A stretch of DNA of 64,000 nt from Pseudovirgaria hyperparasitica (taxonomy: Eukaryota): NCBI GenBank assembly GCA_010093815.1, contig ML996577.1. One strand, written 5' to 3'. Of the stretch, positions 1 to 64,000 are shown one piece after another. Numbering within the stretch: the first letter of the stretch is position 1; the number at the start of each line of letters is the position of its first letter. The translations under genes were made by a program, and so were the position numbers. Below the pieces are notes generated by a model. The model searched no databases. It had not been told where the DNA came from and was given only the letters and a program-made list of their open reading frames with translations.

Positions 1-479
1 GGTCACTGCTCAGTGGAACGTAGAATAAGCAATTACATAGACATACATGAAGCTAGATATCACAAAGAAGGTGTTTACAATTACGTTACTTCCTAATCTT
101 CAAGGCTGCAGACCTACATGCCGATGAACTACCTATCTAAGAAACAAGATTGCTATCGTACGTCGTGATGGGAGTGAAATGCAATGCTACACGGTGGGAA
201 AGATTAGTTCCACGTGTATCCAATCATTACAATCGAAGCGAACAGTGCCCAATGACGCTCGACAGGCCGTAGCTATGGTGGTCGAAGCTTTACCCTTAGC
301 GAGTTCTTTGTTGACGTGTGTCTCCCTGTCCCACAAATATATTTTCTCCCAGCTTCCCCCAACTACCTATCCACCATCACACAATTCAAGACCTTCCTCA
401 ACTTTTCTCTTCTCATCAATCTCTTGCATCTTACTTATTAACCTATCATTATACAAACGATGATTCCTTATCTTGCCGG

Positions 480-3400
480 AATACTCGTCGGTCTATACCT
501 GGGTTTGCTCTACAGGTACTTGCTGGTGGACCCACAGTACCAAATAGAGGTCTTCATTTACGACACTCCTGCTGCACGACAGCTGCTTTTGAACTTGATG
601 AGACTCGGCGTCGTACCTTAGACTGTTGATGGCTCGTCTACATTTGTGCTGTAAGTGGCATCAATACAGTACCCTAGATGGGGCTTAACGATCGACTCTT
701 GCACAACTACTAACTTCAAGCAGCTGATGACCTTGCACGCACTTGGTGTTTTATTATGGCATCAATCTCCACTTCCATTTTTCAGACAGGTATGTTTATC
801 TCTCCCTTGGTTCACGAGCCTAAGATTATGATGATATATTCATACACTTCATCTTCTTGAATCTCCATGATAACACAATTCACTGATTTCCAATCTCCCT
901 TTGCTTCTCTAAACACATCTCAGAACATTACATTTGACTGACTTGCCTCTTACAGAGTTTCATGATACCTCCCGTCTCGATACTAGCATCTTGCATGGTA
1001 TCACAGGCGATGTCGTGTAGGCTCTTCCTCTCAGTACACCTGCGTAGCCGGTCTTGAATGGTAATGGTATCTTGAGAAGTAGCAGAGTAGCCAAGTAAGT
1101 TTCCTCTTTCCTCTCCCGATATACTGAAACATCAGTATCTTCAGTGACATGTTTACTTGGTCTTGCTCGGACAAGCTACAGGATACAGGATATCACCTCT
1201 CATCAAGCGAGCATCTGCTAATTCGACGCACAGTAATATTACAAAGTCCTATATATCGGCAGCTCATGCCATGGTCTTCTCTACTTTCATGTGCTCAATC
1301 ACAACATTTGGCACACCAACCCTAGAGGGGCTTGGCTTTCAATGCTTTGACCTGCGAGGTGTGTGCCTAGAAAGAATAGACGCACAAGTTTACACTTCCG
1401 TGCTATCTCAAGGCAATGATAGTGCGGTCTTTCTATGCGAACAAATTATTGAATGCAGACATAGGTTCAGATCAAGACAGATTGAAGAGATTTCATCGCT
1501 AAGTCCATCGATTTTATCTGCATTACTCTCACTGACCACCATTCCCAGATGCTCAATCAAGACTATGTTCGTCAAATCTGTCATAAGATATGGACAGATC
1601 AGCTGAGTTGTTTCCTAGCCTCGCTTTCACACACCTCGCTAACTATTCCCATGAATTTCATCCTTCCATTTAGCAGATGCAATTGCATCTTGACTCTCTG
1701 TACCTTGGCTTCTTTGTCGTGTCGTGACTAGCTAAGTATCGTATCCCTCATTCTTGAACTTTTACTGACATTGCCGCATCAACATACTTTAGATTTAGAT
1801 GACTGAGTATGACTTTAGTCTGCCTCGCCTGGCTCAAGACTTTGGGGTTAGCTGAATTATAGCTACACTCTAGTGACAAAGAGCAAGATCATCGTAGCTA
1901 GTCTGCGATGCAATGGAGACTCCTTCCGGTCATCAATCCTAGAACTTGGTAGCTAATACATTGCATACATCGCAGTGGACTTCCTCAATATTCGGTCTTT
2001 GGTCCTACCGAAGCAACCAGAGCTAAGTACCTCTTAACACTCCTCCGTCTCATCGCTAACTTGGCGTTGCACTAAAGCTATCGGAAGAGCTTGAATCGGG
2101 CACACTGCCGCTGAGTCCCCGCCTGATTCTTCCCATATTTTGCAAGAGCTGACAAGGACTAGAGCAAGCTACTCCTCCTCATCCTCCTCCTCCTCCTTCT
2201 CCTTTCCTATCTACAAAATATCAACAGTCACCGCTCTCGTCTACCACTTATTACAACGACTACGCGGTTGGGGATTTATGATATATCACGCTACGTCCTT
2301 CTCCTTCAATGATAATACTTGTTGCTAACTTTCATCTGCAAGGCATTTTACAAGACTATTCTTTCGGAATCCGCACCATCAAGACCGACATGTCTTCTCA
2401 AGCTACGTCAATCTTCTTTTATTTCTGCGCTCCTTGCTAACTTCAACTGTCAAATGATTATTCAACTTCCAGTTTTACTTTATCGCCTAGGTTGCTGAGG
2501 ACAAACTCGTGTCATAGTTTCTTCCTCTCACCAAAGGCTAGATCAATTGCGAGTGTGATCTGACACCTCCGTGCGACCTCAAAAGGCATCAGATCGCCAA
2601 TCTTAAGGATCTGGTGCCTTGATTTGTTCTGCTTACGCATACATGCCAGCATCTAATGATCTCTAGCAATGACCGTTGCTTCTCAAAGCTCGACTATTCG
2701 GTAAGTCTTCCACACACAAACAATGAGCGTCTACTAATAATGTTTTAGATCACCCATCCATAGTCTTCGAGCTATGGGTGGGGGGCTGTATAGGCGGGTT
2801 TGTCTCAAAGTCAATGAGGCAGGCCCATAGAGCTCAGCCCACATCAAAATGGCTGTCGGGCTGTTCAAGTCCCTCAGTCACTTGCTCATCTCCTGGGGTT
2901 TCTTCGCACGAATTAACCAGAGACACCGCTGTTCTGCGATCGTAACCGCCTTCGGGTCTGGTTCCTGTCGTGTATGAGCCGTGCATGTGCTTCCAAGAGG
3001 AGCATACATCCTAGGTAAGAACCTTCAATGTCATACAATCTCTCTTCGTTTCCACATGGATTCTCTCCAGGCTTCCACCCCTCCAGTCAACATGTACGTG
3101 TTTGCGCTCTCTTTTACCTTCTCACTTTAGTACCCTGCTTGGACCGAAATGGTTCAGGTGAAAGCCAATCATTCTGTGCTCCAAGATGGAGCTTGGGTCT
3201 GAGACCGTTTTGGAGGCAGCTAGGACTTTCCCTTGTGCCAATTAACCAGCGCGAGAATCATCGGTATCGAGATTGCGAAGATACAAGTAAGTCACACTCA
3301 TGTTCCCAACCCACTCTTTAACTCTCTGGCTCGCGAGCAGGCCTACCATCTGAATCAACCGCATCAGACTCTTAGAGCCTTGTTCCTTTCCGAGTAAGTT

Positions 3401-4400
3401 CTCTCATCTTCAGCCGCTCCTTTGTCCCCACTTCCAATGCCGAATATGGGTCACCGAATCGAGATCCTGGGATCTGGGCTTTTGGAAGCTGTTCCCACGG
3501 TTCAATGGTGCAGCTCCTCCTGGAGGACTCAATAGCTGCATCATGATAGGTTGGCCCGAGAGCAAGCAAGCATTTTGCACCCTGAGTAGAGGGGGACCTA
3601 GGTCCTTCTTGCGATCCTGGCGCATGCCGGTGTATCAGCTCAGTTTGCAGATTTTAGTCTTGCACACACCAAAACTGCGTTCTGCCTCTCGTAAGGGAAC
3701 TCTCAAAAGAGAATGGCTTGACGTGCGTGTCGGTGCGTACATATCGTCATCATATTAAACTGTTCCTGAATAGCCTGGCGGGTTTTACATGAAGCTTTGC
3801 AACAACATTTTTCCCCATCTCCTCATGAGCTCCTTGCTAACATTCTGCTTAGAATTCCAATCGGCAGTCATTTCATTCCACTTTTCACCATTACACATTC
3901 CCCAAACATCCCCATCACGGGCCGCCGAGTCAAGGATCTCGAGGAGTCGGGCTTTTGGAAGCTACTACTCGTATCCTATGGCGCAGTTCCTCTCCAGAGG
4001 CTCCATAGCTGCGTCATAAGAAGCGGCCCAAAAGCATGTGAGATTGGGTTCATTGAGTGGAGAGCAACCTAGTTTCTCTCGCGATCTTAGCGCAAGCTGA
4101 GTATCGGCTCAATGGACTTCAGTCTCGCGCACACGGACTACTCTGACGGACTATCACCGAGAGGACAATGGTAGTCTCGTTTGAGTTCGTGTGCACATGC
4201 GGTCTTCGAAGTCGGACTCTGAGCCTGTACGCGGTGAAGGCTACGAACCTGCTTGTCTCTCGAGATGGGCAGAGCCAAGTCAGAGACGCATGGTGGTGCT
4301 GGTGGTCGACTTGGGTCAATTGAGTGCAGGCCGTCGATAATCTCGCTCCCGAATCATATGATAGCTGTTGCTTCATGAACATGCTAACATTTCATCTCAG
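480..4400 (+). ncRNA. Candidate spliced, highly structured long non-coding RNA (boundaries approximate)
   Basis: No recognisable protein ORF. Plus-strand intron-like segments at 1095-1135, 2701-2748, 3015-3070 and 3287-3340. Many stems whose non-WC positions are G-U on the + strand (2583-2595/2608-2620; 2796-2807/2815-2826; 2093-2101/2121-2129). cUUCGg loop at 2950-2955 and GCAA tetraloop at 4092-4095. Confidence 0.45.
3448..4200 (+). repeat. Two diverged direct copies (3448-3741 and 3919-4200, offset ~470 bp) of a structured module
   Basis: Shared colinear anchors GGGCTTTTGGAAGCT, ATGGYGCAGYTCCTC, ATAGCTGCRTCAT, GGCCCRARAGCA, TGAGT..ACCTAG..GCGATC..GTATCRGCTCA and GCACAC in both copies. Confidence 0.85.
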
Positions 4401-4880
4401 ATCTAGCGCCGTTCCGATCTTAACCTCTGGACTCTGAGAAGTATACATTTCTCCTAAGCCGCTGACACCACACCAGACCTCCTCAAGGCACTTGCCAGAT
4501 CTCCGGACCCATCCCAAGGTATGTTTCATCTCCATATCTTCCTGTCACACTTTCACCTCCCGATACCAATCCCCCTGGGTCGACTCAGCACGCTTTGCGA
4601 GTTGAGTGAGTGGATAGAGCTCGTCCTCGGGCAAACCAATGCTCTTTCCAACACTACCGTCCCTAGATTAAACCTGCAGCAATTGAGTATCCGACCTGCA
4701 TCCAATGGTTGGTTGCGTGCAATTCCTGGTCTGCAGACAACACATCTTTCATACCAGACTGCCTCAAGAATTCGATTTTTCTTTGGACGTCTCAGCTGAC
4801 AGTCGACGCAGAGTCGAATGTCGTATGAGTTACAGTCATTGTGCTCACGATCCTGGAAACCCGATGCCTTCACGGGATCA

Positions 4881-5622
4881 ATCCAGCTACGTTGCCTCTA
4901 TTTACACTACTCTCAAGTACCTTACTGACCTAAAATCGCTAGCTACAAACCTCGCAATACCCCCGCCGAAGTTGAGCGCGAGTAGGCACTCTGCTGTCAA
5001 AACAATCCCGCTACGTCGACTCTATCCCTGCTGTTCTTGAATGCTTTGCTGATCTCCAAACACTAGTCACATATCTCGAAACGCTCAGTCCAAACTGAGT
5101 GTCAGCCACTCCTCCGATACCTTAGCAGTGTATCATCTGATCCATCCAGCTACGTTATCTCCTATGTTTACCTGAACACCTCACTGACCACAATCATTAG
5201 CGACGTATTTGGAAGCTCTCAGAACCAGTTGACAGAGAGTGGTCCATTCAACATCGCTTCTGGCTCATCCATTGGACCCATCCAGCTACGTTAACTCCTA
5301 TGATTACCTGAACCACTCACTGACCACAACCATTAGCGACGTATTTGGAAGCTCTCAGAACCAATTGACAGCGAGTGGTCCATCCAACACCGCTTCTGGC
5401 TCATCCATTGAACCCATCCAGCTACGTTATTTTCTATAATTACCTGAACACCTCACTGACCACAATCCATAGCTACGTATTTGGAAGCTCTCAGAACCAA
5501 TTGAGCGCGAGCAAGTCATCAAAGACAGCACCGCTTCCGGCTTCTTCCAACAATTCCACCCAGCTACGCTATCTCCGCCCCAACTATAGTATACAAACCT
5601 CACTAACTCATCATCCTCACAG
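4881..5622 (+). repeat. Tandem ~136-bp repeat; ~3 well-conserved copies (5142-5500) plus degenerate flanking copies
   Basis: CCATCCAGCTACGTT recurs at 136-bp spacing (~5143, 5278, 5414). Degenerate GCTACG units at ~4885, ~5010 and ~5563. Each is followed by CTGAC/CTGAT/CTAAC and a YAG. Confidence 0.85.
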
Positions 5623-7051
5623 TCACCTCAACCTGCTCGAAACCCTCCGGCTCACCTCACCGGACGCGCGCTGAGCACATCCAGCTTCCTTTCCTGCACA
5701 CACCCCCAATCACGAAACCTTGCTAACACCCAAACACCAGGACCGTCCTTCTCGATCCCAATCGACCGCACGACAGCGGGACCCCCTCACAGCAAAGCGT
5801 AAGTCTCCTCCACCCCGAACTCTCTCTCCCTCTTTCCCACATCGCACCACAAGTCCATCTGCGCGAACGGCACCGTCAACGGATGTTAGCTGTCCAGCTT
5901 CTCGTCTGGAAGACAAGCCAAGAGCAATGCCTCCACTCGACCATCAACCATTGCGCACTCAATGCGAGATTCAATGAGTGGCTACATCCTTCCGTCGTGC
6001 TTCTTCCTCTTCACACACTGCAATACATATCCCACACACCCCTCCAATGCATACCATCGCGCTAACTGATCACAGCAACACCAGATCGCCCTGAAGCAAC
6101 GACGAATCCAGAGAGAAGAGCGCGCCTGACACACATCAAGGTAAGTAAATCTTGCACATTCATACCTTCCTTGTCCCTTCCTACACCTTCGGCACCGACA
6201 CCACCACACCGCCGGCACCGTCAACGGATACAGTACTATATGCTGCGATCTGTAAGATAAAGCCAAGAGCAATGCACCTGTCTTCGAGTGTTCGCTCTCT
6301 CAAGACTATGAGAGGGGATACAAAGATTGGGTTACATTCTTTTTTTTCTTTTGAGGTTTGAGGATGAATCATGGATGGAGTTGGTTTGAGGATGGGTCTG
6401 TTTAGAGCTGTAGTGGAAATGAATATATGTTGAATTCGACTCATTGATTGTGACAAGAATGGTGCCATGAATCTGTGCATATAAGGATGTGACTTCCATA
6501 ATTATTATGATTGTGAACGTGGGTATGACTGTGGATTTATTTCAAATTCGGCATGAGAGATTCGAATACGAATACGAGTGCCAAGGAACGAATTAGAGCA
6601 TGTCGATGTCGCTGAAGTCACGAATGAAGTCACGTGAGCGTAAAAAAAATGGAGGTTCTGTACACAAAGGTCTGTAATGTGAGTACGTAAGACCACATGA
6701 ATGTGTATTGGTAGTAGATGGAGATCAATCCAACCAGATCTACAGAATTGGGTTAGCTGACTGAGTCCTAAACAACCATATTACGCGCTTGCCATGTTTG
6801 TGAGATGGGTGCTGTGATGTGGGAATAACCCGGAACGCGTCTGACGGGGTGGAACTCGAGGGCTTACTGGAAGACAATCTCCGGCTTTCGCATGATAGAC
6901 CACGTATAGCTACGGTGGCGGCATCTCTTTGCGTCTCGCTTTCATACAAAATGCAAGACGCGCTTCCCATGTCCCTGAATTTGTTGACTGTGCGCAAATA
7001 TCATCCCATCACAATTACAAGGGTATCTTTTCAACGACTTGTCTAAGTCGC

Positions 7052-7645
7052 TCAACGTCCCGGGCTCAACGGCCTGTTGAATCCACCCGTTCTGTTCATG
7101 TATTGCCTGTACTCGGATATCGTCTCCTTCCTTACACAGTAGATGTCGTTCCCAGGTATCTTCGTATTCTTCGTGCTTTTGAAGCCCGCAAAGCCCATTA
7201 CCGCTCTCATCTTCTTGGTCTCCGGATCCTCATCCACGTCGCCTTCGTCTTTAGCCTTCGCCTTTGGTGGGTCTGTGACTTTGGGCGTGACGCCCGGGCC
7301 CGAAAGACCACGGCCCTCGGTGATGGATATGTCGCGGGTTTTCTTGTCTATGTCGCGAGTGGCAGGTTTGTCTCGCTTAGTATCGCGGTCGCGTGGGTTG
7401 CTGCGCGGACCTTTCAGAGGGGATCGTTCGCGGACACGGCCGTGGGGAGCATCATTGCCTGGAGATCTGGAGCGAGAACGAGTGTGACGATCATCTGGCG
7501 TGTGTTAGTGGGTGAAAGAATCGAAGGTTGATCGGATCTCACTTCGGCGGGTGGATGTTCTGTCTTTGCTCTTGCTACGGTCGCGACGCTGGAAACGGTC
7601 GTCATCTCTGCGACGGTCACGGGTACTGCGCCTGGAGTCTGGCAT
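7052..7645 (-). CDS. SNRNP27: U4/U6.U5 tri-snRNP 27 kDa protein (RS-rich N-terminus, DUF1777-type C-terminus), 1 intron
   Basis: C-terminal MGFAGFKSTKNTKIPGN...YRQYMNRTGGFNRPLSP signature. ATG at 7645; intron ~7495-7542 (GTGAGA...CTAAC...CAG) joins the RS/RD-rich exons in frame. Confidence 0.9.
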
Positions 7646-8094
7646 TTTAGAGAAATGCGAGAGTTTGCTGGGTTTATTGCTGAGCGATGGTGTTGACTTT
7701 CAACGGTAGCATGGGAGTGTAAGGTTGCAGGCGGCACGGGCTGTAGGCTCCCAATTGTAATTATCGTATTGGTGGATGTCTACAGAAGAAAGCTGGATTA
7801 CATGAGGCGTCTACCAAGAGAGTGCCAAGGCGCTAATTCAGGTAGCAGAGCTTGGATTTGCGTGCGTGCACTTGTGGGCACAGCAAATTACCAATGCTTA
7901 AGTGGACGTGGCGAAGAGCGATGGAGACTTTTGAGCACAGAATTGGGTATATTTATTTGTTTGAAAGTGGCGCAATACATGTCTCACACTGATAACCCTT
8001 GTGATATGACTGGTACAATACGCTTTGTCTGGCGTCAACCACCACTCCTTGATGCGTAATAATCACAATGCCGTGCAACTTGCTCTCCTTTCAT

Positions 8095-8940
8095 TCATGA
8101 ATCATTCGTACCCTTCATCTTCTGACCCCAGTACTCCTCGCGCTCCTCATACTTCCATACATCGAATCGTCCGCTGGCTCGCTCCTCCATGGCCTCTGCG
8201 GCCTCGCGTCGCCATTGGGGATCGAGACGGCCAGCGCCTAAATCTTCTTGGAAGAGGCGGAGGTCTGTGCGAAAAGCCTGACTTTGCCTGAGCAGCTGCT
8301 TAGGTAAGTTGGGAAGTGGCTCGTCTGCTGGGAATGAGTCTGCAGGGGGACCATTGGGTAGGATCTTGAAAAGCCGTTCCTGTGCCTCACGGGATAGTGA
8401 AGCCCATGTTCGCTCGTCGCTGAAAAGCATGTCTAGATCGAGGTTCACAAGGACTGACTTCGGCGAGGTCGTCACAAAGTCAGGTGAGTAGTTTGGTTCC
8501 TTCGCTCCTCGTGGCAGACGGCGTGATTGCGTTCGCGATGGTGTATTTTTGGCTTTCTTTGGAGGACTGCCTTGTTCCAGCGGCTCTTCGTAGCGGACAG
8601 GTGACTTTCGTTTGCGTTTGGGACGTATCGGGCTCTGTTGAACCTCATCCGGTAAAGCGTTGGATACCGGGTCCAGTGATGCGTCATCATGGTCTTTGGG
8701 AATGTGGTCATTATATGAATCGCTTGGCGCGGTGTCTGTACTTGTGCTCACGGCCACAGGAGGAACCGAGTCTTCCGCTGTAGTGTGATCTTCCGCCGCA
8801 TCTGTGGTCGTCTGATGCTCAGTATGATTGTCGTCTTGGTGCGACTTGATGGGGTCGACGTGCTCAAGGGACTGGACAGATCTACCGGATGAGGGGGTAC
8901 TGATGTCAGATCGAGCGCTCGAGAGTGGAGAAGAGTCCAT
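8095..8940 (-). CDS. Asx-homology (ASXH/DEUBAD) domain protein
   Basis: 281-aa ORF with a disordered N-terminus, then SPKSVLVNLDL..LFS..TWASLSREAQERLFKILP...FRTDLRLFQEDLGAGRLDPQW, typical of fungal ASXH domains. Confidence 0.75.
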   Translation of the reverse strand: MDSSPLSSARSDISTPSSGRSVQSLEHVDPIKSHQDDNHTEHQTTTDAAEDHTTAEDSVPPVAVSTSTDTAPSDSYNDHIPKDHDDASLDPVSNALPDEVQQSPIRPKRKRKSPVRYEEPLEQGSPPKKAKNTPSRTQSRRLPRGAKEPNYSPDFVTTSPKSVLVNLDLDMLFSDERTWASLSREAQERLFKILPNGPPADSFPADEPLPNLPKQLLRQSQAFRTDLRLFQEDLGAGRLDPQWRREAAEAMEERASGRFDVWKYEEREEYWGQKMKGTNDS

Positions 8941-10082
8941 CGAAGTGACTGTGAAACGACTGCGTAATAAGAGCCTTGGTTGAAAAGTTCGAGCTATAGC
9001 TTGATCTACTAGAGATGTTAGCAGAGGTGCGTAGGTGGAATCCCGAGAACGCTCCGTGCAGGGAGCTGTTGAGCAGTGGAAATGAACAAAGAAACGATCA
9101 GGCTAAAGAGTGTGCGATCGAACTGACATCTCGTAACGTAGGTTGCAGAGGAGCAAGCAAATGTAAGGAGTTTGCGAGGCTCAAAATTCAAATAGAGTAG
9201 GTCTCGGCAATGGGAAGGCGCAGACAAGTCTCTCCTCGCGGAAGATGAAGACAACAAGGGACCTCAATACAAGGTGCAAGCCAACAAGTATTAAGATGTA
9301 TTGCGCCCACGTGTCCATAGTGGTGAAAAGACAGTGATGAATGATGACTCTAGCGAGTGAAGGGCAGAAAGAAAGAGATAGCGATAATCCTAGATAGCGA
9401 TAGTGATCGATGATATTGCGCATTCACACAGAAACGAGTGCACAGGAATGTATGCGATGTTCAAGTAATGCGACCAAAGGGAAAAGTACACACACCCATC
9501 CGCAGTTATTCGTCGTTCCGCACGTGCTGTGAGGCTGTACGAGGTAATAGCGATGCAGTCAACGCTCCACTGCCCGAACTTTGGATTTGAATGATTCAGT
9601 CACAAATTCAGCTAGGCAGTGTGAATAGACACTGGAAGGTTGCGAATCGTAGAAGTCGTTTGGCGGTATACCGTATAAGGGAACATTGATTCAGCCCAGA
9701 AACCTCGAATCGATCCGGATACGAGCGCATCACACCAATAAAGGAGTCAGCGATACTGGTCGATGGCGACAGCTTTTCATTTTATATAACAAACAATGCT
9801 GATGCAGTAGGGGTGTACAAGCCAAATGCTCCCGGTGTGTATGTGGAGGTGGTGGTGGTAGTGGTAGTGAAGGCGGAGACTCTTCAGAACGCGTTCTTTA
9901 TAACATGGTCCGTGCATGTTCATGCTGGCAGATGCCAGATATATACATGCATTCATTGATGCTCGAGCCTATTAACCTAGATTCTCATCCGCTCTGATTA
10001 CAACCCACAGACTACTCCCTCCACTCGTCCCGGACCTCCATACCGTCGAATTACATACCTCTTTTTCCGACCTCTTCTCACG

Positions 10083-10912
10083 ATGGTGAAGTCGACCCTC
10101 ATCGTGCGCGTGGACCGTCAGTGCACCCCATCCTATGCTCGCTACAAACACCAATACTCACTCGTGTAATAGATCTCGGCGGCAGTGTTCTTGTCGAGAC
10201 ACAAAATGAAATGAGTCGGGATCCAGCTATGCTAGAGGCCAGCGCGAGGGTGAAGAAAGTAATCCGCCAGGCAGGCCCCCAGTCAGCAACCCATGCAGAT
10301 ATCGACTGCGGGAAATATACGGTCTTGTACGCCTGGCAATGCATACTTCAGCATGACTGTCTATCTAACTCTGCGCAGCTATGTCATGAGTGGACAAACC
10401 ATGTATGTCGCATTCTGCGAAAAGTCATACCCCAAAAACGTGGCCTTTACCTACCTCGACGACATTCAAACACAATTCTCGCAGCAACACCCCGAACGAG
10501 AATATGCTGTTCCTACAGTACTAAAACCATTCCACTACATGAGCTTCGAGAACGACATACGAAAGACAATGAAGGCATACTCGGACCCGCGCGCTGTACA
10601 GGGACCAGGGCTGGACAAGATCAATGAAGAGCTCAGAGGCGTCACGGAAGTTATGAAAAAAAACATCGAGGATCTAATATACCGGGGAGATAGTTTAGAC
10701 AAGATGGGAGACATGAGCTCGCGCTTAAGAGAAGAAAGTAGGAAGTATCGGAAGGCGGCTGTCAGGATAAATTGGGAGCTTTTACTCAAGCAGGTAAGTC
10801 GGCATTACATCTTAGCAAATAGGCCACCTCGAAACTCACAAACCTGTAGTATGGTCCGATAGGCGGAGTCGCGCTCATAATGATTATTTTCATATGGTGG
10901 CGCTTCTTCTAG
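10083..10912 (+). CDS. SEC22: R-SNARE Sec22 (longin + synaptobrevin + TM), 3 introns
   Basis: MVKSTLI.., CEKSYPKNVAFTYL, NEELRGVTEVMKKNIEDLIYRGDSL, RKAAVRINWELLLKQ, and a C-terminal TM ending WWRFF*. Confidence 0.95.
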
Positions 10913-11471
10913 TATCGCATCCTTCGGGCCCTGGCGGTCTCCATATTAGCGTAGGCGCATCACACGAGGAATGGGTTGTCTTCGACAATTGATGTCTATT
11001 CACGCAACATGCACCGGTCGCTGCCTAGGCCTGGTGCCAGCTCTCATCTAGGGAATGGGAGCGCTAGCATTAGCATTGCTAAAAGAGTCCTTAATGACTT
11101 TAAGCATGGCAGCACAAGTCGAGTGTTATGATAGTAATCTGATTAAATAGGGGTCTGCGGAGCGCACCACACTGTGCTAAAGCATAACATTATAATAGGC
11201 ATTCATTTAACTAGGATATACTGAGAGGGTAGAGCAAGCAAGTGGGCGAACCATGAACTGAAAAATCATATCCATAAATATTCGTAGGGTTTGTGCCTTA
11301 CTGTGGTGATAGCTTGGCGTTAGGCATCCCCGCACCGCACCTCCGAGTCGCCCAAAGCTGCGACGGTGTTCTTTGAGGAGACTCTTCCAGGAAGCTTGCC
11401 AACACCTTCCCACCACAAGCCATTGTTGGCCTTTTTTAATTGCATGATTCCGAACACTTCATGAGGTGAGC

Positions 11472-14080
11472 ATGAAGTTGTTACAAGACCGCAGCGACCT
11501 CTGGTCCACTGCTGTCCTGCTCCTGACTGCATGTTGTCATCGGGCTGTCGCCGCTGACACCGCTGCCGAAATTCTGGAGATCGAGAAAGCTACGAATCAG
11601 TCGCTGCTATGGGGTCCTTATCGCCCAAATCTATACTTTGGAGTGAGACCTCGCGTACCGAAGAGTCTTATGGCAGGGCTGCTATGGGCGCGAGTTGAAG
11701 AGTACGAGGGCATACAGACAAGTGAGTTCTGACTCGATCTTGAGGGCACAGAACGACCTGACTAACGGCAGGAGTGTCTAGATCTCAGGCATACATGTGA
11801 GCAACATGAATTGGATGGTTATGGCTGGAATGAATATGATGTTCGCACCGGTGGCCGTCAGACCATTCACGACCCTGTGAACAAGCTGGATCTTACGACA
11901 GAGTTTGTCAAGGTTCCTGGCGGCGAGCATGGCGGCAATTGGGGAGTGAGGATAAAAGGTGCGCCTCGCGAGGATGCTGCACCAGATCTCAAGAGCACGG
12001 TATTCTTCTATGTCTCACAAGAAGGGCTTGGGCATACGACAGTCACGAACGATGGTGACGCATCTGGATTCGAGGGCTCTATTCACATGGAGGGCTCGGC
12101 TTCTGGCCTGGGAGACTTCAAGATTGAGATTACCGAAGGACCCAAGTCAAATTCGCACCCGAGACACAATCACCCAAGCTACGAGGATAAGCCACTTGAT
12201 AAGACGTTCGTAAGGTCTATACAAGTGCGAGAGGATCAATTATGGCATGTTAAGCCCATCCTGTTCCAAAATCTGAAGGTCACTGTCGACGAAATTATTG
12301 CGCAGTATGGTGAAGATTTTGAGAAGCTGCCACCTCCACCTCAGTTGTATACCCTCACAAATGATATTGGTCATGGAAATATGCATATGATCCAGAAGGT
12401 ATTCGAGGGTCCGTTCGAGTTCGATGTTCTGTACACCTCGGATTCATCGCCAACTCCGATGACCTCTGATGCCCTGACTAAGGCCATCAAAGACGCCACT
12501 GATACTTTCTCGACACGGTTTCTTGAGGTTCACAAGCCGCAAGCTCCCTTTTTCGGTGACCGATTTGAGGAGTTTTCCAAGTCGCTCTTCTCGAACTTGC
12601 TCGGTGGTATTGGCTACTTTTATGGCGACTCAAGGACTGATCGTAGCTATGATCCAGCGTATGAGGAAGACAACGAGGGCTTCTGGGAGGAGGCTGCTGA
12701 TGCTCAGACGCGTCACTCGGCACAATCCCTCACCGATCCTCGAGAACTTTTCACGAGCATTCCGTCTCGCCCGTTCTTTCCCCGTGGCTTCTTGTGGGAC
12801 GAAGGATTTCATCTCTTGCCGGTCATAGATTACGATGTCGACCTCTCGTGAGTTCCAGTGCATTCTTCGAATTCCAACATCTAACCCAAGACAGGCTTGA
12901 CATTATCAAAAGTTGGTTCAGCTTGATGGATGATGACGGCTGGATTGGACGAGAGCAGATTCTCGGTGCTGAAGCCCGTAGCAAAGTCCCGCCAGAGTTC
13001 CAGATTCAGTACCCGCACTACGCTAACCCACCGACCCTATTTTTCGTTCTCCACGCCTTTCTGGATAAGCTCGAGTCAAAAAGTGCCATCACTTCAGGGA
13101 AGGAGTATGCCAAGCGCCTCCTGAACCCAGATGTCGCGACAAGCTACCTACGGGAGCTTTATCCGCTTCTCAAACGCCACTATTTCTGGTTCCGCCGCAC
13201 CCAAGCCGGTGACATCAAGTCATATGACCGCGAGGCTTTCTCCTCCAAAGAAGCCTACCGCTGGCGCGGCCGCACCCCCCGACACATACTCACCTCTGGC
13301 CTCGACGACTACCCACGAGCCCAACCGCCACACCCCGGTGAACTACACGTCGACCTGATGAGCTGGATGGGCATGATGACACGCGCCATGAAGCGTATCG
13401 CCGAATTTCTTGGCGAATCTGATGACATCACCCAATTTGACAAATATGAAACGGCGATTCTTCGCAATCTCGACGACCTGCATTGGGACAGTACTGAGAA
13501 AACATTTTGCGACGCGACGATCGACGACTACGAGGAGAATTTACACGTGTGTCACAAAGGATACATCTCCATTTTCCCATTCATGGTGGGTCTTTTACCG
13601 TCTGATAGTCCGCGCATGAAAGATATTCTGGATTTGATATCCGACCCAGAGCAGTTGTGGAGCGAGCATGGGATTCGCAGCTTGAGTAAGAGTGATGAGT
13701 TTTATGGGACAGAGGAGAATTACTGGCGCAGTCCGGTCTGGATCAACATGAACTACCTCGTTGTACGCGAGCTTCTGGTATGTCACCCTTCCCTTTGCGC
13801 CCTCCGTTTTCGGTCCTGCTAACCCGAACAGAATGTCGCCCAAACTCCCGGCCCCCATCGTACTCAGGCAGCCAATATCTACACCTCTCTCCGCACGAAT
13901 CTCGTCCAGACGGTCTACGACTCATGGCTCGAAACAGGCTTTGCATGGGAGCAGTACAATCCCGAGACGGGCAAGGGCCAGCGCACGCAGCATTTCACGG
14001 GGTGGACGAGCCTAATCACGAAGATTATGGCGATGCCGGGCTTAAGTGCAGACGGAGGAAGGGTGCGGGATGAACTATGA
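11472..14080 (+). CDS. CWH41: Mannosyl-oligosaccharide glucosidase I (GH63), 3 introns, C-terminal RDEL
   Basis: LLWGPYRPNLYFGVRPR, PSRPFFPRGFLWDEGFH, SGLDDYPR, YWRSPVWINMNYL, WEQYNPETGKGQ..HFTGWTSL; ends CGG GAT GAA CTA TGA. Confidence 0.95.
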
Positions 14081-15138
14081 TTTAAAAAGATATGGGGATT
14101 TGATGTATAGAATCCGACCTATGTTAAAAACGGAATGTCCTGGGCGTTTGCTATACTTAGAAGTCTATTATATCCTTCAAACGACGAGCATCAGAATTGT
14201 CGGATTCTTGGCGCATGTGAAATAGCAATTTGTGGGCTAATTTGGATGCTCGCATAACCGCGCCGACGATCCGGCTGCTACAGCTCCCACGGTCTACGGT
14301 CAAAATACGAAGCTCTTCCCCGCATTTGATACAAGATCTGATGATGGTACTTCAAGATATATGGCTGTTCGTCATGGTGCATGACCGGGAGTTGGTCCTT
14401 CTGCTAGGATAGGTTACTCACAGCGGTCCAAGAGCAGGATGCCACGCGCTTGCCAATGTTGCAGTAGCAGCTGTGAATATCGGAGGGGCATACTACTGGA
14501 GAGTTCGGTCGATAGCAAAAATGTCTATGTTACACTCCACTAGTCAGATCGACCATTTGAGGTACTGCTCCCGCTACATCGCACTGTCGCCGAGCTGATC
14601 TGCTGGTCTCTCTGTCATCTGCCCCGAAAGGTGTGGTCCACATAAGTCGACAATAGTTTTGTCCATTCGACACCGAGTGTATGAGGATACTAAGCATCTC
14701 TTGTGATGCATGGATTGTGCGACAGGATGGCACATTCTCAACTGCCGATACTTGCATTCTTCCGACAAATTAGGCACAACGTTGCAACAACGTCCTCGGC
14801 TCGTCCAATAGAACGGTGATCTAGCTGTCAAACAGTATGTCCTGGTAGATCTCCTGTTGAGATTACTAGTAATATGAAAGGCCCTTGATTCGAATACTAT
14901 GACGAATCCTCCAGTAGCTTGTCGAATTGTGATCCTTGTTTGATCAATATACACAGTATATCCGTCTCAAGCTCACCCAGTGTCCACATGCCTCCACATT
15001 TGGGGCGTGCTCGAATCCGAATTTCTATTTGGCCTCGCAAAGCATATAAATATCGCTTCCCTTTCCAACTTCTGTAGTCTCAACTTTTCTCCTCCCGTCT
15101 CCTTTCTCGCATCCCAAAGTCATAAACAACAGCCTTCT

Positions 15139-15960
15139 ATGCGGTCCAATATACTCGCACGCCTCATAGGCGTCTCCTTGGTTCCCCTAGTCTCCAGCCA
15201 CGGCCACGTCTCCGGCATCGTCGCCGACGGCATCTGGTATTCAGGCTACGATCCGGCATTTGCATACGCCAACCCTATTCCCAAAGTCGCCGGCTGGACG
15301 GCCTCGAATATTGATAATGGCTTCATAGCGCCGGACGCGTTTGGAACGTCCGATATCATCTGCCACAAAAACTCCTCTGCAGGACAGGCCTATGTCACTG
15401 TCAAGGCCGGCGGAAAGCTGGTCTTCCAATGGAGCACATGTAAGTCACCGAGTCCAAATAGCAATACGATGATAAACTTATCGAACCCAGGGCCCGTCTC
15501 ACACGTCGGCCCGGTCATCGACTACATCGCGCCCTGCACCACAAGCTTCAATACCACCGATCCCACCAAGCTCAAATTCGTCAAACTCGACGCTGGAGGC
15601 TGGATCTCCGGCTCCAACCCGGGCAAATGGGCGACTGACACGCTGATCGCATCCAATACGTCCTGGGCCATTACTGTGCCGGCAAAGCTGGCGCCGGGGG
15701 ATTATGTGTTTCGCCATGAGATTATCGCGTTGCATTCGGCCGGCCAGACGAATGGTGCGCAGGCGTATCCGCAGTGTGTAAATGTGCGCGTGACGGGGGC
15801 GGGGACTGCGGTGCCGAGTGGAGGCGTGAGTGCGGTGCAGTTTTATAAGGCGAGTGATCCGGGGATCAAGTTTGATGTATATACGTCTTTTACCGGGTAT
15901 GTGGTGCCTGGGCCGGCGGTTTGGACGGCGGTTAAGAGGGCGGTGGAGATGGTGTGGTGA
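15139..15960 (+). CDS. AA9 lytic polysaccharide monooxygenase (GH61), secreted, no CBM; 1 intron (15440-15490)
   Basis: Signal peptide then His1 (HGHV), DIICHK, WPVSHVGP after splicing, RHEIIALHSA, GAQAYPQCVN. Confidence 0.95.
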   Translation: MRSNILARLIGVSLVPLVSSHGHVSGIVADGIWYSGYDPAFAYANPIPKVAGWTASNIDNGFIAPDAFGTSDIICHKNSSAGQAYVTVKAGGKLVFQWSTCKSPSPNSNTMINLSNPGPVSHVGPVIDYIAPCTTSFNTTDPTKLKFVKLDAGGWISGSNPGKWATDTLIASNTSWAITVPAKLAPGDYVFRHEIIALHSAGQTNGAQAYPQCVNVRVTGAGTAVPSGGVSAVQFYKASDPGIKFDVYTSFTGYVVPGPAVWTAVKRAVEMVW

Positions 15961-16533
15961 GGGGAGGGTGATTGTGTATGGCTGTTGTCTTCGTTAGCTG
16001 GATAGCTTCAGATATGGCAATTCAATCGTCCAGAACTCGCTCTTAATTTCCAGGGAGTTTAGATATATACTATACCATCCTATCGAATTCCTCATCCTCT
16101 TTAGTCCACTGAGATTCAATTCCCACTTCGTGGCCAGCCATTCCTCCGAGCAGATCTCCAACCCAGGCATCCTCCACGCCGCCGCCAGGAACACTCTCTC
16201 CTCGCGCATACTCTCGATGATTCGCTCATTGGCAGGGAATAGATTGCTGTTATACGCTATGCGTAGCGCCATGGTGCGGTTCTTCTGTTGCTGCCAGGTG
16301 CGCGGCCAGGGGAGGGGGATGGCACTGGACGAGTCAGCGCCGTTCAAGAAACTGTTTCAACCGCTAATTACTGACAGAACATGGTCCATCTCTATATTCC
16401 TGAGACCTTTGATGTCAAGCAGCGCGGAGCCAGTGATGCTATTCAATATCATCAGATCCATGGAGTCGTGACTGGGACTATGGGAGACTTACAGGCTACC
16501 GGTGTCGAGATTTAGGATCTTGTGTAAGATGAT

Positions 16534-16620
16534 GATGCCCTCGTGCATGTAGATTGATGCCCTCGTGCATTTAGATTGATGCCCTCGTGCATTTAGATTG
16601 ATGCCATCGTACATGTAGAT
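16534..16620. repeat. 22-bp minisatellite, 4 copies
   Basis: GATGCCCTCGTGCATKTAGATT at 16534, 16556, 16578 and 16600 (last copy degenerate). Confidence 0.95.
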
Positions 16621-17701
16621 GTCTCTTTTATGGTCTAGTACGCAGTCGCGCCATAACTCCTCTGGGGTTGCATAGCTGCGGATGAAGTAGATTGGGCAAA
16701 CTGTCTGGCATTTTGTGAGGATGAGGTTTTCTTTAAGCTGGCTCTATCGTCCATAGTAGCCGTGGTATGGGTGGTATCTACGGCCCGTGGTGGTAGAAGT
16801 ATGAGTGGTGTGGCTGGTTGAGCTTTGGGAGTGTGTTGACTTTCTTCAAGTGTGGACTGGGAAGAACTTGAGCTATGGTCGTGGTCAGGGCGGCGGCAGT
16901 ACAACTTTTGGGCACTAGCATGGCAGTAGAGGTAAATATCATATCACTTATCACGAATTTAGATTGCCATGGAAGTCGGGTGTCTATTAATTGTATTCCA
17001 TTCCATCTCTTGTTCTGCTAGTTGAAGGGTTTTCACCTGTCCCCTGCCTGTAATGCTATAGTGAGTTGCAAAAGTCGATCTGGCTGATTCTTTGTGACAG
17101 TATGTTGAGAAATACTACTATGACTGTATTGTCTTAATGCTTCATTCTTCCAGGGACCACTCTCGGTTTTTATATTCCCAGCCTACCATCCGTCACCTCC
17201 TGATGATCAAGGCTTTTCTAGTGTAAGTCGTGATTGATGCTCACGGATTCCGCCGAAACTTAAGTCGATACACTCAAAACTCGGTACCAGATATAAATGA
17301 AAGCCATGGTTGGTATGTACCTGCCTAGTCTTGAAAGCATCTTCAATGAGAAGTGTTGCAAGGAGCCATACCGTAGGGGCTACATGGCCTTGTCTCAAGA
17401 AACTGGGCATTCGTGATCTGGCTTTTGAAGCTCATCAGAGCTTCTCGCTTATCAGTATAGGTATCATCATGACAGAGGGGCATGACGCGTTTCTGCACAA
17501 TAGCTCCCAACACTCAATCGACCATACCTTTCACCACACCTGCTCCGAATCAATTAGCGCCTGGCCGTTCAGGCAAGGAATACTATGCTTTGATCAACCA
17601 GATCTTCTGCAGCTCATAAAGATCTGACAAGCTTAAGAACACACAAATACTCATATCTCACACAAAAATCATTTCTAGCCACAATGTCTTTAATATTCTC
17701 C

Positions 17702-18240
17702 ATGGCGTCCATCGACAAGCCCAACCAAGCTTGCTTCTGCCACTACCAATACCACCATTTTTACACTTACCCTCTGTTCCCTGGCGAAACCCTCTTACAC
17801 TCCAGCTGCGAGTCCATATGCCGGTTCGAAAGCTGCGAAGAGTCCTTTGAAGACCCGATAGATTTCCGCACGCACGTCCTGACAGCACACCTTGACCTTC
17901 TCCTGGCCCTCGACATCACAGTGTGCGAGAAAACAGTGGACGTGGAAACTGGCGAGATGTACGCTCTATCTACCTCCTAAATGAAACTCCTCTTCGATCT
18001 GAGCCCGTACTGACTGTATCTCTAGGTTGGAGCCAAGGGAGCTCAACTCCTATTGGCATGGGATACGCCCATTGGTGATAATCAAGAGGGCACAGTAGTG
18101 AGTGACAGCGGTACCATGAATCAATTTGAACCGCAGCTAATATCTATACCCCTAGTGCTACTGCACGCCAGCAGTACCTTGCCGCGGTGGAGGAGCAGAA
18201 GAAGAAGAAGAAGCTGGAGCTCACAGACAAGATGGACTGA
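17702..18240 (+). CDS. Small CxCH/C2H2-like Zn-finger family protein, copy 1 (2 introns)
   Basis: ACFCH...SCESICRFESCEESF...FRTHVLTAH...DVETGE. Introns 17959-18025 and ~18098-18155 splice to YATARQQYLAAVEEQKKKKKLELTDKMD*. Confidence 0.6.
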
Positions 18241-19055
18241 ATGGAGCTGTTGGCGCCCCAGAGCGCAAAGCTAGTGGGCGGAAGCATGGCACTACGAGGA
18301 GTGATGCCGTGCGTGTAGATTATAGCAAATGAAATGATTGACATTACAATTGAAGACCGTGTGTTCGTGTTCTCGCGTAGGCCTCATGTGCTCTCAAAAG
18401 CCCAGTATCAATAGATAATGTTTTCACGTCTGACTCTCGAGATTCCATGAACGATATATGAGTAATGATACTAACACACAGATCTTAAGCCAAGATACAT
18501 ATATACTAGGCTTTTAGTACATATAAATATATGAACTTTCGTCCCTAGAACTTCTACGTAATGGAGTATCTACCAAGTTATATATATGCCTAAGCATTTA
18601 GCTACTCCGACGGAAGTAGGCCTGGATAAAAGCGAGAAAAAGCGTGGCGTTCTTAATTGCCAGACGGAGTGACTCTTTTTAAGAGACTGTAAATGGCGCG
18701 CCAAATTCGTGATTCTCTAGCACATTCTAGGCTTCCTAAGTGTAACTAGAAGCTAGATTGAAAGCTCGGCTGGGGGGAGATATCAGTGATTATGATAGAC
18801 ATTGCGACTCAATGGAAGTCTTGCTGCTTCACGACATGATTCTAGCGCTTAGATCCCAAGTATCAACGGATCTATGTATTTGATTCCTCTTTGATAGCTA
18901 TGTGATAAAAAACTTTTCGCAAACTTCACATAGGACATGGCGCGAGACAGACCATAACAAATCGACAAATAGACTGTAACACGCATCGAAACCTCGCACA
19001 CACCATAAGCCACTCTCCATTTTATCCTCTTCGCACCCCAACCAAGCCTCGCAAG

Positions 19056-19660
19056 ATGCCACGTCTCTGCTGATCCGAATGCGCTCTGTCGCAGACACCA
19101 GCCGCCAACACCACACCCACGCCCTTCACTTGCGTGAACGGTACCTCACAGCTCTTCGAAATCGCGAAGAAGCCGAAGAACTTCAGCCGTTCCCTTGCCT
19201 TCCCTAGTCATCTTGTGACGAAGCATGCGAAACGATTCGCAGATCCAAATGTGTCCCTCAGACACTGATCGACCGTATCAGTAGCTCACGGTCAGCACAC
19301 ACCATACAATCACGTAGCGAGATACTTGACACAGAGCGCGCCAGACAACATGGAAAAAATCGGTCGGACTAAAAAGGGCAAGGATACACGACGTGGAGCA
19401 CGTCTACATAAGAGACCTGAGCGCGCACAAGCAAGAATGTAAACGCTGAGCAGGACGCATAAGTACATAAGGGAGAACAAGATTCCAGACTCTATTGCAG
19501 CAGCTACCATGCTCGCGAGGCGCCTTGGTGCGTGCCGAAGAGGAAGCATAATGGGGACGGCGGAGCACAGTAAAAATGTACAGGATGGAGATGCGGATGG
19601 AGATGCGGATGGAGATGTGGATGGAGACACGGATGGAGATCCTGCGGGCGACTAATGAGG
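19056..19660 (+). pseudogene. Degenerate copy of the CxCH/C2H2-like family
   Basis: ATG 19056 gives MPRLC*SEC...FEIAKKPKNFSRSLAFPSHLVTKHAKRFADPNVSLRH*, which aligns by eye to MPCVCH...FEVCLKGPPKKHKFGTPLKLRRHVANVHGLDLNSIGVRL of the 37905 copy. In-frame TGAs at 19071 and 19266; basic and then acidic tail remnants downstream. Confidence 0.45.
19583..19642 (+). repeat. 12-bp tandem repeat x5 (would encode DGDA-type units)
   Basis: GGATGGAGATGC-like units at 19583, 19595, 19607, 19619 and 19631. Confidence 0.9.
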
Positions 19661-20779
19661 TCTTGAACAAGTTAGGATGCGGCTGCTCTGGTATGGATGT
19701 AGATGATCGGTGAGTAAGAAGAGATTGTACTCTTGTAGAACAGGGCTCGTGTATCAACAGAGACATCACAATCACAAAGAAGAATATGAGGCGTTTATCC
19801 GCCATGACCGGAGTACCATATATACCTACTCCACTGTCATAGAGCATACAATATTCGACAATACTAGTTGCTACCTAAAGCATCTATCAGTCATTGGAGG
19901 TCAAATATTAGAAGATAGATTCCCGATGATGATGCTCGGGCAGTACAACGGGATGCGGGTGGCCATAGACCTATTCACGGAAAACAGTAATTGAGACCAG
20001 AATGAAACGTTGCGCCTGAGTACGATAGTCTCTACAAGTGCCTCTCATTCCTAAGCATGAACTCCTCGTTGAGATTATTAACACGCCTCACTAGTGCTTC
20101 ATATCATGCTCCAGTGGTTATGTCAAGACATAGGGTGCGAAGGATCCGATAGTTCACTATAAGTGTATAGCTGCACGATATACCCGAGCCAAGTGATCGA
20201 GGATCAGGCAGTGAACCTTCATTTACTAACTTTAAATACCTGCCCTTCGCTCCGTCCGCCCAGCCTCTATAACACTCTACAAGATACACGCCTGCTGCTG
20301 CTGTCTCTCGAGGTTCCATATCAGGTCCCTATAATCTCTAGCAGAGACCGTGCCAAGAGCTTCTCTGTCCACCATTGACATGTTAGCCAACGATGGTCCT
20401 GGAATGGAGTATGAAGATAGTGTGCAAAGATAGGTGGTAAGAATGGCGAAATTACTGTTTCGGAATATTAGCCCTCTGTGTAAAGGTACGTGAGCTTACG
20501 CGTGTTCATGTACTTACGGTGGTTATTGCTGGTTTCTGCCATGTTAAATAATTCGACCGTTTTGACCCACGAAGATGTTCACGGCCCGGGACCTCTTTGA
20601 AAAAAGCTTCAATAAGCAATGTATCTAGACTTGATTCCCGTACTCGCGCACTCTAGCATTGAATAATGGCACAAGTGACGACGTAAGGAAATATTTAAGC
20701 GAGCCTAAGATAGAGTAAGGCATGGGCCGAAGCCGGTTTACTTCTACCATAGTTAAAGATATTCGTTGTGATCGATCGT

Positions 20780-21690
20780 CGCAGGCGCGGCGGGTAATAT
20801 GTCCGCGCCTGGCTCTAGTTGTTATGTTTGTTGTTGTCATCGCCGGAGCGTGGTTCTCATTTCTGTCCGTGACGGCTTGTTAGAAACTTTTGCAGTGTAA
20901 GACTAGCGTAATGGACATACCTTATTCCAGACCGACTGATTGTATATGAGTTGTGATTGCAGACTATTATGAATCGCTGCCATCAAGCATAGCAGTACTT
21001 TTGAGCAGTACAAGCAATTGTCCACGCCATTCACTGCAGCCACGCCTGATGCTTACGAAGAGAGCAGACGCCCTATGAATCAGGGCATCCGCTCTCTTCG
21101 TGAGCAATAGACGCGTCTTCTTGGGAGGTTTGTTTAAAATCCTAGAAGCAGACCATTCATATTAGTAACTCGAAGGTTAAGGTGTTACAGGACAGTTGAC
21201 CTACCAAAATAGCTGTGGAGTTCTGTATGTATTGTGGCACCTCACTGGAGAGCGATTAGAGAGGGGATCCCTACACCTAGCTGCCCTCCAGTGAGGTATT
21301 TCACCAAGAAGAAAAGAGGAAAAGAACAGGCCGCTGTGTGGTATTAGATCGCGTGTAAATTAGAGTTGAGTATTCAAGGGGAAGGAACTTACAATCTGAG
21401 TACCGACCCCGAGCTCGATGCAATGACGAAGACGAATCAGAGTCGTCATCGCCTCGAGCTCAGGGTCTGCCTTTGCCAGGGCTTCAAAATCGTTCTCTGA
21501 ACGACGAGCACAACAATGACCCACTCGATCCATGCCTCAACAGCAATGGACCGGGAACACGATGACCATCCTTGTGCTCAGCATTTAGCATGGTCACACG
21601 TACAATAGACCACGTGAGGGCCGTGAAATGTTGTAGCAAGAAGAAGTTAAAGCAGAAATAATTTGGAGTTGAAAGTTGTAGAAGGAAAGA
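20780..21690 (-). ncRNA. Candidate spliced non-coding transcript with one hairpin per exon (pri-milRNA-like)
   Basis: TATATA at ~21716-21725 followed by a pyrimidine-rich tract on the minus strand. Canonical minus-strand introns 21334-21392, 21142-21204 and 20863-20920. Hairpins 21405-21467, 21239-21297, 21051-21105 and 20782-20811. No open frame across exons 1-2. Confidence 0.55.
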
Positions 21691-22957
21691 GGAGGATCTG
21701 GGGAGGAAATGGGTGAAATATATAGAGACCTGGCAACGGCGCTAGCGAGCCCGCTCCGAAAAACCCAAGGGCTCGTAGAATAATAGCTTCACATTTTGGT
21801 TGCTTACTGGCTGGATTGCAGACGCCAGATCACATACAGCACCATCAATTCTTTTTCAATATTCTCTATCACTGTTCGTGATCGTTTGCAGAGGCAGTGA
21901 GCTTGATCTCTGCCTTTTCTGGATCTACAGAGAGCTTCGTTGATTAACATTCGGTCTCCGGCGACCCCCTGAGAGCTTGAGCTTCATATGAACTGCTGAA
22001 TTGCAAGCCTTGTAACACACCCTGCCCTTATACAGAGAGTCTACATCTGTTTCAAAGTACCTGCAAGCAGCTCGCCTTGCTGGAATACACCTCCTTACGT
22101 ATCTATTGCAGATAGAGGTCAGTAACGAAATCAACACGGCTCAACAACCTCACGCACCTCTCAAGCATTCAAGCTCTCGACCCACATTCTCACTTGCACT
22201 GTAGCTCTCGCAGGGGTCCTACAATTCCTAGCCCTCGCTGATACCAGCCATTCAAGTGTCATCACTGGCGAGAAGTATCCATTGACGATCAGATCTCCCG
22301 AAAGTCTCACGTGCCACTGAAGCACAAACGACCTCCTCCTCCTCCTCCCTAACTCCATAAGTCCCTCGAAGATAGCGCGACTCGCCATTCTCGATAAAGC
22401 TAGTCTCAAGATTGCCTGCGGCAGGAAGAGCATTGAAAGAGACATTTCAACACCGAAGAGACTCCCACGTCCAAGAGACTTGAAGAGGTCAAAACCCCTC
22501 ACAAAACGATCAAGTACGACGGCATCACAAGCCCCTCATCCCACCTCCTCATTACATCTCCTCCTTCTACCACGATATCAAAGCTCTTGAAACGACAGGA
22601 AGACCAAACCTCGTCTTATAACGTATACTCCGACGTGCTACGACGCCCAGTAATAGATTGAGCTTGAAACCTTCTCGAGCGGCCACAATCCTTACCAAGA
22701 GACCAGGAAAAAACGTGGAAAGCACTCTAGCTACTTCCAAAGCTCTTTTGAGCGCTATCATAAAACCCTCGCCTTACCGCAAACAAGCCCCTGATTGCCT
22801 TGGCTGAACAAACCATCTCTTTTCCAAAAGGCTAACCAGAAAACGTCGGCCTGGTGTCTCGGAGTCCCTCAAACGAGCCAAACGCAAGAACAAACACAAA
22901 CCTCCACGCCCACTCCTTCCGCTATACTCGTCTCAGCCCCTCTATCAAGACGTTACA

Positions 22958-23862
22958 ATGCCCTGCCATTGTCATGCTGGTCGCAAGGTCCCACAATGGC
23001 CACCAGGCCCGGGCACTGTGTTCACATTCTCGGAATGTGAGCATGTATGCGGCGACGTGACATGTCCTGCGGGTGATTGCATCACCCACGAGAATCTACG
23101 CCTACACTTCGTCCAGGCCCACGAAGCCGAGTTTCTCGAACGTGGCGTTATAATCGCGGACCATGAGCTTAACTTGGACACGCGCGAGCTGTAAGTACCT
23201 TTCCATGACGATGAAGGCTGTGCCTTACGCGATCATTGTGCTAATTAATGTCGTATAGCGCGGATGTAGCCCCGGGCATCGTCGACACCGTCGAGCGCGT
23301 CCGGAGAGCTGAAAGGGAGAGGGGTCAGTCCTCTAAATTAGCTGGACAGGGCTATAAAGTCACAAAGTCATCCCGTCCTATCGCGGGCCAAGTCGGCAAG
23401 AAGACGAAGCGCGCAGAGGATAGCGTGGCTGAAAGACTGTCAAAGATGACGCTTGGGGGTGGAGAGGACGCAACCAAGCACAAAGAGGAGGGCAGCAAGG
23501 CCGTAAAGACCCAAGCCTGGGCACTGAATCCGGACTCAATCGAGTACGATGAAGAGGCCGGACATGGGTCAGCTACCATTGTAGCGGCTGCCGGCTCTGA
23601 AGGTATCGATGAGTCGGATATCAGGGAGGCCTTCCGGAAGTTGAATATCCAGAAGAGGCGTGAGAAGTTGGCGAGCGGGCCTCGCAGGATGACGACTGGC
23701 CGCAAGGCACCAGCTATAAAAAGCTCGAACGTACCTGTCATCCTCGTGTCCCACGCCGAGGATGCGGGCGCAGATAGCGAGGCCCTTGGTGGTATCAGTG
23801 GTCCTGTGGGAGCGGAGAAGCCTGACTTCGATGAGGATGATGCTGAGATGGAGGATGTCTGA
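22958..23862 (+). CDS. CxCH/C2H2-like Zn-finger family protein, copy 2 (intron 23191-23258), disordered basic/acidic tail
   Basis: MPCHCH...WPP...ECEHVCGDVTC...LRLHFVQAH...LDTREL splices in frame to ORF 23248-23862. Confidence 0.75.
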
Positions 23863-24000
23863 CCTTGTCGACAAGGCGGACCGGGCTACACTAGTAGCAT
23901 ATAGCGGAGAAGCGTGCTTCAAGACGACGTACTAGCAGTAGCTGGTAGAGGATAGAGAGGTTGTGATAGTAGGTAGGAATATGATATCGTCGTCGTTGCC

Positions 24001-24696
24001 TCAAATTTGATAATCCTCCTGTGTGGCGCTACTCATCTCATCAGTAGGACCTCGCGACAAAACCATAATACTAGGGTAGCGGCACCCGTATCCTGTACAG
24101 GCAGAGTACTTCCAGGCGGTACTCGCTCCTTGACCAAGATCGGAAATCTGTATAATGAATTGCTTCAAGACCGGGTCTTTGTTTAATGGATGAGTTTTCC
24201 AAGCGACAGTCAGTTCAGCCTCATTTTCCAGTCTACGCATCGATATGATGAAGCTTGCTTCCACAGTGGCGCTTATCAGATTCGGATAGGCTGACAGATG
24301 TTTTCTTATACTGTCAAGGGTCGATAGCCAGTCGCAAGGCACGTGAGCACTGCTAGAGAACCATCCAAAGAGATTCTGACCATAGATCATAGTGGCAGGG
24401 AGATCCAGACGTAGGCGTCTAACACGAGCCATCATCGATGATGGAACAGCGTTTGGGCCCAAGAACCTTTCCGGGATACGCTGGTGCACAGTAGCATGAG
24501 CGAAGAAAAAATCAAGAGCCTCGTCCCGTATCTGTCGGCTGATTTGGAGCACACTGATATGGATTCGATGATCGAATGTCGCAGCCGTTACACGCACCGT
24601 GGCGTGTTTCTCGATCAAAAGTTGGTATATCTCATCCCGAAGTTCGCGGGGAAGCCTGAGAAATGCAAAAGTGGACTCGTCCTGATGCTTGAACAT
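24001..24696 (-). CDS. Hypothetical protein with an N-terminal F-box-like FLxLPxELRxxIY motif
   Basis: FLRLPRELRDEIYQLL...LQISRQIRDEALDFFF, a motif common in Pezizomycotina F-box-like hypothetical proteins. Confidence 0.65.
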   Translation of the reverse strand: MFKHQDESTFAFLRLPRELRDEIYQLLIEKHATVRVTAATFDHRIHISVLQISRQIRDEALDFFFAHATVHQRIPERFLGPNAVPSSMMARVRRLRLDLPATMIYGQNLFGWFSSSAHVPCDWLSTLDSIRKHLSAYPNLISATVEASFIISMRRLENEAELTVAWKTHPLNKDPVLKQFIIQISDLGQGASTAWKYSACTGYGCRYPSIMVLSRGPTDEMSSATQEDYQI

Positions 24697-25785
24697 AATT
24701 GAAAATGGAAGCCGGACTAGAAAAACAAGGAACAGATCAAGTGTGCGAGCAAGGAACTAATGTATCTAGCAAGGAGACTCTACATCCAGTGTTGCGGTGG
24801 GATGCTGACGAGCGCCTCGTCAGCTCTTTATCTGGTTTTTAAGCAATCTAGAACTTCGAATCCGAATCCGAGACCAATGAGGTACGTGAGATTGTGTCCA
24901 TTGTGCAGAGCATGCTGTAAGACAGAATCGATCATCGAGCTGCAGCGATAGCACAGGTGACTCGCCGGCTGGAGACCGGTACAGTCAGCAAATGAGTTCG
25001 ACTCAAGTCATCCTGACATCTGTAGATGTAAGCCGTGCCTCCCAACGACGATTGTTCTTGTCGATGAGAAATTATCTCGTTCATTCAAAGTTCCTGCGCA
25101 TAGGGTCCAAGGAGGATATTCGAACGATGCTGCCAATGGAGTGGAAGCCGAATTCTCAGCTGTGTCTACGAGCGCATATGGCGACAGATGCGAACATCGC
25201 TGCTGATAAAAGACCCATCATCCGTTCGCTGAACATCCCAATATGACTTGTAACAACGTGGTCATATTTCGTGTTCAAGAAAAGCGCTTTCGTCGCGTCA
25301 CATATTAGTCATGTATGCGGTTTCCATCGTCTCGGTCGGTTCGGCACGCCGCGAACTTCTAACATCGTCCACGGAGGTGTCCCGGAAGACGCGAGAACAA
25401 GCAACCTGGGATACATTATATTCGAGATGATAGTGATGAGCAACAATACACATGGTGCGGGTTGCTCTTTCGCAGGCTTCCCGGGCGGGCTTACTGATTA
25501 CAGTAACCGTCACCAAAGCAAAAGAAATCAAAAATCTCAAGCCCGATTCCCAGCGCCATGCCGCCTGTCGATCCGTTTCAGGGGGGCTGGATTCCCTGAA
25601 CAAGCAGCCAATGGTACGGCGCCAATGCCCCAGTCTGCCACAACAACATCTCAAATCATTCCGCGCCGCACTCGTCGATCGCATCATCGCAACACTCAAC
25701 ACCATCATCATCATCGCCTTCTGTCGCGAGAGTCCATCCTCTCCGCTTTCTCCATATTGATGGAACCGCTACTATAGAGCTCAAA

Positions 25786-27383
25786 ATGGTGTATCAACCG
25801 AAGTCTTCGGCTTTCGCGCGCATGCGCACATCGAACGCATTCATTGCATTCGTGGTTTGCACTGCCATATTTTCCGTACGTGCCCATTCATAGCGAATCG
25901 CTCATATCCTCTATGCTAACAAGATGCGCAGGACTCATTCGTGTACGATCTTGTATGTTCTGTGCAAGACTGGCACCGTTGCGGCGTATCTGACAACCTC
26001 ACCACAGATCATTCCTTTCATCCCGCACATGCTAGAGCACCGACTCCATCTGCCAGCCGATCAAGGTGAGAGTTGGCTGCCATGTAGGCAAAGTTGTGCT
26101 AACAGCCATAGTACAAATATGGACATCGACGTTGCTTGGCGTGTTTGGAGCCGCATTTGCCATTGGTAATTGTAAGTCCGGCTCATCTACTTTTCTACAG
26201 TGTGGTTTGATTTACGACTATGACAGTGATCGCGGGCTATCTCACAGATCATTCGCCTTCTACAAAGTTCCCATTTCTGCTCGGCATGGTCACGATGATC
26301 GCATCGTCCTTGATGTTCTTCCTGGGAGAACATATTGCAGTCGCGGTCGCCGCTCGTGCTCTGCAAGGACTGTCGGCATCGTTTGTATGGGTTTCCGGCC
26401 TTGCCTTTATGACTTCGAATGTATCCGGCAGCTTTATCGGCAAGGCCATGGGCTACGTATCAGTCGGGATGGCAGCCGGAGAACTTCTTGGACCGCTTGT
26501 TGGCGGTGCCATGTACGAGCACGCGGGTCACTATGCTGTTCTAGCCCTTGTATGTGCGATTCTTGGTGTCGACGTCGCGCTCCGGCTCTTACTGGCGGAC
26601 AAAGAATCTAATGATAGTAGGGGCTCTACCGGTGCCGCTCTGGAAGACGACGAAGAGCGGCCTCTGCTTGATGAGGGCCCAGTCGGAGAGGCTGATGTTC
26701 AAACGCCGGTAGCAGAAGATGCCGGAGTAACGAGCTCGAAGACTATTGACATATTTGGACTTCGCCTGGATCGCGAACTATGCGCCAGTTTCTATGCAGT
26801 CTGTGTTATTGGGACCATCCGCTACTCCTTTGAGTCCTCGCTCAGCATATTCGTTCTTCAGCGCTTCTCGTGGTCCACGTCCGCCAGCGGCGGCATTGTC
26901 TTTGCTTTCCTTGGTCCAGCAGCTTTTGGTCCGCTGGTCGGACACTTCACAACAAAATACGGCCCACGCTGGTTCACCGTCGTTCTATTTGGCGTCTCCG
27001 CAATTGGTCTCGTCGGTCTCGGTCTGTTCACCCAGCCCAGCACTGTGGTAAAAGTGTTCTTTGTCATCACAGTCGCTGTTGTAGGCATCTGCATGTCATC
27101 GCTTACCACGATTCAATCGATAGCATTCTCGGTTGCGGCGAAGCGAAGAGAAATGGAAATGAAGCGGGCGGGTAAAAGCAGCAGTACCGGAGCTGATTTC
27201 GGAGGCTTCAGCATGGCCTGGACTACCGGCATGTTCATCGGACCGTTGGCTGCAGAGCTCTTTGTCGACCACGTCAATTGGCTGGCATATTGTTTGTTTC
27301 TTGCTGGACTATGCGCAATCAGTGGAGTCATCATGTCTTTCACATGGAAGGAATGGGAAATACCTGAAGACGAAGGGTCGTGA
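25786..27383 (+). CDS. MFS transporter (12-TM, vesicular amine transporter/DHA-like), ~4 introns in the 5' part
   Basis: Spliced N-terminus MVYQPKS..FIAFVVCTAIFS|DSFVYDL|IIPFIPHMLE.., ARALQGLSASFVW, GELLGPLVGG, multiple TM segments. Confidence 0.9.
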
Positions 27384-27649
27384 AGCGGGCACGGAGAATG
27401 TTTCTATACAACCACTAAAGAACGTACAACTGAAACCAGCAAGCTTTCAACATCTCCCGCTCAGTGTATAGCACAACTTGAGCATAGAGCACCATGAAGA
27501 ACAAATCAGATTCTGGACTACTTCAGCAGGATGACGTAAGCGGCCTCAGCTTCGCTAAATATGTTTGTTCTTTTGTCCAAGGAAACTTTCTTTCCTTCAT
27601 GCCCAGTTGAACTCTCTCCGTCCAAAACCGGTCGCATGTTCCATGCATC

Positions 27650-28963
27650 ATGGCTTCCCCTAACAGCTTGTCAATATATGAGGACGAGTCCTTCACAATC
27701 CACACGGCTCTTTTGTTCTCGTCTCCATACAGGATGTTTCTTCAAAACATATCCCTCGTCATATCGCGCACCTCCGGCTTGATTCTTAAAACATACTCCC
27801 GTGCCTCCGCTTCCGCTCCAGACCCTCTCCCCCCTTCCGACATCGACCTCACCCACCTAACAATTCTTCCCGGCCTGGTCGACGCCCACACTCACATCTT
27901 CCTGCATGCCTACTCCGAAGTCTCGGCCACTCATCAAATGCTCCACGAATCCCCGGTCGAGCGCATCCTCCGCGCCTCAAACCACGCACGCGCCGCGCTC
28001 GACGCCGGCTTCACCACATACCGCGACCTGGGCACCGAAGGCATGGCCACCGCCGACATCTCCCTCCGCGACGCTATCAACCGCGGCATCACACCGGGCC
28101 CCCGGCTCTTCATCGCTACAGATCCCATCACCACCTCATCTAGCTACACCATCGCAAACGAAAACCCAACCCTCCACGTCCCCCGCCTCGCCGACGAAGC
28201 AGACGGCACCTCCGCTCTTCGTGCCGCAGTCCGCCGCCGCCTAGGCGCAGGCGCAGACATCATCAAGATCTACGCTGACCAAGAATCGCGCGCCGGCCGC
28301 TATCCAGAGCCTTCATTTCCCGGCGCCCTGCCCATGCGCTTCCCCCCGCTTTGGGGCGATGTCCCGCAACACATCACGCTGTTCACTGCTGAAGAGATGG
28401 CCGCCGTGGTTGACGAAGCGCACGCCGCGCACTGCCCGGTGGCCGCGCATGCCAGCTCGCCTAAAGCGGTCATCCGCGCGGCGCGCGCGGGCGTCGATAC
28501 GATCGAACACGGACAGGAACCCAGCGCGGAGGCGATCTCCGCGATGAGAAAAGCCGGCTGTATCTTTGTGCCGACGCTGAGCGTTATGGAGTATGAAGTG
28601 CCGGCGGACGTGCTGCCACGCATGTATGCGCATACGTATGCGGCGTGGAAAGACGGCGTGAAGATTGCGTGTGGCGGAGATACCGGACCGGTGCCCCATG
28701 GACAGAATGTGCGTGAATTGGAGCTTCTGCTTGGTGCCGGGGTGCCGCTTGCTGATGTGCTTGCTGCGGCGACGGTGCGCGGATGGGAGGCGTGTGGCGG
28801 CGAGTGGTGCGGACGGCGGTTTGGAGTGTTGCAGGAGGGATGGGCGGCGGATATTGTTGGACTCGAAGGGGATGTTAGAGAGGATGCGAGTGCGTTAAGG
28901 AGGGTGGCGTTTGTGATGAAGGATGGGGAGGTTTGGAAGAGGGATGGGAGGAGGGTTGGATGA
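27650..28963 (+). CDS. Metal-dependent amidohydrolase (Amidohydro_1, Xaa-Pro dipeptidase-like subgroup), intronless
   Basis: ILPGLVDAHTH (HxH), GFTTYRDLG, GADIIKIYAD, VAAHA, DTIEHG, GGDTG, G.L..GWAADIV. Confidence 0.92.
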   Translation: MASPNSLSIYEDESFTIHTALLFSSPYRMFLQNISLVISRTSGLILKTYSRASASAPDPLPPSDIDLTHLTILPGLVDAHTHIFLHAYSEVSATHQMLHESPVERILRASNHARAALDAGFTTYRDLGTEGMATADISLRDAINRGITPGPRLFIATDPITTSSSYTIANENPTLHVPRLADEADGTSALRAAVRRRLGAGADIIKIYADQESRAGRYPEPSFPGALPMRFPPLWGDVPQHITLFTAEEMAAVVDEAHAAHCPVAAHASSPKAVIRAARAGVDTIEHGQEPSAEAISAMRKAGCIFVPTLSVMEYEVPADVLPRMYAHTYAAWKDGVKIACGGDTGPVPHGQNVRELELLLGAGVPLADVLAAATVRGWEACGGEWCGRRFGVLQEGWAADIVGLEGDVREDASALRRVAFVMKDGEVWKRDGRRVG

Positions 28964-29085
28964 GGAGCGGCGAAGGGTGATGAGACAATACTATATTATA
29001 CTGGCATGTATATATCCCTGCCTACATAACAAAGCTTTTTGCTAATACACTTCTCCTCTCTCTTCCCGCCCATACAGCTAAACTC

Positions 29086-31560
29086 TTACATAGGCAACAC
29101 CCGCATCCGCTGACTATACTCAATATCCTTCGTCCGCTCCTCCAACACGCCGGCATAGAATCCCTGTCCCAAGACATGAATGCGCTTCCGATCAATCTTC
29201 TTACTCGCCGTGCGCGGCACCCAACTCATCAGCACCCACGTCGTCGGCACCATATATCTCGGCAACGCCGCCGCAATCCCGCGCTGCATCTCCTCGACTT
29301 TCGCTCGCACGCCGGCATCCTCCAATGCATCCGCTAACAGCGGCGCAGCACGCGGCACCGGTGCGCAGCTTGCTGGATGTGCGTCGAGATACAAGAACGC
29401 CGTCAGTGAGGGGTCGGCCTTGCCGTTGATGATGCCGAGCAAATCAACCACAACGGCATCCGCCGCTCCGAGAAATTGGCGCGCTTGGTGTTCAACTTCG
29501 AGCGCGTCGACGCGGCAGCCGTCGATTTTAAGTATCGTGTCTTTGCGACCGAGATATGTGATGCGGCCGTCAGCGGCGAGGCGGCCGAGGTCGCCGCTGC
29601 GGTACATGCGGGCGGGAGCGCGGTGCGGGTGAATGTCGCGCCGCCACGCTGGAACGAGTTTGAGGAAGCCCGCTTCAGAGCGGTGGAGAGCGGTGGTGTC
29701 GATGTAGCCGCGGGAGAGATGCGGGCCTTCGATGATAAGTTCTCCAACAGCGCCGATGGGGAGGAGGGATTCCGGAGAGGCCGGGTCGACGAGCCAGATT
29801 GCGCCGCAGGAGGGCCGGCCGATGACGGCGCCGGTGTTGGGGGCAATTGCGTCGTTGTAGGCGCAGCAGATGGCGACTTCGCCCATGCCGTACTGGTTGA
29901 CGAGATGGGTGTCGTGCGAGGCCCATTTGCGGACGAGGTCTTTGGGGAGCGGCTCGCCGCCGACGCACATGAGTTTGAGGCCGGGCACGTCGGAGGGGTT
30001 CAGGCGGATGGCGACGGTCGGGGTGAGGAAGATTGTGTTAGCGTCGAGGATGCGGATTTGACTGGCGAGGTCTTCGACGGTGCGCATCGGCGCCGGGACG
30101 CAGGCGGTGCCGCCGATGATAAGAGGGACAAGAAACTCAAGATTGGAGATGTCAAAGGCGTAGTCGTCGAATTGCAGGAAGCGCGTGTGGGCGCCGAGCT
30201 TGAGGTTACGGGAGTAGTCCTGGATGGCGGTAACGTATGAGGAATGGATCTGAACGATGCCTTTGGGAGTGCCGGTGCTGCCGGACGTGAAAAGCACGAG
30301 ACAGGCGTTGTCGGGCTGGATGTCCGGGCAGATTGGAAATTTGGTGGTAGCTGGTAAACTTCGAAGCCATTCAGGAGACAGTTCGACTACCGTAGGTACC
30401 GTGTTGCGGAATTGGTTTACAAAGTGCGAGTCGGTGAGAAGGATCGAAGTCTTGGTGCGATTGATGACTGATTCGAGGTATATGGGAGGATTGCTCGCAT
30501 GGATGGAGATGTACGCCCCGCCAGCTCTCAATATAGCAAGTCGAGCAACAATAGCCCACGTCGACTTCTCGAAACAGCTAAGAACAAACGTCTCGGGACG
30601 GACACCAAGTTGAACAAGGTGAGAAGCAAGTCTCGAGGAAAGATCATCGAGCTCTCCGTATGTCATGTCTCCATCCCATGAACGAATTGCGATTTGGTCT
30701 GGTCGCTGTTTACATGTATCGACGATCAAGTCATGGAGACATTCGCGCTTGACAGGAGAAACATTGCTTGTGAACTTCTGGATGTGTTGTCGGTCCCAGG
30801 ACGGGCAAAGGTTGACGTTATGAATCAGAAGCGTCGCAGGAGCAGTCAGTATCTGGTTGAAGATATGCTGAAAAGTGCGTAGGACACTTGCGGCCATACC
30901 CTCGTCGGTGTGAGATAGCTTATAGTCGAGCTGAACTCTCAAGCCATTGTCCGGCAACTTGGTTATGATGACACTCAGGTCAATCTGAACTTCGTTAGTT
31001 CAACTTACAGTTCCGTCTTGATTCAATCTCACCTCTTGGTGCGCAAATCGTGTTGCTGTACCATTCCTGACCTCCTCTTCGCCTACATTGAAAGAGATGG
31101 CTGTATTGGATTTATGCTGATCTGTGTCTGCTTCGACAAGAGTGATCTCAAAGCCAGCTGGACCAGTCGTCGTAAGGGACGACTGATGAGTTTGTTGAAG
31201 CCTCTGTATGAAGGACCGCACAGGTTCGCTGCGATCTAGTTTCATGACATACAAAGTTGCGAAGGTGCCAGCATCATGCTTGTCTGCAGCGTCGGCACTG
31301 GCACCAGACGGGCCACTGTAACCAAAACAAAGCACATCAGCAACAATGAAGCATTGTAATGTCAAAGCCCAGGCCGCCTGGATTGTTGCTGCTATAGCAC
31401 GACTCGTGACATCTGTTGCTATTGAGTCTCCAGCACTTATCAATTCAGATTCGATCCATCTCCTTCCCTCTGCTGCCTCATCCGTGCTGGACGAAGGAAA
31501 CAGACAAGTCGACCGATCGTGTCGACTGGAAGAATGGTCCGTGTCGATAGGGTTTGCCAT
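29086..31560 (-). CDS. NRPS-like stand-alone adenylation enzyme (partial condensation-like N-terminus + A domain, no thiolation domain), ~808 aa, intron 30985-31032
   Basis: TYGELD (A1), LAILRAGGAY (A2), FTSGSTGTPKG (A3), FDIS (A4), GELIIEGPHLSRGY (A6), YRSGDL (A7), KKIDRK (A10). Stop ~33 aa after A10 with no GGxS carrier motif; IQAAWALTL in the N-terminal part. Confidence 0.9.
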
Positions 31561-32618
31561 ACTGTCAAGCGATCCTTGAGGCTTCGAATGGTATTCTGCT
31601 AGACCTGTCTGCGGGACATTCCAACATGTACTCTACAGCCGCCTAGCCAACATCTGCTTCAGTGTCAACTGCCATGAGAATGGTTGGGGTGTGTCCCGGA
31701 TCCTGGGAACCACTGATTCTCCCCCTATGCACTGTGGAGAATCGTGAGTAAATGATTGGCTATTCTGAGCCCTTTAGATCGTTTAGTGTATTAAGATGGC
31801 GGGACATCCGTTCCCTTCTATCCCGTTAGTGCGTACCAGCTCCAGCCCGCCACATGTGCAAGCCGAGATCTGATATCTTGTCCCGATCGGGTATGGTGTT
31901 ACAACAGCCGTGCTCAGCACTTCGGCTAGGACGTCCAGATACGGACACATCATACCTGCATCCTTGTCGTCCTCGAACTCTCTTCCAACGTCGTTCTTGT
32001 CGACTTGACACATCTCTCACAGTTCAGACATGCCAGATATAGCCAGAGGAAGTGCATCTCCGATAGAGACCGCTCCAATGACCATAGTATGTCCGTTGCA
32101 GTTCGGATCGGCCGTCTGCAGTTGTTCCCAGTCCGCGGAATCACGATCATGCAGCCTGCATCACACCGATACCCGAATGCACTCCTCACCCACTCGTCAA
32201 TCAAACGAACACGGGTTAGCCAGGAGACTGACTGTGACGCTTTGACATGGCCCAACAAATGGTTCCATATTGTTGGCGCAACAAACCAGTCGTTTTAGTA
32301 CACATCTTATTGTGGAGTATATCGTCCACTTTTGTGATTTGTTGGCTGGAGCCAGCCCCTAGCGTGCAGCCAGCCTGAAAAACGCCATTCTGATGATGTA
32401 AGGAGCTGAAAACTTCTTGACCCATGCATGCAGCTCTAACCTCCCTCTCCACAATGCCTGATTAGTGCACATGAAGCTTCATGCGGTCTCTTTGGGTAAT
32501 GCTCACTGCATTCAAGATTTCAGAGCAAGGCATCCCTGGAAACCAAGGCAAGACACATGTTTACAGCTGATGATGTAGCATAACCTAGCCAACGACCCTG
32601 GTATCTCACCACAAGAAC

Positions 32619-34124
32619 CTAGGCAGCAATACATGTGTGATGCCCAAATGCGTCCAAACAGACCTCATTCCCGCATATACCCAGGAAGCATTCTCGACAC
32701 CATGCCTCTTCTGTTGCCTGAATACCACACACAAAGCACCACAGTGGCATAGTCCCCATATCCGCCGCATCCACGCTCAGCACATTTCTTTGCTCCCTGC
32801 TCTCTTTTCCGAATACACATTGCATCAACAGCTCCCTGTCCGTATTCCCTGCATCCAGCTTCGGCAGCCATCTCACCCACGGACTCCTCCGGCGAATTGC
32901 ACTCTGCACGCGCAGTCGCATGGCAATCTCGCGATCAAGTGCAATCATGGCACCCAAGCCACGCACAGCGTCTGGCTCACGAGTAGAGGGCTCGAGATCA
33001 TGCAGAATGCCTCGTATCGTTGCTCCAATGGTCTCACTTCGGGCAGGCCAGCACTCCTTGCGAGCTGTGGTCAGCGTGCCAAGCGCTTCTATGAGGACAG
33101 GTGTACGGATGGGACGCGAGACCAGTGCGCGCCAGTAGAGGATGGATTGTAGTATATCCGCGCGTTCAATGTAGGTAAAAGCGTGTGTGATAGGGCCTGA
33201 GAAGCCGATTGCAACGCCTGAGATTCCAAGACCTTTCCCGAATATGACAAGATCTGGTTGAATTGGAATGGTAGAATTGGCGCCATTGGTGCTGTTTCCA
33301 TTGACTCCGTTCGTGCTGTGCTTGACTTTAATGTTTGTGTTGTATTCTGGGCGTTGAAATGCAAATGGCGCGCCACAGCGGATGGCAGTCATCGTCTCGT
33401 CCACGATAATCAACAATCTGTTACGCTGAGCCGCAAGTTTCAGCTGCGCATACTGTTCAACAGACAGTACGCTTCCATCTTCTGTAGAGACCATGTCGAA
33501 GACGACTGCGATAGCACCTTGAGCTTTCGCGGCCGCGAATTGAGTATCGATCTCTGAAAATGACGGCCTCGTCTTGAGATTCACAACAATAGGTGGTGGT
33601 CCAGAGGCGATAGCTTGAACCTCCCATTCCTTCGACGTGTGCGCCAACGGTCCAAATCCAGCGCCATAGATGCCCTCAATGGCGACAAACGTCGGCTTTT
33701 GCACGTGAGCTTCCGTCCAGCCAAGCAATTCAAGTGAGAAATCCCGTATCCGTGAGCCAGTTTCCTCGGGTTCCTCGTTCGCCTTCGGTCTTAGCTCTTC
33801 GCTATTCAGAATCAACGGACTAGTGGCGACAGTATTGAGAACGAGACTGGCGATGGTCGTAGGAAGAAGAGCATCGGTGGCATGGGCGTGCAACGAGATC
33901 GGATAGTAGCCGCCAAAGAAGTCGGCAAACAGATTCGTGTATGATCCTAGAAGGACGTGATACTGTCGATCTACGGAAACAGGAGAGACAAGATATTGCT
34001 CCCAAAGCTTTCGAATGGCTGGGTCGTGTAATGTACTGCGTGCGGAATAGGAGCAGCCCCAAACAGAATGGAAGTCGTGGTCTGGAAGAGGATCCTCTTG
34101 GTGATTCGACTTGATGCCGTTCAT
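32619..34124 (-). CDS. Class III (fold I) PLP-dependent aminotransferase-like enzyme with a C-terminal Cys/His-rich finger, ~501 aa, intronless
   Basis: LIIVDETMTAIRCG..FA, PDLVIFGKGL (Schiff-base Lys), VRGLGAMIAL. C-terminus CFVC-x9-CREC-x4-C-x4-C-x5-HHTC. Likely start MNGIKS at 34124. Confidence 0.8.
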   Translation of the reverse strand: MNGIKSNHQEDPLPDHDFHSVWGCSYSARSTLHDPAIRKLWEQYLVSPVSVDRQYHVLLGSYTNLFADFFGGYYPISLHAHATDALLPTTIASLVLNTVATSPLILNSEELRPKANEEPEETGSRIRDFSLELLGWTEAHVQKPTFVAIEGIYGAGFGPLAHTSKEWEVQAIASGPPPIVVNLKTRPSFSEIDTQFAAAKAQGAIAVVFDMVSTEDGSVLSVEQYAQLKLAAQRNRLLIIVDETMTAIRCGAPFAFQRPEYNTNIKVKHSTNGVNGNSTNGANSTIPIQPDLVIFGKGLGISGVAIGFSGPITHAFTYIERADILQSILYWRALVSRPIRTPVLIEALGTLTTARKECWPARSETIGATIRGILHDLEPSTREPDAVRGLGAMIALDREIAMRLRVQSAIRRRSPWVRWLPKLDAGNTDRELLMQCVFGKESREQRNVLSVDAADMGTMPLWCFVCGIQATEEAWCRECFLGICGNEVCLDAFGHHTCIAA

Positions 34125-35851
34125 GTTAGTTGTAGAGGTCTGGTAGGAATTATGCCGGTGATGTCGGTATTCAAGATACGAAGAACTTTTACAAATGGTT
34201 GAGCTTGTGTAAGAATGTGCATGCAAATGTTGTTGACTCGGCTGATTGGACTTGGACAGCGCCACTTGGGCTGTATAGTACGCCTTCATTCTGAAAAATA
34301 CCCGACCATATAGAATGCGTCATCCACTTAGCTATTCACTCGAGGAAAACAGAGATGAAAAATCCAGGAGCTACTAGACTGGGGTCCTGATTTATGCTTC
34401 TGGGCGGCTCGAGTAGGATTCTGATACTCTCTTGCCGCGAAATGGGTTCATGATAAGGAAGATGCGAATGGGCTAACGAAGAACTCTTTGGACGTCGTTG
34501 AGATCTGATTAAGATCGAGTCGCTCGCATGTCGCTATGCGACACCAATTGTTCGACAATATCCAGTAGCCAGTATGGAGACCTCTTGAACAGAAGAAATC
34601 TAGCGATAAGGTCTGTGTATCAATTCTAGTCTTGCCCCTTTCCCCATCCCCGTGTAGCTCGATTTTTCTGCAAAGGGTGTCCTGCAGTATCGGTGCCTTG
34701 TATTTCCATTATTTCCCCTATCACAAGTTCACAACTAATTTTTCTCCTTTCGTTCTGCTCGCGGGGATGATTTTCTTCTCCGCTGCCTCGTCAGTATCAA
34801 GATCACATATCTCCATCTACCCGTCAGTGGTGTCATTGAGTACTTCATTGATAATTGCGACTCCTGGGCCCGTCTGTCACAGACAGAGTATTCCTCGACA
34901 TCTGTGACCAAGGTTTCTCATTCGGCGTGTCTTCTTTTCCAACATTTCCTCCGAGGCAAACTGAAGTAGATCAAAGTCTAGCTCTACAGGTTTGCGGCGC
35001 AGCAGTGACTCCTTGAAAAGTGGCGCTCGAGAGATACGATGGAAACACTTCGGAATGTCAGTTGTGTCAGAAACGCGCCGGTGTTGGACATCTTGACCAT
35101 CTCTGACCTTCAGACCTCACGCGAGTGACCTCAAATGAGGTTGTTGTATTTATATGCGGTGGCAAGGAAGAATTTATGGAGATGTGCTGCGCCGTAGACG
35201 AACATTGTGTTACAACGGAGAGAATGACGATTCGATTTCGCATTCATACAACGCCATTGTGTCACTATGTCATCGAATTCAACACTTCTTACAGATGTTG
35301 ACCTTAATTCCCCCTCCTGCCTACGAACTCACGTGGTCTCAACCACTGTGTAACTTCAATTGATGGCACTCTATATAGCTAGCATAGCTTTCTGACTCGG
35401 CTGCGGGCATGTCTTATTAGACGATCAACGTTTTCTAGGAAGACTGTGATACAACAGTACGGTGTATTAGGATGCATATCAATGATCAACTATCACATAA
35501 AAGTGATTCTTCTTTAGCTTCAAGTACCTAAAGCGCGAATAATTCACACATTGTATAGAACCTGATATTCCCCAGACTTACAGCGTAAATCTTTTACCGT
35601 TAGCAATTAGGAATCGCTTCTTTTTCAGCTGGACCTAGACTTCCACTATTCAGGGACAAAACAATCTCGCCATTGTTCAAGGGGATTCAATAATTCACCT
35701 CCTTCAGTCGACGAAACGGAGTTCATGTCTGATGGATGAGCAAAGCCCCATCTCACTGACGTAGCTCCCGAAGAAGGATCACAACAGGCACTCACACAGC
35801 ATCTATACTCAACAGAGAAATCCACTTCATATTGCTCCATCTACCCACATA

Positions 35852-36354
35852 TCAGCGTTCCAAAGCTAACTCAGCAACCGCATCCTGAAACTCCTTCACG
35901 CCCTCCAGCACCCTCTTCTTCCGCGCTTCATCAACCACATATCTATGCTCCAGAATCTTCATCTGCTCCCTCGCCTCCCGCATTCTCTTCTTCTTCTTGC
36001 TCATCGGCTGACACGCCGCACTATCAAGCCGAACCCTGGATAGCACATCGCGTTAGTTAACACTTATTCCATACCGGGACACAAATTCACGATGCGATGA
36101 TACGCTCACAGTTTTCCGGTCGCGAGATCGAGCGCGCAACTGTCGATGATGCAGCCCAGGCTCTCGAGGAGGGCGGCGTGATCTGGGTCGGTCTCTAGGT
36201 GGGTGTTGAGCTCGGAAGCGCCGGCGAAGGTCTTGTCGGCGCAGGAGGGAGCGGGGCATATATGCTCGCAGGTGGTGAGTGTGATGAAGGTGTTCTTAGG
36301 GGGCGGCCAGGTGGAGAAGCCGAGAGGAGTGGTTGGGTGGCAGTTGCAGGGCAT
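35852..36354 (-). CDS. CxCH/C2H2-like Zn-finger family protein, copy 3 (intron 36036-36109)
   Basis: MPCNCH...WPPP...TCEHICPAPSC..F....LNTHLETDPDH...LDLATGKL splices in frame to VRLDSAACQPMSKKKKRM...LALER*. Confidence 0.75.
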
Positions 36355-36966
36355 TTCGGTTGATGTGATGAGTTTTGGGGAATGTTGAAGATGGGATCTG
36401 GTGGGATTTGGCGGGATGAACTTGAGGTATGTAAGAAGGCAAGTATCGACTGTATTTGCAAAGACATACGCTTTTTGTGGGATACGCGTTGGAGGGTGGT
36501 TGATAAGGACACAACTGTGTTCACTTCTAAAATGTCGATTAGCTGGAGGGGTATGTGTACCTGATGAGGGGCATAGAATTGAGACAAAGTCGTTGATCCG
36601 TATATACAGCCTCATGTTATCATATAGAGAATATCATCACCATGTGGTATTATGTGACTATCGATTGTCTGTCTTCGAGTTCTCTGGAGTTTAATTATGG
36701 ACCTGAATTTTTAGTACAAACAACGAGTTGTGGTACTATCAACAGTGCTTGACATGGCGTCTTGACGTGGGAAAAGCGGCATGAGGAGTTGAGACAGATG
36801 TATAGAAACATACAAGATGAGTTCACCAGATTTCATTCCATTTGCTTTTGCTTTTACAGTCAGACACACAGTTCAACACGGTGTGGTGCTTAGTACGCTG
36901 TGAACAGCTCTACTACCCCTTACATTCATTACCCACACATCCCGAGTGACTCCCTCAAGTTGTCTT

Positions 36967-37905
36967 CTACTCGAGAATCATAGGAAGAGAGGATTGGTGC
37001 TCAGTGATGTGTTCCGTCTTCATCCCAGTCGAATTCCCCATGTTGAGGGTCTTCATATCTCTCACAAGGTTCGCAGCCTCCTGCCTTTCAGATCTTGTCA
37101 TGCGTTTCGCCCTAACCCTCTTTTGCTTCAGAAATTTGCTGCCTGGTTCGTATTTGCCTCGATTAGGCTTGTTGTCGTGAACAGTAAGACCTTCGAACAG
37201 CCCTGCTATATCATTTGGTGTGCTCGGAGGAGGAGGTCGAGTTAGCTTGATGGTGTTGGCTCCAGTCTTTCTTGGACCATGACATGGAACACGTTTAGGT
37301 AAGACACCTCGACTTCTAGCTCTCGCAGCTGCCTTGTTCTGCCTTCGGTCAATGATCTTTCTCTTCCTTTCTGCCTCCATAGTCCAGAACACGTCGTCAA
37401 GTGCTTGGCATTTGCCTGGTACAAAGCTCTCATGACTTTCCAGCTTCTGAAATTCCAGCAGGGCAAGAGGATTATTGGTTCCATCCAGGTGTCGGCCCAA
37501 CCTACGTGAAGCGGCTCTCTGGATTCGACGCTTTTGACGCGCCTTCCTGGATGACGCAAAGGATGCCTTCGCATCACGGAAACTGACTCTGCACAATGTC
37601 AGGAATTCTTCCAAACAAACGATAAGGTAGCATTGGAGATTATACTTTTCACCTGTGTCTGCATCAATAGAATCTTCATCCAGTCTCACTCCGATGCTGT
37701 TAAGATCCAACCCATGTACGTTGGCGACATGGCGGCGAAGTTTCAGAGGCGTGCCGAACTTGTGTTTCTTCGGTGGACCCTTCAGACACACCTCGAAGCC
37801 ACAATGTAGTTCACAGGACTTAATAGTGAGAGCCTCCCCAGCACAGAGTGACCACCCTTCGTAGCAACCGTTCTGGTCCTTCTTGGAATGACATACACAA
37901 GGCAT
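36967..37905 (-). CDS. CxCH/C2H2-like Zn-finger family protein, copy 4 (57-nt in-frame intron 37589-37645), long basic tail
   Basis: MPCVCH...W...SCELHCGFEVC...F...LRRHVANVH...IDADTGEK; K/R-rich C-terminal region. Confidence 0.75.
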   Translation of the reverse strand: MPCVCHSKKDQNGCYEGWSLCAGEALTIKSCELHCGFEVCLKGPPKKHKFGTPLKLRRHVANVHGLDLNSIGVRLDEDSIDADTGEKYNLQCYLIVCLEEFLTLCRVSFRDAKASFASSRKARQKRRIQRAASRRLGRHLDGTNNPLALLEFQKLESHESFVPGKCQALDDVFWTMEAERKRKIIDRRQNKAAARARSRGVLPKRVPCHGPRKTGANTIKLTRPPPPSTPNDIAGLFEGLTVHDNKPNRGKYEPGSKFLKQKRVRAKRMTRSERQEAANLVRDMKTLNMGNSTGMKTEHITEHQSSLPMILE

Positions 37906-39870
37906 GATGGATGAATAGCAAGAGAAAGGGGCTGACGATCGTGGTGGGACGTGTGAGGTGAAGAGAATACGGAAAGGTTCAGGAATTCGGGTTGACGGAA
38001 AGTGGGATAAGAGAGTCGGATGCGTACCGACTAGTCCTGTAAAATACGGGACTACCGATGTAATATTGAAAATGTTGCTTTGGGCATGGTACTCGATGCC
38101 TTGGCGTATGGTAAAGCAGTCGGTGAATGTTCTCTTGTGAACAGTGATAACAAAGCACGGCCCGTGCGTCCCCAGGCCTTGAGGTCGTCAGTCCTAATCG
38201 GGCTTCTGGACAATTTATATTCTAGGTCACAGACTCTACACCTTTTTTCATCTGGTTGGGTGCTTGGAGGAAACCTATGAGAGTATGAACGTGTGACTTT
38301 GTGCTCGGCATGTTCTTTCTGGCCTTTTGGTCCGTTTCTGCGTTTTACCAAGAATCATTCCACCGCCACACAATACGATCCACCGGCATTTGACCCAATC
38401 AGTTCGTCAAGTACTTCAACAGTAGGAATGAATGAATTGGATCTGTGACAATAGGGAAACACAGCGGGAGTCTGTCCGCTGTCCAGGGAAACAGTGAGCA
38501 GAGACAGTCTCGCCTTTGCCGTCAGCTATGTCTGTCACCCAATGGCAGGCAACAGCCATATGTAACAGCCCGACATACGGATGTTAAGGAGATAACGGTA
38601 GAATGAGTAGAGGAGACGGCGAGGAGCTATGATAAGAAGGTGTGATGAGCGAGAGTTCAACACCTAGAACGAATAATAGACTGTATAAGATGGAAGAGAA
38701 TGGTGAACAGAAGAGCAGAAAAAGAGTGTAGATACGAGAGCACAAGCTCCCATACGCTGGAAGAGCCTAATCAAAGTTCAGTAACGCATGTGATTGTTTG
38801 TCTAAACAATGAATCATAGTCTGCGAAAGGAGGACATGTTGCGAATGCACTCGAGTTGCTGACCAGAACTGCGTCGCGTAATCACGGGGACGTTAGACAC
38901 CGAGTCAAATCCAGAACTCTGTCTGCTCAGTCTCAGTATAGTTGTCAAATATTCGATGATCAATCCGACTGGTATCGACTGTCTGAAAGGATACCGTTGG
39001 ATTTGTTGCCTTGACACCTTAGGCAGCAGTGGTCTACTGGTTCAACGGCATCGCGAAACCACTTTGCTGCAATAACTCAAAGTTGACAGATCTGGATGAA
39101 CATCTTGCATCTCCAGTAACGTCACCCCTTTGAATCTTAGTCTTTCCGTATCCGATAGCCATCTGCAGTCGTATTGGCTTGAACATGTTGAAACGACCAC
39201 TATCTGCCGAGTAGTTCGCGATCCGCAGCATCGACGACAGTGAGCAACGTCGTACTTGCATCTGAGAAGCCCCTAGTAATACAGAAAGGGAATTTGTTCT
39301 TGAAATTTCGGTCGAGTAAGATATGTACGACGTACTGATCGCTCAAAATCTCGGCCCAAGGCGTGTCACGACTTGTAGTCTTCGTCTTGGTACGACCTGT
39401 GGCCGCGTCCACCGTCCAAAGACTTCTCCGCATTCTGAAACGCCACGGCCACTTCACAGCAACGACGGCGCTAGACCCATCGAGATGACGCCGTGCACTC
39501 CGCCCTGTGATATTGGCGATAAAAACTTTGCAGGCGCAGATGGAAGTGCTGTGGAAAAGCCAAGTGCCCAAGATACGCTGCCAATGCGAGCGGCTTGGGT
39601 TGTGACGCACGACGACTTGGCCGTCGTAGAGCAGAACCTGGGGAAGGAACTAGCCGAACATCATATAACTTCCACATTTCCGGGCATCGTGGCATTCTCT
39701 CTTCATACCTATCATCTCACAGTCCTAGCGAATCTCCTCGAATCAATCTGTCTCTGTATCTCTAACTTAGGTCCTACGCGGCACTCGAAGTACTGTTGCT
39801 GACCCCTATCAAACATTATCGCAAGTGTCCGCACCTCAATCGACCTTGCGTCGTCTTTTCTACCTCTGCT

Positions 39871-41872
39871 ATGGGTCTGGGCAAAGTGTACGTGAAGCAG
39901 TGGCGGCATGACCTGAGCGAACATTTGAATAATTCTGATCCTGATCGATAGATCTGTCCGCGTCAATGGGGCCGACTGTGGCATTGAAGCGATCATGTTG
40001 GGTGTCATTACGTCCATTGGGGGATTCCTGTTCGGCTATGATACTGTATGTACATACAGTGCTTGGACGTCAGTCTGGTGGCACTGTAGCAGAAGGGAAC
40101 TGCTAGAAAGACCACCAGGCTCACGCACTGTCACTGTATATCTCCATACTGGAAGGAGCATTCTGACATACATAGGGCCAAATCTCTGCAATGCTGCTCT
40201 TCAGAGACTTTATCGCACGTTTTGGACAGCGGCAACCTGACGGCACAGTTGCATTCGACACCATCATCTCTTCTCTTCTGGTCTCACTGATGAGTATCGG
40301 TACTCTCATCGGCGCTCTTTCTGGCGCCTACACGGCCGACTGGTGGGGTCGTCGTCGGAGCTTGAGCTTTGGAGTCGTGATATTCATCGTTGGAAACGTC
40401 ATTCAGATCACTGCCATGAATTCCTGGGTCCATATGACGGTTGGCCGTTTTGTTGCTGGTCTTGGGGTAGGCAATATGAGTGTTGGTGTCCCGATGTTCC
40501 AAAGCGAGTGCTGCCCTCGCGAGATTCGTGGAGCTGTTGTGGCATCATACCAGCTCATGATTACGATTGGTATCCTGGTGGCGAACGCGATCAATTACGG
40601 CGTCCGAACTTTCCAAGACGACTCTGCGTCCTGGCGAATCGTCATTGGTCTTGGTATCGGTTTTTCGCTCCCTCTTGGAATCGGAATTCTATTCTCGCCT
40701 GAAAGTCCGAGATGGCTAGCTGGACGTGGTCGTTGGGAAGAATCGCGTATGGCGCTGGCGCGTCTCCGGGGTCTGAAGGATGACCCACACAATATGCTCG
40801 TGGAGAGTGACTACAATGAAATGACGACCTCGATCGTGGAGCAAAACAAAGCAGGAGAAGGTACTTGGCTCGAGTGCTTCACTGGACAGCCCTCCCAGAT
40901 CCCACGTCTGGTGTATAGAACATTCCTGGGCCTTGCTATCCATTTTCTTCAGCAATGGACGGGCGTGAACTACTTCTGTAAGTCAACCAACTCTCGCACC
41001 TCACCCTAAACGTATAGAATTCCCACTGATCTCGAAAAGTCTACTACGGAGCGACCATATTTAGATCAGCCGGTATCCAAGATCCTATCATGACGCAGCT
41101 CATCCTTGGTGCCGTCAACGTTATCATGACTTTCCCTGGATTGTACATTGTGGAACGCCTTGGTCGTCGAACACCACTCTTCTATGGAGCATTGTGGCAG
41201 GCAGCGTGGCTGCTCATCTTCGCTGCTGTTGGTGTCGCTCGACCACCTACGGAGTTCCAGAGTTCGGGCGTAGTCATGATTGTTGCGGCTTGTATGTTCA
41301 TTGCATCGTTTGCAATGACCTGGTAAGTGCTCCGTCCGAGGCGACATGATTAAACTAAGAGAGTGTAGGGGGCCATTCGCGTGGGTTGTTATCGGAGAGA
41401 CATTCCCTCTACGTACTAGGGCAAAGCAAGCTAGTTTGGCAACTGCTGGTAATTGGCTAGGTAAGGGCTCCGCAAAGGAAATGCTCACGGAATCACGATA
41501 GGCTGACAGGTCGCAGGCAACTTCATGATCGCATTCCTCACTCCATTCGCAAACAGGGGGATCAGCTACGCCTTCGGCTTCGTTTTCTTTGGAACCAATC
41601 TTGCCGGTGCACTACTGGTATACTTTTTCCTCTTTGAAACAAAATCACTCTCCCTGGAGAACGTTGATGCGATGTACTCCGACACATCGTTGATGCCACG
41701 GAAGAGCAGCAAGTGGGTTCCGGAAGGGTATATAGATCGCAACATTCGTGATGAAAGATCATGGAGAGCTTCGAAGGTGGGAAAACAAGACGGCGTGAAG
41801 GATACAATTAGCGATGGCTCCGGGGAGGGCACGCCTTCAACCGCACGGACAGAGCACAACGAGAAGGTCTGA
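39871..41872 (+). CDS. Sugar porter (MFS hexose transporter), ~5 introns
   Basis: GGFLFGYDTG, ADWWGRR, GRFVAGLGVG, PESPRWL, QQWTGVNYF, VERLGRR, ETFPLRTR, ETKSLSLE. Confidence 0.95.
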
Positions 41873-42074
41873 TCGTCGAAATGGAGGTATCCGTTTTCCT
41901 GCTATGGTTTTGAGCCAAGAGATCCAGACTGCTGGGATCAGGCAAATTAGAATTCAACTCCTCGCGGCCACAATGAACAGATCACAATGGATTCGATATG
42001 TCCTTGAGTTTTTAGTCTGCATTTGGTGAGCGCTATCTTTCAGAACTCTAAGCCAGCCCTCTCGCGCTTACCTC

Positions 42075-43190
42075 TCAAATCTCATCCTCCTCTTCGTCGA
42101 AATCATCCTCACTTCCCATGTCATACAAGATTCGCCCTCCTTCCCCCACGCCCTCATCTTTCTGCGCATCGAAGTACGGCAGAACCACGCCCTCTCGGTC
42201 CCTTCGCTGCTTCTCCGTTAATCCTAAATTAAAAGTCGTATCCATCCCCTGCTCTACCTCCTTTTCGTCCTCGGCAGGAGTTCGATAAAGTGGATGATCC
42301 TCCAGTAGAATCACCCTCTCCTTGCCCATGCCCATAAGAGACTTCTTACTCGCTGATACCTCGGACGCTACGGATAATCCTGACGATGTCGATGGAAGAA
42401 AAAACCACTCCCTCACGCCCCGTCCCGATTTGCGCCGATACTCCATCTCGACCACAACGCCGCGCGTGTCGTTCGCGCCGAGACTGCTCACCACGCCGTC
42501 AATTTCAGCTGCCAGGCCAAACACGGGAGCGGGCAGCGAGCGGTCGCGGGCGGCCTTTTCGGCGAGCAGGTGCGCGAGAGAGTGCGTGGTCATGAGAGTC
42601 GTGGCGAGGTAGGTCAGGACAGTGAGATCGTCGGGGACGTAAGGGGTACTGGTGGTGGTGCGGACGATGTCGGAGTGATATGTTGCGACGAGGGATGTGG
42701 TGGGTGAGATCAGGGCGGAGAGGGTGGCGGGGAGGTTGGAAGTGGTTGCGGCGAGGGCGTTTATGGAGTCGAGGATGAAGATTGTTTCTGTCAGCGGGTT
42801 AGTAAGAGTGGGATGATAGATTGATTTGCTATGTACTTTGGCCGGAAGGGGTTATGTGTAAGGAGGTTTGTTTTTGGAAATCGGCGAGGGGGAGACGTGA
42901 CGCGGTGATGAATGCATCAACGTCTGCTGGCTTGCGGAGAGTTTCGAATGATATGAAGACGATCTTTGTCTTTGCGAGCTACAGCTCAGATTAATATATG
43001 TGGGTTATAAGTAGCGACATCAAAGTACCTTTGCTCTACGAATGATCTCTTGCACTAACAGCTTTCCAGATTGCTCCAGAGAGTCAATGACAACAGTGAA
43101 TGGCGATACATTATCGCGACCATTCAACAACTTCGATATCAGCAGCAGATTATGCGTGCGCCTGTATTGAAGCTGACTTGTACGAGACAT
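42075..43190 (-). CDS. ELP5: Elongator complex subunit 5 (Iki1/Elp5), 2 introns
   Basis: RRTHNLLLISKLL..SPFTVVIDSLEQ, MEYRRKSGRGV, TTFNLGLTEKQRRDREGVVLPYFDAQ...RILYDMGSEDDFDEEEDEI. Confidence 0.9.
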
Positions 43191-43439
43191 AATGATCACT
43201 ACAAGAATCGCCGGAACAGGAAAGATTCTTGATATATCTTTGATACACACGTGATCGAAAACTCAAAGTCTTGGCACTCCCCGCCCGGACATAGCAGCTC
43301 CACTGCCTAACCCCCGCTCCGCCAATGTTGGTCTACTATATACACCTCAGCGCACGCACTATGAAGTCCCGAGCGCGTCGCAGATCTTGTCGCGCCTCAC
43401 CATGATACAGCGAAGACCCTCAAAGCTTACGTTGGCGAG

Positions 43440-44796
43440 ATGACAACCTCGTCTGCTGCGGCAGCATCTTCAAAGCCTCCTCGCCCGCGATCTCCACACT
43501 TTCCCCCACACAATGCTCCCCGCGTGTGGCTCCTCGTACACGGTACTTCGCCTATCAACATTGCTCTAGCCCGGAAGGTCATTGAGTATGGAGACTATGT
43601 TGTAGCAGGCGTGCTACCAGTGGAGTATGAGCGGGACGAGGAGAGGATGTCGGAGTTCAAGGAGTTTCTGGAAGAGGCTAAGAGGACGGAGAGGTGGAGG
43701 GAGAGGCTGAGGGTTGTGGGACTGGATGCAAGGTACATATCTGCTGGACACCCTCACCGCGGAAGAGTCGGTTTGACATAGTATAGAGTTATGGGGCAAT
43801 GTCAGGCTGCTGTGGCTGAAGCAGTCGAAGCTTTTGGAAGAATTGATGTGCTTCTAGGGAGCACTAGTGAAGGTAGGTGCTTGTCAGGGGAGCTTACGAA
43901 CAAGTGCTGAGTATAGCAGCTGTTGTTGGAACAATTGAGGAGCTGGCTCAGTCGGCCCGGACACAAGCTGTCGCGCGCGATCAGTTTGAGATCAACTTCT
44001 TTGCCAACGTCAATATCATAAAGGCGGTCCTACCGAGCATGAGAGAGAAGAAGAATGGACACATCATCATGCTGACGGCGATAAGTACGTACTATCGCGT
44101 GACATTATATCATATAAGCCTTGACTAACCTGGGAATAGCAAGCCATCTTGGCACTCCGGGCCTAGGACTCTACTGTTCGTCTCAATGGGCTATCGAGGG
44201 GTATTGCGACGTATGAACCATACCTGGCACCTGTTTGACAAATGCGCTGACCTTCGCAGAGCATCGCATACGAAATCGCTCCGTTCAACATCAAAGTCAC
44301 CATCGTGCAGCCGAACTTTGAAATCACCGTCCTGACAAACCGCATTACTTCCGTACCCCCTATGCCAGAGTACTCTCCGGACGTGAACCCAGCGCCTTTA
44401 TCTCGAGAATTACTTAGTGGCATTCTAGACAGACTTGAAGGTAGCAAGGGCGCCGTTGCCACTCCGACAGAGGACTCCACCGCCATGGCAGATGATGCGC
44501 CGTCCCCGGCAAGTACTGTGCACAACCCGACCTTGGGCGACCAGCTCTCTACTGAGAATGTAACATCGCTATACCCGCCCCTTGTACCAAGTTTCAAAGA
44601 CCCGCTCATCGCCGAGACCGTACATGCCCTCACAGCGATTGGCGGTCATGACAATCCTCCAGCGAGGCATATTGTCGGCCTGGAGGGCGTCATGGCCGTC
44701 AAGGAGAAGCTGAAGACTGTGAGTGAGGAGCTTGAGGATTTCATAGAGGTCAGCAATGCTGTTGATATAACGAAAGACGAGGAAACGCTAGGATAG
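43440..44796 (+). CDS. Short-chain dehydrogenase/reductase-like protein (atypical motifs), ~4 introns
   Basis: RVWLL.., AVEAFGRIDVL, QFEINFFANVNIIKAVLPSMR, LGLYCSSQWAIEG, EIAPFNIKVTIVQP. Confidence 0.85.
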
Positions 44797-45589
44797 GGAG
44801 GACAAGCAGGCTCATGGCCGCAAACGGTGTATTAGTAAGGGCATTGTTACATTTAGTTACTCTTCTCGAAATCGACCATGCTATGCGGTTCCTGCATTTT
44901 AAGCTTATTTTTGAGACCACAATGAGCGTCAAACATTGAAGCCGATAGGAGTCCCCAATAATGGCCCTATAAGCGGCCAAGCCCACCTAGCGTTCCGTAC
45001 GAGCGTTCGCATCCTAGTAGCTTATTATTAATACGCAATCCCAGAGGCCTTTCACATGTGGTATAAATTTATAAACTTATGTTTGGTCGCCGAGGTGGAC
45101 GTAGGAAATCCTGAACTCTGCGTCTATATACTATAACTTTACCGATCACCTAGACCCGTATGTATATGGTGCCATATGCTCCACATTCGCCAGATCCGTG
45201 GACTTTAGGTAATACAAACATTCATGTGTACCGCAAGGGCCGTGAGTCCCTAGGCCCCTTTGCCAGCTTCCCCTTTGTAGCTCAACCAAGAACATGTCCG
45301 AATGCCACTCCACATATCCTTGCTTTCTCTTCATGATACACTGAGCTTGCAAGCGAGCGGCAATGGCAGTACGGGTGTCCTCGCCACAAACTCGTATCAA
45401 ATTCGACCCAGGCAGTCGAGCACGACATAAATAACATTACTACTATCATTTGTCATTCGCTCATGAGCAAGAAAGAGCCCAGAGATGCGCTATCCGCATA
45501 TCGAAGTCATCCATCATAGATGGGCGTGTTATATAACAGGCAAGAAGCACGAAGCGCCATCATACTAATACTTCAGTAACAGTAGAGAG

Positions 45590-47209
45590 TTACATACGAA
45601 ACCAAGGATGCTGTAAAGCCTCTTCTGCAGACAATCGATCTTCTGGCTTGTAGCGCAGCAGCTTCTCCAGAAGATCGATAAAGGCCTCCAACTCTTCTGG
45701 AGGCGTCTCTCGCTTGCTGAAATCCAACGATCTGGACTCAGGGTTCCAGAATAAGGCGTTCTCCAACTGAGATTTGATTGAAGTGTCTCCGATCCGATGG
45801 TGAGCAGGATCGCCAGCCTGAAAAGGCCTATTATTTGCATCTGCATCGACTTCGTCTGTGTAATGTTCTTTTCGAGCTTTCCACGTGGAAGACCACCATG
45901 GCTCCGGGAGTTTTCCCAATAACATCACCATATAGAAGAGGTAATCGTCCGTGTCGTTTGCATCGAAAACGTCAATCAGTTTTTGACCTGTGCGTAACTC
46001 ATATAGACAGTTACCAAGTGCCCACAGGTCGCACCCAACCCCGACATGGCCGTCGAGTACTAGTTCTGGCGGCTGATACACGACTGGTAGACCGATACTA
46101 TCAGGCGGCGATTTGATCTCAAATGCTTCTCCAAAGTCGATAAGCCGTATTCGGTCACTAATAAAACGGGGATCGACTTTACTAAAATCGACAGGATATA
46201 CTAAGTATTGGGGAGCAGATGCTGGCGTCTCTGTAGAGGACGTTTTGACGGGATTGATCTCCGGCTGGCCGAGCTTTTCCAATAGATCGGCTTCTGGTAA
46301 GTCACCTAGGTCGCGAAGGTCGACGAGAATGTTTTTGGCCGTCAGATCTAACTATATGCATTAGTCATGGTGTCATGTTATTCATTGGAACTGCGTCTCA
46401 CCTCCATGACAGATTCCATGTTTGTGAAGACAAGCTACGGCTTCAATCGTGTCAAGAGAAGCTTTTCGCATCGCAGCGCTCGAATTGCCAAGGCACGCAA
46501 GAGCGTCTACAGCACGAGGCCCAATAAACGGGTACACGAAGCAGTGGTGTGTTCCATTGGGACTCTCCTGTTGAAAAGAGTCCATCGATACACAGAGATG
46601 TTTCTTTCCGCGTTCCACCTCAGGAAGAATCTTCAGCAGCTGGACTGCCTCTAGCTCGCCACAATATTCTCTCGAGAGCGCCGCGACGAGAACCTTAATG
46701 GCCACGTAATGAGGTGATTCATGATGTAGGTCTCGGCAGAGCCACACGATACCAAAGCCGCCATGACCAAGTTTGTGGATGATGCGATAGCGACCCTGGC
46801 ATAGCGTTGATCCAAGCTCTGAAGGGCAGTGTCCCCCGTCGTTGTAGTCGTAGATTCGCTCTAGGCCATGAGAGTTCAATGTCAGCCATAGCCGGGGTTC
46901 CTCTTCGATGATATTTATATTGTTGCTCGTTGCTTCTGGCGAGGGATCGTTGGTATGCTCATCAACTTCTCCAGCATCTGATTCTGCGGCATCAGGTTCT
47001 CCGGCATCAGGTTGTGCGGCATCAGGCTTTCCAGCGTCAGGTTCTCCAGCAAAAATCTTGGCGTCAGACGGACGATAGCCTTCTTCATGACTCTCTGTCG
47101 TGAGATCAGCTTCATTGGGCTCCGCTTCGTCCAGATGTCCAGAGTGGTTATGCATTGACGGTGGACTTGTGTTGATATCCTCCTCCACATGTGTATTTTG
47201 TAGTGCCAT
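45590..47209 (-). CDS. SRPK-like (CMGC) Ser/Thr kinase, paralog A, 1 intron in HG|D
   Basis: YNDGGHCP..LG, RYRIIHKLGHGGFGIVWLCRD, VAIKV, CHG|DLTAKNI, IDFGEAF, YQPPE, DLWALG, LLRYKPEDR..A..AL.HPWF. Confidence 0.9.
46972..47050 (-). repeat. 15-bp coding repeat (AGEPD-type x5) in the kinase A N-terminus
   Basis: AGEPDAGKPDAAQPDAGEPDAAESDAGE. Confidence 0.85.
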
Positions 47210-49238
47210 GCTTGGATGGAAAAGGATTCTCGGACGATGAGCTCCCAGAAGACTGGACTACCTTGCGAAAGGTCGGAAATAGAAAGGTCGTAACGAAGAA
47301 GAAAGAAGATGTCGATGGTTGGGCAACGGTGCAAACGGCAATCTTGATGGTTTGCCCAGATGCGGTACGTGGACAGATATGTAAGGGTCAGCGCGCGTAA
47401 ATGGCGCGAACAGTGTAGCTTTCGGTGAAGATGGCAGTCATCTGTGAATTGAAATGTTGTTTGCAAACTTAGCGCCGATAATTTCCTGAAAGCGGTATCT
47501 TCACAGACCTCCTCCACCTGCACTGTGCTCGCGCCAAATGACTACATAATACAAGTCCTCGGACTGTGCCGCGTCCAGCGTGTGGTCATTATCAAATGTT
47601 GTTCTACTATACCGGAGCATCATGAATTTTCCCTTGTCTGTGGTCAATCACTTGACATGCCAGTCAGAGCAATGAACTTAGACTCTTCGACTTCATCCAC
47701 CCGACTCCTCTCACGCGTTTACCAGCACAGCACAGCACAGTATTCGTTGGCTTGAGCCTAAACTGCTTAGAAATTCGACTTTGGCCTGACTTTTACAACC
47801 TGATCGATTTCGGCGTTGTGGAGACCGAGGGTAACTGTAGTAAGGCGATCTAAGACCAGGGGCAGGTGGATTTTCACGACTTGCCAGAGACTATTGGGAG
47901 AAAAGTACTGATGAGAATAGCCAGGAGAAGTGCCTCGATAGCTCTATAGCCTAGTTGCTATGTAGAGTTACACAAGCACATGAAGATCGCTAATGCAGCA
48001 GTGCTCTGAGAGCCTCTACTCGGATAGCGATAAAACTTCTGAGTGCTTGACCAATGATCAGACGAGTCGGTAGTGCCCAAGTACAAAGACAACGGTGTGC
48101 GAGCCGACAGCGCCCCCAAACTAGCATTCCACAATTCATTGAAGCTCATACATGAATCTCTGATTCCTACACCAATGTCGTATGTTGTTCATTGGAGTAG
48201 TCCTTGGTAGGTTGTCAAGAGTACAAACACAAATTTGCAGCTCATCATTCATCTTGTAGGGCTCCTATGTGCTAGGGCTACAGCGACTACGAAAGTCTAG
48301 TATTCAAAATGGTTCCCAGGGGATAAGATAAAGGGCGTGGGCAGAAATTCTTTATGACACAACATCAGTTCAAGATTCCGGATCCGACTTCTCTTCTGTT
48401 ATTTGCCATGTCTGTTGGTAAGGGGTGGGATACTGCCAGGCAATCGAAGTTCGACAGTGAGCCATACTTATATGCAATGAAGCAAATTGTGAAAGATTGC
48501 TACTCTTGAGTTCGTGAAAAACAATCGTGTGAGTGGTGTTGGGGAATGGGGCAGCATATGACACCTGATCAACCGGCCACTCCGTTATGCATTCATTCAT
48601 CGGTACCCAGAAAGCGAGGACTAACACTACTTCAGCGCAGCACATGATCTGGTAAAGATCTACGTGACTATTGCATGAATGGCGATAGGTAGCTATTGCC
48701 ATGTGATCCGGAATAAATTGCACTCGTAAATATCATGCGTCTCAATGGCTTGTAACACTAAAGTAGGTTCACACCATGCACGTAGATATATAGCACGGAT
48801 GAGCTGGCTGATTGAATGGCACTAGGATACTATGTCTACATAGACTTGACTTCTAGACAAGGTGCCCTGGTAGCTTCTAGTAGTTTGAACGACTCGAACC
48901 ATGATACATGAGTTCTACTTCACATCTACATTCACTCTCTGCCTCTTCTTCTCTCCTTTTCCTTATCCTCTCCTACCATTATCTCTACCCTCTAGTTCTG
49001 CCGGGTCCTTCTTAGGTCACGGGAGTAGGGCCAAGGAACACACAAATATTCAGTACACTACCATGTGAGAAAAGATCCCCACATCGTTTTGGCCATTCAG
49101 TTTGGAAAGGCAAAGTAACATATGAAAGTCTCTAATGCTTATGGTGGATAAAGCAACTGAACTGACGCACACAATAAACGATCACCAACATGACTATCAA
49201 CTCATAGTGGTCAAGATAACTATGCCACACGTAGTCAA

Positions 49239-50707
49239 TCATTCCGTAACCCAAGGATGCCGAGATACCTCCCGCGCAGTCAACCGTTCCGCAGGATCAT
49301 ACCGAAGGAGCTTTTCTAGCAGGTCCACAAAGCCCTCAAGCTCCTCCGGGGGCGTTATATGTTTACTGAAGTCCATTGAGAGAGTGTCCCAATCCCAGAA
49401 CAAGTGACCCTTCAATCTAGATCCGATCGACGAAGACTCGTTCGTTCTACTCTCAGGGTCACCAGTCTGCTCTGGCCTATTGTCTGAATCCATTTCATCC
49501 GTAAAGCACTCTCGTCGCGCCTTCCAAGTCGTTGACCACCATGGTTCTGGTAGCTTGCCGAGCATTAGTACCAGGTGGTATAGATATTCGTCGATTTCCC
49601 CGGAATCGAGAATGTTGATTGGGCGCACCCCAGCACGCATTTCGAAGAGAGTGACTCCTAGAGCCCAGAGATCGCACCCGACACTAACACGTTTATCGAG
49701 GACTAGCTCTGGAGGGCAGTACATTGGTGGTAATCCGATATCAGGCGGCAGTGAAAGGATATCGAATGCTTCCCCAAAGTCAATTAGTCGGATGTGCTCT
49801 CCTATATAGCGTTTATCGACTTTTCCAAAGTCAATCGGGTAAACCAGATATTGGGGAGCAGTGTCTCTGTTGTGCTTCTCTTCAGTGGCCGTAATTACTG
49901 GATTGCGTTGCGGCTCGCCTAGAGCTTGGAATACTTCGGCTTCCGAAAGACCGTCAATTCCTTCTAGCTGAAACAAGATATTTTTGGCTGTCAAGTCTGT
50001 CCCGTTTATGAGTAAATGAATGATCTTTGAAAGGTTCAAAAGAAAGATTCCTTACCACCATGACAGATCCCGTTGCGGTGAAGGCAGGCCAGTGCCTGTG
50101 ATATCTCTAAGACAACCCGTTTCAAGTCGACGATAGACTGTGCTGTATTTCTCGTATCTTCCAGAGCAAGCGGGACAGGTGGTCCTAGGAGAGGATACAC
50201 AAAGCAGAAGTGATTTCCGTTAGGGCTCCTCTGCTCGAAGAAGTCGATCGCAATGCAGATATGGTTATTCGCCAATTCCTCCTCCGGGATGCGTTTGAGT
50301 AGTTCCATGGCCTTTAATTCCCCACAGTCGTCAGTAAGTTCAGCCATTAGGACTTTGACGGCTACGTAGTGGGGGGTCTCGTGTCGTAAGTCTCGACAAA
50401 GCCAAACATTGCCAAAACCTCCGTTGCCCAACTTATGAATCACACGGTATCGATCACCATACAGCGTGTTGCCGAGTTCAATAGGGCAGTGACCTCCTTC
50501 ATTGTAGTCATAGATCGCTTCTAAACGGCTAGGATTCATATCCAGCAAAAGTTCGGATTCTGGATCGAAATCGACTGGTTTCTGATCATCCACGCTGGGT
50601 GTCTCGCGGTCTGTCCGAGTGTCGTCATGGATCTGGTCATCGGTAATCTCATTGGTTTCAGCATCTTTCACAATGCGTTCTCTCCTTGCCTTTGAGTCAC
50701 TGTCCAT
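49239..50707 (-). CDS. SRPK-like (CMGC) Ser/Thr kinase, paralog B, same intron position
   Basis: YNEGGHCPIELG, KLGNGGFGNVWLCRD, CHG|DLTAKNI, IDFGEAF, YCPPE; colinear with paralog A. Confidence 0.9.
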
Positions 50708-51714
50708 TTTCACCCTTCGCAGTTCTAGATCAATCCAATGCGAGTTTCTGGTGTTGCATACTTGGTTTGATCAGATCAGGGATAGAAGCTGGAATCGCCC
50801 GAGTCCGCGGGTGTTGAAGAGCAGATTATCCAGACGTGGAATAAGCTGCAAAAACGGGAACAGGCGTACAGTTTTGGAGATCTGAATGAAAACCTTGGGC
50901 GACAGCACCTTAGATATCAAGATATCAGCTCAGTCTCGAAAGCAGCACAACCCAAAACAGCAATGGCGGTTAAATAAGGCTTATGATAGGATGGGTTTTG
51001 CTAAATCAACGTTCACTTATTCTAAGCGCCCGCGCCACCCGAATCATAGCGCTAATCATTCCAGGTTAAGCGCTGGCTGGGTATACCTTGTATCACTCTG
51101 CCACTTCTAGTACTATGTTTCCTGAAACTGCATCTCGTTATCGTCAGCTTTATAATCGGCTCATAGATGCTCTGAACGTAGGCATTGCAGTAGATACATG
51201 AGCCAGCGTGCACGATGCCTAATGGCATGCGAGCTCTGGTCTCTGGATTGATGTTTTGCATTAGCCGCTCTGCAGCCGCCTAACGATACTATTTGGGCGT
51301 CTAGGTTCTCTGCAGTAAAAATGACGGGACCATGAGATATGGGGGATAATTGTAAACGTCGCTTTACTCCGTCGTCCTGACTAACGGACATGGATCATAG
51401 ATTTTGGTGCTGTATCTATATTAGCATATCATGTAATGAATTCTATCATCAAAATCGAAAGAGACAGACCCCCTGAGCCCCTTGGATTGAAGAGGCACAG
51501 GCAAGAGAGGGAAAGGATGAGGATGAAACATGAAGCATGACACTTAACGCATAAAGGCAAACATAGTAAAACATCGATAACAATTCCATGGCAGGTTTAC
51601 GAGCCATGTCCATAGTCTACCTATCCGTCCCAAACACATCTATACAGAAAGCACCCCCTCCACATTCCAACTCCATACTCCACTCCGCTCCACCACCCCA
51701 GTCCCATCCCACCC

Positions 51715-54700
51715 CTAAACCTCCCTCTCAAAAACCCACCCCTTGCCCTTCATCTTACACTGTACAACACGCCTCAAGCCCAAAGGCCATCCCAGCCCCG
51801 CACTCCCCTCGCCCTGCGCCCCCGGCACAACACTCATCCGCACCGTAACCTCTCTCCTCTCCACACCCCCTTCACTAGGCAGATCCACAACCTTACTGCC
51901 CACGTCAGGCTTACTGTAGCGCGCGAGCGGCGAGCCGCGCGCAATCAGAGCCAGCTCGTCTCGCGTCAGCGGAGTCAAGGGATGCATGCGGGTCTTGGGC
52001 ACGACGTCGGTGTGGATGGTGGAGGATGCGGAGCGCTGAAGACGGGCGTAGACGATGAAGATGGGGAGGTTGAACATGGGGGCGGATTTTGAGGATGCGG
52101 AGCGGGCGAGGAGGGAGGAAGGGTGGAGATATACGAAAGGAGAGGAGTCTGCGCTTTTGGTGGGGAAGAGAGGGGTGTATGGGACGTCGATGGCGCGTTT
52201 GGGGGTTTGCGTGATGCTGGATAGACTGGCGTCTGGGGTGGGTGCGAGGTCAGCGCGGATGGCAACTTGGTCGATGAAGCCGGCGGCGCATATAAGCCTC
52301 AGTGAGTTGACTTCTTTTGCTGTCGGCGGGTTGAGCGGCTTGTCGGTGGCCGGGAGGGAGCCGGGATAGTGTGTGCGGATGATGTGAGAGAGTTGGGAAC
52401 GCAGTTGTGAGGCTTCTTGGAGTGCTTTGTAGCGTAGGAAATGCGCGTCGCAGAACTCTTCGGCGCCGTGGCTTTCTGACGATGCGGCAGCGAAAAGGAA
52501 GCCTCCCAGTGCTCGCAACAGCTTTATACAATCAGCAGAGCGGTCCTCTGCGGATGTCAATATGGAATGCGCCTTGCGGTAGCGCCTCATCACTTGTGCT
52601 CTCTCAGAGTCCGCTAGATTATCTTCGTTGGTTCTGACTCTGTTCGGATCGTCAGACATATGTGGAGGTAGGTTCAGTTGGTTCTCCTGGATAAACACCT
52701 CGGGTATCGACAACGCAGCGACCAAGGCAATGGCCTGCGCGGTCAAATTGTTGCCTTGGCCCATCACAAGCATACGCGAGAACCTAGGATTGAGAGGATA
52801 CAGCGAGAGCTGGCGGCCGAGCTTGGTGATCTTACCATCAAGAGCTGTTGCACCCAGATACGCAAGCAGCTTTTCTGCCTTGGCGAGACCAGCTCGATCA
52901 GGCGGAGTTGGGAACGGGAAGTTGACAATGTGCTGCAGATCCATGGCCTTGAGCTGAAGGACTATGCCCTCGATTGGCGTGCGTAGCAGTTCTGGCAGCG
53001 CATGTTCCTGAAAGTCTCGTTCGTAGACGGCAGATGAGTAAAGGCGATAGCAATGTCCTGGACCTGTTCGTCCAGCACGGCCGGCTCTCTGGCTCGCACT
53101 AGCTTTGCTGATCCAGCCAATCTCAAAACTCTGAACATTTGTTTCTTCGTCATATGTTCTCTCTTTGGCTCGCCCGCAATCAAAAACATATCGGATGCCA
53201 GGTATCGTCAGACTGGTCTCTGCAACGTTCGTGGCTAGTATGATTGCTCGTGAGCCCGCAGGAGGGTCTTCGAATACGCGCATCTGTTGATTTGTAGGGA
53301 GCTGCGAATAGAGTGGCAGGATATGTGCCTTTGTAATCGTCCCGTCCGGCTCCTCGCCAATATCGAATTCTTTGTCCTCGTCGTCATCAAGACCCCGAAT
53401 CTCTGCCTCGTCATCGTCAGAACCGTCATCGTCTTCAAAGTCTGCCTGTCCACCCCCTAAATCGATATCTTCCGTCTCGAGCGATGCTTCCGTTGCTGCC
53501 ACTCGGACACGAGCATGACTAGTACTGCTTTCTTCCGTCGAAGGAAATGCTTCTCTTAGCCTTTTCGCCAGCGCCATTATCTCATTCTGGCCGGTGAGGA
53601 ATACAAGTATGCCTCCTTTTGGAAGTTTCTTGTGTCCCCGTGAGACCTTTTGGAAAGCCTCCTCGACGTAGTCTCTGTTAGTTCTGCGCGAGAAGTGCTC
53701 TGTGACGGGATACTGACGACCCTCAGCCTGTATCAATGGTGGAGATGCATGTCTGAAGAGCTTTCGATTCTCGGTGAAGTCTGCTATTCGCAAAGTAGCA
53801 GACATGATGACGAGTTTCAGCGGTCTGTTCTTTGCGTCTTCCTTGGCCATGTCTGCTCTCAGGTCCACGATTCTGCTCAGCAACCCAATCAGAATGTCCG
53901 TGTTGACACTCCTCTCGTGGGCCTCATCAATGACGACAGCCGAATATTTGGTGAGCAAAAAGTCTTGTGCAACTTCCCGTAAGAGCACACCGTCCGTCAT
54001 GAACTTAATGGCAGTCTTTTCAGTGACTGAGGCGTCGAAGCGGATCTGATGGGCCACTCGGTCTGCTTGGTCGCCCAATTCTACGGCCACACGTTTTGCC
54101 ATGCTCACAGCTGCGACTCGTCGTGGCTGAGTGACGCCAATCATTCCAGGTGTTGGTCCGCCCTTGGCGCCATATCCAGACTCAAAGAGGAACTGCGGGA
54201 CCTGTGTTGTTTTACCGCTACCGGTCGCTCCCCATATGACCACAACATCATTGCTGTGTATCGCTTCCATGATCTTCTGTTCCTCTGCTACAACCGGTAG
54301 AGCCGCACGCGCTTCTTGTATAGTGGGCGACCGGTTGACCGGAACAGCATATGCTTTGCGCTCGATTTTCGTGGGTTGAAGCTCTTGAGGTAGAGGGTCA
54401 GATTCGACAGGACGCGGAGTAAAGTTGCTTGGTCTTGGGAGTGCTGGGAGTGAGCTTGATGCTTGATCATCAGACCTTGCTGAAGGGGTGAAGCCGACGG
54501 CCGCATTTCTTGCTTGATCTGCCCATGCCTTGAACGCGGAGGTCCTCGCTTTTTTCGCGACTTTTTCATCCTCGTTGGGGCTGGTGGCGTCACTTTCGTC
54601 CCCTTCAGACTCGTCCTCGCTCTCGTCAAACCCTTCGTCGTCAGTATCAGAGCCAGACGAGCTCTCATCTTCTTTGTCCTCATTCGGGTATTCTTCCACC

Positions 54701-55526
54701 GGTACTCCTCCATCCTCATCCTCATCTTCGTCTTCGTTTTCATCCTCGTCGTTCGAACTGAATCCCTCCCACGGCACTTCCTCCGGCGCCGGTCTCTGAA
54801 TATACGCCGACACAGGAACCCCTTTCCCACGCTTCCTCTTCTTGATCATCGGCTTTCCGTCCGCGTCTAGTTCGAGCGGTCTCTTCAGTCCACCCCCGAA
54901 AGCGCCCGCCTCTTTTGCTACGACCTCAGCCTCCCGATCCGAGCCTTTCATACCACCAGCTGGCTTCTCGGCCTCTTCATGATCATCGTCACCACCGTCA
55001 TCATCCGAGCCATCATCACCACTGCCATCATCCTCCCTCGCCTGAACAAAAAGCAGCTCTTCATTCTTCTCTACATTGATCCCGAGTCTTCTCTCGCGCG
55101 CCGCCCTGCTCAGCGCCTCTCTCTTCGTATCCCTACCACGGCCCAGATTCTTCGCGCTTCGGTAAAGACTCGTGTCGACCCTAGTCTTCTCCAATTGGCG
55201 CACAAGTGCCTGATTCTGTTCCTTGCGTAGTTTGTTGTCCTACGACACTGTCAGCCAAACTCTACAGTAATTGTGCAACGCAGGCCAGGAAAGCATATAC
55301 GCACAATGAACTTCTCCAGCCGCTTTCGCTTCTTGCCCGTTACTTGGCCGCCGTTATCGTCGATTAGCCGGCTCAATTCATGCTTCTTCTGCGCTCTGGC
55401 TTTCTGGTCTGCGGGGAGGAGTTCGAGGGTGTTGGAGTCAGGTTCTTGTGCGGCTTGGGGTTTGCTGCCTTGCTCTTCTCGCGCGCGCACCCTGTGCTTG
55501 CGTTGGCGTGGTTTGTATGGTGCCAT
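51715..55526 (-). CDS. ECM16: DEAH-box RNA helicase Dhr1/Ecm16 (DHX37), 1 intron near the 5' end
   Basis: GATGSGKTTQVPQFLFESGY, TQPRRVAAVSMAKRV, DEAHER, MSATLR, ATNVAETSLTIPGIRYVFDCG, WISKASASQRAGRAGR; N-terminal KKRKRLEKFI. Confidence 0.95.
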
Positions 55527-55955
55527 TAGGCTATGTGGTGCATGTGGACGTGGTAGCGGTGGTGGTGGTGGTGGTGGTAGTAGTAGTAGCGCAGGTCATG
55601 GATATAAAACCTCAACAATGCAAGACTTGCACAAGAGTACCAGATTCACAGCAGAGAATATCTTCAAACAACCATGGTATCGTTGTCCATCACCCAAACA
55701 AACCGTAGATCATATTTTCCCAAAAATCCCCCCAAAAATTCCACCACCCGCAGTTTCCCCGTCGGGGAACACCAACTTATCTCCGCAAGTCTTGGCCACC
55801 CAAGATATTTCCAAACCTAGGTATCAAATATATGCATACCCATAAGATAGCCCTATGAACAGCAGCAACAACCTAATACCAATTCCTCCGACACCACGAC
55901 AATACAAAACCCTATTCTCTCTCTCGCTCCCCACTCGCCCCTCCACAACCCAACA

Positions 55956-56648
55956 ATGACAACCCCAACACCCACACCCACCGACTCCCCCTTCCAAACC
56001 CCCCTCACACCCTACCCAGCCCGAACCCTTACCTCAACAGCCACAATCGCAAACACACCCACCGTCTGCACACGCATCGACTTTGCCGATCGAATCCTGC
56101 TCACAATCTCACAGGAAGGCCGGTTGGCGTACTGGGTATGTCGATCACAACCCCTCCCTCCCCCTCCCCCTCCCTGAACACATCCCTCCTTCTTCCCTCT
56201 CCGACCAAACCACATATAGGATTCAATTAACCAATGACTAACTAACATAAACAAAAAACAGCTCCAAACCCCACTCATAACACCAACACCAGATCCAGAC
56301 CCATCCTTCTCCTCGAGTCTCTTACCTTCTTCCAACACCGACAACGACGACAGCAATAACAGCAATAACCTCCTCCCTCCAACACACCTTACGCCAACGT
56401 CCCTCCTCGGCACACCACCGGCATACCTCTCTACATTCGCACAAACGCTCTGTGCCAAGACTGGGGGCTTGATACTCGAGGCCGCGGCAGCGCAGAGTAA
56501 CAAGACGGAGCATCGACCGCTCATACTAGGCGTCGGGTTTGCGGGGGCCATGTTGAAGGAGTTACAACAGTCGCAGACTTCGAGTGGACAGAGTAATAGT
56601 AGTAGGTTGTTTGGAGAGTTGGTAGGGCTTGTGCTAGGCGTGCTGTGA
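55956..56648 (+). CDS. Proteasome assembly chaperone 3 (PAC3/Irc25)-like, 1 intron
   Basis: FADRILLTISQEGRLAYW | ...HLTPTSLLG...RPLILGVGF...LVGLVLGVL*. Confidence 0.7.
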
Positions 56649-57072
56649 TGAGATTTGGACGGGACAATGGATGAGGGATGATGCATGATGCATGATGGAT
56701 AATGAAGTCACTGAATACCCAGCCGTCATGTAGAAAAGAACTGCTTCACATATCTAAGCTACAATGTTTCATTGCGTACCAGTGATACTATCTTTGCCGC
56801 TCGCTTGTCATCACCACGTAACACATTCCACCGTCCAAACTAGTGCCCGGTTCGCCATTTTAGTCGGGAAAGTAGGAACTGGATCGCATAAAAAAAAAGG
56901 AGGGCGAAGTCTTTGGGCCGGGAGCCGATACATGCACAACCATTATGCACATTGTCGGACCCATGACAACCGTGGTAATAGCTGGACGGCTGCTTTTCTA
57001 TAACCGTACACGAGATGTGATCTAGAATAGTTCAGCAGATGTCATGATTCATGTCTCGAGGGCACGTACAGC

Positions 57073-58630
<1,558 letters not shown>

Positions 58631-59899
58631 GGTGGATGATTATTAGGAGGTGGGTCGATAGGTAGGAATTCGACGTAGAAAACACAGGTGGGCTGTGCAG
58701 ATAGGCAGTTAGCGTCTAGGCCGATTAGAGGATGTAATTGAGTGGTTGTTGAGTGGAATGGAAGATGATGAAGGGATCAGAAGTCAACAGTAATGGTCGT
58801 GGTTGAGACTTACAGAGATGATGCGAATTCGGAAGCGGAGCGGGTGGTGGGAAAGTGAAATGGACGGTTGAGGCGGAGAGAGGTTCGAGTTTCTCTGTGC
58901 GCAGGCGGGAGGGAGGCGAAAGAGTCGGTGCGTTGCTAAGTCAGCCCCTTGCCCAGGTTCTTTCCCTTTTGGGTGCAGTTGTGTGCAGTGTGTTGGGTTA
59001 GTTAGTAGTGTCACTATGTGTGTGTGTGCAGTGCAGTGCGGAGAGGATGTTTCTTGGGGGAGACCTTCACCGCAATCAGCTACAGTCAATCTGCCTTAAA
59101 TATGGACGCTTTGTCAATTGGTTCACAAAGAGGCCTGATAGAAGATGGCAAAGATGTTCTATGCTGCGCCGTCGTTGTAGTCGTGGGCAGCAAGGGTCCT
59201 TTTTATCTCTTTGTGTCTTCTCGTAGGCTGCAGCATTACTATGTATAGCTGCTAAATGTTCCCAGTACACAGTACTGTACACGCGTCAAGCTCCTAATAG
59301 CGCCACGGCATGATGAATGTGAGGTGTAATCACGGCAAAGGAGAAGTATTTTCCGGTAGGCATCCCTATTTCGCTGTTTAACCTCTCAACAATGTCCCCT
59401 ATTATCTCAGGGCTCGTCGTCGTCCTCTTCTCATCGTCCTTCTCCATAGCCTCCTCCTAGACAGGGACAGATCACACCAGGGACTGGTTGGGGGGGAGAA
59501 TGTGGGTAAAGCTGGAGACAATCACAGTATCACACCGCCATCTGTGCAGTGGTGGAATGTGGTTGATGTTCTCCGCCGCAGCATAAAAAAGTGCGTGCGC
59601 CTGCATTTTTGGCGATGGCTGGGGTCACGTGAAATGAGGGGTAGCAGTGCCAAGCATACTGAGGGGCGGAGATGGTTGACATGGATCCTGGCCCAATCAC
59701 GTGCTGGTGCTGTCTCTGCCTGTGTGGGAATCACCCATGCAACAACAAACAGAAAGAATTATACAACTGCTCTCTGATATATAACAGACTTTGACTACTC
59801 CGCATCTTTACTCTACTATATAAAAAGCCTTGCTTGGAGGCCCGAGTCGTGTTACCCGTGCTTTGTCGCGTGGCTGGACCCTTATCCTTGCACCCCGTA

Positions 59900-59938
59900 G
59901 AAGCCCATGGTTCGTTCGCGAACATGCAGGAAGCTCTG
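59900..59938. promoter_or_regulatory. Possible heat-shock element upstream of FES1
   Basis: TTCgcGAA at 59915-59922 with flanking GAA/TTC units, ~200 bp upstream of an Hsp70 co-chaperone gene; not a perfect 3-unit HSE. Confidence 0.25.
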
Positions 59939-60124
59939 ACTTCACTCCGCAGAGCTTTACCATGAAAATTACTGCAAGATGACTGCAATTCAACAACAAC
60001 GCGCACTCTGTACGAATATCAGAACCACATCCGCATCGCAAAATAGTCGTGCATCACTCATTGAACCCTACAAACCGTCTCATCCTCCCCACAGACCAGC
60101 ACCTCCACCTCCACGAAACTCACC

Positions 60125-60840
60125 ATGAACAACGACCCCAAACTCAACGACCTCCTCAAATGGTCCATCAACGCCAGCACCACCACCACCACCGGCGATG
60201 ACAGCACGCCCCAAATTCAAGCCCCCAATGCCGAAGCCCTCGCCGCCCTCTTCGGCAACCGCAAATCCGACGCCCAACTGATGCAAGAAGCCATGCTTGT
60301 CATCAACTCGCAAGACCCCGTCGTCACGCCCGACGACCGCCTCACCGCATTCGACAACTTCGAGCAGCTAGTCGAAAACCTCGACAACGCAAACAACATG
60401 GAGAATCTCGCGCTTTGGCCGCCGCTGTTGCGGCTGCTGGGCCATGCGGAGCCGGATATGCGCATGTATGCTGCGTGGTGCGTGGGCACGGCCGTGCAGA
60501 ATAATGGGAAGACGCAGGAGGCGGTGAGTTTTGTGGTTTCTTGCCATATTGTGTGCAAGTTTGTGAGTGAGCTGACGGGTTGTTGTAGCTGAGGAACAAG
60601 GGCAGCGACGGGCTCCCCGCGTTGCTAAACATGGCAGTCACCGACACGGACAAATCCGTACGCAAGAAAGCCATCGGTGCGATATCATCCGCCACTCGAA
60701 ACTACCAAGCCGGCCTCGACGCCGTGCAAGCAGCCCTGCCAAAAGATCTTGCCATTGAGCAGAAGCTGGATGCTGCAGATATGGACTCGGTCGATGTGTT
60801 GATAAATAAGCTGCGAGAGCACTCGGCACGACTGGAGTAA
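60125..60840 (+). CDS. FES1: Hsp70 nucleotide exchange factor Fes1, 1 intron
   Basis: LNDLLKWSI, SDAQLMQEAM, AFDNFEQLVENLDNANNMENLALWPPL, AAWCVGTAVQNN, VRKKAIGAISSATRN. Confidence 0.95.
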
Positions 60841-61295
60841 GAATGAAGGATGACCGGCATTTCCGCGGCGTTTTGGCGTTTACTGTGTAGAGGAGATACC
60901 GAAGGGGACCTGGCATATATCATCATTGCATAAACTATCACCATAGACCTATCAACAATCGACCTGATCACTTAGATCACGTCTATATACCCACTTATTG
61001 CGAATCACTGTGCTCTAGAATGACTCATATTCGGCGAACAGCAATCTTTCCACCCGAGGAATGCGATACTGTCATCAGTGTTCGTGGTATGTGCACAATG
61101 TACTTTTCAAGTTTTGTGTGTCACATGCCTTGTATCCGTGGAGTGGCGGGAGATGAGGAATGGAGCTTCTGACGTGAATAATTGAATATGTACGACTCGC
61201 TGTTGACAGATATATAGCGTTGTCAAACCTGGTACGGGAATGGCGGATTGCCCATACCACAGCCACAAGAACCTACCACAGCCGCAACCACCACC

Positions 61296-62658
61296 ATGTT
61301 GTCCATCCCGGACTTACGCGTCGACGTCGACTACATACGCAGCCAAGGCATATTCAGCGGAGCCGGTACCTTCTTCCTTAAACATGTCGTGACGCATTGC
61401 AGGGCCCGATTCTTGATCTTGATACACCACAGATACTGCCCCGAAGAGCTGCGAGAGCTGCTCCAAACGCACGGGAGAACTATCGATCGCGTCGAGGCGT
61501 ATGTACTGCTGGTGCATATGGACGGGCGCGGGGAAGACACGCGAGTCGACGGCGACTTTCTGCAGTACCACCGCGTTCTGAAGCTCGCTTGCATAGTTCT
61601 GGAGTACACTGGGGAACGTAGGTCGTCGGAGGTGGATGTTTGATGCGGGGTGTTTGTAGCTGACGTGTGTAGTTCTCGAGCTCGCTCTGCCGGCAGGGAA
61701 ACAGTTGACAAGGAGTGGTACTTCGCGTTCCGGCGGCGGACATGTGAAGGGGCTGAAGATCCCTGGAAACACATTTCGACCATCGCTCCGCCGTCCGAAG
61801 GCAAGTTATGTCTCAAAGAATGGCTCGAAGCCGTCGAAGGGGCGTGAAACCGGGAGATGTCGACATACACAGGACGACCGACCCTCTTAGACTGTCTATG
61901 GTCCTTACCCTGCTCCAGAATGTATTGAGCCTGCCATCTGAGAAGTTTCGCAAGAGAATCTGGCCCGATGGACGCTTCAACTACCTAGACACTGCAGAAG
62001 AGTCGGTGGAAACCATGGCTTTCTTGGTCGAGGAAAATTGCAATAGCATTAAGCAAAGGTATGGCCAAATTCGTTCCGAGGATGATAGTCGCATAAGTGA
62101 AGCCGAGAGAGAGAAACATCTGCAAGAGGAGAGGTGCTGGGCCGAGCTGCTTCATTCCCTCTCGTCATGCAAGGCGGACAGCAAAATAAGGGGTAGCGCG
62201 ATACGAGAAAAGATACGTGAGAAGTTCACAGAGCCGCGCATATCGTGGACGAACCAAGAAGCCAACCTCAGGTATCAAGAGCGATGGTACTGGAGGGTCC
62301 TAAAGCTCTACAACCTCATTCTTGTAATGCTTTCCAATAGTAAGTCCAGAAATGGGTTCTTGGCCAGTTTCTGTAGATCTGACGGAAGTTTTCAGAAGCG
62401 AGTAGCATGCGCGGCCATAAAGTCCCAGATCGATTCGATATCCTCTCGGTGCATCACCTCCTCGAAGCTGAAGGGCCACATGCCGATCGCTACATGAACG
62501 CCCTCAGGACGTCACGGCTACTCGATTCTTTGCAATTAGCCAATGATGGTCTCGAATTCTGGGAGACACCTGAAACGTTCGACTGGACGGATGTGGCTTC
62601 TGTCTCTCATGCTGTTTCCCAACTCGACACTGCAATAAATGGATCATCAAGGCGTTGA
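61296..62658 (+). CDS. Hypothetical multi-exon protein (gene model uncertain)
   Basis: Good-context ATG (CCACCATG), a chain of overlapping + strand ORFs with intron-like GT..AG segments; no recognised domain. Confidence 0.4.
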
Positions 62659-62896
62659 GGGTGTAGTTGGACGCCAAGCTTTGGAATAATCTGAGAGAAA
62701 TTCATAGTGGTATCCAGTGAGGATAGATATGGCTGGAACCTGCGGGCAGGCTTCTCAGGACAGCTCTGATCCCGCCAATCTAAGGAATGGGATTCTCCAC
62801 TGATGTTTCTAAAGGTGTAGCATGGTGATGTGATATGATTGGGTTCCACACGAACAGGCTGGAATAATATATTTCGGGTATCAATCAGAAGCTCTT

Positions 62897-63869
62897 TCAG
62901 TCATGCTTGCGCCCCCTAGTAGAACCTCGGTCGGGCGAGTGGCTTCGATCTCGGCGCCTGGTGTTCCTGTCCCTTGAGCGCGAGCGGATCCGCACATGGT
63001 CTGATCGCGGCCGAGCTCTTTGATGATGATACTCTCTGCTTCTCGACCGGCGTCTCTTGCTGTCTCTTCCGTTATCTCGAGATCGAGACCTATGTCGCCT
63101 GTGTCGCTCTCTACTTCTGCTTCTAGAGCTGTCTCTCCTTCGCCGCCTGTCGCGATCGTCGTGGTCACGTCGTCTCCGATGTCGATCATCATGTCGTTGA
63201 CGGTTCCGATCACGGCTCCTACTTCTCTGTCTTGATCTCTTCTCCCCTCGGAGACCACCCTCCACAACGTCGCCCTCAAGAACATCTCTTGCTTCGTCGG
63301 CAGGCATATTCGGACCACCAAGCTTGGTGAAGCCTGTTCCACGACCAAGACCATCATGATCGTCGTCTCTTCCCTCCGCAACAGCCTTGCGCATCTCTTT
63401 GTCACTTATGCCCTCTCTTGCTGCAACGGGCACCGCGTTCGCGCCGCTCCGATCCCTCACAGGCGGAGGCAGCCCGAGCGCAGCAGCCATGGCATCTTCT
63501 TCCGCCTCCTTCACTTTCCGCAGCTCTTCAGCACGCGCAAGTGCAGCTGTCCTCTCGGGGTCGGGGTCGTCGGGGTTTGCGTCGCCTTTCGCGTACCAGT
63601 TGAGGTCTTTGTTGCGTTGCCAGCGGCCGACAGCTGTATGATATTAGACGAGATCCTCGTAGATAGCTGAGAGCCGACTTACGCGCCATAAGGGAGTGGC
63701 CCAGGTAATTCTCGCGGTGCTGGTCGCCTTTGACATCATCCCATTTGAAATCGCCACGGCCGCCGCTGTAGGAAGTTACTTTATGCTGCATGTATGGCCT
63801 TACAGCACCTGTTACTACATGGAATACTTACCGGCTACCCTCCTTGCGTACCGACTGTAGAAGATCCAT
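62897..63869 (-). CDS. MMTAG2: MMTAG2/C1orf35-like protein with an RS/RD-rich tail, 2 introns
   Basis: MDLLQSVRKEGSR|GGRGDFKWDDVKGDQHRENYLGHSLMA|PVGRWQRNKDLNWYAK...KEAEEDAMAAALGL. Confidence 0.9.
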
Positions 63870-64000
63870 GTTGTTAGATCTTGGATATGGAGGTACCACG
63901 AGTGTTGTTTGGCCAGACCTGTAACTTTGGAGTGGCGCACGGGTCCGTGCTGAGAGATGTCGTATCAGACTGTAAGTTACACCACACGTCAAAAATCACC

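Follow-up and report, generated by a model that had tools for sequence, protein, structure and literature searches.

In box H/ACA snoRNAs, the top of the pocket lies 14–16 nt upstream of the H or ACA box, and the ACA stands directly past the 3′ hairpin, 3 nt from the mature 3′ end. The H box ANANNA, the ACA box and the conserved pocket-to-box distances are set out for H/ACA RNAs by Gao, Jones and Rivas 2021 (PMC8216456), a source which covers H/ACA RNAs of Pezizomycotina including intron-hosted ones. Yeast H/ACA RNAs average about 200 nt in length, and some have additional hairpins or a 5′ domain built of two stems, for instance snR30/U17, an essential and non-modifying H/ACA snoRNA whose 5′ domain is devoid of a normal pocket; human U17 carries two stems ahead of the H box, and animal U17 RNAs measure 205–221 nt (PMC7601244). 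Furthermore, a conserved cluster of C/D snoRNAs has been described in fungi as a host of multiple snoRNAs (PMC5824354).

The locus described here lies in the window, that is, in the whole stretch of 64 kb of DNA that was analyzed, and contains two diverged tandem copies, A and B, of a structured non-coding RNA of the + strand selected for base-pairing. A and B are probably intron-hosted paralogues of the H/ACA snoRNA type, atypically branched, within a probable H/ACA host gene. With fungal box H/ACA snoRNAs they have in common the succession of a hairpin, an ANANNA hinge, a hairpin and an ACA tail, together with a box-to-loop spacing of 13–14 nt, a length of about 220 nt, a predicted intronic location, a clustered arrangement alongside further H/ACA-like units and compensatory changes in the stems. 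Unlike these snoRNAs, their domains are branched, the arm P2 fills the 5′ pocket side, the 3′ pocket of B is closed by weak pairs, and neither a target in the rRNA set searched nor a match to an Rfam model was found. The features of both copies are as follows.

3448–3671, + strand: copy A, a predicted RNA of the H/ACA type, running from its 5′ closing stem through ACA plus 3 nt (predicted ends)
3448–3557, + strand: 5′ domain of A (P1, 3448–3453 with 3552–3557; P2, 3463–3503; P3, 3505–3544)
3559–3564, + strand: H box of A, AGAGCA, 1 nt past P1 (sequence and scanner)
about 3562/3566–3663, + strand: 3′ domain of A, with a three-way junction and two hairpins (folds)
3666–3668, + strand: ACA box of A, aligned to the ACA of B, 2 nt past the lower stem
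3919–4136, + strand: copy B, predicted paralogue of A with the same architecture (fold and H/ACA scanner)
3919–4029, + strand: 5′ domain of B (closing stem, 3919–3925 with 4023–4029)
4031–4036, + strand: H box of B, AAAGCA, 1 nt past the closing stem (sequence and scanner)
4038–4128, + strand: 3′ domain of B (folds)
4131–4133, + strand: ACA box of B, 2 nt past the lower stem of the 3′ domain
3477–3491 in A and 3950–3964 in B, + strand: invariant 15-mer GGGCUUUUGGAAGCU, forming the tip of P2 (alignments)

Extent, fold and pairing of the two copies

Copies A and B follow each other with a tandem period of about 471 nt. By blastn, they are 69% identical over 195 nt (3476–3669 against 3949–4134), and no third copy was detected in the 64-kb window. 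Global alignment with MAFFT gives an identity of 65% within 3448–3668 and of 40–41% in the aligned flanks. The likeness stops at CACAC, at 3669 in A and 4134 in B, and the conserved unit is therefore about 221–224 nt long, leaving 3670–3741 and 4135–4200 outside. A module length of ~280 nt, put forward by an earlier sequence-only reading of this DNA, is consequently too large; its start coordinates, 3448 and 3919, are those at which the conserved unit begins. The H/ACA scanner delimited A as 3448–3669/3671 and B as 3919–4136. A covariance model, R1, was built from the A/B pair and searched against the window, as that reading had advised: it scored 263.8 bits on A and 243.1 bits on B and matched nothing else. 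A pattern scan of metagenomes (14-mer, gap, 8-mer) retrieved 6 loci, none of them a homologue of A/B by blastn or covariance model; since only the pattern itself matches, these are chance matches.

Compared with dinucleotide shuffles, another of the checks proposed at the outset, the + strand folds of 3448–3741 and 3919–4200 have z-scores of −2.8 and −8.7, respectively, and those of the minus strand −0.9 and −4.1. The minus strand folds 21–29 kcal/mol more weakly and with poorer z-scores, which indicates that the RNA is read from the + strand. Folded independently (MFE), both copies adopt one common architecture consisting of the closing stem P1, the arms P2 and P3, a short hinge and a long 3′ helix, P4–P6, which leads up to a three-way junction from which the hairpins P7 and P8 branch off. 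MFE and centroid folds alike give two hairpin domains, a hinge and a short tail in A and in B, both domains being branched. The closing stem reads GGGUCA/UGGCCC in A and GGGCCGC/GCGGCCC in B, the next stem AUGGUGCAGC/GCUGCAUCAU in A and AUGGCGCAGUU/AGCUGCGUCAU in B, and a stem of the 3′ domain CUGAGU/GCUCAG in A and UUGAGU/GCUCAA in B; in A, the latter is accompanied by the lower stem GCAAG/CUUGC and by UUUGCA/UGCAGA (3574–3579 with 3646–3651). P2 comprises 14 base pairs in A and 17 in B. The stems beneath its invariant tip GGGCUUUUGGAAGCU differ in sequence between A and B and pair in both, and the most conserved element of the two copies is a hairpin tip rather than a pocket strand.

Most of these helices had been recognized in the sequence-only reading, and its closing stem, next stem, CUGAGU/GCUCAG and UUGAGU/GCUCAA stems and pair of hairpins atop the 3′ domain are all present in the folds. 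Other details held in part. The inner stems proposed as CCUCC/GGAGG in A and CCUCU/AGAGG in B are reduced to the invariant 4 bp CCUC/GAGG, the full 5-bp stems being impossible as loops of just 1–2 nt would remain, and the GNRA loop is found in B (GCAA) and not in A (GCAU). Likewise, the pairing of GCUUUUGG with CCGAGAGC in A or CCAAAAGC in B exists over 8 bp without going beyond chance: runs of this length turned up in 1214 of the 2000 shuffled versions of A, and a still longer one lies elsewhere in B. The apex-to-hinge pseudoknot was dropped on the ground that this pairing is no longer than expected by chance.

A plain MAFFT alignment of A and B brings 56 base pairs into register, over which 97.3% of the cells pair, compared with 34–44% for slid partners. 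Seven of these pairs are changed on both sides and still pair (0–1 when the partners are slid), and a further seven, altered on a single side, have all stayed standard pairs; among the three unpaired cells, two are due to a loop-length misregister in P3b. Neutral divergence was simulated in 10,000 runs by mutating A at random with the 72 observed differences (51 transitions): 38.4 ± 3.2 pairs are expected to be kept, B keeps 53 out of 56, and none of the simulations reaches this number. The alignment of A and B was also evaluated with alifold, as had been suggested, and gave a z-score of −7.1 by column shuffling (0 of 300 shuffles) with a structure conservation index of 0.68. The initial claim of two diverged copies which preserve base-pairing over sequence is confirmed by these 53 kept pairs and seven double changes at 65% identity. 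The covariation signal is far from chance, though, with two sequences, it stays below R-scape grade.

Boxes, pockets and family membership

Each copy displays, in order, the 5′ domain, 1 nt, ANANNA, 1 nt, the 3′ domain, 2 nt and the ACA at which the likeness between A and B stops; a second ACA is present in A at 3664–3666. We put the chance of having ANANNA and ACA both in place at roughly 0.4%, a rough estimate and not a computed value, the motifs being short. The distance from the end of P3 to the H box is 14 nt in A and 13 nt in B, with the 5′ pocket strand carrying a hairpin arm, and the 7 × 7 internal loop of the 3′ domain of A ends 14 nt upstream of the ACA. This 13–14-nt spacing is close to the conserved pocket-to-box spacing of H/ACA RNAs as presented in PMC8216456, and the size of A and B is normal for the class in view of the yeast average of about 200 nt (PMC7601244).

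Three points are atypical for a guide, namely the branched domains, the filling of the 5′ pocket strand by P2 and the near-continuous 3′ helix of B. The hairpin arm P2, 41–45 nt long, fills the 5′ side of the 5′ “pocket” in A and B alike, and in A the junction strand 3545–3551 stands where the 3′ side of a pocket would be. The 3′ domain of B is an almost continuous helix in which five weak pairs close the counterpart of the loop of A. No canonical open pocket is seen in either copy, and this was counted against the H/ACA assignment.

A comparison with snR30/U17 is of interest as it is likewise an H/ACA RNA without a normal 5′ pocket, with an elaborated 5′ domain and of similar length. Neither of its near-invariant elements, m1 (AUAUUCCUA) and m2 (AAACCAU), is present in the two copies: with up to 2 mismatches allowed, m1 is matched nowhere in A or B, and the m2-like matches (1–2 mismatches) fall in the hinge or tail, outside the 3′ pocket. 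Membership of A and B in the snR30/U17 family was rejected because m1 and m2 are missing.

Concerning other known families, the search of Rfam 15 that had been recommended gave no match at the gathering cut-off across the whole window and, at E ≤ 10, only three low-scoring and unrelated matches, all of them below gathering. For A and B, the missing Rfam match is weak evidence of novelty, since the canonical-looking candidates snoC and snoD of the same locus (see below) are unmatched too. No Rfam match was obtained in this window search for snoC, snoD or the other candidates E and F either, and, if the H/ACA assignment is true, Rfam coverage is evidently thin for a filamentous-fungus-like genome, as all five to six candidates went unmatched. 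A full-text literature search with the invariant 15-mer and with the 16-mer of snoC/snoD, in DNA and RNA letters, returned no paper, the supplementary tables of PMC5824354 being outside its scope. From the initial proposal of a possibly undescribed multi-junction structured ncRNA, we retain a structured RNA of the + strand under selection for pairing and abandon the undescribed class, given the H/ACA layout of both copies. The exclusion of snRNAs, RNase P/MRP, SRP RNA, group I introns and small ribozymes on which that proposal was built was incomplete, as it left box H/ACA snoRNAs unconsidered. A new RNA class is unsupported for A and B, which probably belong to an ordinary one.

Host locus and neighbouring units

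With GTAAGT, CTAAC and YAG intron signals, the window resembles DNA of a filamentous-fungus-type eukaryote. GTAAGT/GTATGT and CTAAC…YAG signals are dense on the + strand from about 600 to 6300. The following elements were delineated there.

2485–2646, + strand: weaker candidate F, hairpin-AGAUCA-hairpin-ACA (scanner; no obvious intron around)
3394–3852, + strand: putative 459-nt intron around copy A (GTAAGT 3394, GCTAAC 3836, YAG ending 3852; consensus signals only)
4383–4400, + strand: next branch-point-like GCTAAC (4383) and YAG (ending 4400), downstream of copy B
4519–4811, + strand: putative intron around candidate E (GTATGT 4519, GCTGAC 4795, YAG ending 4811)
4577–4745, + strand: candidate unit E (branched 5′ hairpin from GGGUCG; H box AGAUUA 4665; 3′ hairpin CUGCAG…CUGCAG; ACA 4737/4740)
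5869–5989, + strand: candidate snoC (H box AGAGCA 5921; ACA 5984–5986 plus 3 nt; putative intron 5799–6075)
6214–6339, + strand: candidate snoD (H box AGAGCA 6266; ACA 6334–6336 plus 3 nt; GTAAGT at 6141 upstream)

Copy A starts 54 nt past the putative 5′ splice site and ends about 165 nt ahead of the branch point. Between 3853 and 3918 there is no consensus 5′ splice site from which a host intron of copy B could be delimited. All three frames of the putative exon 4401–4518, which is flanked on either side by a putative intron, are interrupted by stops. Judging by these signals, the host locus looks like an apparently non-coding, multi-intron one with several H/ACA-like units. It resembles multi-snoRNA host genes in that snoRNA-like units follow one another in a row on one strand, with splice signals between them and no long open frame. 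Unlike in the C/D cluster of PMC5824354, the units are here H/ACA-like, and the host transcript and its splicing are predicted from consensus signals alone.

A crude scan for hairpin-ANANNA-hairpin-ACA arrangements on both strands of the window (128 kb) yielded 16 distinct candidates, five of which, F, A, B, E and snoD, are on the + strand within 2485–6339; snoC is below the scanner thresholds and was spotted by eye. snoC and snoD appear as a small (~120-nt), canonical-looking pair of H/ACA paralogues and have in common GGCACCGUCAACGGAU and AAGCCAAGAGCAAUGC, 16-nt conserved strands which flank a variable upper stem, as well as AGAGCA and ACA plus 3 nt; in these predicted RNAs, such a pattern is what guide paralogues usually look like. 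The fold z-scores are −1.35 for E, slightly better than shuffles, −0.4 for snoC, no better than shuffles, and −2.9 for snoD. These neighbouring units are predictions only, a point weighed against the H/ACA assignment. The best site of snoC, U1282 of a foreign fungal 18S rRNA (4 + 8 bp), scores only at about the 95% level of shuffles. It was considered as the counterpart of yeast ψ1290, the snR83 site, whose position is taken from a table in PMC8307265, and was rejected since the UUUGACUCAA anchor leads to about yeast position 1286.

The same region contains a 136-nt tandem repeat at 5142–5511 on the + strand (2.7 copies, 91% match), with diverged older units from about 4876 and 5000. The repeat units show no structure (z about 0), and their length of 136 nt is no multiple of 3. 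Five exact matches to the 10-mer TTTGGAAGCT exist in the window, each on the + strand within this locus: one in the invariant tip of A, one in that of B and one in each of three 136-nt units. Upstream, a C/D-box-like element of 59 nt, AUGAUGA…AUGAUAA…CUGA, is found at 828–886 (+ strand) within a putative intron extending from 790 (GTATGT) to 955; as a C/D guide it was discarded, no complementarity above shuffles being found in the partial foreign rRNA set. At a larger scale, the G+C content peaks at 0.62 at 28001–30000, compared with about 0.50 elsewhere in the window.

Alternative readings, mode of action and targets

The assignment of A and B to H/ACA-type snoRNAs has to be weighed against other explanations of the same data. 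An undescribed class of structured ncRNA, in which ANANNA and ACA would be incidental and the branched domains, along with the invariant apical 15-mer, would carry the function, for instance as a scaffold to which proteins bind, would account for three-way junctions in both domains instead of the stem, pocket, stem arrangement, for a conservation that is highest at a hairpin tip, and for the lack of a target in the rRNA set searched and of an Rfam match. We regard this explanation as unlikely, considering that both boxes are at the expected offsets in A and B, that the likeness stops at the ACA, that the box-to-loop spacing is 13–14 nt and that further H/ACA-like units exist in the locus; moreover, snR30/U17 likewise possesses an elaborated 5′ domain and no 5′ pocket (PMC7601244). 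The structures could also act in cis within the introns and regulate the splicing or stability of the host with no stable RNA being released. Copy A lies inside a putative intron of 459 nt, and conserved intronic structures of unknown role have been reported in fungi (PMC8216456). Such a role nevertheless seems improbable for a host that is apparently non-coding (stops in all frames of 4401–4518 and no protein family above cut-off) and for a structure that is away from the splice sites (54 nt past the 5′ site, about 165 nt before the branch point), and two diverged box-bearing copies are easier to understand as trans-acting RNAs.

The tandem arrangement itself, with its period of about 471 nt, and the 10-mer TTTGGAAGCT shared with the nearby 136-nt tandem repeats could evoke what is left of a MITE/SINE-like mobile element, or else a segmental duplication that evolves neutrally and has an incidental fold. 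This we hold to be very improbable: only two copies are present in 64 kb by blastn and covariance model, about 38 of the 56 pairs would be kept under neutral divergence while B keeps 53, the flanks have drifted to background identity with the fold retained, and the strong bias of stability towards the + strand is unexpected for repeats acting at the DNA level. As to a duplicated protein-coding exon on either strand, stop-free frames of 134 aa (+), 100 aa (+) and 93 aa (−) do run over both copies. The differences between A and B nevertheless follow no 3-base period (22/29/21 over the codon positions, p = 0.25), indels of 1, 1, 1, 1, 2 and 4 nt separate the copies, B has two in-frame TAG codons at places where the minus frame of A is open, and Pfam gives no family above cut-off, the best E-value, 0.013, being under the curated score. 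With no codon periodicity, small indels and no Pfam family at cut-off, A and B are not protein-coding, and we give this last explanation practically no credit.

For H/ACA-type paralogues, the course of events would be the following. The host transcript, of the + strand, multi-intron and apparently non-coding, would be spliced, and each RNA would be trimmed from its intron as Cbf5/dyskerin, Nhp2, Nop10 and Gar1 bind each hairpin domain with its H or ACA box. The resulting particle would be at work in the nucleolus or nucleus, either as a pseudouridine guide via the strands of its internal loops or, modifying nothing, as an “orphan” H/ACA RNA. That A and B are transcribed, processed and bound by these proteins, and that they have a target at all, is at this stage inferred only. 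More tentatively, and with rather low confidence, A and B may be viewed as a lineage-specific “orphan” H/ACA-type RNA that has kept the H/ACA protein-binding frame and fulfils a job other than rRNA pseudouridylation via its branched domains and the invariant apical hairpin GGGCUUUUGGAAGCU, both paralogues being retained by selection for that job. An RNA of this sort would be comparable in kind to snR30/U17, and the H/ACA domain of vertebrate telomerase RNA provides a comparison case as well. The branched domains, the invariant tip and the missing target would matter only given a non-guide role. If the H/ACA assignment is true, its significance is at the level of annotation, with an unlisted pair of H/ACA snoRNAs and probably a whole H/ACA host gene; a clean signal of structure with covariation may then prove, on a check for the boxes, to be that of an ordinary snoRNA.

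Targets were searched in a set made up of fungal 18S, 5.8S and LSU 1–941 rRNA from another species (L022, L058) and of a plant rDNA repeat (L061), all taken from eukaryotic rDNA contigs which contaminate prokaryote assemblies. A full fungal LSU was found in none of 6 assemblies, and no eukaryotic rDNA was found in viral contigs. In this partial and foreign rRNA set, bipartite targets for A and B, sought with several definitions of the pocket, scored no higher than the medians or the 95% levels of shuffled guides, and neither the invariant 15-mer nor the conserved junction strand had an antisense match above shuffles. A site shared by A and B, U833 of the 18S rRNA, was rejected, as it lies in a stretch rich in U and G, includes numerous G-U pairs and differs in register between the two copies. 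The missing target could mean that the RNA is an orphan, that its target is in parts of the rRNA or in snRNAs beyond the set, or that the pocket definition is wrong. Apart from their use here, eukaryotic 18S rDNA was seen in at least 51 contigs deposited as parts of bacterial or archaeal assemblies (L007–L061). A Streptomyces assembly, for example, includes a contig with fungal rDNA (L022/L058), and a gut “Collinsella” MAG contains a plant-like rDNA repeat in complete form (L061); such eukaryotic rDNA contigs in prokaryote assemblies look like contamination.

Follow-up and report, generated by a model that had tools for sequence, protein, structure and literature searches.

MicroRNA host genes and clusters are well described in animals and plants, and include BIC/MIR155HG, H19/miR-675, miR-17~92 and the plant MIR166 and MIR395 clusters. 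Their stems are about 33–35 bp or longer and are first cut by Drosha or DCL1, the lower stem positioning this first cut of the Dicer pathway in both kingdoms, and the hairpins of a cluster usually lie within one intron or one exon. A different type of precursor is found at hpRNA siRNA loci, e.g. in Drosophila, where stems of hundreds of base pairs yield many phased siRNAs. To our knowledge there is no Drosha in fungi. Among the fungal miRNA-like loci reported so far, weak single hairpins predominate, and many do not survive re-analysis: 666 of 1727 were confirmed in the survey of Johnson et al. 2022 (PMC9757828), which describes the well-supported mi/milRNA hairpins as short and animal-like, with less than 20 nt between the duplex arms. 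The major milRNAs of Neurospora, as described in PMC3547838, are made by Pol III and are not spliced Pol II RNAs. For other mycoparasites, Dicer-dependent small RNAs have been reported as important (PMC8557909). Pseudovirgaria hyperparasitica, the species examined here, is a Dothideomycete that has been described as a mycoparasite living on rust sori (PMC3317363). Among the matches listed in our literature searches there was no small-RNA or RNAi study of Pseudovirgaria, and our searches turned up no fungal precedent for a layout in which one spliced RNA has a different hairpin in each of three consecutive exons.

The present study analyzes a locus of this kind in P. hyperparasitica, within a 64-kb stretch of DNA that is referred to throughout as the window. 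Its product is a minus-strand transcript of five exons that is spliced and apparently non-coding, and the first three exons carry one strong hairpin of pre-miRNA size each (55–63 nt, 21–25 bp). The transcript extends on the minus strand from about 19900 to at least 21725 and contains four short canonical introns. It was recovered from contigs of two RNA runs, X1 and X2 (one sample, one study), which were compared with positions 20300–22100 of the window. Each run contributed a single assembled contig (4551 and 4791 nt) that spans the five exons over four splice joints with no differences from the window; being assemblies, these contigs do not stand for single molecules, and both merge the locus with neighbouring genes. 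They are informative on splicing, not on small RNAs, strand, transcript ends or expression level. Contigs of both runs skip four segments exactly, the ends of which are CT..AC on the plus strand, i.e. GT..AG on the minus strand; because the window retains the segments that the contigs skip, the contigs must come from spliced RNA.

In the direction of transcription, exon 1 (21393–22100 in the contig pieces, with a firm 3′ boundary and the contig running on past 22100) is followed by intron 1 (21334–21392, 59 nt, GTAAGT..CTAAT..CAG, joint 21333/21393 in both runs), exon 2 (21205–21333, 129 nt), intron 2 (21142–21204, 63 nt, GTAGGT..CTAAT..TAG, joint 21140/21204 with the cut moved by +1), exon 3 (20921–21141, 221 nt), intron 3 (20863–20920, 58 nt, GTATGT..CTAAC..CAG, joint 20862/20921), exon 4 (20518–20862, 345 nt), intron 4 (20455–20517, 63 nt, GTAAGT..CTAAT..CAG, joint 20454/20518 in both runs) and exon 5 (19856–20454 as reached by the contigs, with an approximate 3′ end). 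The internal exons are those of the contigs from both runs, and on the exon-5 side the contigs reach 251 nt (X1) and 444 nt (X2) beyond 20300, assuming no further intron. Every one of the four introns has a CTAAT or CTAAC branch-point motif. The first three introns had been predicted in an earlier note made from the sequence alone, and each of them proved to be skipped exactly in the contigs of both runs; the fourth, also GT..AG, was absent from that prediction and is new. The proposed minus-strand transcript joining the hairpin-bearing exons was likewise recovered, with one assembled RNA contig linking them all. The minus-strand TATATA at 21719–21724 and the CT-rich tract downstream of it (about 21681–21717), to which the earlier note had also pointed, are both present in the sequence, and the TATATA is a possible core promoter. 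RNA contigs also cover sequence upstream of it, past 22100, and because they run on from there into neighbouring genes, a start site at the TATATA stays a candidate.

The locus occupies an interval free of long ORFs, flanked by two zinc-finger-like plus-strand ORFs (17594–17980 and 22808–23194). These two flanking ORFs have in common a Cys/His pattern resembling a zinc finger and are weakly alike (25% identity over 80 aa, pairwise E 1e-5), and no Pfam match was found for the ORF at 22808–23194 or for its downstream exon. The RNA contigs that bear the locus continue rightward for about 2.7 kb, from 22100 to about 24890, covering plus-strand ORFs at 22808–23862 and a minus-strand ORF of the 2EXR family (24001–24756), and transcription appears to be continuous or overlapping across three differently oriented units. 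The gene-poor stretch to the left of the locus contains two tandem repeats, one at 16533–16620 (a 22-nt unit in 4.0 copies, 93% matches) and one at 19583–19640 (a 12-nt unit in 4.8 copies, 89% matches). A neighbouring glucosidase I ORF is 100% identical to a protein recorded from P. hyperparasitica and has its nearest other relative at 76% identity, and a metagenome scan with the neighbouring ORF at 23245–23862 matched 243 pattern stretches, none of which was confirmed. Farther to the right, GC content rises to 62% at 28001–30000 compared with about 50% elsewhere; this region has an amidohydrolase ORF (27611–28963, plus strand) and an AMP-binding enzyme ORF (29086–30999, minus strand), with an aminotransferase-like ORF (32619–34319, minus strand) and MFS transporter ORFs nearby, and together with its neighbours it may be a metabolic gene cluster.

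Folding recovered the three long hairpins and the additional 9-bp stem that the earlier note had listed, all considered here on the minus strand. The first, H1 (21405–21467), has 25 stem positions made up of 22 Watson-Crick pairs, 2 G-U pairs and 1 G.A mismatch around a 13-nt loop, and ends 12 nt ahead of its 5′ splice site. H2 (21238–21298) consists of a 16-bp outer stem including 2 G-U pairs, a 3x3 internal loop and 9 further pairs with bulges, and its apex is a loop-less DNA palindrome. H3 (21050–21106) has 21 continuous bp including 3 G-U pairs, then a C.A mismatch and 4 further bp, closed by a 5-nt loop, while H4 (20782–20811) is small and weak with a perfect 9-bp stem. As minus-strand RNA, H1, H2 and H3 folded with dG of −45.4, −36.8 and −44.4 kcal/mol and z of −6.98, −5.41 and −9.56 against dinucleotide shuffles, and none of 200 shuffles matched the stability of any of the three; for H4 the values were −18.1 and −3.42. 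All four are kept when the whole spliced RNA of 1583 nt is folded to minimum energy; H1–H3 there span positions 259–549 (about 290 nt), and their centres are spaced by 109 and 127 nt. The description of genuine foldbacks in PMC9757828, with no secondary stems in the duplex and few unpaired bases, applies to H1, with one mismatch in 25 positions, and to H3, with its uninterrupted 21 bp, and only loosely to H2 with its 3x3 loop and bulges. The loops of H1 and H3 are also within the arm spacing of less than 20 nt given in that source. Two further features of the arrangement may be recorded: H2 and H3 each start at position 36 of their own exon (exon starts 21333 and 21141), and the 7-mer CUGAUUC is common to the apical loops of H1 (21434–21440) and H3 (21077–21083) on the minus strand.

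The hairpins are extreme for their surroundings. When both strands of the 64 kb were scanned in 12788 segments of 70 nt (mean −13.5, sd 5.4), H3 and H1 were the two most stable and H2 was about the seventh locus, the loci rivalling H2 in raw stability lying mostly within the 62%-GC region. When the 13 most stable loci were compared by z against mononucleotide shuffles, H3 (−8.9), H1 (−7.8) and H2 (−6.4) were the best, followed by loci at −5.2 and −4.8, and in simulations of chance placement over 64 kb, 3 of 7 loci came to lie in a stretch of 450 nt with P = 0.005. One comparable hairpin was found at 44639–44702 (plus strand, 64 nt, 14 + 8 bp, dG about −39.9, z −5.2), within the C-terminal coding exon of a dehydrogenase-like ORF (44251–44796, plus strand). 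That a 22-bp hairpin equally strong as those of the locus lies inside a coding exon indicates that this genome makes such hairpins without a small-RNA gene role, and it counts against regarding the locus as a small-RNA precursor.

The coding-exon hairpin would also fit a reading in which the locus is transcribed but non-coding, or was once a gene and has decayed, and its hairpins are neutral by-products of template-switch replication errors; the RNA would then be real and the hairpins without small-RNA function. A single template-switch error yields a near-perfect inverted repeat in one event, template switching is a documented source of whole hairpins arising de novo (PMC10710096, for the cases described there), and the loop-less palindrome at the apex of H2 fits such an origin, as do the four well-formed introns of an ORF-less RNA, which would suit a former coding gene. 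What this explanation has to accommodate is three independent events within 420 nt when one comparable hairpin exists elsewhere in 64 kb, which is improbable if events are uniform, and a greater stability of all three hairpins on the transcribed strand. On balance we consider it possible but somewhat doubtful. A template-switch origin could be compatible with later recruitment of the hairpins as small-RNA genes or with none.

The strand difference that the earlier note had read from G-U positions was borne out by folding both strands: H1, H2 and H3 were all more stable on the minus, i.e. transcribed, strand (−45.4 vs −36.5, −36.8 vs −33.4 and −44.4 vs −40.6, respectively), and H4 was stronger on the plus strand (−19.8 vs −18.1). 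Counts of wobble pairs point the same way, with 7 G-U pairs on the minus strand of the solid stems vs 1 A.C (a G-U if read on the plus strand), or 10 vs 4 if the ambiguous inner part of H2 is counted (one-sided binomial about 0.035 and about 0.09, respectively). The G-U counts given in the earlier note were about right for H1; for H3 the recount gave 3 G-U plus 1 C.A, and for H2 they depend on its ambiguous inner part. The G-U asymmetry agrees with the transcribed strand and is weak as a signal of selection: the same bias would follow from deamination of the non-template strand. The hairpin at 44639–44702 has the same pattern as H1–H3, with 3 of 3 wobble pairs being sense-strand G-U and no A.C.

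The three hairpins are essentially unrelated to each other in sequence, as had been claimed: blastn at word size 9 gave no cross-matches between H1, H2 and H3, and of 20 comparisons by local alignment one reached p 0.004, which is not significant once corrected. The three are not copies of one another. MITEs, foldback elements and the 3′ hairpins of Helitrons typically hold short near-perfect palindromes, and the hairpins could be supposed to be fragments of such multi-copy mobile elements that the transcript has captured. We consider this extremely unlikely. Allowing up to 3 mismatches, 18-mers of the hairpin arms had no second copy in the 64-kb window, where the sole match from blastn (word size 9) was H3 against itself, inverted; a 24-mer of H3 had no exact match in metagenome contigs. 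Neither did the sequences after the hairpins have a terminal motif in common, and the absence of similarity among the three hairpins likewise speaks against mobile-element fragments.

Coding potential of the spliced RNA appears low. Its longest ATG frames are 71, 71, 57 and 52 aa, and the frames over exons 1–2 are closed as the earlier note had stated, the one ORF that enters exon 2 stopping 10 codons in. The two 71-aa ORFs are located in exons 4 and 5, and the 57-aa ORF starts at 21533, spans H1 and intron 1, and has a 35-aa ORF upstream of it. No Pfam family was found in the three frames scanned (both 71-aa frames and the portion of the 57-aa frame that lies in exon 1), the exon-4 frame had no words in common with catalogued proteins of 46–147 residues nor the exon-1 frame with those of 25–83 residues, and an Atlas search with the frames of the locus gave no usable match. 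The frames themselves were absent from the catalogued proteins, those of exons 1 and 4 among entries of similar length and that of exon 5 at any length. The exon-5 frame (20104–20328, minus strand) did give 74 matches at E up to 1e-3, all multi-stretch and to long proteins, and all 6 of those scanned were PSII_BNR/YCF48 repeat proteins; in pairwise comparison with such bacterial-type proteins the similarity covers one 34-aa motif at 37–44% identity. We take this similarity as a summed match to one short repeat motif, possibly a relic or a product of chance, and do not count it as a sign of coding. A protein-coding gene was rejected, there being no open frame with relatives through the spliced exons.

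Codon usage complicates this picture in one place. The 47 exon-1 codons of the 57-aa ORF have a codon log-likelihood of 0.154, equal to the median of true coding chunks and reached by 3.3% of 757 short frames; since six ORFs were scored and the other five were low, this is not significant. It bears nonetheless on several readings. Coding-like codons in the top 3.3% of short frames speak against a small-RNA precursor, and for a decayed former gene they could be a trace of the lost frame, as could the resemblance of the exon-5 frame to one blade of a beta-propeller repeat; set against the latter are the lack of any protein relative for exon 1 or exon 4 in the searches described above and the weakness, as evidence, of an exon-5 match that sums repeats of one 34-aa motif. 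The same score is the principal point in favor of one or more micropeptide genes, comprising the 57-aa ORF and/or the 71-aa ORFs of exons 4 and 5, in which the hairpins would be incidental or would regulate translation. We find this very unlikely given that one ORF in six at the 3% level is not significant, that no relative was detected by Pfam, word sharing or Atlas search, that a hairpin of −45 kcal/mol lies within the ORF, and that the 35-aa ORF precedes it.

No Rfam family scored above threshold in 19500–23000 (cmscan, E up to 1), the best match being mir-4818 at 21.2 bits vs a 92-bit threshold (E 0.44). Nor was the locus seen to coincide with a CDS or, as far as copies within the window show, with a transposon, although H1 does lie inside the 57-aa ORF with its coding-like codons. 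Several other classes were considered and rejected: fungal telomerase RNA, for the spliced RNA has neither CCCTAA nor TTAGGG; a snoRNA host gene, for there was no Rfam match and introns of 58–63 nt are too short for snoRNAs; and introner-like elements, for the four introns are unlike one another by eye.

An RNA that accumulates intact and whose hairpins are more stable on the transcribed strand might instead be a structured functional lncRNA, with the hairpins acting in cis or binding protein and no small RNA loaded into Argonaute. They could for example be Rnt1-type RNase III entry sites that control stability of the RNA, or docking sites for a dsRNA-binding protein. The 7-mer in the apical loops of both H1 and H3 and the start of both H2 and H3 at exon position 36 would be in keeping with such a role, but both were spotted after the fact and could be chance; CUGAUUC occurs 11 times in the window over both strands (13 expected), 2 of these 11 being the loops of H1 and H3, and it could be either a shared loop motif or coincidence. 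Yeast Rnt1 recognises a tetraloop of AGNN type, and none of the loops of H1–H3 is of that type. With no match to a known RNA family either, we regard a structured lncRNA of this sort as distinctly unlikely.

The interpretation that we tentatively prefer, while placing it short of probable, is that the locus is a candidate multi-hairpin precursor of miRNA-like RNAs or hairpin siRNAs. Once spliced, one RNA would carry the three hairpins in a span of about 290 nt, and these would be recognised as double-stranded substrates by a Dicer-like RNase III. Each hairpin would release its own duplex of about 21–23 nt, and the duplexes would be loaded into Argonaute and act in trans on targets. In favor of such a precursor, the hairpins are extreme for the window, clustered, single-copy within it and more stable on the transcribed strand, they persist in the fold of the whole spliced RNA, and their size suits the well-supported fungal loci of PMC9757828; the host RNA is spliced at four canonical introns and is without a credible frame or Rfam family. 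Against it, in addition to the hairpin in a coding exon and the codon usage of exon 1, stems of 21–25 bp have room for one Dicer product and have no lower stem. Further, enough intact RNA with the hairpins is present for contigs to be assembled from it, and cleavage is therefore at best partial. The Pol III origin of the major Neurospora milRNAs also weighs against a spliced Pol II precursor. The suggestion in the earlier note that the surrounding zinc-finger genes might be targets was not upheld, as no target site was found in the window including both flanking ORFs (18-mers, up to 3 mismatches). Of that note's overall interpretation, a spliced Pol II precursor of clustered miRNA-like RNAs, the structural half was sustained, with a minus-strand transcript, exact introns and no credible coding frame, and the small-RNA half is retained at the tentative strength just given. 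A more specific proposal would be that this is the first fungal polycistronic miRNA-like gene, in which a spliced Pol II non-coding RNA with three exonic hairpins gives rise to three different small RNAs, some of which may act on the rust host; we consider this unlikely as it stands.

Overall, we regard the locus as a genuine long non-coding RNA that is spliced and bears a cluster of hairpins. With three near-perfect hairpins on a non-coding RNA whose splicing is demonstrated, it would make an unusually clean case for testing whether clustered, Pol II-derived genes of miRNA type exist in fungi and how minimal stems are handled by a Dicer without Drosha. The fungus is a hyperparasite of rust fungi and, if the precursor reading is true, trans-species targets would have practical interest. 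Should no small RNAs arise from the hairpins, the locus would still illustrate well how de novo hairpins can cluster in a fungal lncRNA.

As with the fungal milRNA loci characterized in PMC9757828, the hairpins of the present locus are short and animal-like, with less than 20 nt between arms and few unpaired stem bases, in a context that is non-CDS, non-TE and non-Rfam; unlike the loci described in that source, it is known from transcript and folds alone, and it has three hairpins on one spliced RNA, one per exon. The hairpins' location on a spliced RNA also sets it apart from the major Neurospora milRNAs, which are Pol III products in the account of PMC3547838. To template-switch hairpins as presented by Monttinen et al. 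2023 (PMC10710096) it is similar in having near-perfect short inverted repeats in already transcribed DNA, and such an origin is plausible, although that work, as far as its description extends, covers primates and single events. It resembles hpRNA siRNA loci in carrying near-perfect inverted repeats in a non-coding transcript that would be diced to siRNAs, but each stem here could yield a single duplex. Finally, the locus is like animal and plant miRNA host genes in being a spliced non-coding RNA of Pol II type with hairpins about 110–130 nt apart in the mature RNA, and differs from them in that its stems are 21–25 bp and each lies in an exon of its own.

Follow-up and report, generated by a model that had tools for sequence, protein, structure and literature searches.

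An intact, transcribed four-gene locus of Pseudovirgaria hyperparasitica and a possible thiotemplate-free route to an aminoacyl amide or dipeptide

Gene content and transcription of the locus

The locus occupies positions 25786-34124 of the window (the whole stretch of 64 kb that was analysed) and is composed of four intact, spliced-type genes: an MFS transporter and an amidohydrolase on the plus strand, and an NRPS-like gene and a PLP-fold gene on the minus strand. The original prediction had placed four genes at these coordinates and strands, and all of them were recovered by gene models and Pfam matches. The MFS and amidohydrolase genes are separated by 266 bp, and the convergent 3' ends of the amidohydrolase and A-domain genes lie 122 bp apart, close to the gaps of about 270 and 120 bp estimated beforehand. 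The features are listed below.

25786-27383, plus strand: MFS transporter gene, five exons, 461 aa, putative DHA1-like proton antiporter type
25786-25875, 25932-25952, 26008-26063, 26110-26171 and 26227-27383, plus strand: exons of the MFS gene, from X1/X2 contigs
27650-28963, plus strand: amidohydrolase gene, single exon, 437 aa, translation identical to database protein P0236
29086-31560, minus strand: NRPS-like gene, two exons (31560-31033 and 30984-29086), 808 aa, identical to P0004
30985-31032, minus strand: intron of the NRPS-like gene, 48 nt, GT..AG, spliced out in X1/X2 contigs
30808-31512, minus strand: predicted condensation-domain remnant, residues ~17-235, intron included, C-terminal lobe only
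29179-30765, minus strand: predicted adenylation domain, residues ~250-778, core motifs intact
32619-34124, minus strand: PLP-fold protein gene, single exon, 501 aa, identical to P0124, with a Cys-rich C-terminal tail
32628-32741, minus strand: Cys-rich tail of the PLP protein, residues 462-499, 7 Cys/1 His

All four genes are transcribed. They are covered by contigs of runs X1 and X2, in which five GT..AG introns are spliced out; four of these belong to the MFS gene, where removal in both X1 and X2 contigs leaves a joined open frame of 461 aa. The introns of the A-domain and MFS genes, the half-condensation domain and the Cys-rich tail of the PLP protein had been overlooked in the original prediction. 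The remaining genes of the window are of housekeeping type, with Pfam families such as GH63, AA9, SNARE, kinases, DEAH helicase, actin-like and Fes1. No PKS, multi-module NRPS or terpene family was detected among the 49 window ORFs scanned by family profile, as expected from the earlier claim that PKS, full NRPS and terpene cores are missing.

The MFS protein matches Pfam MFS_1 (E 6e-38), and its nearest solved structures are the vesicular acetylcholine transporter (VAChT, 2e-10), the vesicular monoamine transporter (VMAT, 1e-8) and the NorA efflux pump (3e-6). These similarities, to amine/H+ antiporters and to an efflux pump, identify it as a putative DHA1-type antiporter. The amidohydrolase matches Pfam Amidohydro_1 (E 8.7e-30) and is similar over its full length to the solved enzymes 8ihq (an ochratoxin-degrading amidohydrolase, E 6e-42), 3mtw (L-Arg carboxypeptidase Cc2672, E 2e-34) and 4c5y (E 1e-16), which assigns it, by sequence, to the carboxypeptidase-like or ochratoxin-amidase-like branch of the amidohydrolase superfamily. 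Its nearest solved relatives act on N-acyl amino acids or dipeptides, cutting at the C-terminal residue. The motifs DAHTH, IIKIYAD, VAAHA, IEHG and GGDTG were located, and we read the HxH, K, H, H and D within them as putative metal ligands.

The NRPS-like protein and the PLP-fold protein

A Pfam search of the NRPS-like protein to E 10 returned AMP-binding only (E 8e-59), with Condensation undetected. Residues 253-907 of SrfA-C align with residues 55-707 of the protein, and its best solved relatives are modules of LgrA (E 4e-86), Txo and TycA. From residues 16-19 on, the AF2 model superposes on the C-A didomains of EntF (5t3d), McyB (8hlk) and Txo2 (6p1j), which begin at their own residue ~206-250 (Z 33-34), and the modelled A domain superposes on those of TycA and GrsA with a Z of 36. 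As judged from alignment and model, the protein is therefore predicted to consist of a condensation-domain C-terminal lobe and, after it, a complete A domain, without a T domain. Both parts align in sequence and predicted structure with canonical C-A-T modules (SrfA-C, EntF, LgrA module 2); in contrast to these, the N-lobe of the C domain is absent, and consequently the catalytic His motif as well, and the chain ends ~30 residues past A10, so that there is no T domain. Thus, an adenylation domain with core motifs A3-A10 is present as in an NRPS module, while a complete condensation domain and a carrier domain with a phosphopantetheine serine are both lacking in the protein. An adenylate-forming enzyme without a carrier domain corresponds in structure to the amide bond synthetase class.

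The A-domain motifs are FTSGSTGTPKG (408), FDISNLE (453), NQYGMGE (539), YRSGDLGR (637), GRKDTILKIDGCR (655) and PRTASKKIDRKR (766). The binding pocket, which we take to be D-I-L-T-M-V-Q-I-C-K on the basis of GrsA numbering, presumably retains the Asp and Lys that serve the alpha-amino and carboxylate groups in an A domain of the amino-acid type; we know of no specificity code that it matches. The 24 aligned family members show little or no variation in the pocket and core motifs, and every one of these proteins ends ~30-35 residues past A10 and has no T domain. The family consists of ~795-aa proteins that are 53-74% identical across three fungal classes and occur in more than 60 named species, and this identity, together with the conserved motifs, indicates that the protein is under purifying selection.

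An unlikely alternative use of such a protein is that of a trans-acting loader, a thiotemplate accessory that would pass the aminoacyl-AMP to a carrier encoded elsewhere (an NRPS domain or a stand-alone T protein) or to CoA. It is well established that A domains standing alone can load carriers in trans. The present one is of the ordinary NRPS type, related to LgrA, Txo and TycA, and the C-lobe still attached to it is what builds the C-A platform of complete modules. However, the motif scan found no carrier motif in any open frame of the 64-kb window, which bears out the original description of the A domain as carrier-less, and PP-binding had no match among the 69 ORFs scanned in four related loci, two of which (L002 and L004) contain the A-domain and PLP genes. 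The T domain is missing from all 24 aligned members, and the conserved partner of the family is a PLP protein rather than a carrier.

The PLP protein scores 33.4 bits against Aminotran_3, for which the cut-off is 30.5. Foldseek searches with its AF2 model (pLDDT 84.7) gave YgjG, GabT and ornithine aminotransferases as the top matches, all of them class-III (TM 0.4-0.5, 12-19% identity), and the protein is accordingly predicted with confidence to be a divergent member of the class-III, fold-type I PLP fold. As in GabT, PuuE, YgjG, ornithine aminotransferase and BioA, the fold comes with an aligned Schiff-base Lys and DE motif: Lys297 (FGKG) aligns with the Schiff-base Lys (FAK) of E. coli GabT, and D242-E243 with its DE. 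K297 and D242, the pyridine-binding Asp, are invariant in 19 aligned family sequences. In our reading of the alignment, a Met occupies the position beside the DE motif where GabT has Gln. The class also includes racemases, decarboxylases and mutases, and the reaction type of the PLP protein cannot be read from its sequence because of this divergence (33 bits, TM 0.4-0.5, Met by DE).

The family is fungal only (112 matches) and, unlike class-III aminotransferases, to which the protein is 12-19% identical while barely passing the Pfam cut-off, it conserves features of its own: an invariant DHD.H, an HAH..D and the tail with 7 Cys and 1 His. The tail pattern, C-x2-C-x9-C-x2-C-x4-C-x4-C-x7-H-x-C, is kept in 16 of the 19 aligned members, distant paralogues included. 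No Pfam family matches the tail at E 10; it is probably a two-zinc finger, the spacing of its residues pointing to metal binding.

Conservation of the gene pair and its accessory genes

Analysis of other genomes reveals that the A-domain and PLP genes form a conserved two-gene unit across three fungal classes. Of the 37 species that both hit lists contain, 33 have the two genes on the same contig, as read from the equal size of each species' longest contigs in the two lists, and six further contig pairs of equal size carry matches to both. The genes have adjacent or next-but-one tags or accessions in nine species (Didymosphaeria variabile, Xylaria hypoxylon, Venturia inaequalis, Penicillium lividum, P. 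atrosanguineum, P. taxi, Aspergillus flavus, A. pseudonomiae and A. minisclerotigenes), and the pair was directly observed on the metagenome contigs L002 and L004. The contigs differ in the other four species (Biscogniauxia mediterranea, Aspergillus crustosus, A. lucknowensis and A. insuetus), which may be due to paralogues or to different assemblies.

This linkage bears on the possibility that the four genes are chance neighbours without a common function, gathered around a decayed NRPS fragment. The protein does resemble a module cut in the middle of the C domain and before the T domain, and there are housekeeping genes all around. Such decay is contradicted by the truncated architecture itself, which more than 60 named species share at 53-74% identity and without change in the catalytic motifs, by the splicing and transcription of the gene, and by its linkage to the PLP gene over three classes. 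We therefore regard it as highly improbable.

The strict co-inheritance of the pair across classes, and the order PLP then C-lobe/A on one strand both in the window and in L002, could also reflect a chemistry centred on the PLP enzyme. The enzyme would use the aminoacyl-AMP as an electrophile, in the manner of an alpha-oxoamine synthase, or act on the adenylate-bound substrate, and we think it doubtful that the product is, in consequence, an amino ketone or a rearranged amino acid and not an amide. Features of the PLP protein that are foreign to ordinary transaminases (DHD.H, HAH..D and the Cys-rich tail) agree with this chemistry. There are also precedents: in fumisoquin biosynthesis, C-C bonds are formed by PLP domains linked to NRPS-like enzymes, and mycosubtilin-type synthetases have class-III aminotransferase domains ahead of C-A. 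On the other hand, the oxoamine synthases known so far fall into another PLP class, and no fusion of the PLP family with an AMP-binding domain was found among the 19 longer representatives of 150 listed. Distant PLP paralogues moreover occur in two clusters (L005 and L001) without any A domain, so that the PLP enzyme is not tied to the presence of the A protein.

The genes that accompany the pair vary by lineage: the amidohydrolase in Dothideomycetes, a tyrosinase in the metagenome contig L002 and an ATP-grasp enzyme in Aspergillus. The amidohydrolase is linked to the pair in Venturia, Didymosphaeria and some further contigs. In five Xylariales species its nearest homologue is on another contig than the pair, which places it outside the unit there. 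In the tree, the window amidohydrolase falls in a clade of nine rows, separated from 55 other rows with an SH-aLRT of 98, and this clade contains all five cluster-linked copies. The window enzyme thus differs from Cc2672, the ADH3-type ochratoxin-degrading enzymes and ochratoxinase in belonging to a fungal clade tied to the A/PLP pair. The clustering of homologues anticipated for the four genes consequently stands for the A-domain and PLP genes, and for the amidohydrolase in the closest lineages, those of its own clade, but not in the five Xylariales species. Elsewhere, ATP-grasp and flavin reductase genes join the pair in L004 and A. flavus, and the MFS protein adjoining it in L004 is only 22-23% identical to that of the window. 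The varying accessory enzymes suggest the biosynthesis of decorated variants.

A catabolic or salvage locus would have the transporter import a peptide-like or N-acyl amino compound, which the amidohydrolase would split and the PLP and adenylating enzymes would process further. Bacterial amidohydrolases of the same branch are degradative (ochratoxin amidases, Arg carboxypeptidase), and class-III aminotransferases, with GabT, PuuE and YgjG as top matches here, are often involved in amine catabolism. We nevertheless consider this role improbable: the closest relatives of the MFS protein are not nutrient symporters but proton antiporters that pump out amines or drugs, we know of no catabolic enzyme built as an NRPS-type A domain with a C-lobe, and in other genomes the pair is joined, without the amidohydrolase, by a tyrosinase or an ATP-grasp ligase, both of biosynthetic type.

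Comparison with known systems and possible pathway

In bacilysin-type bacterial dipeptide clusters, an unusual amino acid is supplied by a PLP aminotransferase and joined to a second residue by a carrier-free ligase, and an MFS pump exports and protects. The present locus would share this logic; the ligase there is an ATP-grasp enzyme and here an NRPS-type A domain. A fungal parallel is given by the E-64 clusters cp1 and cp2 of Aspergillus flavus and A. oryzae, an NRPS-independent pathway according to Liu et al. 2025 (PMC12568646). As described there, the carrier-less adenylate-forming enzyme Cp1D, an ANL-family protein, converts acyl-AMP and an amine directly into an amide, and the minimal cassette is composed of an Fe(II)/2-oxoglutarate epoxidase, a Cp1B-type ATP-grasp enzyme and an ANL enzyme (PMC12568646). 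On the basis of that account, both systems combine a carrier-less adenylating enzyme and a PLP enzyme in a small cluster, and the Aspergillus version of the pair has an ATP-grasp neighbour. In contrast, the cp clusters need the Fe/2OG epoxidase, while neither the 49 ORFs scanned in the window nor the 69 scanned in related loci matched an Fe/2OG oxygenase family, and their PLP enzyme is described as a decarboxylase found with FlvG, compared with a predicted class-III fold with a Cys-rich tail here. No ATP-grasp gene was found in the window, and the one beside the pair in Aspergillus has no match to the solved Cp1B chain 9CJN at E up to 1. An E-64-type cluster was rejected on these grounds. By analogy, we infer that the A/PLP locus follows an amide-bond-synthetase logic resembling that of E-64 with different enzymes. 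Neither literature, names nor solved structures identify the pathway, and the original view that this is not a characterised cluster is upheld as far as the literature and the comparison with the E-64 cluster reach.

A possible pathway, with its substrates, the step of amide formation and what the hydrolase and the pump would do, can be outlined from the domains and their nearest relatives. The PLP enzyme would make or modify an amino building block, and the A domain would activate an alpha-amino acid as aminoacyl-AMP. As there is no thiolation domain, the acyl group could go straight to an amine, in the style of an amide bond synthetase, and the product would be an aminoacyl amide or a dipeptide with its C-terminal residue free. 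The amidohydrolase may split such an amide, for immunity, recycling or warhead release, and the MFS pump would export the cationic product. The earlier proposal of a small amide or pseudo-dipeptide made from a PLP-derived unit, with the hydrolase for maturation or immunity, is in this light a reasonable one. We tentatively favour the reading of this intact, expressed, conserved and uncharacterised small-molecule locus as one that makes an aminoacyl amide or dipeptide without a thiotemplate, a reading that is quite possible though short of probable. In Pseudovirgaria and its closest relatives, the A/PLP core would have gained a carboxypeptidase-like amidohydrolase of its own, with a DHA1-type MFS adjoining in the window.

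It is also conceivable, with a rather small probability, that the pair represents a biosynthetic module of a new, thiotemplate-free kind, in which the C-lobe-anchored A domain hands its aminoacyl-adenylate directly to the zinc-finger-bearing PLP enzyme for the formation of C-C or C-N bonds. If this were true, the pair would define a conserved new family of fungal amino-acid-derived metabolites, and different lineages would decorate the product (tyrosinase, ATP-grasp) or cleave it (amidohydrolase). The A/PLP locus is a good lead for genome mining.

Gene content and transcription of the locus

Four genes had been predicted between positions 25786 and 34124 of the window, and a Pfam scan of open frames located all of them where they had been placed:

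25786-27383, + strand: MFS transporter, 461 amino acids (aa); MFS_1 match at 6e-38; four introns
27650-28963, + strand: amidohydrolase, 437 aa, identical to database protein P0236; Amidohydro_1 match at 8.7e-30
29086-31560, - strand: NRPS-like adenylation (A) protein, 808 aa, identical to database protein P0004; AMP-binding match at 8e-59; one intron
32619-34124, - strand: PLP-fold protein, 501 aa, identical to database protein P0124; weak Aminotran_3 match, 33 bits against a cut-off of 30.5

The gaps separating the first three genes measure 266 and 122 bp, in agreement with the earlier estimates of about 270 and 120 bp. As predicted, the 39 remaining window ORFs of 130 aa or more gave no PKS, NRPS or terpene family in the Pfam scan; only housekeeping-type genes were found. 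Just upstream of the MFS gene, an ORF at 24001-24756 (- strand) gives weak matches, below the cut-offs (E of about 5e-5), to 2EXR/DUF7730, a fungal family of unknown function. Also on the minus strand, a 406-aa ORF (36967-38187) matched no Pfam family, and two adjoining protein-kinase genes (45590-47541 and 49239-50770), both split alike with the N- and C-terminal parts of Pkinase in separate ORFs, look like a tandem duplicate.

Contigs from two public runs, whose kind is unrecorded and whose depths cannot rank genes, cover all four genes of the locus. The four GT..AG introns of the MFS gene (25876-25931, 25953-26007, 26064-26109 and 26172-26226) are absent from these contigs, as is the single GT..AG intron of the A-domain gene (30985-31032); because five canonical introns are missing, the contigs derive from spliced RNA. 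Those of the A-domain gene reach about 440 nt 5' of its start codon (31561-32003, - strand), suggesting a long 5' leader, and the stretch 32034-32330 has no covering contig in either run.

The adenylation protein and its PLP-fold neighbour

The A protein matches an 808-aa NCBI protein of Pseudovirgaria hyperparasitica at 100% identity. Residues 250-778, approximately, form a complete NRPS-type A domain. Every core motif is present and shows little or no variation across 24 relatives. The original prediction had described this domain as carrier-less, and so it is: in the protein and in each of the 24 relatives the chain ends about 30 residues beyond the A10 lysine motif, and for the protein itself Pfam at E values up to 10 reports AMP-binding alone. 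A scan for carrier motifs in the six reading frames of the 64-kb window gave four matches, none of them in a plausible open frame. Loading of a carrier encoded elsewhere is the foremost rival to a carrier-free reaction, which is the reading that we prefer.

The first 235 residues or so, which match no Pfam family, correspond to the C-terminal lobe of a condensation domain; the N-lobe, site of the catalytic histidines, is absent. Residues 253-907 of SrfA-C align with residues 55-707 of the A protein, and its AF2 model (pLDDT 70.8) superposes from residues 16-19 onward on C-A didomains from their residue 206-250 (EntF 5t3d, Z 33.0; McyB 8hlk, Z 33.9; Txo2 6p1j, Z 34.2). Among solved structures, the second module of LgrA is the closest relative (4e-86). 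Such an architecture could be read as a decayed NRPS fragment, but conservation and expression contradict this reading, which we place last among the rivals to a carrier-less adenylating enzyme.

By our own reading against GrsA numbering, the pocket residues are presumably D-I-L-T-M-V-Q-I-C-K, in which the Asp and Lys taken to anchor the alpha-amino acid are both retained; to our knowledge, this is no described specificity code. The code is nearly invariant within the family (24 relatives aligned), which suggests one common substrate throughout, and a common substrate would make the system easy to approach experimentally.

The PLP-fold protein gave a confident AF2 model (pLDDT 84.7), whose closest structural matches are without exception class-III enzymes (YgjG, GabT, PuuE and ornithine aminotransferase), though with TM scores of only 0.4-0.5 and 12-19% identity. 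A profile of 19 family members matches E. coli GabT no better than 2.5e-8, and in that alignment K297 (FGKG) coincides with the Schiff-base lysine, and D242-E243 with the DE motif. The family is fungal, with 112 matches in 90% clusters and, in a search of 1.8 billion proteins, 93 representatives with E no higher than 1e-30; it is set apart by invariant motifs of its own (DHD.H, HAH..D, PTT and RCGAP). Its C-terminal tail, C-x2-C-x9-C-x2-C-x4-C-x4-C-x7-H-x-C, matches no Pfam family at E up to 10 and is read as a putative two-zinc finger. None of the 19 longer representatives checked (150 listed) is fused to an A domain or to another part of an NRPS; one of them has a Myb region and another a PHD finger. 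The PHD finger, in a distant relative of 625 aa (P0515) that also has a class-III aminotransferase domain, stands where the Cys-rich tail would be. A complex prediction with the whole PLP protein, A-protein residues 655-808 and two zinc ions scored 0.01, which speaks neither for nor against contact between the two proteins. Second among the rivals is PLP-centred bond formation on the adenylate; we prefer a role in supplying or modifying the amino building block.

Linkage and neighbours in other fungi

Linkage was judged from locus tags and from matching size of the longest contig in protein-search rows. By tag or accession, the PLP and A-domain genes are adjacent or next but one in nine species: Didymosphaeria variabile (009166/009168), Xylaria hypoxylon (g4429/g4431), Penicillium lividum (010871/2), P. 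atrosanguineum (001321/2), P. taxi (004587/8), Venturia inaequalis (three strains), Aspergillus flavus (G4B84_001138/9), A. pseudonomiae and A. minisclerotigenes. Besides the window's own species, 37 are common to the PLP matches and the 120 listed A-protein rows or their cluster members, a set that leaves aside about 20 named species with a PLP match and no counterpart among those rows; in 33 of the 37, the longest contigs of the two proteins are equal in size. They differ in Biscogniauxia mediterranea, A. crustosus, A. lucknowensis and A. insuetus, which may reflect paralogues or different assemblies. Six further contig pairs match in size, and among eight loci from a metagenome scan the pair is directly visible in two (L002 and L004). 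Overall, the pair is co-inherited in dozens of genomes of Dothideomycetes, Sordariomycetes and Eurotiomycetes, including A. flavus, A. oryzae, Penicillium species and the apple-scab fungus, and the two genes very likely constitute a functional unit.

The amidohydrolase is found with the pair in some lineages. Its best matches include D. variabile 009164, located two genes away from the PLP gene; V. inaequalis EG328_008809 and BLS_009956, each two genes away from the A gene; and a protein on a contig equal in size to an A-protein contig. More such equal-sized pairs were found (37291, 21998 and 10151). A quick, midpoint-rooted maximum-likelihood tree built from the first 64 matches places all five copies known to be linked in one clade of nine rows, and branches with SH-aLRT 98 part this clade from the other 55 rows. 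The pair and the nearest amidohydrolase are on separate contigs in five Xylariales species, and for this reason we regard the amidohydrolase as a lineage-specific recruit. The expected clustering of homologues in other genomes holds for the A-domain/PLP pair in many fungi and for the amidohydrolase in some lineages, and fails for the latter in these Xylariales. The amidohydrolase is the GC-richest gene checked (GC 0.62; GC3 0.69 against 0.54-0.65 in nine other window genes or exons), a difference not taken as evidence of transfer.

The solved enzymes related to the amidohydrolase are ochratoxin amidases and Cc2672, an Arg carboxypeptidase; they cleave N-acyl amino acids or dipeptides and release the C-terminal residue. 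A catabolic locus ranks third among the rivals to the biosynthetic reading, which we retain. The nearest solved relatives of the MFS protein are vesicular amine/H+ antiporters and NorA, which would fit export of a cationic compound; the MFS protein of L004 shares only 22-23% identity with it.

Gene order is ADH, PLP, tyrosinase, C-lobe/A in L002 and MFS, C-lobe/A, PLP, ATP-grasp, flavin reductase in L004. By tblastn, the window holds no relics of these accessory genes (tyrosinase, ADH, ATP-grasp, flavin reductase). In L002 (471-1805 and 12625-14037), the tyrosinase lies between the PLP and A-domain genes, with a type III polyketide synthase about 8 kb off, and hints at possible phenolic decoration in that lineage. 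Some A. flavus annotations merge the PLP and ATP-grasp genes (703-783 aa) and others keep them separate (483 and 320 aa; L004:9956-13021; P0185, P0192, P0375 and P0381); the fused models are probably mis-splices, since the sequences diverge exactly at the expected start of the Cys-rich tail.

Distant PLP paralogues (30-33% identity) occur without any A domain in two other metagenome loci, L005 and L001. The L005 paralogue (33% identity to the PLP/Cys-tail protein) belongs to a separate candidate cluster (942-16247) with no A domain nearby; its neighbours are an EgtD/EasF-type methyltransferase (Methyltransf_33), a fungal transcription factor, a DAO-family FAD oxidase, a PhzF-like protein and a TRI12-like MFS.

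Known systems and a possible pathway

The accessible text of PMC12568646 describes Cp1D of the E-64 pathway as a carrier-less adenylating amide synthetase, of a type not identified earlier in fungal natural-product biosynthesis; besides Cp1D, as presented there, we found no fungal precedent. Identity with an E-64 cluster was rejected: Fe/2OG oxygenase is absent among the window and related-locus ORFs scanned, the PLP enzyme is of another kind as far as that text describes the pathway, and the ATP-grasp neighbour of the pair in Aspergillus matches DcsG weakly and solved Cp1B not at all. Searches of the literature on stand-alone or thiolation-less adenylation, amide bond synthetases and the homologue locus tags gave no description of the pair, nor does the accessible text of a Hypoxylaceae BGC survey (PMC8403587) mention it; protein and literature searches returned no name, paper or solved structure. 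We rate the locus as a candidate small NRPS-independent amide/peptide cluster that combines an NRPS module fragment with an atypical PLP enzyme.

From the architecture, conservation and transcription observed, we infer the pathway steps that lie beyond them. Lacking a carrier, the A domain would have to hand over its adenylate, either to a partner acting in trans or to a free nucleophile. The PLP enzyme, its invariant partner, probably supplies or modifies the amino building block, and its family also acts alone in other clusters (L005 and L001). The hydrolase, of a kind that cuts acyl-NH-CH(R)-COOH, could serve immunity, recycling or warhead release, and a pump of the amine-efflux type would export the product. 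Given these four components, a carrier-free aminoacyl amide or dipeptide pathway would be the simplest model. On balance, we favour joint action of the four window genes; the full mechanism as proposed is put forward tentatively.

Fungal genome mining still relies on core enzymes (PKS, full NRPS and terpene cyclases), and clusters without them are systematically missed. If the pair forms amides or other bonds without a thiolation domain, fungi would have another type of carrier-free adenylating enzyme beside that of E-64, one derived from an NRPS module fragment and useful for biocatalysis, and a metabolite family not yet known would be implied. The pair is a well-supported and widely distributed target for discovery.
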